From: a virus
Reading direction: 5' to 3' (one strand)
Virus record (IMG/VR): IMGVR_UViG_3300031414_000050
Span: 1-40,883 of that record
DNA length: 40,883 nt
A program made the position numbers and the translations under genes. The notes under the pieces are model-generated. The model did no database searches and was not told where the DNA came from. It worked only from the letters and a program-made list of their open reading frames with translations. Below are positions 1 through 40,883 of the stretch, in pieces (within the stretch, counting starts at the first letter, position 1; the number at the start of each line of letters is the position of its first letter).

Positions 1-127
1 AGCAGCGCGAAGAACTTGCGGTGGAAGGCCGGGTTCCGGTGCCGCTTGATCGCCGCGGTGACGCCCTGCCCCAACTTCAACTTGCTGATGAACTCGACCG
101 CCTGCGGATCAACCGGGATCAGCGCGC
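1..127. repeat. Terminal direct repeat, copy 1 (identical to 40757-40883)
   Basis: Base-by-base comparison of the two ends gives 127/127 identity. Confidence 0.97.
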
Positions 128-161
128 CGCCCGGCGCCTTGGTCAGCACGAGCTCTTTCAT
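1..161 (-). CDS. DUF1367-like phage protein, 5' end of a gene that wraps the circular junction (rest at 40456-40883)
   Basis: A minus-strand ATG at 161-159 has GGAGG at 170-166. It reads MKELVLTKAPGGALIPVDPQAVEFISK and continues in frame into 40883->40456, giving 153 aa in total. The start forms an ATGA overlap with the exo stop. Confidence 0.7.
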   Translation of the reverse strand, partial: MKELVLTKAPGGALIPVDPQAVEFISKLKLGQGVTAAIKRHRNPAFHRKFFAL

Positions 162-802
162 GCCGCCTCCCGGAAGGCCATGAACAGATCGATCTTCGCC
201 TGCACCTGCGCCAGGAACGACAGCACGTCCTTTTCCAGCTGCGCGATGTAGGCTTCGTCGCGCTCGATGCGCTGGCGGTACAGCTTCAGGTGCTCGGCGC
301 CGGTTTGCATGCGCGGGTCGTAGGAACAGAAGTCGATCCAGTCCAGGCCCAGCACCCACATCTGACCCTGCACCTGCGGCGTGTGATGCTCGGGCATGCC
401 GGTTTCCCAGGTCAGCAGGTGGATCGCGCTGTTGTGCGGGCACTTGATCTCGATGCCGCCCTTCTCGCCCACCAGGCCGTCAGACGACGCGCCGATCCAG
501 GCGTGCACCGGGTGCTTCTTGAAGCCGACCTCGCGCACCGTGGCGCCGGTCTCGACCTCATAGGCGGAGCGGGCATACGGCTCGGCCTCGGTGCCCCACT
601 GCATGGCGAAGCTGCTGGGCGTCTGCACAGGCTCGCCGGTGATGCGCTCGACCACCAGGCGCATCAGGTAGTCCTCGCGCGCCTTCAGCGGCTGGCCGTT
701 GCGGCCGGTGGCCAGGATGTCAGCGAAGCAGGACGCGGTGGCGTGGCCGGCGCGATCACGGAGCCAGTCGGTGCCGCCTTGGTTGGACAGTCGCTCAAGC
801 AT
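158..802 (-). CDS. exo: YqaJ/lambda-Exo family recombination exonuclease
   Basis: The ORF is 158-817. I chose the ATG at 802 because GGAGGTG lies 6 nt upstream. It has the SSDGL...GGIEIKCP nuclease motif and YDPRM, and it follows bet as in lambda. Confidence 0.85.
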   Translation of the reverse strand: MLERLSNQGGTDWLRDRAGHATASCFADILATGRNGQPLKAREDYLMRLVVERITGEPVQTPSSFAMQWGTEAEPYARSAYEVETGATVREVGFKKHPVHAWIGASSDGLVGEKGGIEIKCPHNSAIHLLTWETGMPEHHTPQVQGQMWVLGLDWIDFCSYDPRMQTGAEHLKLYRQRIERDEAYIAQLEKDVLSFLAQVQAKIDLFMAFREAA

Positions 803-1553
803 TCGGCACCTCCGCATCGATGACCATTTCGGCGCGCTTCTTCAGGCTCGGCAGGTGCGACGCCAGCGCGCGGCGCTGATCCTTCGTCAGGCGGCTCCAC
901 GATTCCTCAAGCGCGGCCAGCCCGGTGTCGGCAACCGCCTCGAGGTCGGCCAGCAGCCTCTCGTCGGCTTCGGTGAATTCGACGGTCATGGCCTGCTCGG
1001 CGACGGCGGCGGCGCCCTGGCGCGTTGGGCGGGCGTTGATGTCCACCTCGGCGATGCGTTCGGCCTCGTCCTGGTCGTAGATGCCCACGTAGCCAAACGC
1101 CAAGCGCGCGCACTGGATCATGGCCTTGTGGCGCAGCATCCGCTTGGGGTGCGTCTGCCACGGCTTCACGCCGCGCTTGCACTCGCTCAGGTACTCCGTG
1201 ACGCGCGTCGGATGGCTGCGGTCCTTGCGGAAGATGATGCAGGTGCACTTCTCTTCGTCCTGCTCGAAGTCCATGCCGTCGAACATCGCGTTCTCGTTGA
1301 TGATGCGCGACCAGCCGTCGACGCCCACCACCGGCACGATGCCGTTGTTCTGGTCCGGGAAGGCGTAAATCTCCTTCGTCCAGGGGTTCAGGCGGTATTG
1401 GTTCGCCACGATCAGCAGCGCGGACATTTGCGCGTCCGACACCTGGCCCTTGAATGCGGTCGCCTTCAGGACGTTGACCAGGTCCCCGGTCTCCGGAATG
1501 TTGAACAGGCCGGCCAGTTTCGACGCCTGCTGGACTACGAGTGCGGTGGACAT
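795..1553 (-). CDS. bet: Lambda Bet (Red-beta) family single-strand annealing protein
   Basis: Long blocks match lambda Bet as I remember it: LLIVANQY.LNPWTKEIYAFPD, NGIVPVVGVDGWSRIINEN and HPKRMLRHKAMIQCARLAFG. Confidence 0.92.
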   Translation of the reverse strand: MSTALVVQQASKLAGLFNIPETGDLVNVLKATAFKGQVSDAQMSALLIVANQYRLNPWTKEIYAFPDQNNGIVPVVGVDGWSRIINENAMFDGMDFEQDEEKCTCIIFRKDRSHPTRVTEYLSECKRGVKPWQTHPKRMLRHKAMIQCARLAFGYVGIYDQDEAERIAEVDINARPTRQGAAAVAEQAMTVEFTEADERLLADLEAVADTGLAALEESWSRLTKDQRRALASHLPSLKKRAEMVIDAEVPNA

Positions 1554-1706
1554 CTTGTTTCCTTTCTGCCGAGACTGTGCCGGCGTGGTTTGTGAGTGCT
1601 GCGGATTAGAAGCCGTGGCGGTACAGGCTGATAGCGCGGGTCAGCGCATGGCGGCGGCCGAAACCTACGCGGCAGCCGAAGCGGTATTGGTAGACGAGGA
1701 AGCGGA

Positions 1707-1841
1707 TCACGGCAGCACCTGCATGCTCAGGACCATGGCGCCGTCGTCGTAGGCCGCGTCCATCAGGGTGTCGCAATCGCCAGTCTCGATACGGGTGTGC
1801 GGCGTGCCGGCTGCGTCTTTGAAGGTGATGCGGAAGGTCAT
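1707..1841 (-). CDS. Hypothetical small protein (44 aa)
   Basis: An internal ATG of ORF 1707-2102 is preceded by GAGGAGCAGAGC. The sequence upstream of it is AT-richer and looks non-coding. Confidence 0.5.
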   Translation of the reverse strand: MTFRITFKDAAGTPHTRIETGDCDTLMDAAYDDGAMVLSMQVLP

Positions 1842-2068
1842 GCTCTGCTCCTCGTTCTGGCCGGCGCCGCCGGCGGTTGTTGTTGACCACAGCAGAGCGG
1901 CCCGCTTCCCCCCGAAAGACTGAGACGGTTTATGAAATGTCCAGTTGGGCCACTCTGCTGTAGTGCCTGTCTGTTCCAGGCTGCCAGGGCATTTCAGATC
2001 CCACTGCTCCGTTTTCCTGACCTGGAGTAGGCAACCCGCGCGTTGTGCTCCGAGGCGCGGGGCTTCGG

Positions 2069-2323
2069 TCAAACGTGAACCAGGTCGTATTCGCGGTACC
2101 ACTGCGCACGGTCGGCGCGGTCTTCTTCGCGGCTCTCGCGCTTGGCACGATCGGCGGCGGCCATCCGGCGCTCCATGAGCTGCTGCAGCTCAACGTCGCT
2201 CATCTCGGTACAGTCAGTCCAACCAGGACACTCGTCAGCAATCTCAAACGCAGCGAACCAGTCGGCCATGTAGCCGCAGGGGCTGACCATGTAGCGCTGT
2301 TCTTGAAGCTTGAGGTGGTTCAT
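2069..2323 (-). CDS. Hypothetical protein (84 aa, acidic, charged C-terminal helix)
   Basis: The ATG at 2323 is preceded by AAGGAG, and the gene abuts the upstream gene's stop at 2325. Confidence 0.6.
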   Translation of the reverse strand: MNHLKLQEQRYMVSPCGYMADWFAAFEIADECPGWTDCTEMSDVELQQLMERRMAAADRAKRESREEDRADRAQWYREYDLVHV

Positions 2324-2324
2324 G

Positions 2325-2519
2325 TCAGGCTCCTTTCTTGCCGAACGCGTCCCACACCCAGGGAGCAAAGAGCGCTAGCAAGAAGGCATAGAAGATGAGC
2401 ATAAAACCGGTGAAGCCGAGCTTGCCAAGCTGCTGGCCAAACCTATCGACTGCCAACCCTGCGGCCAGAACCACTAACGGGTTCCAGACCACCAGGATGA
2501 ATATGAAAAATCGTGACAT
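2325..2519 (-). CDS. Small hydrophobic membrane protein (64 aa, 2 predicted TM), first gene after PL
   Basis: The ORF is 2325-2531, and the ATG at 2519 has GGAGAG 4 nt upstream. The sequence FFIFILVVWNPLVVLAAGLAV...FMLIFYAFLLALFAPWVW is strongly hydrophobic. Confidence 0.6.
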   Translation of the reverse strand: MSRFFIFILVVWNPLVVLAAGLAVDRFGQQLGKLGFTGFMLIFYAFLLALFAPWVWDAFGKKGA

Positions 2520-2593
2520 CGTGCTCTCCATCTGGCCCTGCTGGGCTCGGTTGCCATTGGGATCTTGCGCGCGGGCTCGGTTGCGATGGAGTT

Positions 2594-2622
2594 ACTTTAT
2601 AGCGATTCGCTAAAGTCTGCAA
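2594..2622 (-). promoter_or_regulatory. Putative leftward early promoter (PL-like): TTGCAG-17 nt-TAAAGT
   Basis: The -35 is at 2622-2617 and the -10 at 2599-2594. The spacer holds the same 16-nt CTTTAGCGAATCGCTA operator-containing string that sits between the -35 and -10 of PR. Confidence 0.55.
2600..2612. promoter_or_regulatory. Operator OL site (TAGCGATTCGCTA)
   Basis: This 13-bp palindrome is the reverse complement of the OR site at 4398-4410. Confidence 0.7.
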
Positions 2623-2632
2623 GCGAAATTTG

Positions 2633-2645
2633 TAGCGATGCGCTA
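2633..2645. promoter_or_regulatory. Operator OL site (TAGCGATGCGCTA)
   Basis: It has the same TAGCG-N3-CGCTA palindrome and lies 33 bp from the other OL site. Confidence 0.6.
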
Positions 2646-2708
2646 AATTCTTTTGAGGGTATAGGTGCGCCCGGGGAGGATGACCCGCATGTCCTTAGCG
2701 AAAGGGCG

Positions 2709-2733
2709 CAAAAAAGCCCCGTCTTGCGGGGCT
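2709..2733 (-). terminator. Intrinsic terminator ending the repressor (immunity) transcript
   Basis: On the minus strand, AGCCCCG-CAAGA-CGGGGCT is followed by TTTTTT. It lies after the stop of 2767-3090 and before OL/PL. Confidence 0.75.
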
Positions 2734-2766
2734 TGTAGTGGCTCGGCTAGGGACGTAGCCGGGATG

Positions 2767-3090
2767 TCAGAACCTGCGCGCGGGTTGCGCAGATTGCATG
2801 GGTTGGGTTGGTTGAATAGGCTGCTGAGTAGGCTGTGCTGGCTGAATCGGCTGGATCGTTGTCGCCCTCTGAGTCTGATAACCGTAATCCGGCTCTTTCG
2901 TCCCCTCTTTGCCAGTGTAGGGATTGATATTGCCTCTGGTGCTGTAATTGTCGAGATTAGTGTGATTCGGTGCGGTCCGTTCATGCGGAGCGACGTAAGT
3001 GCCGTCCTTTTTCGTATAACCGCGAACGTGAACTTGGGCAAAAGCTGATGCAGTTGAAATCAATAAAACGACTGCGAGTATTCGCTTCAT
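2767..3090 (-). CDS. Secreted small protein with Sec signal peptide and a Q/P-rich C-terminal repeat
   Basis: The start reads MKRILAVVLLISTASAFA/QV, with strong RBS AGGGAGG. The motif GYTKKDGTYVAPH...NYSTRGNINPYTGKEGT is followed by QPIQPAQPTQQPIQPTQP. The DNA is AT-richer than its flanks. Confidence 0.75.
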   Translation of the reverse strand: MKRILAVVLLISTASAFAQVHVRGYTKKDGTYVAPHERTAPNHTNLDNYSTRGNINPYTGKEGTKEPDYGYQTQRATTIQPIQPAQPTQQPIQPTQPMQSAQPARRF

Positions 3091-3147
3091 TTTACCTCCC
3101 TAATTCGGCATAATGGCGTGCCGTGGCGCCTCCTGTTGGGACTGTAA

Positions 3148-3594
3148 CTATTTCTCTACTGGTGCGATGCGGTAATCCTGTCCGCGTGGAATTCCAAGAA
3201 ATCCGCGAATGATCCAACCGATGCACCAAACTAAAAGCCAGCCTATGGCCAGTCCTGCAATCGTTCCTCCGGCCGTCTCTCCAATACTAGACGCAACCCG
3301 AGCAGAAATCTCCCGATTAATAATTTCGACTGATGCACTGCTTAGTTCTATTTCACTCGGTCCTTCGCTATAGCCACACATTGTCACAGTGCTCCATTTA
3401 GGAGTATCTTTCACGTGAGCTAAGAATGAATACCCACCGTCACATCCATCGACCGAACGCACTCCCCCGCTTGGCGTATAAGCGTAATACTTATTAAAAT
3501 AAGGATGCGTCGTAAATGAAATTAAAGTCGCAGTTGCAATTACGAGAACGGTAATTACCTTGGCGATTCTTCGCGCACCTTCGAATATGTTCAT
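3148..3594 (-). CDS. Two-pass inner-membrane protein (148 aa) with a Cys-containing periplasmic loop, translationally coupled to the repressor
   Basis: The ATG at 3594 overlaps the repressor stop as ATGA. The TM segments are VITVLVIATATLISF and IAGLAIGWLLVWCIGWII. The DNA is AT-richer. Confidence 0.75.
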   Translation of the reverse strand: MNIFEGARRIAKVITVLVIATATLISFTTHPYFNKYYAYTPSGGVRSVDGCDGGYSFLAHVKDTPKWSTVTMCGYSEGPSEIELSSASVEIINREISARVASSIGETAGGTIAGLAIGWLLVWCIGWIIRGFLGIPRGQDYRIAPVEK

Positions 3595-4337
3595 ATATGC
3601 GTACTTTCTTTGCGAATTACTTTGCCGATGACAATGCACTCGGCGCCCTTGCACATCTGTCTGTGGTATTTCCGCTGGTCTGGATTGTCTGAAGCGAGCC
3701 ACCACTGGCCGGCATCGCGCAGCATCCGCTTTACCACTGCCTCGCCCTCGTAATTGATCACGTAGACAGCGCCCGAAACCATCTTCCTGTCGGCCGTGTT
3801 CACCACGACCGTGTCGCCGTCGTACAGGCTCGGCTCCATGCTATCGCCGCGGACGACGATGGAAATCAGCGAACCCTTGTTCAGGCCTTCGCGCTGAATC
3901 CAGTTCGTCGGGACGCCATGAGTCTCGCCCTCGTAATGTTCGGGCTCAACCTGGAAGCCGGTAATGCCTGCTTGCACCCTCAGCTTCACCTTCATGATCT
4001 GCGTCATGGTCGGGTCATCCTGATCGGACGCATGTATGCGCCTGGCGCCTGGCGGCAAAGGCGGCAAGTCGTCATTTGCGGGCTGCGCAGCTGGCTCCTG
4101 GAACAGGTGCGACCGATCCATCCACCCATCAGGCTCGCCGAGCGCGGCCTCGATCCGGCGCGCCATAGCGTCCCCCATCATCTTCGGCGTACCCGTCTTG
4201 CTGTCGGGCGTGCGGTTTCTGATCTGGCTCAAATACGCTGGAGAGGTATTTGCCGCCTCAGCCAGCTTGGCGGCCGATCCGAAGCGCTTGATCGCGACCT
4301 CAAGATTCTCCCGCCGAATTTCATCGTTTGTTTGCAT
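3591..4337 (-). CDS. cI: CI-type prophage repressor (N-terminal HTH plus C-terminal S24/LexA-like autopeptidase)
   Basis: The HTH reads AKLAEAANTSPAYLSQIRN. The S24 motifs are VVRGDSMEP (Ser) and EAVVKRM (Lys). I chose the start at 4337 because the longer ORF (to 4433) would run across the operators and the cro start. Confidence 0.88.
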   Translation of the reverse strand: MQTNDEIRRENLEVAIKRFGSAAKLAEAANTSPAYLSQIRNRTPDSKTGTPKMMGDAMARRIEAALGEPDGWMDRSHLFQEPAAQPANDDLPPLPPGARRIHASDQDDPTMTQIMKVKLRVQAGITGFQVEPEHYEGETHGVPTNWIQREGLNKGSLISIVVRGDSMEPSLYDGDTVVVNTADRKMVSGAVYVINYEGEAVVKRMLRDAGQWWLASDNPDQRKYHRQMCKGAECIVIGKVIRKESTHI

Positions 4338-4349
4338 CCGAGCATTACA

Positions 4350-4362
4350 TAGCACTTCGCTA
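4350..4362. promoter_or_regulatory. Operator OR site (TAGCACTTCGCTA)
   Basis: It belongs to the TAGC-N5-GCTA family and is the first of three sites with starts exactly 24 bp apart (4350, 4374, 4398). Confidence 0.65.
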
Positions 4363-4373
4363 AACTTTGAAAT

Positions 4374-4386
4374 GTGCGATTCGCTA
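4374..4386. promoter_or_regulatory. Operator OR site (GTGCGATTCGCTA)
   Basis: It matches the palindrome consensus at 12 of 13 positions and lies immediately upstream of, and abutting, the PR -35. Confidence 0.65.
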
Positions 4387-4416
4387 TTGACGGTCTTTAG
4401 CGAATCGCTATACACT
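4387..4416 (+). promoter_or_regulatory. Putative rightward early promoter (PR-like): TTGACG-18 nt-TACACT
   Basis: The -10 ends 6 nt before the cro ATG at 4423, and no Shine-Dalgarno sequence lies between them. Confidence 0.6.
4398..4410. promoter_or_regulatory. Operator OR site (TAGCGAATCGCTA)
   Basis: This perfect 13-bp palindrome lies between the PR -35 and -10. Confidence 0.75.
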
Positions 4417-4422
4417 GAAGCC

Positions 4423-4671
4423 ATGGACATCAAAACTTACCTCTCTCAAGAGCGCGGCCGCCAGGCGGCACTAGCTAAAGCCATCGGCGCCCATGCGCCG
4501 GACGTAAGTCGTTGGGCAGCTGGCAAGCGACCTGTTCCTCTGGAGTATGGCGCGGCTATCGAAGCGGCCACCGGTGGATTGGTCACGCGGAAGGAACTCT
4601 TCCCCAACGAATGGCGGCGCGTTTGGCCAGAGCTTGAGCGCCGTCGAAAACAGGATTCCCAGCCGCAGTAA
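4423..4671 (+). CDS. cro: Cro/YdaS-like HTH early repressor (82 aa)
   Basis: It is divergent from the repressor. The HTH reads RGRQAALAKAIGAHAPDVSRWAAGKRPVP. Confidence 0.8.
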   Translation: MDIKTYLSQERGRQAALAKAIGAHAPDVSRWAAGKRPVPLEYGAAIEAATGGLVTRKELFPNEWRRVWPELERRRKQDSQPQ

Positions 4672-4686
4672 CAACGCGGCTTTTTG
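4661..4686 (+). terminator. Weak intrinsic terminator candidate just after cro (tR1-like)
   Basis: AGCCGC-9 nt-GCGGCT is followed by TTTTT. A second hairpin, GTGCGC-10 nt-GCGCAC, lies at 4686-4707. Confidence 0.4.
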
Positions 4687-4804
4687 TGCGCCCAAGAAGT
4701 TGCGCACAGGCAGAAGCCCTTGAGCAACAGAAGTACCCGAAGTATCGAAACGCCCCTGAAGTCTCGAAGCGCCCGAAACCCTGTAACGCCCCAAGGAGAG
4801 CCCC

Positions 4805-5050
4805 ATGGCACCACGCAACATCGAAGTGAAAACCCTGCTGAACGCCGACGAGTTCGTCGAACTGCAACAGGAATGCGAAGCAGCCGACGAGAAGCACAGT
4901 CCCCTGCTGCGCAAGCTGGCGAAAGCCTGGATCACGGAGCAGAAGAATAAGCGCCGGCAGACCCAGGTGGAACGCCCAGCCTATGGCCAGAACATGGCCA
5001 TGCTGCTGCCGAGCCGCACCACCCGCCCGATTCTGCGCATGCGTCTTTGA
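4805..5050 (+). CDS. Hypothetical early protein (81 aa), possibly ribbon-helix-helix
   Basis: It has RBS AAGGAGAG. The N-terminal strand-helix pattern is RNIEVKTLLNADEFVELQQ. Confidence 0.6.
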   Translation: MAPRNIEVKTLLNADEFVELQQECEAADEKHSPLLRKLAKAWITEQKNKRRQTQVERPAYGQNMAMLLPSRTTRPILRMRL

Positions 5051-5092
5051 GGCCGGTGCATGGGAAGTCCAACCCCTGATGACTAATTGACC

Positions 5093-5275
5093 ATGACACA
5101 AACCGCACAACCCAAGAGAAATGCCAGCCCAGTAGAGCTCCAGGCGCGGATCTGGCGCGCAATCGACAAAGACGCGATCGCGCACCGAGGCGACCCCGTG
5201 AAACAGCAGGCCGAGCGCATGGCGCGCCGGGAACTGCGCCGCGTCATCGACGACGCGAAAGCGGGGCAGCCATGA
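5093..5275 (+). CDS. Hypothetical small basic protein (60 aa)
   Basis: The ORF is 5087-5275 and its first ATG is at 5093. Its end overlaps the next start as ATGA. Confidence 0.5.
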   Translation: MTQTAQPKRNASPVELQARIWRAIDKDAIAHRGDPVKQQAERMARRELRRVIDDAKAGQP

Positions 5276-5766
5276 AGACCAAGAAGCCCCGCAACAAGAA
5301 GTACATCCCCAAGGGGTCGACCAACAACGTTCTCGCCATCTTCGGCGGAATGGGATCGGCCCATCACGCCCATCTGCGCAAGAACCAAGTCAAGACGCAT
5401 GCCGCGATGACGAACCTGGCCCAAGGTCGCGGCACGCTCGACGACTGGAAGCGTATCGCCGGCGTCCTTAACATTGCCAACGTGATGAGCGAGCAAGGCA
5501 TCGGCGCCGAATTCACGGCTGCGCTGGCCGCCGCCCAGGACGCAATGCTGAAAGTCGGCAAGCGCGCAGTCCAGAACGCCGGCCGCTTCGTCTTCACCGG
5601 CCCTGAGCTGCAATCCCTGAACGAAGCCCTCGAAATCCATGATGCCCAGCTCGAGAACTCGCGCGCTGTCGACGTTGACCGTGCTGCCGACGAAGTCATG
5701 CGCCGCGAGCGTCACCGCATCGATCACGTCAGCGTCATGGGCGAAATCCGCAAGGAGGCAGCATGA
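5272..5766 (+). CDS. Hypothetical conserved-looking phage early protein (164 aa)
   Basis: Codon third positions are GC-rich, and both ends are translationally coupled to their neighbours. Confidence 0.7.
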   Translation: MKTKKPRNKKYIPKGSTNNVLAIFGGMGSAHHAHLRKNQVKTHAAMTNLAQGRGTLDDWKRIAGVLNIANVMSEQGIGAEFTAALAAAQDAMLKVGKRAVQNAGRFVFTGPELQSLNEALEIHDAQLENSRAVDVDRAADEVMRRERHRIDHVSVMGEIRKEAA

Positions 5767-5891
5767 CCTTTTTTTCCATCACCCGCGCACCGGGCATGCC
5801 CTCTCCCATCGTTGATTCTGCGCCAGCCGCTGTGGTTGACGTTGAGCCGGCGTACGGGATCGAATTGACCGACAGCAGGAGCTCAGCATGA
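5763..5891 (+). CDS. Hypothetical micro-protein (42 aa)
   Basis: I translated it by hand as MTFFSITRAPGMPSPIVDSAPAAVVDVEPAYGIELTDSRSSA. Both ends form ATGA overlaps. It is below the length cut-off of the ORF track. Confidence 0.4.
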   Translation: MTFFSITRAPGMPSPIVDSAPAAVVDVEPAYGIELTDSRSSA

Positions 5892-6142
5892 CCGGCCTCG
5901 TAAGCGTCAAGGAATGGCTCGGCCACCGTGGTGCACCTCTCATTCCTGAGTCGATGCAGTTCACGACTCGCCCAGCTACCAGCTGCCGCGGCTGCCTGTT
6001 CGATGGCCAGACGTCGGCGATCTGCACGCGGGCCTGTATCGCCGCTGCGCGCGCTGAACTCGAGCACTGCGAAAAGGGCTTCATCTACGTCGCCAAGGAT
6101 CTCGATCCGCGCCAGGCGAACCTACTGGACAGGGAGCACTGA
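5888..6142 (+). CDS. Hypothetical Cys-rich protein (84 aa)
   Basis: It contains CRGCLFDGQTSAICTRAC...HC and is coupled to the upstream ORF. Confidence 0.6.
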   Translation: MTGLVSVKEWLGHRGAPLIPESMQFTTRPATSCRGCLFDGQTSAICTRACIAAARAELEHCEKGFIYVAKDLDPRQANLLDREH

Positions 6143-6144
6143 CG

Positions 6145-7062
6145 ATGGCCGGCGAATGGATAAAGATGCGCACCAACTTGTGGGACGACCCGCGCGTCTC
6201 ACAGTTGTGCGACCTTACCGACCAGTGCGAAGCCGCCGTCATCGGCGGTCTGTACTGGATCTGGGCAACTGCCGATGAGCACTCGTCGGATGGCGTACTT
6301 GCCGGGATGACTGTACGCGCCATCGACCGCAAGGCCGGGATTCAGGGTTTCGGTAACGCATTGGTAACGATCGGTTGGCTTATCGATAACGGTGACAGCG
6401 TTACCGTTGTTCGCTTCGACGAGCACAACGGAGCATCGGCAAAACAGCGCGCACAGACTGCAAAACGTGTGGCTAATCACAAAGGTAACGCAAAGGTAAC
6501 GCAGCAAGCGTTAGCGAAAGCTGCTGACGGCGTTACCGAAGCGTTACCTAAAGAAGATAAGAGAAGAGAAGAAAACGAGCAGGACAAAACCACCACCGAC
6601 GCGAGCGCGCCGGTGGGCGGCGGCGATCTGCCTGCCGGGCCGACTGATCCGGATGCACCGAAGGCTGCCCCGCTGCCTGCTCGCCAGGATCTGCCCGAGC
6701 CGACCGACCCCGCCCTGATCCTGACTCTCGCCCTGCGCCCGCTCGGCGTCTCTGCCCTGTCGACACACCCGACCGTCATCGGCTGGGCGACCAAGGGCGT
6801 CTCGATCGACACCCTGACCGAGGCAGTGCGCATCGCCCGCGAGCACAAGGGCGAGGAGACAATCCCGCCGCAGTATCTGGCGCCGATCGTTGAGCGCCTG
6901 CTGAACCCTGCTGAGCGCCGCGGCACAGCGCGCCCGGCCGGCACCTCGCAAAAGTTCCACTTCGCCGGCGTTGACCGTTCGGCGGACGTGGCCGCAATGA
7001 ACGCCGGACTGGCCGCGCGGGGCGTCACCGCCGCCGACCTGGACGACGACAGCCCGCTGTGA
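6145..7062 (+). CDS. Replication initiator / replisome organiser (lambda O-like role)
   Basis: The N-terminus WIKMRTNLWDDPRV...GGLYWIWATADE is typical of phage replisome-organiser N-domains. The gene contains the iteron cluster and precedes the DnaC-like gene. Confidence 0.75.
   Translation: MAGEWIKMRTNLWDDPRVSQLCDLTDQCEAAVIGGLYWIWATADEHSSDGVLAGMTVRAIDRKAGIQGFGNALVTIGWLIDNGDSVTVVRFDEHNGASAKQRAQTAKRVANHKGNAKVTQQALAKAADGVTEALPKEDKRREENEQDKTTTDASAPVGGGDLPAGPTDPDAPKAAPLPARQDLPEPTDPALILTLALRPLGVSALSTHPTVIGWATKGVSIDTLTEAVRIAREHKGEETIPPQYLAPIVERLLNPAERRGTARPAGTSQKFHFAGVDRSADVAAMNAGLAARGVTAADLDDDSPL
6350..6590. other. Putative origin of replication: phased GGTAACG iterons plus a purine/A-rich tract
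   Basis: GGTAACG occurs at 6352, 6363, 6484 and 6495, as 11-bp-phased pairs. The inverted CGTTACC occurs at 6399, 6531 and 6542. Degenerate copies lie at 6385 and 6509. The tract TAAAGAAGATAAGAGAAGAGAAGAAAAC follows at 6549-6576. Confidence 0.65.
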
Positions 7063-7073
7063 AGGAGATGCCC

Positions 7074-7865
7074 ATGGAACCGATTCAAGGCCTAATCCCT
7101 GCCCTCGCCGGCCGCGTGCAGATGCTGGCAGGCTCCTGCGAGCAGCACGGCGCCGCCGACGTCTTGGTGCGCACCGGCGCTGCCTGGCACTGCCCGCGCT
7201 GCCTCGATGCCGTTCTGGCAACCGAAGCGCACGACAACTGGAAGGCTGAACGGTCCGCCTCATTGATGGCGGCCGCAACCATCCCGAAGAAGTACGTCGA
7301 CCAGAAGTTCGTCGCGACGACTCCGGAGCAGAAGGGCGTGCGCCACACGACGCGCCTGTTCCGCGACTTCATCCTCGGCGAGCCGGCCTGGGGCGCGTTG
7401 ATCCTGTCCGGCACCACCGGCACCGGGAAGACCTTGCTGGCGTGCGACCTGGCGCAATCGCTGATCAAAAACGCTGTCCGCTCGATCCGCTACATCACAG
7501 CGAACGGGATGATCAGCGAAATTCAGGCGAGCTACAGCGACGAGAAGAAAAGCCAGGAGGGCGAAATCCTGCGCTTCGTGCAGTACGACGTCCTGATCCT
7601 TGACGAGATCGACGCCAAGCCGGACCGCGAGAACGCCAACCTGCTGCTGACCGAGGTGATCAATCGCCGCTACAACGAGCAGAAGCCCGTGATCGCGATC
7701 AGCAACCAGCCGCTGACCGACCTGGCCAAGTACGTCGGCGACCGCGTGCACAGCCGACTCCACGAAAACGCGTTCATTTGCGCCTTCACTTGGGCGGACG
7801 CGCGCAAGACCAGCGGCCAGCCGGCGGCGACCGTGCATCACATCGCTGACGGGAGGCGCGCATGA
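7074..7865 (+). CDS. DnaC/IstB-like AAA+ helicase loader
   Basis: It has Walker A GTTGTGKT and Walker B VLILDEID. The ATG at 7074 lies 6 nt after AAGGAG. The track start at 7059 is a GTG overlapping the upstream stop. Confidence 0.88.
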   Translation: MEPIQGLIPALAGRVQMLAGSCEQHGAADVLVRTGAAWHCPRCLDAVLATEAHDNWKAERSASLMAAATIPKKYVDQKFVATTPEQKGVRHTTRLFRDFILGEPAWGALILSGTTGTGKTLLACDLAQSLIKNAVRSIRYITANGMISEIQASYSDEKKSQEGEILRFVQYDVLILDEIDAKPDRENANLLLTEVINRRYNEQKPVIAISNQPLTDLAKYVGDRVHSRLHENAFICAFTWADARKTSGQPAATVHHIADGRRA

Positions 7866-8047
7866 GCCTGAAGATCGAGCTCGAAGCCGCCGTCCTCTTC
7901 CCTGCTGTCATCACCGCCGGCCGTGACTACAAGGCCTTGGCAAAACGGATCCTGTACCGCGAGGAGAAGGGCGACAAGACCCTGCTGCCGATCCAGGTGA
8001 AGTTCGCGAAGCAGGCCATGGAGCGCGGCCTAGAGCAGCCAGCATGA
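7862..8047 (+). CDS. Hypothetical protein (61 aa)
   Basis: Both ends are coupled by ATGA overlaps. Confidence 0.55.
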   Translation: MSLKIELEAAVLFPAVITAGRDYKALAKRILYREEKGDKTLLPIQVKFAKQAMERGLEQPA

Positions 8048-8271
8048 ACCGCGAGCACCCGCCCTGCGGCACATGCGCCAAATACATCGCCAGCCACTGC
8101 GAGGAGTTCGACAGGGCGGCAGCCGCAGACGATCAGCCGTGCGTGCTGTTCCTGGCGCGCGGATCGTGGACGCACAAGAAGCAGCAACGCAACGTGACCA
8201 TTTCGCGCGCGAGCGCAGCAACCACCAAAACGAGGGACGCATCACATGATGACATTGCTACAAGGCCGTAA
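8044..8271 (+). CDS. Hypothetical Cys-containing protein (75 aa)
   Basis: It contains CGTC...HC...C and is coupled to the upstream ORF. Confidence 0.55.
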   Translation: MNREHPPCGTCAKYIASHCEEFDRAAAADDQPCVLFLARGSWTHKKQQRNVTISRASAATTKTRDASHDDIATRP

Positions 8272-9067
8272 CCGTCGCTGGAGCGGCAACGATCGCCACT
8301 TCGGCCCGATTACGTGGAGCATCAGCCGCGAAGGAAGCCAGCCCATCGGCATCGTGTTGGACTCTGGCGACGATGAGGACACTTGCCACCTGCGGATTTA
8401 CCTTCGCTCACGCACCTTGCTGGTCGAGCTGCCGCAGCTGATCGAAAAATATCGCCGCTGGGTCGATACGTCCCGCTACGCATGGAGCAAACCCGGTGGC
8501 GGATATTGGGAGGTGCACAGCCGTGAGTTCGGCTTCAGGTATGACGACGGCTTCCTGCAGGTCTTCCTCGGGCCGCAGACTCACGACAGCGTCACCACGA
8601 AGAGCTGGTGCAGGCATCTGCCCTGGACGCAATGGCGCCATGTGCGCTTTGCCTTATTTGACCTAGGCGGCCAGCAGGCCTATGTCGAATACGACCGCGA
8701 TCGCAAGAAATTCGAGGAGCGCTGGGCCGCCCAGGAAGCAGTGCCGAAAGCTCGATTCGAAATTGCCGACTATGACGGTCAAATCGCGCAGGTGCAAGCG
8801 CACATCGAGGAGCGCGAATACCGCTTCGGCACAGGCTGGTTCAAGTGGCTTTCGCTGTTCCGCCGCGCGCGTGTCTATCGCTCGCTCGACATCAAATTCG
8901 AGAAGGAAGTCGGCCCTGAGAAGGGCTCGTGGAAAGGTGGAATGTGCGGCCACTCGATCGAGATGTTGCCTGGCGAGCTCCACGAGGCCGCATTCCGTCG
9001 CTACTGCGAAAAAGAGCAGCGCGCCAAATACGGCAAGTATCGCATCCAGTTCCTACGCGCGCTGTAA
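8246..9067 (+). CDS. Hypothetical Trp/Arg-rich protein (273 aa), nin-region cargo of unknown function
   Basis: It is a long clean ORF, and I recognise no family motif in it. Confidence 0.75.
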   Translation: MMTLLQGRNRRWSGNDRHFGPITWSISREGSQPIGIVLDSGDDEDTCHLRIYLRSRTLLVELPQLIEKYRRWVDTSRYAWSKPGGGYWEVHSREFGFRYDDGFLQVFLGPQTHDSVTTKSWCRHLPWTQWRHVRFALFDLGGQQAYVEYDRDRKKFEERWAAQEAVPKARFEIADYDGQIAQVQAHIEEREYRFGTGWFKWLSLFRRARVYRSLDIKFEKEVGPEKGSWKGGMCGHSIEMLPGELHEAAFRRYCEKEQRAKYGKYRIQFLRAL

Positions 9068-9119
9068 CCGCTACCCCGCCCGGCCAGCCCGGGCGACTAC
9101 AAAAACAAGGATACCGGAC

Positions 9120-9698
9120 ATGCTCCGATCACCACTGAACCGCTCGGGCAGCCTGAGCCCGAAACGAACCCGCAAGTGCGCCGTCAAGGGCTGCGCCAAT
9201 CGCTTCCAACCCCGGAACATGGGGCACAAGGTATGCGGGCCGGAATGCGCGGCCGTGCATGCTGCGAAGGAGCGGCAGCGCCTGGACGCGAAGCAGACCC
9301 GCGAACGTAAGGCAGCGCTCAAGACGCGCAGCGAGCACCTGAAGGACGCGCAAGCCGCATTCAACGCCTTTATCCGAGAGCGCGACGCCGCCCTGCCCTG
9401 CATCTCGTGCGGCCGGCACCACACCGGTGCCTACGACGCCGGCCACTATCGCTCGGTCGGCGCCCAGCCCGCGCTGCGCTTCCATGAGGACAACGTGCAC
9501 AAGCAGTGCGTCCCCTGCAACCAGCATAAGAGCGGCAACGCAGTCGAATACCGTCTGGGACTGATCGCCCGCATCGGCGCCGAGCGTGTCGCGTTCCTCG
9601 AACAGGAGCATCCGCCGGCGAAGTTCACGATCGAGCAGGCCAAGGAAATCCGCGACACCTACCGCGCCAAGCTGCGCGCACTGAAGGAGGCAGCGTAA
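9120..9698 (+). CDS. ninG: NinG/Rap-like recombination endonuclease
   Basis: The pattern is KCAVKGC...CGPEC, then CISCGR...DAGHYRSVG...EDNVHKQCVPCN.HKSGN. Only the distal part of ORF 8682-9698 is used. The RBS is AAGGA. Confidence 0.88.
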   Translation: MLRSPLNRSGSLSPKRTRKCAVKGCANRFQPRNMGHKVCGPECAAVHAAKERQRLDAKQTRERKAALKTRSEHLKDAQAAFNAFIRERDAALPCISCGRHHTGAYDAGHYRSVGAQPALRFHEDNVHKQCVPCNQHKSGNAVEYRLGLIARIGAERVAFLEQEHPPAKFTIEQAKEIRDTYRAKLRALKEAA

Positions 9699-10402
9699 TG
9701 CGTCACCATCCCGGAGTGATCGAACCACGTTCAGCATACCAGCGCGGCCGCATCCTGTCCGCCATCGCCGAGAAGCCACTGACCGCGCAGGAACTGGCCG
9801 ACCGACTGCACCTCACCCGCGACGGCATCAACATCCACCTGAAGGCGCTGAAGGAGGCGACGCCGCGCGCCGTGTACGTGGCCGGATGGGTCTACAACCC
9901 GAAAGGCGGCCGGCCGGCGCCACAGTACAGCCCTGGCGACAAGCCCGACGCTCCGTACGTCGCCAGCCGCGCGCCAACTCGCCACCTGCAGATCGACAAC
10001 CAGAAGGCGAAGATCATGCGCCTCTTGGAGTCAAAGAAGATGACGATCCTGCAGCTCGCCGCCGAAATGGACCTGTCGCACCAGTGGACCCGACACCTCA
10101 TTTCCGATCTGCGCCAGGACAAGCACGTGCACATCGGCGGCTGGCAGCGGCAGACGGCCGGCATCGCCCCGTTGTACGCGATCGGCGACAAGCGCGACGC
10201 CAAGAAGCCCGTCATCACCGCCGCCGAAGCCTACAAGCGCCGGAAGGCCCGACTGAAGAACGATCCTGACGCCAAGGAAAGCCACCAGGCGGCCCAGAAG
10301 CGCCGCCAGTTCAGGAAACACATCAAGCGCCTGACTTCGACACCGCAGACCTGGTTCTCGGCCCTCGTTCCACCCACTACCACTGAAAGGAGCCGCGCAT
10401 GA
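9698..10402 (+). CDS. Protein with two tandem winged-helix (ArsR/MarR-like) modules, candidate late-gene or nin-region regulator
   Basis: Module 1 reads ILSAIAEKPLTAQELADRLHLTRDGINIHLKAL...VYVAGW. Module 2 reads IMRLLESKKMTILQLAAEMDLSHQWTRHLISDL...VHIGGW. Confidence 0.72.
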   Translation: MRHHPGVIEPRSAYQRGRILSAIAEKPLTAQELADRLHLTRDGINIHLKALKEATPRAVYVAGWVYNPKGGRPAPQYSPGDKPDAPYVASRAPTRHLQIDNQKAKIMRLLESKKMTILQLAAEMDLSHQWTRHLISDLRQDKHVHIGGWQRQTAGIAPLYAIGDKRDAKKPVITAAEAYKRRKARLKNDPDAKESHQAAQKRRQFRKHIKRLTSTPQTWFSALVPPTTTERSRA

Positions 10403-10506
10403 TCACCGCCCTCGCCCTCTGGCTGGCCACCTCGCCCGGCATCGCGTGCCTGGCCGGCCGCTGCATCCGCTTCGGCATGACCGAGCAGCAGGAGACCAAC
10501 GCATGA
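10399..10506 (+). CDS. Hypothetical hydrophobic micro-protein (35 aa)
   Basis: I translated it by hand as MITALALWLATSPGIACLAGRCIRFGMTEQQETNA. ATGA overlaps link it to both flanking genes. Confidence 0.35.
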   Translation: MITALALWLATSPGIACLAGRCIRFGMTEQQETNA

Positions 10507-10838
10507 CCCAGCCCATGACTGAAGCCCCACAAGCCGACTCCCCTTTCAACACCGTCATGAAGACCTGGGCGCGGTGGATGACCTTGGCCGACCACCAGCA
10601 TTCCGAGGGCAACGCCAACCCACAGGACGTGAAGGAATTCATGGCCTGCGGTGAGGCCGTCGACGTCATGGTCAGCGATTTGACCATCCACCAACGGTGG
10701 GCCGTTCGGAAAGCCTTCGGGCTGGCGACCGCCTGGATCTACCCTGAGCGATCGTTCGCAGACACGCTTGTTGCTGCTGAGGCGATTTTGTCGGTCAAGA
10801 TGCTGAAAAATGTTGCTACTCGGCGATATTTCAATTAG
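10503..10838 (+). CDS. Putative late antiterminator (small Q-like protein, 111 aa)
   Basis: It is the last early gene, directly upstream of a promoter and tandem terminators. Its size and W..W...DV.....L pattern resemble small Q-family proteins. AGGAG lies 8 nt before the ATG. Function is assigned mainly from position. Confidence 0.45.
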   Translation: MTQPMTEAPQADSPFNTVMKTWARWMTLADHQHSEGNANPQDVKEFMACGEAVDVMVSDLTIHQRWAVRKAFGLATAWIYPERSFADTLVAAEAILSVKMLKNVATRRYFN

Positions 10839-10863
10839 GATATACGTGCTAGATGCCAATATT
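10835..10863 (+). promoter_or_regulatory. Putative late promoter (PR'-like): TTAGGA-17 nt-AATATT
   Basis: It is the only AT-rich stretch between the Q-like gene and the terminators. Confidence 0.4.
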
Positions 10864-10883
10864 GCATCTTGAATAGATACCTA

Positions 10884-10920
10884 AGCCCCGCAGTCAGCGA
10901 TGACGCGGGGCTTTTTGCTT
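10884..10920 (+). terminator. Intrinsic terminator 1 in the late leader
   Basis: AGCCCCGC(A)GTCA-GCGA-TGACGCGGGGCT forms a 12-bp stem with one bulge and a GNRA loop, followed by TTTTTGCTTT. Confidence 0.8.
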
Positions 10921-10960
10921 TCCGTACCGTGTCTCTATCGCCTCGGCACCCGTCGAGGCT

Positions 10961-10988
10961 TGCCCGCCTCGCGCGGGCTTTTTTATTT
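10961..10988 (+). terminator. Intrinsic terminator 2 in the late leader
   Basis: GCCCGC-CTCGC-GCGGGC is followed by TTTTTTATTT and lies 12 nt upstream of the first late-gene start. Confidence 0.65.
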
Positions 10989-10999
10989 GAAGGTGAGTT

Positions 11000-11383
11000 A
11001 TGGCCAAGTGGGTGCACCCGGACGTTTTGGATGGCGGCCTGAACGCGATCAAGAACGGCGCGACCAAGGAAATGGTCATCAAAAACTATGTCGCCGGCGA
11101 TAGCTACGCAACCGTGACCGGGAACGCGCTCGCGATCGTCACGGTGACAAGCGCCGATTTCACCATTACCAGTTCGGGCAGCAACCGCACGATTACCGCA
11201 GCTGCCAAGAGTGCCACTGCAACCGCGCCCGCCGCCGGTACCGGCGAAAACCATCACGTCGCATTCACCGATGGCAGTGCAAAAGTGCTGTGGGTGACCG
11301 ACGAAACCAACGAGCTGCCAAACAACGTCGGCGACACCCTGAACATACCAGCAGTGCCGTACACCGCTAACCAGCCAACCTAA
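11000..11383 (+). CDS. Hypothetical protein (127 aa), first late gene
   Basis: It has RBS GAAGGTGAG and a Thr/Ala-rich beta-type sequence. I recognise no catalytic motif. Confidence 0.7.
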   Translation: MAKWVHPDVLDGGLNAIKNGATKEMVIKNYVAGDSYATVTGNALAIVTVTSADFTITSSGSNRTITAAAKSATATAPAAGTGENHHVAFTDGSAKVLWVTDETNELPNNVGDTLNIPAVPYTANQPT

Positions 11384-11389
11384 CCGAAC

Positions 11390-12640
11390 ATGACCGCACC
11401 TGCCGATATCTATGCCGTCGCCAGCGGTCAGCCGATCTATGGAGGGCGTACCGCGCCGAGCGCCGGCAATACGTTCGACTCGCTGAGCTATACAGATCTG
11501 AGCGGCGCGCCGACATCGGCACAAAACGGGCTTGTGTTCGTCGTCGAGTTGCACGGGTCAAGCGGCTCGAACTACAAGCAAAACGGGCGGCAGTATCGAG
11601 CCGCAGTCAGCGGCTCGATGGCACTGCCTGGCACGAGCACGATCGACGTCAACAATCTCGATTTCGACTCGCACAACACGTTTGGTTTCAGCACGGTCTA
11701 TGCCTATGACACGTCCGTCATCCCTAGCGGCGCGATGGTCAAGATTCGCCCGATTGACAAGTGGTACAACGATGCGAACCAGTGGCGCGAGTCGGCGCAC
11801 TGCGGCTTCAAGCTGGCCGATGGCAAAGTCCACCTGATCAGTGAGCGCCGCTACGACGCCATGATGAGCTGGGCTGATGCGAACCTGACGCAGTACGACC
11901 ACAACAAGCGCGTGCTGTGCGGCGGCTCGATGGGCGCGTGGGGCACCGCGTCCTACGGCGTGCGCCGCTACGCGATGTTCGCCGCCCTGTATCCCGACCG
12001 TCCGCGCTGGAAGCACGACACCGGTACGACGACCTTTGCTGTTTCGGAGTACGCAAACACGTCGGCCGGCGGCTCGGGCTTCGTGAGCACGCCAATTGCC
12101 AGTTCACCGCTGCTGGTGGCCGAGGATGGAGGCACGTCGTATGCCGCTTACCTGGACATGATCGCGTATGTGTCGAACACCGCGAACAAGGTCCGATGGA
12201 TTGGCTGGTGCCTGGGGCGCAATGACGGCTATGCGAGCTTCCAGGACTCGATCGACATGGTCGACGCCCTGCGCACTACCAAGCGCGGCTTCGCCTTCGC
12301 CTGGAACAACGGCGACCATGGCACCGGCTCGATCATGAACCAGATCACGAACAGCTACCCGTACGGCACGTTCCGCCGCGATCAGGGCTATCCCTTGTTC
12401 ACCGAACACTCGCTAGACCAAGATCCGAAAGTCGATCTGGTCGGCGGTATCAACCTGGGCTTGTCGTTCCGCAATGTGGTCGAAACAGCTTCAGGCTGGT
12501 CCTGCCAGGTCACGAACATCTTGAATGCCTGCACGGTCAAGGTCGAGCCGATCAGCGACGTGTTCAAGGCCGCTGTCGCGAAGCAGCTGGTCACGATCCC
12601 AGCAGCCGGTACGTGGGTTTCCGTATCCTTCACCGCATAA
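11390..12640 (+). CDS. Alpha/beta-hydrolase-like serine esterase (416 aa)
   Basis: The HG oxyanion-type motif VVELHGSSGS and the nucleophile elbow GGSMGAWG (Ser codon 11927-11929) are present. Candidate Asp and His residues are in GRNDGY and NNGDHG. Confidence 0.7.
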   Translation: MTAPADIYAVASGQPIYGGRTAPSAGNTFDSLSYTDLSGAPTSAQNGLVFVVELHGSSGSNYKQNGRQYRAAVSGSMALPGTSTIDVNNLDFDSHNTFGFSTVYAYDTSVIPSGAMVKIRPIDKWYNDANQWRESAHCGFKLADGKVHLISERRYDAMMSWADANLTQYDHNKRVLCGGSMGAWGTASYGVRRYAMFAALYPDRPRWKHDTGTTTFAVSEYANTSAGGSGFVSTPIASSPLLVAEDGGTSYAAYLDMIAYVSNTANKVRWIGWCLGRNDGYASFQDSIDMVDALRTTKRGFAFAWNNGDHGTGSIMNQITNSYPYGTFRRDQGYPLFTEHSLDQDPKVDLVGGINLGLSFRNVVETASGWSCQVTNILNACTVKVEPISDVFKAAVAKQLVTIPAAGTWVSVSFTA

Positions 12641-12648
12641 GGTAAAAC

Positions 12649-14433
12649 ATGGCAACAAAAACCGTTGGCACTGGCGGCGATTTCGCGAACATGGCCGCGT
12701 ATCAGGCGTACTTCAACGCCCTAGATATGACCGGCCCGGAGTATTGCAACCTAATGCCGGGCGAGACGGTGGACACCGTCAACGTCACGCTCACCCCGAA
12801 AAGCGGGTCGAGTTCGGTAAACCGGCTGTATATTCGTCCAGCCGTCGGCAGCTCCTGGCGCGAAAATGCCAATGTGCGCAACAATGCGGTGCGGTACAAC
12901 CCTGCCAACGGGGCGGCTCTGCGCTCCACGGTCGGTGGCGCGTATGGCATTGAGATTAACTGTCCCGTCACGATCGAGGGCATACAGTACAAGGGCGGCT
13001 CGTCCAGCACATTCCCAATTAAGCTGAACGGGAACAACAGCGAGTTCCGCTATAACATCGTCGAAGCGAACACGTCCGTTCTGCAGGTTGTCAACCTTGT
13101 CGGTGTCGGCATCATCGCGGAGAAAAACTTCGTCATCCAGAAGGGCACCGCGGGCGGATTGGTTGTGGCCGGCAGCGGCGCTACGGTGCTTGGCAACACG
13201 ATCGTCGCCTTGGGCACCGGTACCCGTGGCTTGATGCTGGATTACGCACTGGCACCAGTCGCAAAGAACAACATCGTAGTCAACTTCACGACCGACTACG
13301 ACCAGACCGCCGGCACTGGCTCGTCGAACAATGCCACGAGCAACGCCAGCTTCAGCAACGCCAGCTACGGCACAACCGGCGGTCAGGTCAGCGTGTTGGC
13401 GGCGTCTTTCGTCAGCCTCGTATCCGGCAGCGAAGATTTGCGCCTCACGGCGTCGGCGACGAAGCTGATCAACATGGGCACCACGACCGGCACCGCACAG
13501 GATGCGTCCGGACTGGCGCAGCCCTCGGGCTCTGCGTACGATATCGGCGCCTGGGAATATCAAGCTGCTGCCGACACGACGGCACCGATTCTGTCCGCCC
13601 CGACGGCAACCGCAACTGGCGCAACGACCGCAACCGGCACCGTGGCGACTGACGAAGGCGGCGGGACACTGTATTTCCTGGCGACTGCCAACGCGACCGA
13701 AACGGCTGCTACGATCAAGGCCAGCGGCGGCACGCAAGCGGTCAGCGCAACCGGCACCCGCACCGTCGCTTTTACCGGCCTGACTGCTGGGGCGACTTAC
13801 TACGCTCACTATGTCCAGGTCGACGCAGCGAACAACACGTCGGCGGTCGCAAATAGCGCAAGCTTCACCACGCAAGCCGTCGACAGCGTTGCCCCGACCT
13901 GGCCGAACGGTGCGGCCATCACGCCGGGCGCGACGACATCGAGCAGCCTTTCGTTTAGCTACCCGGCGGCGTCCGATAACGTTGGCGTGGCGAAGTACCA
14001 GACCAGCAAGAATTCGGGCGCGAACTGGGATGACAACGGCACCGGGTTGAGCGGGCAGTACGTCGGATTGACAGCAGCCACCACGTATCCAATTTGGGTC
14101 CGTGCGGTAGATGCGCAAAGCAACGCCTCCGTCCCGCTGCAGCTGTCGATGACGACCAGCGCGGCAAGTACTGGCAGCTTCAAGTCGTCGCCACTTGAGA
14201 ATAACACCGGCACGCTGTACGCCGCCGGCACTGCCGTTGCCGTGACTTGGTATCAGGGTGGCCGGATTGGTGCGGCGCCGACCAGCGTGACGCACACCTC
14301 GGGCACCGTGGCTGCAGACGGAACTATCACGTTGACCGGCTTGCCGATCGGTGCCGGTTACGGCATGTACGCGGTCCAGGGTACGAATGCAGCAACCGAC
14401 AAACCATATTACGAAGCGGGGACGGTGGCCTAA
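12649..14433 (+). CDS. Right-handed beta-helix (pectate-lyase-like) protein with two FN3 domains and a C-terminal beta domain (594 aa)
   Basis: The N-terminal VGTGGDFANMAAY start is followed by repetitive G-N-x-I/V coils and DIGAWEY at the helix end. The two FN3-like units start at about TTAPILSAP and DSVAPTWP. Confidence 0.75.
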   Translation: MATKTVGTGGDFANMAAYQAYFNALDMTGPEYCNLMPGETVDTVNVTLTPKSGSSSVNRLYIRPAVGSSWRENANVRNNAVRYNPANGAALRSTVGGAYGIEINCPVTIEGIQYKGGSSSTFPIKLNGNNSEFRYNIVEANTSVLQVVNLVGVGIIAEKNFVIQKGTAGGLVVAGSGATVLGNTIVALGTGTRGLMLDYALAPVAKNNIVVNFTTDYDQTAGTGSSNNATSNASFSNASYGTTGGQVSVLAASFVSLVSGSEDLRLTASATKLINMGTTTGTAQDASGLAQPSGSAYDIGAWEYQAAADTTAPILSAPTATATGATTATGTVATDEGGGTLYFLATANATETAATIKASGGTQAVSATGTRTVAFTGLTAGATYYAHYVQVDAANNTSAVANSASFTTQAVDSVAPTWPNGAAITPGATTSSSLSFSYPAASDNVGVAKYQTSKNSGANWDDNGTGLSGQYVGLTAATTYPIWVRAVDAQSNASVPLQLSMTTSAASTGSFKSSPLENNTGTLYAAGTAVAVTWYQGGRIGAAPTSVTHTSGTVAADGTITLTGLPIGAGYGMYAVQGTNAATDKPYYEAGTVA

Positions 14434-15015
14434 ATGCTGCGCTGTTTAACGACCAAAGGAACCAGCGGGCGGGGTATTATGGGCACGCCGTACGTGGGCC
14501 TGCTCGCATCCGAGCTGCCGAGCGGTTTTGCGCTGCCCGGTATGCTGGCAAACGACGTGCTGGCCGGAGATCCGGCAGGCTGTCGTTATCGCCAGGAGAT
14601 CACGTCTTGGCCGAGCGCTGGCGCGCTGTCCGTTGGTGAGGATTGCGCGTTTTCGTTTACCGGAGCGCCGGACGGTGTCTACACCGGCACGACGAAGGTC
14701 TACAAGAACGGTGTTCCTGACGTCGGGTCGTACAGCTTCACGATCGGCGCCGCCAGTGCGCAGGTCAACTTAATGGTTGCCTCCTGCTCGCAGGCGAATA
14801 CGAGCAGCACCGCCGCGGTGACGGTTACGGCCGGCGCGAAGACAGTCAACCTGGCGGTCGCCGCGTGCACGCAGACAGCGCAGTCGGGAACTGTGGCCGT
14901 GACCGTTACGGCGGCACCTCCTGACCAGCTCGGCCCGGCCAGCTCTGCCCCGCAGATCAACCTGCTGAGCAGTATTGGCCCCGGAATTATCAACCTGACC
15001 ACTAGCCTTCTATGA
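14434..15015 (+). CDS. Hypothetical Ig-like/repeat protein (193 aa)
   Basis: It contains FSFTGAPDGVYTGTTKVYKNG and an internal AVTVTA...VAVTVTA repeat. The alternative start is at 14479. Confidence 0.6.
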   Translation: MLRCLTTKGTSGRGIMGTPYVGLLASELPSGFALPGMLANDVLAGDPAGCRYRQEITSWPSAGALSVGEDCAFSFTGAPDGVYTGTTKVYKNGVPDVGSYSFTIGAASAQVNLMVASCSQANTSSTAAVTVTAGAKTVNLAVAACTQTAQSGTVAVTVTAAPPDQLGPASSAPQINLLSSIGPGIINLTTSLL

Positions 15016-15317
15016 CAGCCAACGTTGGAGAGTATGGCCACGCCGTGAACGTGTTCGTGGCCTACGACATGAGCTTGCAGAACTCGCTGCAGGCGACGAT
15101 CGAACGCCCGGACAAGTCGCAGATCGTCGGCGCCGCAGTCCTGGGCACCGCGCCGCTCGTCACCGATGGCGGCACGTTCCCCGCAAACCAGTACTGCACC
15201 TACACGGTGAAGGACGGCGATCTGACGGTGCCCGGCGAGTACATCGTCCGCATCACCTACAAGGACGGCACGAAGCGTCTGATCTCCGATCCGACCAGCT
15301 TTACCGTCAGCCCGTAA
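15012..15317 (+). CDS. Hypothetical Ig-like beta-sandwich protein (101 aa)
   Basis: It is coupled to the upstream gene by ATGA. The pattern is YTVKDGDLTVPGEYIVRITYKDG...FTVSP. Confidence 0.65.
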   Translation: MTANVGEYGHAVNVFVAYDMSLQNSLQATIERPDKSQIVGAAVLGTAPLVTDGGTFPANQYCTYTVKDGDLTVPGEYIVRITYKDGTKRLISDPTSFTVSP

Positions 15318-15389
15318 TAGTCTCTGCCCGCCAAGGCACGGCGAGCGTGAGGCGCACACGTAAAAACGCACCCAACACACAAGGCAACC

Positions 15390-15893
15390 ATGAGCGAGAA
15401 GAAACCGAAGCCACCGCGCAAGGGTGCGGCACCGGCTGAGGCCAAGCCGCCCGGTCGCCCCAGTAGCTTTACACAAGAGATTGCGGACGAAATCTGCCAG
15501 CGCCTGGCGAAGGGCGAACCGCTTGCCCAGATCTGCCGTGACGATCGCATGCCTGCTTCGCGCACGGTCAGCGATTGGAAGGCTGCGCACGAGACCTTTT
15601 CCGCCGACTTCGCGCGCGCACGCGAGGAAGGCTTCGACCAGATCGCGACCGACTGCCTGGCCATTGCCGACGAGACCACGTTCGACACGATCACCGGCGA
15701 GAACGGCGACCGCGCGAACACCGAATGGATCAGCCGATCGAAGCTCCGCATCGAGACGCGCCTGAAGCTGCTGGCCAAGTGGGACCCGAAGCGCTACGGC
15801 GACAAGCTGGACTTGAACCACGGCGGCCAGGGTGACAACCCGGTCAACATGAACTGGAACATCAACTTCGTGAAACCGAGCGATGAACGTTGA
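15390..15893 (+). CDS. terS: Terminase small subunit
   Basis: The N-terminal HTH motif is GRPSSFTQEIADEICQRLAKGEPLAQICRDDRMP, and the gene sits immediately upstream of TerL. Confidence 0.85.
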   Translation: MSEKKPKPPRKGAAPAEAKPPGRPSSFTQEIADEICQRLAKGEPLAQICRDDRMPASRTVSDWKAAHETFSADFARAREEGFDQIATDCLAIADETTFDTITGENGDRANTEWISRSKLRIETRLKLLAKWDPKRYGDKLDLNHGGQGDNPVNMNWNINFVKPSDER

Positions 15894-17154
15894 TTTCCCG
15901 GAAAAGCTTCAGTTCCTGCTGACGAAGAAAGCTCGCTACAAGGGCGCCAAGGGTGGCCGGGGCAGCGCGAAGTCTTGGAGCGTGGCGCGCGCCCTGCTGA
16001 TTCTGGGCTCGACCCGGAAGCTGCGCATCCTGTGCACGCGCGAGGTACAGAAGTCGATCAAGCAGTCGGTGCACAAGCTGCTGAAGGACCAGATCGAGGC
16101 GCTGGGCCTGACTGCCTTCTACCGCGTGCTGGAAACCGAGGTGCGCGGCGTCAACGGCACCGAGTTCAGCTTCTCGGGTCTATCCGAACAGACGGTCGAC
16201 TCGATTAAGTCGTTCGAAGGTTGCGACATCGTATGGGTCGAGGAAGCGCAGACAGTCAGTAAGCGGTCCTGGTCGGTGCTAATTCCGACGATCCGCAAGC
16301 CCGGCTCCGAAATCTGGATCACGTTCAACCCTGAGCTGGACACCGACGAGACCTACGACCGGTTCATCACGAACCAGCCGGAAGACGCGATCATCGTCGA
16401 CATGAACTACACGGACAACCCGTGGTTCCCCGACGTGCTGGAAAAGGAGCGGCTGCACGCCAAGGCGACGCTGCCGGCGTCCGAGTACGAAAACATCTGG
16501 GAGGGCAAGTGCAAGCCGGCCGTCTCTGGCGCGATCTACTACGACGAGGTCATCAAGGCGACGAACGAGCGGCGCATCTGCAACGTTCCGTACGACCCGA
16601 TGCTGAAGGTGCACCTGATCTTTGACTTGGGCTGGAACGATGCCATGTCGATCAGCCTGGTCCAGCAGCACAGCAGCGAGGTGCGCATCATCGAGAACAT
16701 CGAGGACAGCCACAAGACGCTCGACTACTACTCGGCCCTGCTGAAGGAGAAGCGTTACAACTGGGGCACGATGTACCTGCCCCACGACGCCCGGCACCGA
16801 AATTTCCAGACCGGCAAGAGCGCCGAGGACGTGATGAAGGCGCTCGGCTGGAACGTGAAGATCACAAAGAACGCCAGCGTCGAGGAAGGCATTCGCCTGA
16901 CTCGTATGGCGTTCCCGCGCTTCTACTTCGACAAAACCAAGGCCGCCCGCCTGGTGCAGTGCGCCAAGCGATACCGCCGCAGCATCAACCAGCAGACCCA
17001 GGAGCCCGGCGCGCCGCTTCACGACGAATGGAGCCACGGCGCCGACAACCTGCGCTACATCGCGATCAACGCCGAGGAGATGAGCAACGAGGATTACGGC
17101 TCGATGCAGCCCCTGGCCCTGGCAACCCCTGACCACGACGGACTTTACTTCTGA
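15883..17154 (+). CDS. terL: Terminase large subunit (PBSX/Terminase_3-like, headful type)
   Basis: It has Walker A GGRGSAKS, the VWVEEA Walker B/coupling motif and the C-terminal nuclease motif HGADNLRY. Confidence 0.93.
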   Translation: MNVDFPEKLQFLLTKKARYKGAKGGRGSAKSWSVARALLILGSTRKLRILCTREVQKSIKQSVHKLLKDQIEALGLTAFYRVLETEVRGVNGTEFSFSGLSEQTVDSIKSFEGCDIVWVEEAQTVSKRSWSVLIPTIRKPGSEIWITFNPELDTDETYDRFITNQPEDAIIVDMNYTDNPWFPDVLEKERLHAKATLPASEYENIWEGKCKPAVSGAIYYDEVIKATNERRICNVPYDPMLKVHLIFDLGWNDAMSISLVQQHSSEVRIIENIEDSHKTLDYYSALLKEKRYNWGTMYLPHDARHRNFQTGKSAEDVMKALGWNVKITKNASVEEGIRLTRMAFPRFYFDKTKAARLVQCAKRYRRSINQQTQEPGAPLHDEWSHGADNLRYIAINAEEMSNEDYGSMQPLALATPDHDGLYF

Positions 17155-19262
17155 TGACCGAACCACTCCAACAACACACCGCGCTGGCCGACCTGCTGCA
17201 CACCCGCCTGACCGGCTGGGAGCAGGCCCGCAAGCCGCAAGAGCTCAAAATGCTGGAGTGCTACCAGGACGTCATGCGCATCCCGCGCGGCGACGACACC
17301 AGCGGCACCGGCGCGGCGCGGGCGAAGAAGGCCGCCAGCCTGTTCATCGGCTCGACCCGCAACAAGGTCCGCGCTGCCCGCGCCAAGATCAACGACGCGC
17401 TGTTCGGTTCCGGCAAGCTGCCGTTCGACACCAGCCCGACGAACGAGCAGCTGGCACCCTTTGCCGACGCAGTCGAGGACATCTTGACCGAGCAGTTCGA
17501 GCGCATGGGGCTCAAGGGCCTGCTGAAGACCGGCGTCAACACACTGGCCACCTACGGGACCGGCTTCATGTTCGGCCCGTTCGTGCGCACCGAAACGCTG
17601 GTCGAGACCCGCGCCGACAACGCGCTCGGCGTGACGCAGCTGGTGGAAGACAAGTACGAGTTCGATTTTCCCTACTTCGACCTGGCCAACAGCCTGGACG
17701 TGGTTCCCGACCCGGAGGCGCGCGACCTCGGCGCCGGCCTGGGCGTGTTCTGGGCCACCATGGAATCGCCGCACACAGTCGCGGCATGGAAGCAGGACAA
17801 GCGGTACACGAACATCGACCTGGCCCTGCAGGCGCCCGGCGACAACACCGCAACCGGCGGCAGCGACCAAGCCGGCCAGCTGCGCGCGAACATCGACTAC
17901 TGGCACAAGAACGACCGGATCCGCGTCGCGCGCTTCTTCGGCAAGGTGCCCAAGTCGATGATCGCCGCGGCCGCACCTGAGGACGATGCCACCCCGGTCC
18001 CGAACAGCGCCGAGATGGTCGATGCGATCGTGATCATGGCCGGCGGCGTCGTGGTAAAGGTGGACGAATCGCCCTATGGCGGCAAGCTCCCTGCCCTGCG
18101 CGCCGTCTACGAGGCCGTCGAGCATGAAATGTGGGGCGTCGGCGTGGCCGAGAACAACGCGCCGCACCAGAAGGTGGTGAACGCTTCGTTCCGCCTGGTC
18201 ATGGAAGGCAAAGGCATGGCCCTGCTGGGCACGGCCAGCGTGGACCGATCCAAGTTCATGCCGACCGAGGATTTCCGCAAGTACCCCGGCAAGATCTACC
18301 AGCTCAAGCCGAGCCTGTCGCCGGAAGAGCGACAGACCGCGATCATGCACCACGTCGAGCCGGACGTTACCGACGGCTGGCGCGACATGATCGCCATGTC
18401 CGAGCAGTTCAGCGACGACGACACCGGCATCACGAAGTACACCCAGGGCGACGACAGCAGCCACCTGAACAAGACGGCAACCGGCATCAGCATGATCATG
18501 TCGGCCTCGTCCTTGCCGATCAAGGAGGTGATCCAGAACATCGATGAGATGTGGATCGAGGAAATCGTCGAGCGCACTCTGGCATGGAACCTCAAGTACC
18601 TGGATGTCGAGACGGTGCGTCGCATCCACGGCGACGAGATCGCCCAGGCCTGGCAGCAGATCAAGCAGTTCGGCAAGACCTCGTTCATGGAGTGGAAGGC
18701 CACCGGTACCGCGTCCTTCATGCAGAAGGAGATCCTGACGAACAAGATCCGCGCCTTCGCCGACTTCGCCCTGTCGAACCAGGCCACGGCGCCACTGATC
18801 GATGCCCGCGAGTTGCTCGAGCAAACCTGGGACGTGATGGAGATCGGCCGCGAAAGCCCGATCCTGAAGGACGAGGACGGCCAGAACCTGCCGCCGCAGG
18901 TCCAGCAAAAGATGCAGGCCATGGAAGAGCAGATCAAGGCCATGGGCGAGGCGCTGAACAACGCGCACGCCGAGGTGAAGGATCACGAAGCGGCCGCTGG
19001 CAACAAAGATGCTGAGCTGCAGATCAAAGCCTTCGACGCCGACACGAAGCGCATGCAGGCGCTGGGCCCGGCCATGACGCCCGAGCAGGTGGCAGCGATC
19101 GTCCAGCAGACCATGATGGCGATCCTGTCGCAGCCGGCGCCGATGCAGCCTGAGACAGAACCGGTCATGGCGATCCCAGACCAGCCAGCGTTCGACCCGC
19201 AACCCGAGCCGGCCATGCCGACCGATGACCAGATGATCGGATTACCCGATGCGCAGCCCTGA
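17154..19262 (+). CDS. Portal protein (702 aa)
   Basis: Its size, its position directly after TerL and its acidic C-terminal tail support the call. Confidence 0.85.
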   Translation: MTEPLQQHTALADLLHTRLTGWEQARKPQELKMLECYQDVMRIPRGDDTSGTGAARAKKAASLFIGSTRNKVRAARAKINDALFGSGKLPFDTSPTNEQLAPFADAVEDILTEQFERMGLKGLLKTGVNTLATYGTGFMFGPFVRTETLVETRADNALGVTQLVEDKYEFDFPYFDLANSLDVVPDPEARDLGAGLGVFWATMESPHTVAAWKQDKRYTNIDLALQAPGDNTATGGSDQAGQLRANIDYWHKNDRIRVARFFGKVPKSMIAAAAPEDDATPVPNSAEMVDAIVIMAGGVVVKVDESPYGGKLPALRAVYEAVEHEMWGVGVAENNAPHQKVVNASFRLVMEGKGMALLGTASVDRSKFMPTEDFRKYPGKIYQLKPSLSPEERQTAIMHHVEPDVTDGWRDMIAMSEQFSDDDTGITKYTQGDDSSHLNKTATGISMIMSASSLPIKEVIQNIDEMWIEEIVERTLAWNLKYLDVETVRRIHGDEIAQAWQQIKQFGKTSFMEWKATGTASFMQKEILTNKIRAFADFALSNQATAPLIDARELLEQTWDVMEIGRESPILKDEDGQNLPPQVQQKMQAMEEQIKAMGEALNNAHAEVKDHEAAAGNKDAELQIKAFDADTKRMQALGPAMTPEQVAAIVQQTMMAILSQPAPMQPETEPVMAIPDQPAFDPQPEPAMPTDDQMIGLPDAQP

Positions 19263-19434
19263 CGTTCAAACCGACATCGCAGCCTGCCTAGCGCGCATCA
19301 GCGTGCTGGAGGGTAAGCGTCGTGCCGCGCTGCAGCTGGACTGTGGCAGTGCGATTGACCGTGCGAAGGTCGGTCGCATCGTGCGCCGGCAGCAGGCAGT
19401 CGCCATGGTGCTCGCCCGACGAGGCGCCTTATGA
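19249..19434 (+). CDS. Hypothetical protein (61 aa)
   Basis: It overlaps the portal end and is ATGA-coupled to the next gene. Confidence 0.45.
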   Translation: MRSPDVQTDIAACLARISVLEGKRRAALQLDCGSAIDRAKVGRIVRRQQAVAMVLARRGAL

Positions 19435-19673
19435 CACGACTCGAAGAAATCGAAGCGACGCTGCAGGCCATCCGACCCGGGTGGCCTTTTTTTATGGCCG
19501 AGGTCAACGCACAGATCGAGCAGCTGACCGGCAGCTTGATCGCCCAGAACAACGAGGAAACGCGCGGCCGCATCAAAGCCCTGCTCGACCTCCAGACTTT
19601 GCCCGAGCAGCTCGAAGCTGAGCGCACGAGCATTCTCGCCGCCGAACTACCCGACCCGGACTCGGCACTTTGA
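19431..19673 (+). CDS. Hypothetical helical protein (80 aa)
   Basis: It is a clean ORF in the head module. Confidence 0.6.
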   Translation: MTRLEEIEATLQAIRPGWPFFMAEVNAQIEQLTGSLIAQNNEETRGRIKALLDLQTLPEQLEAERTSILAAELPDPDSAL

Positions 19674-19713
19674 CAACGTGGATTAGCGCGAAAGCGCCCC
19701 ATACGGAGCATTC

Positions 19714-20547
19714 ATGCCACACGACTACACCGAAGAGGAACAGCGTCAATACGACGAAGCAGCAGCAGCGCTCGAAGCGGCGGCCAACCAGGCCACTACC
19801 GCGCGCGACGCCGGCGGCCGCTTCGCACCAGCCCCGGCCCCCGCACCTGCCGAGCCCGCAGCAGCACCCGCCGCCGAGCCGACCCCGGCCGATCCGCCGG
19901 CAGCCGGCGACAAGCCAGCCGACCCGCCCGCGGAGCCGGCCAAGCCTGTCGACGAACTGGCGGAACTGAAGGCCCGGCTCGAAAAAGCCGAGAAAGTCGC
20001 CCGCGACAACCAGGCCGCCTTCACCAAAGCAGCGCAGGAAGCCGCAGCGCTGCGCCGGCAGCAGGAGCAGCGTGACCGCGAAGCGAACAAGCCAGCCATT
20101 CTCGAGGCAAATCCCGAGTTGGCCGAGGCAATCCGCTACGTGGCGACCGACCCAGCGCCGCAACACCAGGCCGCCGAGCGTGCCGCAGCCTTCCAGTCGA
20201 CTATCGAAAAGGCCCATCCAGACGCCTTCTCGACCGACATGCCGGAAGAACTGCAGCAGGCGATCGCGGCGGCATGGCAAGGCCTGGGCAACGACGCGCA
20301 GGACCCTCTGAATGTGGTTCGTGTGATCACGCAGGAAAAACTGGCGTTTCACGAGCGCCAAGTCGGGAAGCGCTTCGCCGCTGAAGCCGCCCGGCAGCAG
20401 GAAAAATCCGCGATGAGCGTCCCCGGCGCGGGCAAATCTTCCGTGGCAGTCGCCCCGGTCGATGCCCAGTTGGCGGAGGTGAAGCGCATCCAAAACATGA
20501 GCGACGCAGACTTCGCCGCAGAAGTCCGCCGCGTCAAAGGCTATTAA
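19714..20547 (+). CDS. Scaffolding protein
   Basis: It is Ala/Pro/Glu-rich and helical, and it lies between the portal and capsid genes. Confidence 0.72.
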   Translation: MPHDYTEEEQRQYDEAAAALEAAANQATTARDAGGRFAPAPAPAPAEPAAAPAAEPTPADPPAAGDKPADPPAEPAKPVDELAELKARLEKAEKVARDNQAAFTKAAQEAAALRRQQEQRDREANKPAILEANPELAEAIRYVATDPAPQHQAAERAAAFQSTIEKAHPDAFSTDMPEELQQAIAAAWQGLGNDAQDPLNVVRVITQEKLAFHERQVGKRFAAEAARQQEKSAMSVPGAGKSSVAVAPVDAQLAEVKRIQNMSDADFAAEVRRVKGY

Positions 20548-20560
20548 ATAGGAGTTTCAC

Positions 20561-21547
20561 ATGGCTACTACCACCACTACCCAAGTCGCACCGGGAAATC
20601 AGGCGTTCTATGACCGCAACCTGCTGACCCGCGCTGTTCCCGCCGACGTCCACGGCCGCTTCGGTCAGAAACGCCCGATCGCCAAGAAGAACGGCAACCA
20701 GATCAAGTTCCGCCGTTACTCGGCCCTGGCTCCGGCGCTGACCCCACTGACCGAAGGCGTGACGCCGTCGGGTTCGAGCCTGGCGGTGACCGACATCGTC
20801 GCAACCCTGGCCCAGTACGGCGATTACGTCGTCCTGTCCGACGTGGTCGACATGGTCAACCAAGACCCGGTGATCACCGAAGCGACCGAAGTTCTGGGCG
20901 ACCAGGCCGGCATTACCATCGACCAAGTGCGCCGCGACGTGCTGGTCGCCGGCACCAACGTGGCCTACGCCGGCGGCGTCGCTTCCCGCGCGGCCCTGAT
21001 CAACAAGATCACCGGCGCAGACCTGGACAAGGCGATCCGCTTCCTGAAGAACCAGAACGCCAAGTTCATCAAGGACGGCATCGCAGGTTCGGACAAGGTC
21101 GGCTCGGGCGCCGTGCGTAAGTCGTACATCGCCCTGGTGCACCCGGACGTCGAATTCGACCTCGAGCAGATCACCGGCTACCGCGCGGTCTCGGACTACG
21201 GTTCGCAGGAATCGGTGATGGAAGACGAAATCGGTTCCTACAAGAACATCCGCTTCGTCTCCTCGACGAACTGCAAGGTGTTCGCTGACGCCACCACCGT
21301 GCAGACTGCCGGCTTCAAGGGCACCGCGAAGAACGACGTCTATGCAACCCTGATCCTGGCCGACAACGCCTACGGCATCTGCCCGCTGGCCGGCGCCGCC
21401 ATGGAAACCATCGTCAAGGCGCTGGGCTCGGGCGGCACCACCGACGCGCTGAACCAGCGTTCTTCGGTCGGCTGGAAGGCCATGACCACCACCAAGATCC
21501 TCAACGAGGCCTGGATGGTGCGTCTGGAGACCCTGGCCACCGCGTAA
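20561..21547 (+). CDS. Major capsid protein (N4-gp56-type, HK97 fold)
   Basis: The protein is 328 aa. The N-terminus QAFYDRNLLTRA...FGQKRPIAKKNGNQIKFRRY...L.EGVTP is characteristic of this family. A terminator follows. Confidence 0.9.
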   Translation: MATTTTTQVAPGNQAFYDRNLLTRAVPADVHGRFGQKRPIAKKNGNQIKFRRYSALAPALTPLTEGVTPSGSSLAVTDIVATLAQYGDYVVLSDVVDMVNQDPVITEATEVLGDQAGITIDQVRRDVLVAGTNVAYAGGVASRAALINKITGADLDKAIRFLKNQNAKFIKDGIAGSDKVGSGAVRKSYIALVHPDVEFDLEQITGYRAVSDYGSQESVMEDEIGSYKNIRFVSSTNCKVFADATTVQTAGFKGTAKNDVYATLILADNAYGICPLAGAAMETIVKALGSGGTTDALNQRSSVGWKAMTTTKILNEAWMVRLETLATA

Positions 21548-21583
21548 CGAACCGGGCGCGCCAGCGCCTCCCCGCAGTCCTGA

Positions 21584-21609
21584 AGGCCCGGCGAATCCGG
21601 GCCTTTTTC
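21584..21609 (+). terminator. Intrinsic terminator after the capsid gene
   Basis: AGGCCCGG-CGAAT-CCGGGCCT is followed by TTTTT. Confidence 0.75.
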
Positions 21610-21628
21610 ATTTCCTTCGGAGAAAACC

Positions 21629-21892
21629 ATGGCAGCAGCCAAAGAAGCCGCAGCACCCAAGAAATACAAGGTCACCATCCACAGCGAGCCGGAAGGCGGC
21701 GACAAGGGCGACGTCATCATCGGCCACAATTTCCGCCTGGTTCAGATCAAGCGCAACGTGCCGGTCGAAATCGACGAGCACATCCTGGATGTGCTGAAAT
21801 CGTCCGTCATCGACACCCACGTCAAGGGCGAAGATGACAAGATGCACCCGGTGCAGATCCCGCGCTACTCGTTCACGTCCGAGGCGGTGTAA
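21629..21892 (+). CDS. Hypothetical head-module protein (87 aa)
   Basis: It has RBS GGAGA and is a clean ORF. Confidence 0.65.
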   Translation: MAAAKEAAAPKKYKVTIHSEPEGGDKGDVIIGHNFRLVQIKRNVPVEIDEHILDVLKSSVIDTHVKGEDDKMHPVQIPRYSFTSEAV

Positions 21893-22537
21893 ATGTCGAC
21901 CGCCTGGACCCTCGCCGCTGCCGACGTCTGCACCGACGCACTCCAGCACCTGGGCGTCATTGGCGCCGGCGAGGTGCCCAGCGGTGACGACATGCAGGTA
22001 GCCCTGCGCGCGCTCGACGCGGTGCTCAAGGAGCTGCCGCTGGCGGGCTATGCCTGGCCGGCGCTTTCGGGCATAGCCGCGGTGCCCTGGGCCGCTGGCC
22101 AGGCCACGACGCTGCCAGCCGACTATTTCGGTTCCCCTGTCGTTTCGCGCTCGGTCGACGGCAAGAAGGTGCCGCTGAACCAGATCCCGCACGCCCGTTG
22201 GGTGCAGATGATCGACCGCGGCGCCACCGGCACGCCGACGTACTTCTACATCGGCCCCGACCATGTACTGAACCTGTGGCCGGTGCCGGATAGCGATCCA
22301 GCCGTGACGCTGCAGTACCAGCGCATCGTGAGCGATGCCGACAGCACCGTGGCGCCGGATGTTCCGCAGTTCTGGCTGAACGCGCTCGGCTATGGCGTCG
22401 CCAATGAGCTGCTGCTGAAGTTCGACACCCCGGACGCCAGGGCGCAGGTCATCGCCAGCCGCTGGCAGGCCAAACGCGCGGCCGCGCTCGAGCATTCGAT
22501 CGAGTCGGCACCGATCAGCTTCGAAGTGAGAGATTGA
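21893..22537 (+). CDS. Head-to-tail adaptor (P22 gp4-like)
   Basis: The N-terminal pattern is D.ALQHLGV...DMQVALRALDAVLKE. It lies directly upstream of the gp10-like gene. Confidence 0.6.
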   Translation: MSTAWTLAAADVCTDALQHLGVIGAGEVPSGDDMQVALRALDAVLKELPLAGYAWPALSGIAAVPWAAGQATTLPADYFGSPVVSRSVDGKKVPLNQIPHARWVQMIDRGATGTPTYFYIGPDHVLNLWPVPDSDPAVTLQYQRIVSDADSTVAPDVPQFWLNALGYGVANELLLKFDTPDARAQVIASRWQAKRAAALEHSIESAPISFEVRD

Positions 22538-23970
22538 TGCGCACGAAACTACCCTTCGTCGGCCCGTCCTACCAGGCGCGCTCGCTGAACGCCGACGCCC
22601 AGCGCACGCTGAACTGCTACGTCGAGCTGGACAATGCCAGCCCGCGCGCGCCGGCCGCGCTGTACGGCACGCCGGGCACGGTGCGCAAGCTGACCTTCCC
22701 GACCGGGCCGGTGCGCGGCGGCATCCCGGCAGGCGCGTACACCTGGTGGGTGGCCGGCAACGTCGTCTACCGCGTCGACAGCGCTTACCAGCACCTGGCC
22801 CTGGGCCAGATCAGCACCTACGGCGGCGCGGTGGACATGGCGTCGAACGGCGGCCAGATCCTGCTGGTGGACGGCGAGGAAGGCTGGATCATCGACGTGG
22901 CGAACTCCAAGCTGGCGGTCATCACCGACGACGCCTTCCCCCGCGGCGTGACGCGCGCAGCGTACCAGGACGGCTGGTTCCTGGTCACCGGGGACGGTAC
23001 CGGAAAGTTCTACATGAACGAGGTACCGAACGACGGCAGGAAGTGGAACGGCCTGGACTTCGCTTCGGCCGAGGGCTCGCCGGACAACACCGTCGGCATC
23101 ATCAGCGACCACCGCGAACTCTGGCTGTTCGGCGAGCAGACCGCCGAGGTGTGGGCGAACACCGGCAACGCCGATTTCCCCTTCCAGCGCAGCGGCAATG
23201 TGTTCATCGAGCACGGATGCGCCGCGGCCGGTACGGTGGCGAAAGCCGACAACACCGTGTTCTGGCTGGGCGCCGACGACAAGGGCGCCGGCATCGTATG
23301 GCGCGCGGACGGTTACACGCCGCTTCGGATCTCGACGCACGCGATCGAGTCCGCAATCGGCAGCTACCCGCGCATCGACGACGCCTTTGCGTTCACCTAC
23401 CAGCAGGAAGGCCACATTTTCTATGTGCTGACCTTCCCCGCCGCCCGCGCGACCTGGTGCTACGACGCGGCTACCCAGCTCTGGCACGAGCGCGCCTGGC
23501 GCAACCCGAACACCGGCCAGTTGACCCGCTGGCGCCCGAGCTGCCACGTGTACGCGAACGGCGAGCACCTGGTCGGCGACTTCGAACTGGGCGTCGTCTG
23601 CGCGCTGGACCTGGACGCGAACACCGACGACGGCGCGCCGATCCTGCGCCTGCGCCGCACCACGACCAGCGAAGCGCTGCAGCAGCGGATGTTCTACAGC
23701 GGCCTGCAGATCGACATGGAAACTGGCGTTGGCGTCGACGACGGCCAGGGCGCCGCGCCGCTGCTGATGCTGCGCTACTCGAACGACGGCGGTCACACCT
23801 GGAGCCCGGAGCGCACGTCCACGGTCGGCGCCGCCGGCCAGTATGGTGCCCGGGCGAAGTTCAACCGGCTGGGCTCCGGCCGCAACCGCGTGTGGGAGAT
23901 CACCATGACGGATCCGGTCAAGTTCGCGGTGCTGGGCGCGGTGGTCGACGGCGAACCGGGGGCGTCATGA
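22537..23970 (+). CDS. Tail hub / packaged-DNA stabilisation protein (P22 gp10-like)
   Basis: The protein is 477 aa, against 472 aa for P22 gp10. It has a beta-propeller-like repeat texture, and its C-terminus (SNDGGHTW...NRLGSGRNRVWEI) parallels the gp10 end. The ATG at 22537 overlaps the upstream TGA. Confidence 0.7.
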   Translation: MRTKLPFVGPSYQARSLNADAQRTLNCYVELDNASPRAPAALYGTPGTVRKLTFPTGPVRGGIPAGAYTWWVAGNVVYRVDSAYQHLALGQISTYGGAVDMASNGGQILLVDGEEGWIIDVANSKLAVITDDAFPRGVTRAAYQDGWFLVTGDGTGKFYMNEVPNDGRKWNGLDFASAEGSPDNTVGIISDHRELWLFGEQTAEVWANTGNADFPFQRSGNVFIEHGCAAAGTVAKADNTVFWLGADDKGAGIVWRADGYTPLRISTHAIESAIGSYPRIDDAFAFTYQQEGHIFYVLTFPAARATWCYDAATQLWHERAWRNPNTGQLTRWRPSCHVYANGEHLVGDFELGVVCALDLDANTDDGAPILRLRRTTTSEALQQRMFYSGLQIDMETGVGVDDGQGAAPLLMLRYSNDGGHTWSPERTSTVGAAGQYGARAKFNRLGSGRNRVWEITMTDPVKFAVLGAVVDGEPGAS

Positions 23971-24494
23971 GCATCCTGACCCGCTTCCCGCCGCGAATCC
24001 GGATCGCCAACCCGGACGGCACGCCAACGCCGGAGTTCCTGCGCATGCTCGACATTCTCGTGTCGCGCGTGGGTGACGCATTCGGCGACATGGGCGCCGA
24101 CGTCTTCGCAAGCGCCGAGATTCCCGCTCCAGCGGGAATGCCGGACGTGTTCCAACAGCAGCCCGCCGAGCATCTGGCCGAAATGGTCCTGCAGCCGGCG
24201 CCCGGTGGCGGCCAGCCTGCCGATATCACGCAGCAGCCGCTGGACTATTCGGCCGGCACGGCGCTGGCCCTGACCAACTATCGCTTCTCGCTGAAGGACA
24301 CACCGGTTACGCCCGGCACCTACGGCGACGGCACCCACGTGGCGAAGTTCACGGTCGACCAGCAAGGCCGCATCACAGCAGCGGAAAACGTCGCGATCGA
24401 ATTCCCCGAATTCCCGTCCGGCGCGAACTACAGCGGCAGCCTGACCGGCAAAACCGTCGTCATCTCCAACGGCATCATTACATCGGTGACATAA
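23967..24494 (+). CDS. Tail needle/fibre-like protein (175 aa)
   Basis: It carries the common phage-fibre motif VTPGTYGDGTHVAKFTVDQQGRITAAENV and occupies the P22 gp26 position. Only the distal part of ORF 22746-24494 is used. Confidence 0.65.
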   Translation: MSILTRFPPRIRIANPDGTPTPEFLRMLDILVSRVGDAFGDMGADVFASAEIPAPAGMPDVFQQQPAEHLAEMVLQPAPGGGQPADITQQPLDYSAGTALALTNYRFSLKDTPVTPGTYGDGTHVAKFTVDQQGRITAAENVAIEFPEFPSGANYSGSLTGKTVVISNGIITSVT

Positions 24495-24824
24495 ATGCAA
24501 CGACTCCCGAAACAAATCGCCTGCGCTGAACTCGGCGCGGGCACGTCGGACCTGTACACGGCACCGACGAACACCAAGACCACCATTTCGGCCTGCTCGG
24601 TCACGAACAAGAGCGGCGCCGCGCGAACCGTGACGGTCACGATAAAGCCGCCGGGCGGTGTGGCACGCAACGTCGCGTTCGGCCTGGGCGTCGCTGCCGG
24701 CGAAACCCGTGTAGTGCACGGCGCCCTGGGCCAGACCATCGAAGCCGGCGGCGTGCTGGCGGCCTTCGGCGACGCGGCCGGTGCCCTCGATCTCGTGGCT
24801 TCCGCGTACGAGACGAATCCATGA
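24495..24824 (+). CDS. Hypothetical tail-module protein (109 aa)
   Basis: It is a clean ORF whose ATG directly follows the upstream TAA. Confidence 0.6.
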   Translation: MQRLPKQIACAELGAGTSDLYTAPTNTKTTISACSVTNKSGAARTVTVTIKPPGGVARNVAFGLGVAAGETRVVHGALGQTIEAGGVLAAFGDAAGALDLVASAYETNP

Positions 24825-25282
24825 TCGCGGTCACCTATAGCGGCATGCTGGCGCCGGCGCAGACGATGCGGCAGAAGGTGGAGCGCCTGCAGGCAGAGCT
24901 GGCCAAGCTGCCGCAATACGAGCCGCCGACGAAGCACTACTTCCATGCTGGCATGTACTGCCGCGAGGTGTGGCGTGAAGCTGGCGTGCTGGTGGTGGGC
25001 AAGGTGCACAAGAAAGAGCACTTTTACCTGATCGTCAGCGGCACCGTGGTGATCACGAGCGACGATGGTGTCGAGCGCGTTACCGGCCCGAAGCTCTTCA
25101 TGTCCAAGCCGGGCACGAAACGCGCGGTTCTGGCCGAAACCGACGCGCTGTGCATGACGTTCCACGTGTTGGACGCTACTACCGTCGAGGATGCCGAAAC
25201 GGAGCTTGTCGAACCTGACGAGCTCTCGATGTACGACGCCCTCAATAGACCCAAAATTCAACCGCAAGAGGTATTGCCATGA
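24821..25282 (+). CDS. Hypothetical cupin-like protein (153 aa)
   Basis: It has a beta-barrel texture (HKKEHFYLIVSGTVVITSDDG) and is coupled at both ends. Confidence 0.65.
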   Translation: MIAVTYSGMLAPAQTMRQKVERLQAELAKLPQYEPPTKHYFHAGMYCREVWREAGVLVVGKVHKKEHFYLIVSGTVVITSDDGVERVTGPKLFMSKPGTKRAVLAETDALCMTFHVLDATTVEDAETELVEPDELSMYDALNRPKIQPQEVLP

Positions 25283-26004
25283 CATGGTTTGCAGCAGGCG
25301 CGGCGGTGCTCGGCGCCGGGATTACCGCGTATTCGGCCAACAAGGCATCGAAAGCGCAGCAGCAGTCCGCCAAGGACGCAAACGCCCTGGCCAAGGACAC
25401 CAGCGACCAACAGCTCGCGCTACAGGAGAAGATGTTCAACAAGAACGTCGAACTCTTGCAGCCGTCTATCGATGCGGGCAACACATCGCGGAATCGCCTG
25501 ATGCAGCTGCTGGGGCTGTCGGCCGGCGGCGAAGGAAACGGCTCGTTGACGCACGACTTCAATGCAGCCGACTTCCAGGCAGACCCCGGCTACCAGTACC
25601 GCCTTGACCAAGGCCAGCAAGCCATGGAACGAAGCGCTGCTGCGCGCGGCGGGCTGTTATCTGGCGCGGCGCTGAAGGACGCTGCTCGCTTTGGTCAGGG
25701 TCAGGGTTCGCAGGAATACCAGGCTGCATTCGACCGTTTCCAAACGAATCGCGCGAACAAGATCAACCCGCTGCTATCTCTGGCTGATAAGTCGCAGGTA
25801 GCTTCGACCGCGCTTGGCGGAGCTGGCCAGAACTATGCGGCCGGTGCAAGCAACAGCCTTGCCCGTTACGCCAATACCGCAACGGAAAACATCACCGGCG
25901 CCGGCAATGCTCGCGCTTCAGGCTATCTGGCCCAGGGCAATATCTTGGCAGGCCTACTCAACAAGGGCGCCAGTATCTACGGTGGAGGAATGTATGGCAG
26001 TTGA
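25279..26004 (+). CDS. Internal virion / ejection-type protein (241 aa)
   Basis: It has an N-terminal TM-like segment, is Gly/Ala/Gln-rich, and occupies the P22 gp7 position. Confidence 0.6.
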   Translation: MTWFAAGAAVLGAGITAYSANKASKAQQQSAKDANALAKDTSDQQLALQEKMFNKNVELLQPSIDAGNTSRNRLMQLLGLSAGGEGNGSLTHDFNAADFQADPGYQYRLDQGQQAMERSAAARGGLLSGAALKDAARFGQGQGSQEYQAAFDRFQTNRANKINPLLSLADKSQVASTALGGAGQNYAAGASNSLARYANTATENITGAGNARASGYLAQGNILAGLLNKGASIYGGGMYGS

Positions 26005-27295
26005 CACTTCGATCTACGGTAACCTGCTCCGCCCGCCGAAGTCGGTCGAGGACTACAACAATGAGGTGATGCAGCAGACGCAAAACCGCCTCGGGCTGCT
26101 GATCCGCCAGAACGAACTAGCCGACTACCAGCGTAACCGCGCCGGCGAAGACGCCCTGGGCGCGGCCATTGCTGCCGGCGGCACTCCTGACCAGATCGCC
26201 GCCGATCTGGCACGCGCTGGCCATACGAAGCAGGCGCTGGCTTATACAAGGCAGCAGCAGGAATTGGCGAACTCCAAGGCGACGCGTGAGCATCTCGACG
26301 CACAAACAGGCAAGCTAAAGGGCGAGACCGACAAGATTGCCTACGATCAGCGAGAAGACCGCCGGATGAAGGCTATCACCGACATCGCTGCCTTTACGTC
26401 TCCCGAGCAGGCTCTGGCGAGCATCGCGCTGCACGAGCAAGCAGGCGACCTTGCTCCAGAAGCCGCCGCCGCTGTACGTGCCACACTCCAAAGTCAACCT
26501 GACTTCAAGAAGTGGAAGCTCGGAATGCTTCAGGGAATCATGTCGGCTAAAGATGCAGTGGATTCGAACGAAACTGCCGCTCACAACCGCGCAACCGAGC
26601 AGACGGCGGCTGGCCAACTGGCCGTATCGCAGGGCCAGCTTGGTGTAGCGCGCGGCCAGCTCGGCGTGGCGCAGGCGCGCGAGAAGCGCGAGGCAACGGC
26701 GCCCAAGGGCCAGTATGACGCTGCCCGCGGCGTTCTCGTCGACCCCCGCACCGGCACTGCCACGGCGGTTACCGGTCCGGATGGAAAGCCGCTGACGCGC
26801 GACAAGGCCATGACCGAGTTCCAGGGCAAGTCGGCCGCGTTCGGCGACCGCGCAGCAGCGGCGAACCAAATCATCACCGGCCTGGAAGGCCAGTACAGCC
26901 CGGCCGCGATCAATTCGAAGAACACGGTCGAGAACACGTGGCTGGTCGGCGGTGCCCTGGGCGCTGCGACCAACAAGTTTGCGCTCAGCGATTCGGACCA
27001 GAAGGCCGAGCAAGCGCAGCGCGACTTCATCAACGCTGTGCTGCGCCAAGAATCCGGTGCGGCCATTGGCGCCGGCGAGTTCGACAACGCTCGCAAGCAG
27101 TACTTTCCGCAGCCTGGCGACAGCGCGGCAGTTCGCCAGCAGAAGGCTGCAAACCGGAAGCTGGCTGTGGAAGGCCTGCAGCGTAACGCCGGCTCGAACT
27201 ATCAGCCGGCCGCAGCTACTGCAGCGCCGAAAGCGGCAGCCGGCGGTGTCCCCGACGACATCGCGGCCCTGCTGAAAAAACACGGAGGTAAGTAA
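25994..27295 (+). CDS. Internal virion / ejection-type protein (433 aa)
   Basis: The ATG at 25994 follows GGAGGA. It is helical and Gln/Ala-rich with a GQLAVSQGQLGVARGQLGVAQ repeat. It occupies the P22 gp20 position. Confidence 0.62.
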   Translation: MAVDTSIYGNLLRPPKSVEDYNNEVMQQTQNRLGLLIRQNELADYQRNRAGEDALGAAIAAGGTPDQIAADLARAGHTKQALAYTRQQQELANSKATREHLDAQTGKLKGETDKIAYDQREDRRMKAITDIAAFTSPEQALASIALHEQAGDLAPEAAAAVRATLQSQPDFKKWKLGMLQGIMSAKDAVDSNETAAHNRATEQTAAGQLAVSQGQLGVARGQLGVAQAREKREATAPKGQYDAARGVLVDPRTGTATAVTGPDGKPLTRDKAMTEFQGKSAAFGDRAAAANQIITGLEGQYSPAAINSKNTVENTWLVGGALGAATNKFALSDSDQKAEQAQRDFINAVLRQESGAAIGAGEFDNARKQYFPQPGDSAAVRQQKAANRKLAVEGLQRNAGSNYQPAAATAAPKAAAGGVPDDIAALLKKHGGK

Positions 27296-29214
27296 TGCCC
27301 ACCCGCGACGAGCTGTACACAGCCCTGCGCAACGCTGACGCAGCCGGCGACGCCGAGGGCGCGCGCAAACTGGCCGCCTACATCCAGGCGCTGCCGGCCG
27401 ACGCCGCCCCAGAGCGGCCCGGCCCGCTGAAGTTCAAGACGGCCGCACCGAACAGCCCGGACAGCATGCTTGGCCGCCTCGGCGCCGGTGCCGCTCTGGG
27501 CGTGGCCGACATCGGGCGCACCGTGCTGAATGCTGCATCGCACCTGCCGCTGCCGGAGGCTGCACAGCAGTTCATCCGTACGAAGAACGCCGACTTCGAC
27601 GCGATCACCGAGGCGAACAAGGATTCAACCGCGTTCAGCCTGGGCCGGGTCGGCGGCAATATCGCGGTAACGCTGCCTGTCGGCGGCGCGCTGGCTCAAG
27701 GCCTGTCGAAGGTTCCCATCGTGGCCAGCCGCGCGGCGCCGCTGGTCAACTCGATCGCGTCGAGCGGATTCGTTACTGGCATGCCGGCGGCGACCACCGT
27801 TGGCGGAAAGCTGGCCCAGATGGGCATCCGCTCGGCCGGCGGTGCGATCACCGGCGGCGCATCTGCTGCGCTGGTCGACCCTGAGCACGTGGCGCGCGGT
27901 GCTGCAATCAGCGCCGCCCTGCCCCCTGGGCTCGCCGGCGCCGGAAAGCTTGCGAGCTATGGCGGCAATGCCCTGATGTCGCTGATCCAGCCGTTCACCG
28001 AGGCCGGCCGCGCTGCGATTGTCGGACGCACGCTGAACAGGTTCGCTGACGACCCCAGCAAGATCGCTGCGGCGTCTGGCGGCCCTTCCGTCACCGGCGC
28101 ACTGCCGACCGTGGCTGAGGCGACGAGCGACGCTGGTATCGCCCGCCTGCAGGATGCGCTGCGCTCGGTCGACCCGCAGATCGAGAACATGATCGGCGGC
28201 CGCCTGGCAGCGAACAATGCCGCGCGCGTCAACACGCTGCAATCTCTGGCCGGCGACAGTGCGTCCCGCGGCGCAGCAGTAGCGGCCCGTGAGGCTGCAA
28301 CGGCACCCCTATACCAGGCAGCAACCTCGCAGCAGGTCGCGATTTCGCCCGAGCTGGCCGCCTTACTCCAGCGGCCGTCTGCCCAAAAGGCGCTTGCTCG
28401 AGCGCAGAACATCGCCGGCGAGCAGGGCCGCACCTTCGACCTGGGCACGGACAACGTGACCGGACAGACGCTACAGGATCTGAAGATGGGCATGGACGCC
28501 CTGCTAAAGGATCCGACAAGCGGTATCGCCGGCGCGGAGGCAAGTGCGGTCAAAGCGACACGCGATGCGATCGTTGCCGAGATGGAGCGGGCAATCCCAG
28601 AATTCCAAGCCGCCCGATCCGGCTACGCTTCGCTGTCCAAGCCGCTCAACGCCATGGATATTGGCGAACACATCGCCCGCAAGGCTACCTCGAACCTGAG
28701 CGACTTGTCCGGCAACCCGCGCATGCAGGCGAACGCCCTGCTCGGCCTTCTGCGCGACGAGCCGCGGCTGATCGAGCAGGCAACGGGTAGAAAGGGCCTG
28801 GGCGGATCACTGGACAACATCCTCGATCCAGACCAGATGGCAAAGCTGCGCGCAGTGGCCGACGAGGCCGACCGAACAGCAGCGGTTGCGGCTGCGGGCA
28901 ACGGCCCAGGTTCAGCCTCTGCACAGCGACTGGCCTCGCAGAACATTCTGCAGTCCCTTCTCGGCCGTTCGCTGGCTGACAGTGCTTTTGCCGGTACCGC
29001 GCTCGGCAAGCCGCTGAACCTGCTGTATGGCGGCGTTGCGGACCCGAAGATCCAGAAGCTGCTGGCCGACGCGGTGCTCGACCCGAATACGGCGGCGCTA
29101 CTGGCACGCCAGCAGGCTACGAGCGGTCGATCCGCCCTGGAACGGTTCCTTGAGAATCCGTTTTTCGCGCAGCCTGTACTTCGCGCAGCTCCCGCAAGTT
29201 CGCACGACCGTTGA
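27295..29214 (+). CDS. Internal virion / ejection-type protein (639 aa)
   Basis: It is large and Ala/Gly-rich, and it occupies the P22 gp16 position. Confidence 0.65.
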   Translation: MPTRDELYTALRNADAAGDAEGARKLAAYIQALPADAAPERPGPLKFKTAAPNSPDSMLGRLGAGAALGVADIGRTVLNAASHLPLPEAAQQFIRTKNADFDAITEANKDSTAFSLGRVGGNIAVTLPVGGALAQGLSKVPIVASRAAPLVNSIASSGFVTGMPAATTVGGKLAQMGIRSAGGAITGGASAALVDPEHVARGAAISAALPPGLAGAGKLASYGGNALMSLIQPFTEAGRAAIVGRTLNRFADDPSKIAAASGGPSVTGALPTVAEATSDAGIARLQDALRSVDPQIENMIGGRLAANNAARVNTLQSLAGDSASRGAAVAAREAATAPLYQAATSQQVAISPELAALLQRPSAQKALARAQNIAGEQGRTFDLGTDNVTGQTLQDLKMGMDALLKDPTSGIAGAEASAVKATRDAIVAEMERAIPEFQAARSGYASLSKPLNAMDIGEHIARKATSNLSDLSGNPRMQANALLGLLRDEPRLIEQATGRKGLGGSLDNILDPDQMAKLRAVADEADRTAAVAAAGNGPGSASAQRLASQNILQSLLGRSLADSAFAGTALGKPLNLLYGGVADPKIQKLLADAVLDPNTAALLARQQATSGRSALERFLENPFFAQPVLRAAPASSHDR

Positions 29215-29296
29215 GCATGCCTTCGATGAACTTCCACACGAAGACGATCACCAGCATGGCGATAGCCTTCCAGAGCAAGTAATCCGTATAGCTCAT
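29117..29296 (-). CDS. Candidate small membrane protein (59 aa) antisense to the late operon
   Basis: The ATG at 29296 follows GGAGA. The TM segment is LLWKAIAMLVIVFVWKFI. The 5' third lies in an AT-richer gap, and the 3' 98 nt overlap the end of 27295-29214. Confidence 0.35.
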   Translation of the reverse strand: MSYTDYLLWKAIAMLVIVFVWKFIEGMLNGRANLRELREVQAARKTDSQGTVPGRIDRS

Positions 29297-29342
29297 GTGT
29301 CTCCGGGCTTCGTGCCTGTTTGTATTGTCGAGAAAGTATTGT

Positions 29343-29372
29343 AGCCCACCCTGACCCGGTGGGCTTTTTTTA
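29343..29372 (+). terminator. Intrinsic terminator between the ejection-protein genes and the tailspike gene
   Basis: AGCCCACC-7 nt-GGTGGGCT is followed by TTTTTTT. Confidence 0.75.
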
Positions 29373-29394
29373 TGCCCACCACAGAAGGCCACCT

Positions 29395-31140
29395 ATGACC
29401 GGTGTCATCGCGACCATCCCCCGAAACCAGTTTTTCGACCAGCTCGGCAAGCCGCTGGCCGGCGGCAAGCTCTACACCTACCTGGCCGGCACCACCACCC
29501 CGGTGACCACCTACCAGGACCAGGCCCTGACGATCAAGAACCAGAACCCGATTCCTCTGGATGCGCTCGGCTCCTGCTCGATCTGGCTGGACCCAGCCAA
29601 AACCTACAAGCTCGTGCTGAAGACGGCGCAGGGCACGACCCTGCCCGGCTGGCCGATCGACAACATCAGCGGCGCGGCGACGCCGGAGTCGCTGGAGCCG
29701 TCTCTGTCGTCGTTCGCCAAGCTGACGGCGCTGGCTGCGGCGGCAGGCTCGTCGCTAGTGAACTTCCTGCAGTCCGGCGCCGGCGCCACCCTGCAGAGCA
29801 TTCAGCGCAAACTGCGCGGCGACCTCAACATCATGGACTTCATCAATGATGGGGTGGATACCACCGTGGCCGACTGCACTGCAGGCATCCGCGCCGCGGT
29901 CAGCCACCTGGCTACCCGGCAGCGCGGCAACCTCTACTGCTCCGGCGGCAAGTTCCTGATCAGCGACACGATCGATTTCTCCCTCCTGGGCGACGAGCAC
30001 CGCTTCTTCGACATCGACCTGGGCGGCGCCGAGTTCATCTGGTCGGACCCGAACGCGGCCAAGCCCATGTTCTCCGGCTATAACAACAAGTCGGTGCGGA
30101 TTCACAACTTCACGCTGATCGGCAACGCGACCGACACGATTTCGAAGGCCTACGGCGTGCGCCTGGACTCGATCCAGCCGGGCGGCTCCGACCTCATGTC
30201 CTTCGACAACTTCCGGGTGCGCTTCTGCGACAAAGGCTTCTACCTGGGCAGCTTCGATGCGGACCAAAACCGGGTTTCCGACATCGAAATTGGTGGCCAG
30301 TTCGTCATCGAGAACTGCAACACCGGCATCTACACAGAGTCGACCAACGTCGATTCGCTGGTGGTCCGTAGCGGCATCGTCTCGGCGTGCACCACCGGCA
30401 TCGAGCTCAAGCGCGCCGGCTTCATCAAGCTGGACACGGTCACCGGCTACTCGTGCAAGGACTTCATCAAGGTGAACGGGCCGATCGGCCCCCTGCTGGT
30501 GGTCAACTGCCAGTCGGAGCAAGGTGACGTCGTTGGCGCGCGCTTCTTCTACCGCGTCCGCTACGACGAGGCACGCACCGGCCCGGTGACGTTCGAGAGC
30601 TGCAACATCGACAACCCGATTGTCTTCGACTACGACCCTGGGATCGGCTCGGATGCGCAGACCGTGAACATCATCGGCGGCTACTTCCGCGAAATGCAGG
30701 TGAAGTGCCCGGACACGGTGGTCAACCTGATAGGCACCGCGCAGACGGCCGGCTACGAGTTCAAGGTTTCGGGCCCGAACTGCCAGGTCAACAACATCGG
30801 CAGCCGCATCTACGGCACCGTCACCGACACGGCGAAGAGCGGCGCCGACCTGACGCAGAAGTATTCGTACATGCCAGGCGGGCGCCTCATGCAGTGGGGC
30901 AGCACCGAGCTTATGCCGGTGGCGGCCGGCGCCGTACGCGAGGAAATCGTCAACTTCCCGAAGCCGTTCACGCAGATCGAATCGATCGTTGCGACGCCGT
31001 ACAGCCCGGACGGCGCCGGCGGCGAGGTCTTCCGCTATGCCTTCGGTGGCGAGCTGGACCACATGACGCTGCGCTTCGAGAACGAAAACACCGGCGCCGG
31101 CATCAACATCGGCGCGAGCTGGCTGGCCATTGGCCGCTAA
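29395..31140 (+). CDS. Tailspike with conserved N-terminal virion-anchor domain and pectate-lyase-like beta-helix (581 aa)
   Basis: The N-terminal motif is QFFDQLGKPLAGGKLYTYLAGTTTPVTTYQD. The beta-helix coils read NFTLIGN..., IENCNTGIY.... The ATG at 29395 follows AGAAGG. Confidence 0.88.
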   Translation: MTGVIATIPRNQFFDQLGKPLAGGKLYTYLAGTTTPVTTYQDQALTIKNQNPIPLDALGSCSIWLDPAKTYKLVLKTAQGTTLPGWPIDNISGAATPESLEPSLSSFAKLTALAAAAGSSLVNFLQSGAGATLQSIQRKLRGDLNIMDFINDGVDTTVADCTAGIRAAVSHLATRQRGNLYCSGGKFLISDTIDFSLLGDEHRFFDIDLGGAEFIWSDPNAAKPMFSGYNNKSVRIHNFTLIGNATDTISKAYGVRLDSIQPGGSDLMSFDNFRVRFCDKGFYLGSFDADQNRVSDIEIGGQFVIENCNTGIYTESTNVDSLVVRSGIVSACTTGIELKRAGFIKLDTVTGYSCKDFIKVNGPIGPLLVVNCQSEQGDVVGARFFYRVRYDEARTGPVTFESCNIDNPIVFDYDPGIGSDAQTVNIIGGYFREMQVKCPDTVVNLIGTAQTAGYEFKVSGPNCQVNNIGSRIYGTVTDTAKSGADLTQKYSYMPGGRLMQWGSTELMPVAAGAVREEIVNFPKPFTQIESIVATPYSPDGAGGEVFRYAFGGELDHMTLRFENENTGAGINIGASWLAIGR

Positions 31141-31167
31141 TCCTTCCCAACCACCAGTAATAACAAC

Positions 31168-31563
31168 ATGAAAGTCCAAAACATGAGCGAACCCATTACT
31201 ACCGGCGCCGGCGGCGTCGTTGCCTGGAAGGCGCTAGGCGGCCTGGCGGGCGCTGCCGGCATCGGCGCCGGCGTCGCGTCGTACATCGTGATGACGATGA
31301 CGAAGCCGAAAGACGACAAAGAATTTCGCGTATCGCTGGCCAGCACGATCGCTGCTTCGCTGGGCGGTGGCGCGGCCGCGATCAAGTACTTCGGCATCGA
31401 GAAATGGGCCGGCGACGTGATCGGCCTGATGGGCATGGGCGGCGTAATGTTCACGTGCGGCCTGCCTGGCTGGCTGCTGGTGCGCGCCCTCTTCCATTAC
31501 ATCGAAAAGCGCAAGGACGCCGACCTGACCGAGATCATCAAGGACGTGAAGGAGATGGTCTGA
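31168..31563 (+). CDS. Holin (three predicted TM segments, charged C-terminus), possible dual start
   Basis: The N-terminus MKVQNM gives two in-frame starts, at 31168 and 31183. It sits directly upstream of the endolysin. Confidence 0.78.
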   Translation: MKVQNMSEPITTGAGGVVAWKALGGLAGAAGIGAGVASYIVMTMTKPKDDKEFRVSLASTIAASLGGGAAAIKYFGIEKWAGDVIGLMGMGGVMFTCGLPGWLLVRALFHYIEKRKDADLTEIIKDVKEMV

Positions 31564-32027
31564 TGCCGCCCTCCGCTTTCATCGGCATGCTCGCTGGCGC
31601 GGCGCAGGAGTGCATGCGCCGAACCGGGATTCCTGCCTCTATCACCCTGGCCCAGGCCGCACTGGAATCCGGCTGGGGCGCCCGCGCGCTCGGCAACAAC
31701 CTGTTCGGCATCAAGGCTGACAAGAGCTGGACCGGCCCGACCGTCAGCTTCGCTACGACCGAGCACCTGGACGGACGCAACGTGCACCTGACGGACAAGT
31801 TCCGGAAGTACGACAGCTACGTCGAGAGCATGGTCGACCACGGCCGATTCCTGCTGGCGAACCCGCGATACCGGGAATGCTTCAAGGAGACGACCGGAAT
31901 GGGCTGGGCGACCGCGCTGCAGAAGGCCGGCTACGCCACCGATCCGGAATACGCCAAGAAGCTACAGGCAACGATCCGCGTGCGCAATCTGCAGTTCTAC
32001 GACCAACTGACGCCGGGGGCGAAATGA
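31563..32027 (+). CDS. Endolysin, GH73/FlgJ-type N-acetylglucosaminidase
   Basis: It contains ITLAQAALESGWG...NNLFGIK...YATDPEYA. The start overlaps the holin stop. Confidence 0.9.
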   Translation: MPPSAFIGMLAGAAQECMRRTGIPASITLAQAALESGWGARALGNNLFGIKADKSWTGPTVSFATTEHLDGRNVHLTDKFRKYDSYVESMVDHGRFLLANPRYRECFKETTGMGWATALQKAGYATDPEYAKKLQATIRVRNLQFYDQLTPGAK

Positions 32028-32530
32028 GTGCGCTCGAGCGACTGCTGGTCGCTACCCTGGTGCTGGCCGCCATGGCCGCCGGCGGCTGGTTCGCCTTGGA
32101 GCACTACGGCGCCGAGCGCTACCAGGCCGGCCATGATGCCGCAGTCGCAGCCGGCGAACTACTGCGCCAGGCCGAGGCCGAGCGCAACCACGAAACCGAG
32201 TCGGACCTGCGCGCCCAGCTGCACGACAAAGACGCCGACGCCTTCAAAAAGGAACAGGAATATGCCGAGAACCTCGACGATGCTCAGCGCCGCGTGCGCG
32301 CTGGCACTGACCGCCTGCGCTGCCCCGCAGCCAGCCCCGTACCTGCCGGCGCCGCGCCCGGTGATCGACCCGCTGCCGGCGGACCTGCAGCTGACGGAGA
32401 AGGACCTGCAATGGTGCCCGACGTTTCTGCGGATCTTCTCAGCCTCGTCGCAGACCATCAACGACTTGTGCAGCGATACGCCCGCGTCGTCGAACGCTTC
32501 GAAGCCTGCCGTGCCGTGAACGCGAAGTGA
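32024..32530 (+). CDS. Rz: i-spanin (Rz-like)
   Basis: It has an N-terminal TM (LLVATLVLAAMAAGGWFAL) and a charged coiled-coil periplasmic domain. It is ATGA-coupled to the endolysin. Confidence 0.8.
   Translation: MSALERLLVATLVLAAMAAGGWFALEHYGAERYQAGHDAAVAAGELLRQAEAERNHETESDLRAQLHDKDADAFKKEQEYAENLDDAQRRVRAGTDRLRCPAASPVPAGAAPGDRPAAGGPAADGEGPAMVPDVSADLLSLVADHQRLVQRYARVVERFEACRAVNAK
32262..32519 (+). CDS. Rz1: o-spanin lipoprotein (Rz1-like), fully embedded in the +1 frame of Rz
   Basis: The lipobox is in MLSAACALALTAC, and the mature part is Pro-rich. AGGAA precedes the ATG at 32262. Confidence 0.75.
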   Translation: MPRTSTMLSAACALALTACAAPQPAPYLPAPRPVIDPLPADLQLTEKDLQWCPTFLRIFSASSQTINDLCSDTPASSNASKPAVP

Positions 32531-32643
32531 TGGACATCCACCTGCTCACCCCGCAGGGCGATCAGCTGGTGGTGCAGGTGGTGGACGGAGAGGTGGTTGT
32601 GCCGCCCGCCGCCGCGCCGGATCAGCCAGAACCCGGCAAGTAA
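32530..32643 (+). CDS. Candidate micro-protein (37 aa) coupled to Rz
   Basis: I translated it by hand as MDIHLLTPQGDQLVVQVVDGEVVVPPAAAPDQPEPGK. About 32 of 37 codons end in G or C, and the ATG shares one base with the Rz stop. Confidence 0.35.
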   Translation: MDIHLLTPQGDQLVVQVVDGEVVVPPAAAPDQPEPGK

Positions 32644-32767
32644 GCGCGAACCCGGCGCCGCGCGCAGTAAGGAAGGCGGCAGCGCGCTGGGCGCCCTTGG
32701 ACTCGGCCAGCAGCAGGGCCAGGTCGACGGCGATGGCGAGGTCGGAATTATTGCGGTCGGTGGTCAT
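32546..32767 (-). CDS. Hypothetical small protein at the attP-proximal end (73 aa from ATG 32767; ORF open to 32845)
   Basis: Third-position GC is high from 32767 down to about 32644. The tail converges on and overlaps the plus-strand micro-ORF. No clear RBS is seen. Confidence 0.45.
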   Translation of the reverse strand: MTTDRNNSDLAIAVDLALLLAESKGAQRAAAFLTARGAGFALTCRVLADPARRRAAQPPLRPPPAPPADRPAG

Positions 32768-32936
32768 GCCGACATGGTGACGCATGTCCGCAAGTAGACT
32801 GACGAGATAGCGCAAAAGGCTTTCCGCAAAACGCCCCGAGGTCATCCATTTTCATAGGGCGGTCGTGGCGGCTTAAATGCCTCTTTTGCGGAACGAATTT
32901 TGAGGTCAAGCCGTTGATTTTTAACGACTTGCTTTT

Positions 32937-32978
32937 AGATTTTAAGTCTGATGCGTCTACCAATTTCGCCATGCCCGC
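32937..32978 (-). tRNA. Partial tRNA only: 5' half of a tRNA-Leu(UAA), from acceptor 5' strand to anticodon loop (not a complete gene)
   Basis: The minus strand reads GCGGGCA-TG-GCG-AAATTGGTAGA-CGC-A-TCAGA-CTTAAAA-TCT. This parallels E. coli leuZ as I recall it element by element. No T-arm or 3' acceptor strand follows. Confidence 0.6.
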
Positions 32979-32988
32979 GCCGGCCCGG

Positions 32989-33016
32989 ATTATAGCACTG
33001 GTGCGGCGTTTAGCAA
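32989..33016 (-). promoter_or_regulatory. Near-consensus sigma70 promoter reading into the tRNA fragment: TTGCTA-16 nt-TGcTATAAT
   Basis: The -35 is at 33016-33011 and the extended -10 at 32997-32989. The first tRNA base (32978) lies 10 nt after the -10. Confidence 0.6.
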
Positions 33017-33067
33017 TTTGGCTCTGCCTTACGCTTTTCCGCAATCGCAAAGCCTTTCCGCAAAATT

Positions 33068-34180
33068 CTATTTCGTGGGCTTTACCAGCTTGCCTTTGCG
33101 GTGCCGGACGTACTGGCGCGTCATGGTCGGCGTCGTGTGTCCGAGCTGCTCCTGGGCCGCGGCCATGCCGGCCGATTCGTCCTTGTCCGTCGCCGCTTTC
33201 GCGCGCAGATCCCGGAACTGGAATTCCTTGATGCGTTCGGCTAGGTCGGGCCGCGCGGCGGCGGCAACGGCGCGCGCACGGTCCATTGCGCCGCGCATCA
33301 TGAACTTCGTCATCGGCGTCCCGTCTGGCATGTTGATCAGGCCGAGCCCCATCACTTTGCGCTGCGCCATGCGTTCGAGCAGCGCTGCGAGCTCGCCCTC
33401 GATGGCGATGCGGAGCTTGTGCTTGGTCTTGCTCTGTCGGAGCCACAGCGCCCCTTCCTTGACGTCGGCGCGCGTGAGCTTCAGCACGTCCGCCGGCCGC
33501 TGCCCAGTCAGGTAGGCCAGGTCGAGCGCATCCTTGAGGGGCGGCTCAGCGGCGTCGTGTACGGCCTGATAGACATCATCCTCGATGTAGACGTCGCGCC
33601 CATCTTCCTCGTGCCCCTTGATACCCGCGCACGGGTTGGCCTTGTTGGTCAATCCCTCGTTGCGCGCGAAATTCCAGATGTGCGACAGCAGCGCCTTCTC
33701 GCGGTTCGCGCTCACGTGCCCAAGGTCTGGCGGCACCGGCTGCAACGGCTTCTTCTCGCGTGCACGCTGCCTGTTTGCCTCGACTGCCTTTTCCTTCGTC
33801 ATCCGCACGCGCCAGTCCAGGTACTGCCGCACGTGCATAGGTTCGATCTTGTCCAGCGGGATCGGCGGCTTGTCGAAGAACTGGTACAACACCTCCAGCT
33901 CACGCAGGTTATTTTTTTGCGTCCCTGGGGCCTTCCCTGGCAGCACTTCGCGCATGTAGCGCTCGGCCGCGTGCCGGAGCGTGATCGCGGCGGCGGCCGG
34001 CACCGCGCTTACTGTCAGCTCCGCCCACTTCTGCACTGCGGCCACGTAATCATCGACCGCGAGCGGCACCTCCCGGCGCGGCCGCCCGCCCAGGTCGAGC
34101 AGATAATAGGTCCGCCCTCCCCTGACGCGCGCGCGCATCCCCTTCGGCAGGTTCAAGTTTTTCGTTGGCCTGCGGCCCAT
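33068..34180 (-). CDS. int: Tyrosine integrase
   Basis: The catalytic signature reads LTGQRPADV (Arg), RDLRAK, LGHTT (His) and MTRQYVR (Tyr). It has an N-terminal arm-binding-type domain and is adjacent to attP. Confidence 0.95.
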   Translation of the reverse strand: MGRRPTKNLNLPKGMRARVRGGRTYYLLDLGGRPRREVPLAVDDYVAAVQKWAELTVSAVPAAAAITLRHAAERYMREVLPGKAPGTQKNNLRELEVLYQFFDKPPIPLDKIEPMHVRQYLDWRVRMTKEKAVEANRQRAREKKPLQPVPPDLGHVSANREKALLSHIWNFARNEGLTNKANPCAGIKGHEEDGRDVYIEDDVYQAVHDAAEPPLKDALDLAYLTGQRPADVLKLTRADVKEGALWLRQSKTKHKLRIAIEGELAALLERMAQRKVMGLGLINMPDGTPMTKFMMRGAMDRARAVAAAARPDLAERIKEFQFRDLRAKAATDKDESAGMAAAQEQLGHTTPTMTRQYVRHRKGKLVKPTK

Positions 34181-34183
34181 ACA

Positions 34184-34399
34184 TCATCCCTTCCGTAATA
34201 CGTCCGGCACCCATACCTTCTCGGGTGGTTTTGCCGTCTTCACCCGCCCCTCGATCGCCGCGCGCGGGACAATCGGGCGCCCGACTGCATTGGTGAAGAA
34301 CGGAATGCCCTGCGCGCGCAACTGGTCCGCCTGCAGTGCGTGCTTAGTGCGCCCCGTCAGCTCGCGCACTTCTTCCGCTGCCAAAAATGTATCCGACAT
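34184..34399 (-). CDS. xis: Excisionase-like DUF4224 protein
   Basis: It contains FLAAEEVRELTGRTKHALQADQLRAQGIPFF and lies immediately upstream of int. Confidence 0.78.
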   Translation of the reverse strand: MSDTFLAAEEVRELTGRTKHALQADQLRAQGIPFFTNAVGRPIVPRAAIEGRVKTAKPPEKVWVPDVLRKG

Positions 34400-34408
34400 C
34401 CCCTTCCC

Positions 34409-34597
34409 CTATTCCATTCCAGTATCCGGAAATCGACGGCGCTCGACCCGCGGCGGAACCTCGCCCGGCGCCGGCCGGATCATTCCCGGTTGCGCGGGAA
34501 CCGCCGGTTGATCCCGGCGCTCGAGACTGCGGCGATCAGTGATCGCGTCGTAAAATATGGCCTGGCTCTGCCGGCGATCCTGCTGTCGTTCGATCAT
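34409..34597 (-). CDS. Hypothetical Arg-rich small protein (62 aa)
   Basis: The ATG at 34597 follows GAAGGAGAAAACGC and forms an ATGA overlap with the upstream stop. Confidence 0.5.
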   Translation of the reverse strand: MIERQQDRRQSQAIFYDAITDRRSLERRDQPAVPAQPGMIRPAPGEVPPRVERRRFPDTGME

Positions 34598-35214
34598 GCG
34601 TTTTCTCCTTCTTCGATATTGCCCAGCGCCGAGAATTGCGCACTGGTCTGCTGCTCTGGGTCTAGTCCCGGCTTTTCGGTATTGCCAGGAGCAGGAGCAG
34701 CGCCGATCATGTCGCGGTAGCATTCCCATGCTTTGTTCGCAGGGGATCGCTTGTCACTGAAATGGCGCATGCCCGCGCGCAGCATCATCGCATCAGCCTT
34801 GATTGGCACCAGCTTGAACCCTGCCGGCACTGCATCGCCAGCACTGCGAGCGCCCTGCAACAAGGTGTCGATGTGGGCGATGAGGGCGGCACGGCTCCCG
34901 GCCTGCTTCTCGTCGCCCTCGGTCCAGTTGTGGCCGAACGCGGCCAGCAGCTCGTTAAATTCCGGATCGTCGGCAATGCTCTGTCTCTCCCCTGCAGTAG
35001 GGGCGGAGACAGGGGCGAACAGACGCTTGTATTCAGCTTCGGCGGTATCGTGCTTATTGAGCGGGTGGTCGTCGGTCCACTCGCCGATGTCGCGACCTTC
35101 GATAGACATGACGGTCGGGTCTAGCCCGCGCGCATTCTCGGCAATGACCGAAAGCGATTCGGGGCCGTAATTCTCGAAGTCGATGACAAGCAATTCCAAT
35201 TTGTAAGCTTTCAC
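34594..35214 (-). CDS. Hypothetical early protein (206 aa)
   Basis: The GTG start at 35214 lies 5 nt after AAGGAGAG and overlaps the upstream stop as GTGA. Confidence 0.7.
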   Translation of the reverse strand: MKAYKLELLVIDFENYGPESLSVIAENARGLDPTVMSIEGRDIGEWTDDHPLNKHDTAEAEYKRLFAPVSAPTAGERQSIADDPEFNELLAAFGHNWTEGDEKQAGSRAALIAHIDTLLQGARSAGDAVPAGFKLVPIKADAMMLRAGMRHFSDKRSPANKAWECYRDMIGAAPAPGNTEKPGLDPEQQTSAQFSALGNIEEGENA

Positions 35215-35774
35215 GCATTCTCTCCTTTATTGATAGTCGGCTGCTCGCCTTCCTGACCCGCCTCCAGTGCTGCCAGCTGGTGCAGGGTGTCGCGCGCCAG
35301 ATCAGCAAGGAACCAGTTGCGCTCCTTCTTCGCGGCCACGATGGTGTTGCGCAGGACCGCCGCGAACTTGACTGCTTCGCGCTGTTCGCCAACCTGGCCG
35401 GCTTGCTTGCGCAGGTAGTGAGAGATGGCTTCGCGCTGGATCTGCTCGACCTGCTCGGCGAGGTAGACATAGCCGTGCTGAGTATGGAATGCGGGCTGCG
35501 GCAACTCCGGCAGGTCTACTGCCGCACCATCATCAGGGCCACATCGGTCGCAGATCGGGTCGTACCATTTCTTCGTGCCTGGCGTCTGCGCTTGGTATTG
35601 CTTATCGGTCAGATACGGCTTTAGGCCCGCGATGCCATTGAACTTCCAGCGTAGTGCCGCACCATCGGCGACAGGAGCGCGGCGGACCGCTGGACAGCCT
35701 TCGTGATGACTTCCTTTTGCGCCGCAGTTGTAGCAGGTAAAGCCGGCTTCGATGTTGAGGTGGTTATCAGCCAT
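35211..35774 (-). CDS. Hypothetical protein with CxxC...C and CxxC motifs (187 aa)
   Basis: The ATG at 35774 follows GGAG. The motifs are CYNCG...HHEGC and CDRCG. Confidence 0.68.
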   Translation of the reverse strand: MADNHLNIEAGFTCYNCGAKGSHHEGCPAVRRAPVADGAALRWKFNGIAGLKPYLTDKQYQAQTPGTKKWYDPICDRCGPDDGAAVDLPELPQPAFHTQHGYVYLAEQVEQIQREAISHYLRKQAGQVGEQREAVKFAAVLRNTIVAAKKERNWFLADLARDTLHQLAALEAGQEGEQPTINKGENA

Positions 35775-35994
35775 TGGTCGGCTCCGTCGGATCGATGTTG
35801 ATCGACCACTGATTGGACGAGATCCAGATGGTGTCCGGATACCCTGCAATATCCAGGCGCCCGCCGTCGAAACTCAGGCCAGTGAATCGAGCGACCTCCA
35901 CCTCGGCAATCACTTCGCTGGATGCGGTGCCGGTTGCCTTCTTCGTGCGCTTAAAGGCGTTGTCGCCCCAGTCAACTACTTGAACCTTGGTCAT
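35767..35994 (-). CDS. Hypothetical protein (75 aa)
   Basis: It is coupled at both ends, by a TAATG junction and by an 8-nt overlap. Confidence 0.6.
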   Translation of the reverse strand: MTKVQVVDWGDNAFKRTKKATGTASSEVIAEVEVARFTGLSFDGGRLDIAGYPDTIWISSNQWSINIDPTEPTNG

Positions 35995-36320
35995 TATTCG
36001 TTCTCCTTTTTGGTTTCCGGGGTAGCCTTCTCGCCACTCTTGGCGCTCGCTGCCTCCTGAGAGGCGGCCAAGTTCAGATCGTCGCTGGCGCGGCGGTGGA
36101 TGTAGAATCCGTTCTTGTCGAGCACCATGCCCTTACGCGTCCAGTGGAAGCGCTCGACGCCGGGCTGCTCCGTGGCCAGGATCTTCTCCAGCAAGATCGC
36201 CGCGCTGTCGAGCGAGCCGACTACCGTGAACGGGTTGCCCGTGCCCAGGTACTCGCGCACCTCGAAGCCAGCGCCTCGGAAGATGTCGATCACATCCTGC
36301 ACGATGGTTTTCTCAGCCAT
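35994..36320 (-). CDS. Hypothetical protein (108 aa)
   Basis: It is a clean ORF in the coupled early-left operon. Confidence 0.65.
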   Translation of the reverse strand: MAEKTIVQDVIDIFRGAGFEVREYLGTGNPFTVVGSLDSAAILLEKILATEQPGVERFHWTRKGMVLDKNGFYIHRRASDDLNLAASQEAASAKSGEKATPETKKENE

Positions 36321-37590
36321 GTTCGACTCCTTTCAGATCGTCGCCCATAGCGCCGCTTTCCTTGGCGATCACCTGAGCCAGCTTCGGGCGGCCCGATTCA
36401 TCCATCCAGGCGGCGAACCACTTGGCGCTGGCTTGGGCCTGCTGAGCGGCCATAGCTGCGTCGATGGCTTCGCGCAACGTTTCGGCTACGAAGGTCTTTC
36501 CGAAGGCGCGGACGTTGGGCATCGAGTCTTCCTTGCGCTCAGCAATCTGCTCAAGGAAGTCGAGTCTCGCCGCATCCTTGGCATCCTCCACCATCCCCGC
36601 AGTAGCAGGAGCAGGAGCAGGAGCAGGAGCGGCGAGAAGCTGATCGACTTTCGTGCTGTAGCGCGCAGCTAGGGCGCGGACATACAGGATGTAGGTGATC
36701 AGGTCATCGATGGTCGGGTCTTTCCCTTTGAGGTCATCGATCCATTGAGGCAGCTTTTCAAGGGCCGACGCAGCACCTGCTATGGCTGCACGCCAGGCGT
36801 TGGCTGCGGCGAAGATCTCCAAGCGGCACGCGATACGCTTGTCGCTGTTGCGCTCGTCATAGGTCACGGCGTCCATGTAGGCGTCCAGCGCGTCCATGAA
36901 TCGGCGGTCGGCGCTGATCGGCGCTCCTTGCTGCGCAGCGGGTGCGGCGGTAACGCGGCGGCGCTCAACCTTATAGCTGTTCTCGAACTCATCGCCACGA
37001 CCGGGATGCCACTGGCTCCAGCCTGTTGCCGGGCCAGCGCTGACGCGGTACTGCCAGTTTGCATCGGCAGGCTGCGCCGGGGCGGTCACAGTGGCGGTAG
37101 AGGCGGCGAACCTGTAGTCGAGGCGAGCTTGGGAGCGGCGTGCGGCTTCGCACAGAATTGACGCCTCCTCCATGAGTCCGGCGGCCTTGATCTTGTGGCC
37201 CGCTTCCTCCTCGCGCTGCCCGTAGATTGGCTCGCCATCATCCGGCACTTCTCGCACTACTGGTGCATGGCGCTGTGCGCGATCAGCTGCGACAGCGGCG
37301 CGGGCGTAGTCCATCATCTGACCAACGGTATAGCAAGGTGTGCCATGCCTGGTCGAAACCATCGGGTCCGGCATCGGCGGCAGCTCTCCCGCTCCGACAG
37401 CGGCAGCAGGGGTGCGGCGGGCGGCGTCCAGCCCTGCGCAGAAAGCCATCTTCACCAGCGCATGCAGCCTTTCCGGCTCACGATGAGCACTGACCATCAT
37501 TGACTTGCGCGTGTCGGTTTCGATGGCGGTCCACCAGCGCAGATACTCGCGCTCGGCTTCAATACTCGCGCCTTGGTTCTGGTTATTCAT
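36313..37590 (-). CDS. Hypothetical modular early protein (425 aa) with an Ala-Pro linker
   Basis: It is a clean long ORF. Its C-terminal module is shared with 37758-38588. Confidence 0.75.
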   Translation of the reverse strand: MNNQNQGASIEAEREYLRWWTAIETDTRKSMMVSAHREPERLHALVKMAFCAGLDAARRTPAAAVGAGELPPMPDPMVSTRHGTPCYTVGQMMDYARAAVAADRAQRHAPVVREVPDDGEPIYGQREEEAGHKIKAAGLMEEASILCEAARRSQARLDYRFAASTATVTAPAQPADANWQYRVSAGPATGWSQWHPGRGDEFENSYKVERRRVTAAPAAQQGAPISADRRFMDALDAYMDAVTYDERNSDKRIACRLEIFAAANAWRAAIAGAASALEKLPQWIDDLKGKDPTIDDLITYILYVRALAARYSTKVDQLLAAPAPAPAPATAGMVEDAKDAARLDFLEQIAERKEDSMPNVRAFGKTFVAETLREAIDAAMAAQQAQASAKWFAAWMDESGRPKLAQVIAKESGAMGDDLKGVEHG

Positions 37591-37765
37591 TCGGTTTCCT
37601 TTTCAGATCGGGGCAATCGCCACCGCAAAAACAATCCATGCCCATGCAGCGCGAGACCTGGGCGCGAGGCTTACCTTTGGGTTGCGCCTCACTGGCCGGC
37701 TTAGCAGGCGCGACCTTTTGCGAGAGCGCAGCGGCGATCGCCGCAATCAACGTAGCGTTACGCAT
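37583..37765 (-). CDS. Hypothetical small protein (60 aa) with a hydrophobic N-terminus and a Cys cluster
   Basis: The ATG at 37765 follows GGAGGGCGGCA. The Cys cluster is CMGMDCFCGGDC. Confidence 0.5.
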   Translation of the reverse strand: MRNATLIAAIAAALSQKVAPAKPASEAQPKGKPRAQVSRCMGMDCFCGGDCPDLKRKPNE

Positions 37766-38588
37766 TGCCGCCCTCCTGCTGGGTGGCGCGCATGGCTGCG
37801 TCGATGGCTGCATCAAGATCAAGACACTTGTCGTGTTGGGTGCCATACCAGCGGCCACCGATGGTGATCATTGGCAGGTTGCCTGAGTCTCGAATCCAAC
37901 GATACCGCGCAGCATCCCGCGCATCCTCGCTGGTCGTCGCTGCGACAGCCGAGCAGCTTTCGGTACTCGTGTTGCCGCCCTGCGCGCGGCCCCGGCGGGC
38001 TAACTCTTCGGCAAATGCTTTCAGTCGCGCGAATTGTTCAGTGCAGCGGTAGTCCGGAATCAGGTGGGAAATCCGGTGCCAGTCCGTAGCAACGTGCTTC
38101 AACGCAGCCTCTTCGATAGTCGCGTCGTCAAAGCTAAGTTGGCCAGCGGGTGCCGCGAAGGGCGGCAATACGTTCGACTGCTCATCACTCGGCGCTGCCA
38201 CGGCTGCGGCCTGCTGGGCGGCTACCGGGGCAAGGGTGGCGCGGGCGTCCTGCCACAAGCTAAACAACTCCTGTGAAGGCTGAACGCCTTGGCGCGCACA
38301 TGCCGCGCGGAAGTTGGCCTGATTCTGCATCCCGAGTGACGCGGCCCGCCGTGCGTCTACCGCTTCTCCAGCCTGTACAGACTGGGCGGCGCGTGCCTGA
38401 GCGATCAGGGCGAGAGCCGTAGCAGGACTGAAGCCAGTGATGAAATTGGCCGCAGGCTCGTAGCTGATGCCGTCAGAAAGTTCGAAGTCGTTGTACCAGT
38501 GGTTGCAGTTTTCGTTCTGCCATGCGAGCGCCAGTGCTTCCAGCTTGTCCAGGTCGAGCGGCTGTGCTGCGGTGGTGTTCTTATTCAT
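37758..38588 (-). CDS. Hypothetical early protein (276 aa), Ead/Ea22-like texture
   Basis: The N-terminus reads LDLDKLEALALAW, and the C-terminal module reads DARDAARYRWIRD...AIDAAM. Confidence 0.72.
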   Translation of the reverse strand: MNKNTTAAQPLDLDKLEALALAWQNENCNHWYNDFELSDGISYEPAANFITGFSPATALALIAQARAAQSVQAGEAVDARRAASLGMQNQANFRAACARQGVQPSQELFSLWQDARATLAPVAAQQAAAVAAPSDEQSNVLPPFAAPAGQLSFDDATIEEAALKHVATDWHRISHLIPDYRCTEQFARLKAFAEELARRGRAQGGNTSTESCSAVAATTSEDARDAARYRWIRDSGNLPMITIGGRWYGTQHDKCLDLDAAIDAAMRATQQEGGNA

Positions 38589-38601
38589 CGTTCAGTCCTC
38601 G

Positions 38602-38850
38602 TTATTGTTTGTCGCTACTAGTGCGGTTGTCCGCCTCGGCCTGGGCGAACTTCGGCAGGCCGTTCTCGTTGAACCACAGCGAGAAGTGGCGCGGCGGCAC
38701 GTCTTCCTGCATGCACATTGGCGTGCGCTCAGACGCTTTGCCGCAGGTCGGGCAGGTGAAGCCCATGCCGTGGCAGGAAGCCTGTTGCAAGAAGCCGTTG
38801 CGGCACAGGCCCGGCCCCTGGATGGATGCGGAGCATGCTTGGTTGTCCAT
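38602..38850 (-). CDS. Hypothetical Cys-rich small protein (82 aa), zinc-ribbon-like
   Basis: The ATG at 38850 lies 6 nt after GGGAGG and shares one base with the upstream TGA. The Cys pattern is C...C...CHGMGFTCPTCG...C. Confidence 0.6.
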   Translation of the reverse strand: MDNQACSASIQGPGLCRNGFLQQASCHGMGFTCPTCGKASERTPMCMQEDVPPRHFSLWFNENGLPKFAQAEADNRTSSDKQ

Positions 38851-40436
38851 CACTCGCCTCCCTGTTGTTCGCTGGTTTGGCTGGTGCTCGGGGCAGCGAA
38901 ATCAATGTTGGCGTGGATCGGCGTTGAGTCATTCGGGAAGTCGTCATGGCTCAGGCGGTACGGCCGGATGTTCGTGACGGTCCAGAAGGTCGGCGGGCAG
39001 GTGCGCTTGATCCAGTCGGCGACCAACGATTCCAGTTCCTTGGCCTGCTCGTTGGTCACTTCCGGGTAGTCTTCCGCGTGCTCTCCAGCGATGTCATACG
39101 CGGCCTCGCCGATGTTCTCGATAATGCCGTCTTCGTTGACCAGTTGCGCCGGGTCGGGTCGCACGGCTTCGCCGACCCAAACGGTATCACCCGCTTTCAG
39201 GTGGTCGTTCTCACTCAGCAGTTGGTCGAGCGACGTAGCGTTAAAGTCTTCTTCGTTGGCAGACCAGCATTCCTCGGCTTCGGGTTCGGTCGCCTGATTG
39301 CGCACATCCTCGGCCTGTACTGCAGGCGCGGGAGCAGCGAGATTCTTGACGTAGTTGAACAGCTTCCCGTCAGCAGCAATCGCTTTGTCCAGCGCGGCTT
39401 CATAATCATCGGCGTCACCGCCAATGCGTCCGCACCAGTGCGACGTGTTGGAGACATGAAGGATCAGCTTGCGAAGCTCGTCTTCGTCGAACTGCACCGG
39501 CTCGGCCTTCGCGCTCGGGGCGGCCTTGGATGCGTCGCGCAGCACTCGCTCAACGGCTTCGACCTCGAAGAATTCCTCGGTTTCGAACGTGTAGTTGGTC
39601 GAGATTTCGGCCCCGGTGTGGCGCGTCAGGCCGTCGAAAATCGACATGCGCGGCACGGCGAGAAATTCGCTGTACATGTCTTCGAAGCAGGCTTCGCGTG
39701 CCGAGTCAGTTTCGGCGGCAGCGAAGATCAGTGCCAGCGTGTGCAGTGCATCGCGGCGCTCGTCGGCGGTCGGCTTCGGGCCGTAGAGCCGTTCTGCGAA
39801 CTTGCCTTGCTCGACCTTTTCCGTGGGCGCGCTCGGGGCGGCTTGCGCAGCCTGGTCGACTTCCACGAGCGCGGCGTCGACGATTCCTTCCAGCACATCG
39901 TCCACCTCGGCGGCGGGCGTGAAGTCGTCTTCGCGCATCGTGTTGACCTGCCACGCTTCCCATACGCGCCCGCAGTAGTAGACGCCGTGCAGCGCATTAG
40001 AGACAGCATCGCGCACGCGTTCGCGCAGTTCGTCGCTCGGCTTTCTCTGCTGCGGTGCTGGTGCAGCCTTGGCGGCAGCCGTAAATGCAATGCGTGCGTC
40101 CTCGATGAATTCCGAGCTGTAGATCATCCAGTTGTCATCTCGGTTGACGTTGCACGAATCAGCGCTCCGGTCCGCGAGCGCACGGGCGGCTGCCAGAATC
40201 TGCGCCTCGGTTGCGGTCTGCGGTGCTGGTGCGGTAGATGGCGGGATGGATGCAGCAACCGCCGGCGGCTCAACCATCAGCACCTTCGCGATGGCCGGCA
40301 GCGTGCCGATCGCGATGAACTTCGGCGTGCCCGGCAGCGGGATCAGGGCCGATTCGGTCTTCGTGCACTGCTGGTGTCCGACTGCGGCCGCGATCAGGCG
40401 GATCCGGGTGTGCTCGCAAAGGTCTTTGGTGTCCAT
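38850..40436 (-). CDS. Hypothetical large acidic early protein (528 aa)
   Basis: It is a clean long ORF, and I recognise no motif in it. Confidence 0.75.
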   Translation of the reverse strand: MDTKDLCEHTRIRLIAAAVGHQQCTKTESALIPLPGTPKFIAIGTLPAIAKVLMVEPPAVAASIPPSTAPAPQTATEAQILAAARALADRSADSCNVNRDDNWMIYSSEFIEDARIAFTAAAKAAPAPQQRKPSDELRERVRDAVSNALHGVYYCGRVWEAWQVNTMREDDFTPAAEVDDVLEGIVDAALVEVDQAAQAAPSAPTEKVEQGKFAERLYGPKPTADERRDALHTLALIFAAAETDSAREACFEDMYSEFLAVPRMSIFDGLTRHTGAEISTNYTFETEEFFEVEAVERVLRDASKAAPSAKAEPVQFDEDELRKLILHVSNTSHWCGRIGGDADDYEAALDKAIAADGKLFNYVKNLAAPAPAVQAEDVRNQATEPEAEECWSANEEDFNATSLDQLLSENDHLKAGDTVWVGEAVRPDPAQLVNEDGIIENIGEAAYDIAGEHAEDYPEVTNEQAKELESLVADWIKRTCPPTFWTVTNIRPYRLSHDDFPNDSTPIHANIDFAAPSTSQTSEQQGGE

Positions 40437-40455
40437 GCTGTCTCTCTCGTTGTCG

Positions 40456-40883
40456 TTATAGGAAGCCCATCAGGCGGTCGATCACGCCGTCCAGGTCGTC
40501 GCGGGTGTAGTTGGTCAGGATGCGCGCCAGGATCGCGTTCGCCACGCTGTTGTAGACGTCTTCGAACTCGATCTGGTCCATGTTCGCGAAGCTGATCGAT
40601 TTGGCCGTCACGCGCGTCTCGCCGCGCAGGTTCACTGCCATCTCGTAGTGGCCAGCGATGCACAGGATGTCGTTCCTGAACTGGTCGAAGTTCTTGCCGA
40701 CGACTTGGCCCTTGAAGGTCGCCACAGCAGGCTCCCATGCGTCAAAGGCAAGATTCAGCAGCGCGAAGAACTTGCGGTGGAAGGCCGGGTTCCGGTGCCG
40801 CTTGATCGCCGCGGTGACGCCCTGCCCCAACTTCAACTTGCTGATGAACTCGACCGCCTGCGGATCAACCGGGATCAGCGCGC
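40456..40883 (-). CDS. DUF1367-like phage protein, main part (its 5' end is at 161-1 across the circular junction)
   Basis: It contains NPAFHRKFFALLNLAFDAWEP...FDQFRNDILCIAGHYE. The frame stays open to the window end and continues at bases 128-161. Confidence 0.78.
   Translation of the reverse strand, partial: ALIPVDPQAVEFISKLKLGQGVTAAIKRHRNPAFHRKFFALLNLAFDAWEPAVATFKGQVVGKNFDQFRNDILCIAGHYEMAVNLRGETRVTAKSISFANMDQIEFEDVYNSVANAILARILTNYTRDDLDGVIDRLMGFL
40757..40883. repeat. Terminal direct repeat, copy 2 (identical to 1-127)
   Basis: Base-by-base comparison gives 127/127 identity. The repeat lies inside a coding sequence, which argues for an assembly overlap rather than a packaging end. Confidence 0.97.

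Follow-up and report, generated by a model that had tools for sequence, protein, structure and literature searches.

A five-gene cassette of a P22-like prophage as a candidate neck-anchored accessory fibre system with glycan-processing enzymes

Results and discussion

Gene content and genomic setting

Five open reading frames lie between two terminator-like hairpins and the terminase genes in the window, by which we mean the whole 40,883-nt stretch of viral DNA that was analysed (IMG/VR record IMGVR_UViG_3300031414_000050). All are on the + strand and, with gaps of 6, 8, 0 and -4 nt in order, they encode g127 (gene 1; 11000-11383, 127 aa), the esterase EST (gene 2; 11390-12640, 416 aa), the beta-helix/FN3 protein BH (gene 3; 12649-14433, 594 aa), g193 (gene 4; 14434-15015, 193 aa) and g101 (gene 5; 15012-15317, 101 aa). 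The coordinates and strand of the initial annotation were reproduced exactly. The first four ORFs are genes rather than chance ORFs because each has many conserved homologues; those of g101 were found in a sister contig of the same phage lineage only, and the overlap of its start with the end of g193 (ATGA) points to translational coupling. Scans of the five proteins against Pfam, PHROGs and NCBIfam returned just weak fn3 and choice_anch_Q matches, both in BH, and neither signal peptides nor transmembrane segments were found in any of the five.

Upstream of the cassette, a first terminator-like hairpin (GCCCCGC...GCGGGGC followed by TTTTT) was read in the + strand at about 10885-10919. It separates the regulatory genes from the cassette and was missing from the scan list, and it has the same form as the second hairpin, which was identified on the same strand at 10962-10988 by the hairpin scan together with reading of the sequence. 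This second, intrinsic-terminator-like hairpin consists of six GC pairs followed by TTTTTTATTT; it lies 12 nt 5' of the ribosome-binding site and ATG of gene 1 and is consistent with, rather than proof of, a late operon transcribed via antitermination. The 130-aa ORF at 10446-10838 gave no family match in Pfam or PHROGs, and its identity as an antiterminator was not confirmed.

Downstream are an Sf6-type small terminase gene (15390-15893), the large terminase and the portal, and the cassette genes are tightly coupled within the late structural transcript. The lysis genes (endolysin and Rz-like spanin, 31168-32530) do lie at the far end of the window, as initially annotated, and the QFFD...GGKLYTY motif is indeed present in the canonical tailspike (29395-31140) and absent from all five cassette proteins. 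An integrase is encoded at 33068-34180 and the phage is therefore temperate. Judged from its sequence, it is a P22-like prophage, a podovirus with a P22-gp4/gp10-type tail hub.

A temperate phage with a mobile and mosaic cassette would suit a moron, whose genes alter the surface glycans of the lysogen itself (superinfection exclusion or serotype conversion) and have no role in the virion or in lysis. We regard this explanation as highly improbable: the cassette has no promoter-like site of its own and occupies a late-operon position behind two terminators, its relatives are fused to structural proteins and, because they carry no signal peptides or membrane segments, its products cannot reach the surface of an intact lysogen.

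The enzyme-like proteins EST and BH

Alignment and profile evidence identify EST as an alpha/beta-hydrolase serine esterase, probably of the PF00756 esterase-D/CE1-like type, which bears out its first description as serine-esterase-like. The triad Ser180-Asp279-His310, the oxyanion residue His55 and the elbow G178-G-S180-M-G182 were invariant in an alignment of 28 sequences, and a C-terminal beta-sandwich spans about aa 340-416. The window protein itself had no Pfam match at E <= 0.1; among its relatives, 10 of 28 match PF00756 and 8 of 28 match PF00326. The family profile retrieved CE1-like esterases, cutinases and feruloyl esterases from the PDB, the matches to 5vol and 8z91 (3e-6 to 8e-6) being confined to the region around the nucleophile elbow. 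Secreted cellular relatives of EST occur in Planctomycetota and Myxococcota.

The AF2 model of BH (pLDDT 89.5), with serial short strands at aa 60-266 and an N-terminal helix cap, predicts an N-terminally capped right-handed parallel beta-helix for about aa 1-305. The helix starts at residue 3 and closes in a choice-of-anchor-Q motif (NCBIfam NF041518, 26.5 bits, above cut-off, aa 273-305), followed by two FN3 domains (about aa 310-505) and a C-terminal beta-sandwich (about aa 505-594). The FN3 domains matched the FnIII domain of chitinase A1 (5e-11) in a profile search of PDB sequences, in which BH matches were limited to these domains. Model and FN3 matches thus agree with the beta-helix protein with two FN3 domains originally reported, to which the C-terminal beta-sandwich is added. 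FN3 arrays dominated a Foldseek search of the model, which gave no beta-helix-specific match and was uninformative on catalytic type. The alignment had no invariant columns within the helix, so that no conserved catalytic residues were seen; residues conserved at 70% or more are mostly structural, plus D72, R82, Q113, Y199 and N207. With the helix beginning at residue 3, BH has neither an N-terminal particle-binding domain nor the QFFD/GGKLYTY motif.

EST and BH look like monomeric secreted-type carbohydrate-active enzymes without an N-terminal particle-binding domain, which counts against their belonging to a virion fibre. They might instead be absent from the particle, made late and freed at lysis to deacylate or degrade capsule, EPS or O-antigen nearby, with receptor destruction sparing progeny from debris, or biofilm loosening, as the role; g127, g193 and g101 could still be structural. 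This explanation draws on the likeness of their architecture to secreted bacterial carbohydrate-active enzymes, on the signal peptides borne by cellular relatives, and on the lack of a recognisable virion-binding N-terminus or tailspike motif in either protein. We nevertheless consider it unlikely, in view of the relatives described below.

The small protein g127 and the repeat protein g193

The small protein g127 is highly conserved, with at least 381 homologues found at 55-70% identity. They sit in structural modules, 5' of large fibre-like proteins, and are located among tail and internal-virion genes. The AF2 model of g127 (pLDDT 86) had as its best PDB fold matches the neck whisker protein of Sf14 and Bas63 (9c39_K and 9mt4_K/N). 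These matches were weak, with probabilities of 0.95 and 0.89 for 9c39_K and 9mt4_K, TM of 0.48-0.59 and Foldseek E of 0.16-0.19, and hhalign gave no sequence signal between the g127 family and Bas63 gp5. A shared N-terminal docking motif was also sought in the proteins encoded 3' of g127 homologues, and none was found.

The Ig/repeat protein of the initial annotation, g193, comprises an N-terminal Ig/cadherin-like domain (aa 1-105; 14434-14748, 448 representative clusters), two tandem 24-aa 'rope' repeats, QVNLMVASCSQANTSSTAAVTVTA and TVNLAVAACTQTAQSGTVAVTVTA (14761-14913), and a C-terminal tail of about 33 aa, PPDQLGPASSAPQINLLSSIGPGIINLTTSLL (14914-15015), all on the + strand. Rope repeats occurred in 27 of 85 g127 loci as against 0 of 73 other loci (Fisher p = 7e-9), a comparison that is imperfectly matched in that the control loci differ in origin and many of them are cellular. 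Based on this co-occurrence and the fold resemblance, we propose that g127 may be a 'bead' that binds the rope repeats.

In other phages the rope repeats share a chain with Gp77 or head-tail adaptor domains, and members of the g193 family carry Gp77 (11 of 45), cadherin or Big domains, the SU10 adaptor or Phage_connect_1. The C-terminal tail of g193 stands where these relatives have the Gp77 or adaptor domain. Neither g193 nor g101 of the window matched Gp77 in Pfam, hhalign against a Gp77-like profile gave probabilities of 0.3-0.5%, a six-frame scan of the whole window with the Gp77 HMM returned nothing, and no adaptor domain was detected in either protein; this lack of a detectable Gp77 or adaptor domain is evidence against a neck fibre. 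Stand-alone Gp77-like proteins of 93-104 aa are encoded at the position equivalent to g101 in five loci (L114, L053, L062, L037 and L054), and by analogy g101 is a candidate collar or anchor subunit.

Neck anchors in relatives of the cassette proteins

Three proteins of related loci matched PF23148, the domain of the GP4 fibre-tail adaptor gp77, above the Pfam cut-off (L113_279 with 39.9 bits, L046_969 with 34.1 and L009_606 with 29.3), and an HMM that we built from the C-terminal Gp77-like domain of the relatives matched the GP4 gp77 ORF with E = 1.3e-5. A second type of anchor is found in L017_348, a single protein in which the g193 N-domain and repeats are joined to a head-tail adaptor domain. 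This adaptor domain and L113_193 are homologous, and L113_193 matches phrog_442 'head-tail adaptor'; a search of L017_348 against PDB sequences found nothing. At least nine loci have a stand-alone adaptor gene directly 3' of a g193-like, Gp77 or rope gene.

Fusions also connect the enzyme-like proteins to these anchors. P0152, encoded next to an esterase gene, joins a beta-helix and FN3 to two Gp77 domains; P0202, which is beta-helix-like, has a C-terminal Gp77. In three loci (L008, L009 and L025) the esterase is fused to a domain of roughly 700 aa, for which no Pfam match and no meaningful PDB match was found; in seven other proteins the partners of the same domain are the g193 N-domain, rope and Gp77. 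L046_969, encoded directly 3' of a g127 homologue, unites a SASA acetylesterase, rope repeats and Gp77 in a single chain. No fusion of an esterase of the alpha/beta-hydrolase type to Gp77 was found among the relatives, the shared 700-aa domain being the sole link, and this absence speaks for EST and BH as free enzymes. Against a free-enzyme role stand the covalent joining of beta-helix homologues to the Gp77 collar domain, the strict synteny of EST with neck-anchored proteins across unrelated phage types, the 700-aa fusion partner common to the esterase and to the g193 N-domain, rope and Gp77 proteins, and the SASA-type esterase fused to rope and Gp77 in L046.

Distribution of the cassette and exchange of the head module

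The initial annotation had allowed for close homologues of all five proteins in well-studied phages. None was found: tblastn of the five proteins and L113_279 against 50,697 deposited phage genomes gave no match, and blastn of the region against deposited phage genomes matched the terminase and nothing else. Hundreds of relatives are present in metagenomes, so that the combination of genes, called unusual at first, is unusual among cultured phages only. The core of genes 2-4 (EST, BH and a g193-like protein) recurs at varying positions in at least 25 viral loci of podo- and siphoviruses, and its order of esterase, beta-helix protein and g193-like N-domain protein is also found in Massilia and Pelomonas prophages. 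In 30 esterase loci the sequence extends 4 kb or more downstream; 22 of them encode a beta-helix protein, 19 have the g193 N-domain (the conserved signature of the third core gene) and only 10 have a recognisable Gp77 or rope element.

The cassette takes at least four positions. It precedes the small terminase in the window, follows the lysis genes in L001, separates the portal from protease-capsid in L004 and, in L017, L113 and L165, stands between capsid and head-tail adaptor. The sister contig shares 95.7% nt identity with the window over 9119-15395, and its cassette is 96-100% identical, while its terminase, portal, capsid and gp4-like adaptor differ from those of the window, the head module being unrelated.

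These comparisons bear on the suggestion that the proteins are head decorations, which, like Hoc or head fibres, would bind the capsid lattice and cover the whole head with Ig/FN3 domains and enzymes. We initially favoured this explanation for the synteny of capsid, cassette and connector, and dropped it on the mosaic comparison and the Gp77/adaptor fusions. In several siphovirus loci the cassette does immediately follow the major capsid gene or separate the portal and capsid genes, some small upstream genes fall into head and packaging PHROGs with the annotation 'virion structural protein', and the FN3 and Ig content resembles that of Hoc. A nearly identical cassette nevertheless accompanies an unrelated capsid, portal and terminase in the sister contig, every anchoring domain found in relatives is a neck element (Gp77 collar or head-tail adaptor), and g127 homologues lie among tail and internal-virion genes. 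Decoration of the capsid itself is thus quite improbable; the suggestion comes near in place, the neck. The survival of the cassette through the head-module swap also favours free enzymes, and the different portal, capsid and gp4-like adaptor of the sister phage sit awkwardly with close, specific docking onto the adaptor ring.

Proposed neck-mounted fibre

On balance we think it probable, with appreciable doubt, that the five genes encode a neck-anchored accessory virion fibre system with glycan-processing enzymes. Of the options first put forward, the best supported is a second receptor-binding and depolymerase set with non-canonical attachment: Gp77 and adaptor domains in relatives of gene 4, beta-helix-Gp77 fusions, the whisker resemblance of g127 and the rope co-occurrence all argue for it, and the lack of conserved catalytic residues in BH counts against it. 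The physical attachment of EST and BH, the anchor in the window phage and the substrate are inferred.

In the proposed fibre, g193 would form the backbone, with its N-terminal Ig-like domain followed by the two rope repeats, and dimers of g127 would clamp these repeats as whisker and Fiber-1 proteins do in Bas63 and GP4. The fibre may be tethered to the tail adaptor region by g101, by the C-terminal tail of g193 or by both, with BH and EST as its working heads. At adsorption such fibres would bind a surface polysaccharide (O-antigen, capsule or EPS), EST removing O-acyl groups and BH binding, or possibly cleaving, the chain. This processing could ease passage of the particle through the glycan layer and bring the tailspike to its receptor.

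More tentatively, and with rather less confidence than the fibre itself, we suggest that a portable glycan kit of esterase, beta-helix/FN3 protein and Ig-like stalk plugs into the neck of unrelated podo- and siphoviruses via interchangeable anchors, namely the Gp77 collar domain, a gp6-type head-tail adaptor fusion, or rope repeats with a whisker-like clamp. If so, the head-tail junction would join the tail tip or baseplate and the capsid as a third general site for enzymatic host-recognition devices, the collars and whiskers of GP4, Bas63 and Sf14 would gain a concrete function, and an alpha/beta-hydrolase class would be added to the virion-borne carbohydrate esterases. Predictors of receptor-binding proteins and depolymerases focus on tail tips and baseplates and would miss neck-mounted enzymatic fibres. 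Enzymes on the same type of scaffold would make the role of the GP4, Bas63 and Sf14 collars and whiskers directly testable, and the cassette, widespread in environmental Burkholderiales-type phages, offers untapped polysaccharide esterases, binders and modular anchors for phage engineering.

Comparison with known systems

BH resembles the P22/Sf6 tailspike (gp9) in being a predicted right-handed beta-helix in a P22-like phage, and differs from it in lacking a head-binding domain and in having a helix of about 300 aa with an anchor-Q cap and then FN3. T4 Hoc-type capsid decorations, accessory virion proteins believed to give weak glycan adherence, share the richness in Ig/FN3 domains; here, in contrast, the anchors of the relatives belong to the neck, and the cassette does not depend on capsid type. 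The N4-like esterase tailspikes are SGNH-fold, trimeric and attached at the tail. A search of the literature for esterases carried on the capsid or neck found these alone. EST, in contrast, has an alpha/beta-hydrolase domain (CE1/esterase-D-like) and a beta-sandwich; it is probably a monomer, and its attachment is putative. An esterase of the SASA/SGNH type occurs only in locus L046, fused to rope and Gp77. What EST shares with the N4-like tailspikes (G7C gp63.1; Moo19 and B2, PMC11654681) is the concept of a carbohydrate esterase that is carried on the virion and removes acyl groups from surface polysaccharide, serving as an accessory receptor-binding device held via another protein.

The proposed fibre resembles collar-rope-whisker assemblies, of which the cassette appears to be a variation with glycan-processing subunits added. 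One is the fibre-tail adaptor (gp77), rope and Fiber-1 system of Ralstonia podophage GP4 (Zheng et al. 2023, as cited in PMC11445570 and PMC12609058). Its adaptor, 93 aa long and Ig-like, forms a collar round the head-to-tail adaptor and bears the fibres (PMC11445570), and whiskers are homologues of GP4 Fiber-1 that wrap the rope in beads-on-string fashion (PMC12609058). Relatives of the third core protein carry the gp77 Ig-like collar domain (about 85-93 aa), and the window has a small whisker-like protein, tandem rope-like repeats and a podovirus tail hub. Unlike GP4, it has no detectable Gp77, its cassette opens the late operon rather than lying beside the adaptor gene, and HMMs of g127, the rope repeats and the g193 N-domain matched no ORF of the GP4 genome. 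GP4 fibres are not known to bear an alpha/beta-hydrolase or a beta-helix enzyme.

The other parallel is with Bas63 (Felixounavirus) and Shigella phage Sf14 (PDB 9mt4 and 9c39), whose whisker chains are the best matches to the g127 model. In Bas63, whisker dimers are strung on a rope segment formed by the N-terminus of the collar protein, and LPS contact is a speculated function of the Bas63 and Sf14 whiskers (PMC12609058, PMC11821841). Both are myoviruses, their whiskers have no sequence similarity to g127, and no enzymes are attached. The collar and whisker of Bas63 are encoded by gp4-gp5, between portal and protease, in the slot that the cassette occupies in L004. In two cassette loci the esterase is preceded by a 165-aa gene, a KVP40 homologue of which likewise adjoins portal or terminase genes. 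The position of the cassette, initially singled out as unusual, is one of at least four that it takes and has counterparts beside portal or terminase genes in Bas63 and KVP40. The small genes directly 5' of the esterase are not one family and include g127, the 165-aa DUF7172/phrog_13135 type, phrog_3758, phrog_644 and phrog_437.

Genomic setting of the cassette

The window holds a temperate P22-like prophage of 63% GC in which we assigned NinG (9171-9698), an Sf6-type small terminase, a large terminase, a portal, a capsid gene, a gp4-like adaptor (21893-22537), a gp10-like hub (22534-23970), a needle-like protein, ejection proteins, a tailspike, lysis genes (31168-32530) and a minus-strand integrase (33068-34180). 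The initial annotation had placed five plus-strand open reading frames (ORFs) at 11000-15317, and their positions proved exact. These genes, coding for g127, an esterase, a beta-helix protein, g193 and g101, are co-directional and nearly abutting, with gaps of 6, 8, 0 and -4 nt. Two GC hairpins with T runs are located between the regulatory genes and gene 1, an arrangement that would fit antitermination read-through of the late operon; a candidate antiterminator ORF (10446-10838) gave no family match.

The QFFD...GGKLYTY motif, previously described in the tailspike and as lacking from the cassette, was indeed present in the former and absent from all five cassette proteins. No signal peptides or membrane segments were found in any of the five, and tblastn searches with them against 50,697 deposited phage genomes returned zero matches. 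That this temperate prophage carries the cassette for lysogenic conversion is a reading we regard as very unlikely.

Two gene calls of the prophage are of note. In the 338-aa ORF at 8682-9698 the NinG/Rap domain is confined to the last 175 aa, and the Arg/Ser-rich N-terminal half, which overlaps the ORF at 8246-9067, is probably untranslated. Long ORFs in different frames also overlap at 22534-23970 (478 aa, with a gp10/Hc3-like match over its full length) and 22746-24494 (582 aa); from this overlap, 23970-24494 would contain either an unassigned gene of uncertain start or a frameshift.

A portable set of genes

The order esterase, beta-helix protein, g193 N-domain protein is kept in at least 25 IMG/VR or assembly loci and recurs in Massilia and Pelomonas prophages. 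Among 30 esterase loci with enough downstream sequence, the beta-helix protein was found in 22 and the g193 N-domain in 19. The surroundings vary: the cassette lies ahead of the small terminase both in the window and in its sister contig (IMGVR_UViG_3300031132_000027); in L001 it comes behind the lysis genes, where the structural operon ends; it lies between portal and protease-capsid in the lambda-like siphovirus L004, and is found between the capsid gene and the head-tail adaptor/head-closure genes in three HK97-like siphoviruses (L017, L113 and L165). The small gene ahead of the esterase changes with phage type.

In L004 and L113 this position is taken by a 165-aa DUF7172/phrog_13135 protein (76% identity between the two, with different flanking head genes). 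Fifty-two Vibrio phage genomes encode homologues of this protein; the ones listed are KVP40-like schizoT4 phages. In KVP40 itself (L158, 215075-215623) the gene is unannotated and lies between neck gene 15 and small terminase gene 16.

The esterase and the beta-helix protein

The family of gene 2 (416 aa) counts at least 268 metagenomic proteins. H55, G178-G-S180-M-G182, D279 and H310, which include the esterase triad, are invariant in an alignment of 28 sequences. The family profile matched CE1-like esterases, cutinases and feruloyl esterases in the PDB, and relatives match PF00756 or PF00326. Cellular relatives from Planctomycetota and Myxococcota carry signal peptides and show 30-38% identity, C-terminal beta-sandwich included. 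The family appears to be uncharacterised. The secreted relatives in genomes of these two phyla (L116-L157) measure 570-690 aa, of which about 250 aa form an additional N-terminal domain; one of 1152 aa (L131) has a far longer N-terminal region which, read by eye, looks like gluconolactonase-type and SGNH-type modules.

Gene 3 (594 aa) gave a confident model (pLDDT 89.5). By model and profile evidence, its N-terminally capped beta-helix ends in a choice-of-anchor-Q motif; two FN3 domains come next, then a C-terminal sandwich. The first of the FN3 domains is promiscuous and occurs in many other proteins. No invariant catalytic residues were found in the helix, so that enzymatic cleavage is at most a putative function.

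Whisker likeness of g127 and the rope repeats

The product of gene 1 (127 aa) represents a strongly conserved family of at least 381 members with 55-70% identity. Its model (pLDDT 86) had as top PDB matches 9c39_K and 9mt4_K/N, identified as the whisker protein via a PDB search with gp5 of the myophage Bas63, whose gp4 is the collar protein. This structural match is weak (TM about 0.5), and comparison of g127 with Bas63 gp5 and with the genome of the Ralstonia podophage GP4 gave it no sequence support. The whisker likeness is backed by BFVD matches to the N-termini of tail and tail-collar fibre proteins and by genomic context, as g127 homologues lie inside structural modules, upstream of large fibre-like proteins. 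Whisker dimers are described as sitting on a rope in the manner of beads on a string, and as homologous to GP4 Fiber-1 (PMC12609058).

Gene 4 encodes g193 (193 aa), in which an Ig/cadherin-like N-domain (residues 1-105) with 448 representative relatives is followed by two 24-aa "rope" repeats of the form xVNLxVAxC(S/T)QxxxSxTxAVTVTA. The public gene call starts at Met16 (178 aa, P0361; 14479 instead of 14434); the alignment of homologues from residue 1 onwards favours the ATG at 14434, which abuts the gene 3 stop codon. Searching with a repeat HMM, we detected 27 genes with at least two copies. Every one of them came from a locus retrieved by way of g127 and lay on the same strand, 0.4-3.5 kb from g127; in all but one of the loci with a called g127 gene it was downstream. 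Such genes were present in 27 of 85 g127 loci and 0 of 73 other loci, the latter imperfectly matched in origin (Fisher p = 7e-9). The repeats were likewise missing from cassette loci without g127. Homologues of g101 (101 aa) were found in the sister phage only.

Small proteins built almost wholly of rope-like repeats (L030, 13416-14111; L057, 10384-10806) are encoded in 100-kb and other uncultured phages, after g127 homologues or after a large protein encoded behind g127. Furthermore, two divergent g127 copies occur after the lysis genes of the podovirus-like contig L001 (4599-14484). One opens a group made up of a 925-aa protein and a 596-aa ConA-like lectin protein; the other opens a second group of large proteins, namely the esterase, the beta-helix protein and the g193-like protein, likewise after the lysis genes.

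Neck anchors and enzyme fusions in relatives

A Pfam scan of 45 g193 N-domain family members detected PF23148 ("Podophage GP4 fiber-tail adaptor protein gp77") in 11, and SU10_adaptor with Phage_connect_1 in one. Direct scans placed Gp77 above the cut-off in the third cassette protein of a Massilia prophage (L113_279, 39.9 bits), in L009_606 (29.3 bits) and in L046_969 (34.1 bits). An HMM built from the C-terminus of L004_304 located this domain at the very C-terminal end of many g193-like proteins, found it also in free-standing form (proteins of 93-104 aa), and matched the GP4 gp77 ORF (E = 1.3e-5). In GP4, 15 copies of the 93-aa Ig-like gp77 ring the head-to-tail adaptor and bear the fibres (PMC11445570). 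Gp77 is absent from the window's g193, and the window's own sequence gives no membership of the GP4 Gp77 family.

Links to the adaptor itself were also observed. The third cassette protein of L017 (12720-13766) combines the g193 N-domain, repeats and a head-tail adaptor (gp6-like) domain in one chain, this last domain being homologous to L113_193, which matches phrog_442. In L070 (4245-5087) three rope repeats extend the N-terminus of a gp6-like adaptor. At least nine loci have a stand-alone adaptor gene after a g193-like, Gp77 or rope gene.

Enzymatic and helical modules are joined to the same anchors. P0152 consists of a beta-helix, FN3 and two Gp77 domains, its gene adjoining that of an esterase and lying just upstream of adaptor, head-closure and tail genes, and the beta-helix-like P0202 ends in Gp77. 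In L046 (1113-4409) a g127 homologue is followed by L046_969 (969 aa), composed of a SASA/GDSL carbohydrate acetylesterase, three rope repeats and a C-terminal Gp77 collar domain, by its sequence a putative single-chain version of an esterase on a neck fibre. A domain of about 700-770 aa is fused to the esterase in three phages (L008, 376-3801; L009, 7493-11176; L025, 3826-7215) and to the g193 N-domain, rope and Gp77 in seven other proteins, and also stands alone after g127 (L077, 10446-13016); it had no Pfam match in L008, L009 or L025 and no meaningful PDB match in L008, and may be another glycan-active module. These fusions place the enzymes in one network with the neck anchors.

We propose that the cassette is probably a neck-anchored accessory fibre system with an esterase and beta-helix/FN3 head. 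In this phage the esterase and beta-helix protein would be physically attached to the fibre, g101 or the g193 tail would be candidate anchors in the P22-like virion, and the fibre-borne enzymes would act on surface polysaccharide as the presumed substrate. The main rival, that the esterase and beta-helix protein are free enzymes released at lysis, strikes us as rather unlikely, if the most serious of the alternatives. The cassette is new as a variant of the collar-rope-whisker theme of GP4 and Bas63 and of esterase-bearing receptor-binding complexes.

Mosaicism with the sister contig

Nucleotide identity between the window and the sister contig is 95.7% over 9119-15395 and 99% over both 22522-24860 and 29342-33008, the common blocks comprising the regulatory region with the cassette, the hub genes, the tailspike and the lysis genes. 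Between these blocks the sister contig has an unrelated small terminase, large terminase, portal, scaffold, capsid and gp4-like module. The retention of the cassette beside an unrelated capsid module argues against decoration of the capsid lattice, which we consider improbable. For the neck-anchored fibre, the swapped gp4-like module sits somewhat awkwardly with tight attachment to the adaptor ring, and the mosaic would allow either binding to the conserved hub region or a loose collar with a symmetry mismatch, as described for GP4. The joints bounding 15395-22522 in the comparison with the sister contig (L006, L033 and L160) are sharp recombination joints, located at about 15395, the small terminase start codon, and at about 22522.

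Follow-up and report, generated by a model that had tools for sequence, protein, structure and literature searches.

Genes and sequence features between the lysis block and the integrase

The window, by which we mean the whole stretch of 40,883 nt analysed here, is a temperate phage genome with a G+C content of about 63%. Its termini carry an exact direct repeat of 127 nt (positions 1-127 are identical to 40757-40883), which indicates that the window is a circular assembly with a 40,756-bp unit and that its attachment site is genuine. The plus-strand late/lysis block stops at 32530 and contains, according to inspection of the translations, a glucosaminidase-type endolysin plus an Rz/Rz1-like gene pair. 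The last late gene (31877-32530, plus strand) is Rz-type spanin-like, and an ORF in the +1 frame inside it (32028-32519, plus strand) has a lipoprotein-like signal (...LALTAC...), as in Rz1; Pfam gave no match for this pair. Further along, the minus strand encodes a tyrosine integrase (33068-34180, 370 aa; PF00589, E = 1e-13, residues 203-362; PHROG 1, "integrase") and, directly upstream of int, an excisionase of the DUF4224 type (34184-34399, minus strand, 71 aa; PHROG 8896, "excisionase", E = 4.7e-17). Orthologues of this xis gene with PF13986 are found upstream of int in the relatives L004, L005, L147, L149 and L153. Since the att site lies between the plus-strand late/lysis block and the minus-strand int-xis block, we regard it as the attP of a phage genome in its excised or virion form.

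Downstream of attP, on the int strand, is a small conserved gene of 73 aa (32546-32767, minus strand), for which neither Pfam nor PHROG gave a match. The original prediction had placed this gene opposite one of the integration junctions, and it appears to be real insofar as it has 10 conserved homologues. The 55-aa core common to them begins at the Met of 32767; a plus-strand ORF (32597-32797) and a longer version of 99 aa starting at 32845 were dropped, because the homologues have the Met at 32767 in common.

The integrase has 2889 homologues at E <= 1e-30, of which the close ones are nearly all metagenomic; the best match in 185,579 species-representative genomes shows 66% identity. Megablast searches of GenBank phages, with the int-att region and with 25 kb of the window, returned no useful relative. 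The close relatives used below are metagenome assemblies throughout, except for one fragment labelled as an IMG isolate genome (L136). Distant int relatives come mostly from Oxalobacteraceae and other Burkholderiales, and point to a G+C-rich betaproteobacterium as the probable host.

On the minus strand, the attachment region (32815-33067) presents the arm-type sites P1 and P2, a predicted promoter, a 10-nt leader, nt 1-42 of a tRNA-Leu(UAA) gene, an IHF consensus and the arm-type sites P'1 and P'2, in that order. Hereafter, attachment sites supplying the promoter and 5' part of a tRNA gene are called mirrored, and those supplying the 3' part canonical. The arm-type motif TTGCGGAA is present in 7 copies in the window versus 1.8 expected, a number reached in 0 of 100 shuffles. 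Four copies, the predicted arm-type sites, fall inside 242 bp at positions kept in 8 relatives, and they surround the core as had been anticipated. P1 (33063-33056, minus strand) is embedded in TTTTGCGGAAAGG, is kept in all eight mirrored attP sites as well as in the canonical ones, and precedes P2 by 19 nt; P2 (33044-33037, minus strand) stands 98 nt ahead of the anticodon loop (98-102 nt in relatives). P'1 (32893-32886), identified by the motif scan and in relatives, is inverted with respect to P1 and P2, lying on the plus strand with the minus strand reading TTCCGCAA, and P'2 (32829-32822, minus strand) starts 64 nt after the P'1 start. Together with the catalytic domain of a tyrosine recombinase and the excisionase, these repeats on either side of the core are the hallmarks of a lambda-type (heterobivalent) integrase system.

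Between the core and P'1, the sequence AATCAACGGCTTG (32907-32919, minus strand) matches the IHF consensus WATCAANNNNTTR perfectly and, by this consensus match, is a candidate H' site. Its start is found 27 nt after the loop start, and P'1 starts 26 nt further on, in 8/8 attP sites compared. A 5-7-bp inverted repeat brackets the IHF consensus in each attP (32930-32904, minus strand, in the window; also L117, L013, L149 and L151). It reads CAAGTCG/CGGCTTG in the window, CCTAAGT/ACTTAGG in L013 and GCCAAGT/ACTTGGC in L149 and L151, so that pairing is kept with different sequences and a register that is shifted between members; RNAalifold detected no structure in common across the attP sites at this repeat.

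The predicted promoter on the P arm (32989-33016, minus strand) was located by a consensus scan and consists of the -35 element TTGCTA (33016-33011), a 16-nt spacer and the extended -10 element TGcTATAAT (32997-32989), just as originally read. It is the sole sigma-70-like site in 32300-33300, agreeing with the consensus at 10/12 positions plus the TG, with 0.1 sites expected from shuffles. The same scan detected the element in L004 and L120, and no such site on the canonical attP of L147. The sequence TGCTATAAT is invariant in 8/8 clade members (see below), and the stretch GAAACCCGCnCCAG before it is nearly unchanged. Both TGCTATAAT and its 10-nt distance to tRNA position 1 persist across host tRNA types, and the spacer from P2 to the -35 varies; in L149 and L151 the -35 is weak.

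Between the -10 and tRNA position 1 is a G+C-rich leader/discriminator of 10 nt, CCGGGCCGGC (32979-32988, minus strand), which is the same as the host's own leader. In Massilia-type hosts, the native tRNA-Leu(UAA) promoter is TGTGCTAGAAT, followed by a 10-nt leader. The phage promoter would thus resemble a host tRNA-Leu promoter that was captured and underwent one change towards the consensus. In window-type hosts, the native promoters GTAGTACAAT fall short of the scan threshold; hence the phage copy is nearer the consensus and would, as a predicted element, be a better match than the host's. No exact copy of a 37-mer that runs from the phage promoter into the tRNA start was found in 185,579 species-representative genomes.

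Beginning ten nt past the -10, positions 32978-32937 (minus strand) read GCGGGCATGGCGAAATTGGTAGACGCATCAGACTTAAAATCT and constitute the 5' part of a tRNA-Leu(UAA): the acceptor 5' strand, the D arm, the anticodon stem 5' strand, the loop and 3 nt of the 3' strand. One prediction was that a host tRNA-Leu should match this fragment, and we found 42/42 identity with the ARAGORN-called tRNA-Leu(taa) genes of L001 and L004. The tRNA likeness ends after TCT, also in agreement with the earlier reading: the host goes on with GCCGCCGTGAGG... and the phage with AAAAGCAAG.... With regard to the rest of a tRNA, the absence of a T arm and of a 3' acceptor was borne out by ARAGORN, which called 0 tRNA genes over the whole window; yet the Rfam tRNA model (RF00005) gave a borderline full-length match at 32978-32901 (29.9 bits versus a gathering score of 29). 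The 3' part of this match has a 5-bp stem, an 11-nt loop, an acceptor stem pairing at 5/7 positions and no T loop. It coincides with the IHF consensus that is kept in canonical relatives without the 5' half, which argues against its being a T arm. A genuine T arm or tRNA-like 3' half was therefore rejected, the stem being the IHF consensus of canonical attP sites and RNAalifold finding no common structure.

Host tRNA-Leu(UAA) genes contain odd pairs, namely T27/C43 in the window type (L004, 5203-5287) and G1/U72 in the type beginning GCGGCCA (L010/L011). As these are present in the attL and attR copies of the 5' half alike, they are native features and not hybrid artefacts. In L001, another tyrosine integrase (220-1635, plus strand, 471 aa, PF00589) abuts the tRNA-Leu(taa) gene (1639-1723, minus strand) at its 3' end in a canonical layout, so that on the 3' side tRNA-Leu(UAA) seems to serve a different element as well. 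In the L001 gene, 5' half and promoter are native, and its 3' end may have been supplied by the element encoding the 471-aa integrase.

Both junction types occur in related prophages

The original prediction held that integration rebuilds a hybrid tRNA next to int and orphans the host promoter and 5' half at the other junction, and junctions of both types were found. The attR of predicted form, with a complete tRNA on the int strand, is present on three independent contigs (L004, L120 and L136), in which the int stop is followed by two arm sites, TTGnnn-16-TGcTATAAT, a complete tRNA-Leu(taa) and host DNA. L004 is a 159-kb ENA contig (int identity 91%) in which the int stop and a pair of arm sites are followed by TTGGCG-16-TGcTATAAT, the complete tRNA-Leu(taa) of 85 nt and host genes. 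L120 and L117 are the two ends of one 54,286-bp contig (IMGVR_UViG_3300031414_000028; int identity 90%), with attR at the L120 end and attL at the L117 end, and L136 has int identity of 90%. The attL, in which host-type upstream sequence is followed by the same 5' half and by a phage P' arm, was found in L002 and L117; in the latter, the P' arm is homologous to that of the window.

L002 and L003/L008 belong to a 39,296-bp contig with 100% int identity that opens with attL and closes in attP form, indicating that integrated and free forms coexisted in the sample. For the window's own phage, attL alone was seen directly, and attR is known from relatives. A metagenome scan for the core-P' junction yielded just the two contigs already known, and a scan of viral contigs with the L010-type tRNA 5' half yielded mostly unrelated complete phage tRNA genes. 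The slot between P'2 and the lysis gene end is variable (L117, 240-480, compared with 32546-32820 of the window): in the 54-kb prophage, the sequence there is unrelated to the small gene of the window and apparently encodes a gene on the opposite strand.

Comparison of attP with attL delimits an identity block of 55 bp (32991-32937), to which a block of 57 bp corresponds in the 54-kb prophage. The block begins inside the -10 hexamer, which is TAtAAT in the phage and TAcAAT in the host, and ends 3 nt past the anticodon loop. Because the identity runs through the tRNA 5' part, the mature tRNA sequence is unaltered by integration, and only the promoter part upstream of -10 position 3 is exchanged.

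The mirrored layout probably has a single origin within one integrase family

We compared 80 relatives from species-representative genomes, with 46-66% int identity and hosts including Massilia, Duganella, Herbaspirillum, Nitrosomonas, Gallionella and Pandoraea. In about 40 of the 80, a tRNA gene (Leu-taa, Leu-caa, Lys, Met, Asn, Phe or Thr) lies 60-230 nt past int. These int-adjacent tRNA genes are on the opposite strand throughout, bar one unrelated fragment case (L074). The notion of a mirror image is therefore well founded: in the sister element L005 (78% int identity) and in the roughly 40 distant relatives, the tRNA is on the opposite strand and turns its 3' end towards int. L005, the closest outgroup, is canonical and sits at tRNA-Leu(taa), and canonical attP sites (L013, L017 and L147) contain a reverse-complemented tRNA 3' half, from the CCA end to the anticodon loop. 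L005, L013, L017 and L147 thus supply the 3' part, and the element of the window supplies the promoter and 5' part instead. In the canonical L147, a homologue of the small gene occupies the same place after attP. L074 (Nitrosospira, 49% identity) was considered as a second mirrored case and rejected, having a tRNA-Asn 3' fragment only and a different layout. In this third layout (4062-4235), the fragment lies at the int-proximal junction, on the int strand, and past int the arm-type motif is inverted.

The scaffold of arm and IHF sites is the same in both kinds of attP. Measured from start to start, in mirrored and canonical sites alike, P1 and P2 are separated by 19 nt, P2 and the loop by 98-102 nt, the loop and the IHF consensus by 27 nt, the IHF consensus and P'1 by 26 nt, and P'1 and P'2 by 62-64 nt. 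Right of the loop, the sequences of both kinds are homologous (TCCGAAGCC is found in both L153 and L013), and the left half-site is the same in both because the anticodon stem is palindromic. The two kinds differ in the loop, which reads CTTAAAA in one and TTTTAAG in the other, and in the filler of about 95 nt between P2 and the loop, which is either the promoter plus 5' half or the reverse-complemented 3' half.

The mirrored cassette was found in eight elements (the window, L004, L009, L010/L120, L011/L136, L153, L148/L149 and L151/L152). Their leader and 5' half come in three versions, starting GCGGGCA, GCGGCCA and GCCCGGA, the last of which agrees with the Massilia tRNA of L019 in its 5' part. 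Neighbour-joining places the eight mirrored integrases in one clade (80-93% mutual identity) with L005 as sister and the other canonical members outside, a topology that suggests a single origin of the mirrored form. In L148/L149 (2355-2640) and L151/L152 (int identity 82-84%), the att cassette as a whole lies the other way round with respect to int, so that P'2 is beside the int stop, and the small gene is absent; the polarity of the core with respect to the arms is still mirrored. The att cassette seems to behave as an invertible module.

Proposed integration pathway and comparison with known systems

The above findings suggest that 32815-33067 is an attP that a lambda-type Int recombines with the host tRNA-Leu(UAA) gene at the anticodon loop, and whose P arm restores the promoter and 5' half; we put the probability of this reading at roughly 85%. 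According to our model, the integrase would bind the four arm-type TTGCGGAA sites (P1, P2, the inverted P'1 and P'2) and the anticodon stem in its two halves, IHF would introduce a bend at the site 27 nt from the loop, and strands would be exchanged inside the 7-bp loop CTTAAAA (32946-32940, minus strand) of the host gene, this loop being inverted relative to the arm scaffold in the mirrored clade. The P arm would carry what the host copy loses, that is, a tRNA-type promoter, the 10-nt leader and nt 1-42, and so keep the gene working. Once joined to the host 3' half, it would yield an attR with int, P1, P2, the phage promoter and a complete tRNA of unchanged sequence, and the attL would consist of the host promoter, the orphaned 5' half, the IHF site, P'1, P'2 and the small gene (32767-32546). 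Excision would proceed via the adjacent excisionase, and the promoter would have been acquired by capture from a host tRNA-Leu gene.

Where the strands are exchanged deserves separate consideration, since the comparison of sequences confines the crossover to the 55-bp identity block (32991-32937), and an exchange elsewhere in it (D arm, acceptor stem or leader) would leave the layout as described. We consider this improbable. The loop plus 3 nt per side is the sole part common to the mirrored and canonical identity blocks, which is why we place the crossover there, with CTTAAAA as the presumed 7-bp overlap. In both kinds of attP, moreover, the loop stands at a fixed distance from every arm and IHF site. 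Tyrosine integrases use inverted core half-sites, and the palindromic anticodon stem provides such half-sites. A second possibility, to which we assign a similarly low probability, is that the -35/-10 is a silent remnant of captured host DNA and that read-through, coming from int or a different prophage promoter, accounts for transcription of the tRNA. It draws on the position of int, which ends about 50 nt upstream on the same strand with no terminator-like site between, and on the weak -35 of L149 and L151. Most temperate phages keep int low in lysogens, so that a tRNA that is probably essential would be poorly served by read-through. A silent remnant would also sit badly with the finding that TGCTATAAT and its 10-nt distance to the tRNA are invariant in 8/8 members even after a switch of host tRNA type, with a variable spacer from P2 to the -35. 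A contribution of read-through from int to transcription of the tRNA could nonetheless exist alongside an active promoter.

Two further explanations concern the nature of the fragment itself. That 32978-32901 is a complete, if unusual, phage tRNA or tRNA-like gene could be argued from the full-length RF00005 match (29.9 bits for a gathering score of 29). Such a gene would, however, have escaped ARAGORN, and it would have an 11-nt loop in place of a T loop, 5/7 acceptor pairs and no long variable arm, which a tRNA-Leu requires. Its supposed 3' half is the IHF site plus P' arm, found at the same position in canonical relatives without the 5' half, and RNAalifold gives no common structure there; we therefore judge this very unlikely. 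Least probable of all, and only marginally credible, is that the fragment is host DNA from one faulty excision or an assembly chimera with no role in integration. Chimeras are a concern insofar as the close relatives are all metagenome assemblies; yet eight or more separate elements, taken from different samples and matched to three variants of the host tRNA, share the architecture, both junction types were found, and the 127-nt terminal overlap suggests an assembly k-mer longer than the 55-bp repeat.

Under the preferred reading, in which the P arm restores the promoter and 5' half, the phage-borne promoter and front half of the gene mean that the prophage appears to take over transcription of tRNA-Leu(UAA), and in lysogens of mirrored phages the expression of a rare-codon tRNA would be under phage control. 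UUA is very rare in these G+C-rich genomes, and the rebuilt tRNA gene is probably its sole decoder. Placing this gene under the phage promoter would be comparable to bldA in Streptomyces. In the phage, TTA makes up about 1% of Leu codons, with about 9 TTA in 9,740 codons of a crude gene set, and a special need of the phage for UUA is unsupported by these counts. A TTA codon in xis (the Leu of ...PDVLRKG) is found at the same position in the window, L149, L151 and L153; it is absent from L004, and the canonical L005 has TTG there. As the codon is kept in most clade members and is decoded by the tRNA that the prophage rebuilds, excision could depend on a tRNA that the prophage controls; shared ancestry alone could also explain its conservation. 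It is conceivable, though we hold it to be doubtful, that integration rewires two transcription units, with tRNA-Leu(UAA) placed under the phage promoter and the displaced host promoter driving the small gene in lysogens only.

According to textbooks, an element that integrates into a tRNA gene brings the 3' part and thereby leaves the gene under the host promoter. The mirrored clade represents the opposite solution in ordinary temperate phages of Burkholderiales-like hosts, whose sister elements are still canonical. That the arm/IHF scaffold is unchanged and only the 7-bp overlap inverted argues that the overlap alone sets the polarity with which a palindromic anticodon stem-loop is entered. 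A phage could then switch which half of the gene it carries by capturing a promoter and 5' half, and the mirrored and canonical elements offer a natural experiment for comparison. On the practical side, island- and prophage-finding programs that look only for 3' fragments downstream of tRNA genes will misplace the ends of mirrored prophages.

Canonical integration into the anticodon loop by lambda-type tyrosine integrases is typified by P22, HP1 and many mycobacteriophages. Like these, the system described here has a tyrosine integrase, arm-type sites flanking the core on either side, an IHF consensus and a neighbouring excisionase; its identity block stops at the anticodon loop, one junction holds an intact tRNA and the other a fragment, and canonical members exist within the same integrase family at 46-78% identity. 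Unlike them, the element brings the promoter, leader and 5' part and not the 3' part, and the rebuilt tRNA is on the int strand with the host promoter orphaned. The usual rule is that the common core includes the tRNA 3' half and that the tRNA is rebuilt at one junction (PMC10865867). In the tRNA-dependent lysogeny of mycobacteriophages, by contrast, the short core leaves the tRNA unrestored, and a complete phage tRNA gene of the same isotype makes up for it (PMC10865867). In both situations, the insertion affects the anticodon region of a tRNA gene, and where that gene is essential and single-copy the phage has to compensate; unlike in tRNA-dependent lysogeny, the window contains no tRNA gene according to ARAGORN, and the host gene is rebuilt from the phage 5' half at attR.

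Replacement of the front of a target gene is known from dusA-specific integrases, whose islands replace the dusA 5' end and bring putative -35 and -10 elements (PMC4482086). As in those islands, the 5' end and promoter of the target are replaced here and the original 5' end is left behind; the dusA islands differ in having a protein-coding target, a different integrase family and no symmetric stem-loop core. The Islander algorithm explicitly permits a 5' fragment upstream of the tRNA gene (PMC4383910), and an attP with a tRNA 5' part has already been reported in pelagiphages of the HTVC021P/109P type (bioRxiv 10.1101/410191). Such an attP is rare but not unprecedented. In a limited literature search, we found no description of a conserved promoter within a tRNA-restoring attP, of a flip traceable on an unchanged arm scaffold within one integrase family, or of the mirrored integrase clade reported here.

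The pelagiphages are a close parallel. Downstream of int they, too, carry the 5' part of a tRNA, the junction next to int is where the tRNA is restored, and their targets include tRNA-Leu(TAA), as here (bioRxiv 10.1101/410191). They are T7-like podoviruses of SAR11, their paper mentions no promoter, and several of their rebuilt tRNAs have base changes (bioRxiv 10.1101/410191), whereas the mature tRNA here is unchanged. What sets the present elements apart from the pelagiphages is the conserved predicted promoter within attP, together with a flip that one integrase family allows to be followed while the arm scaffold stays the same.
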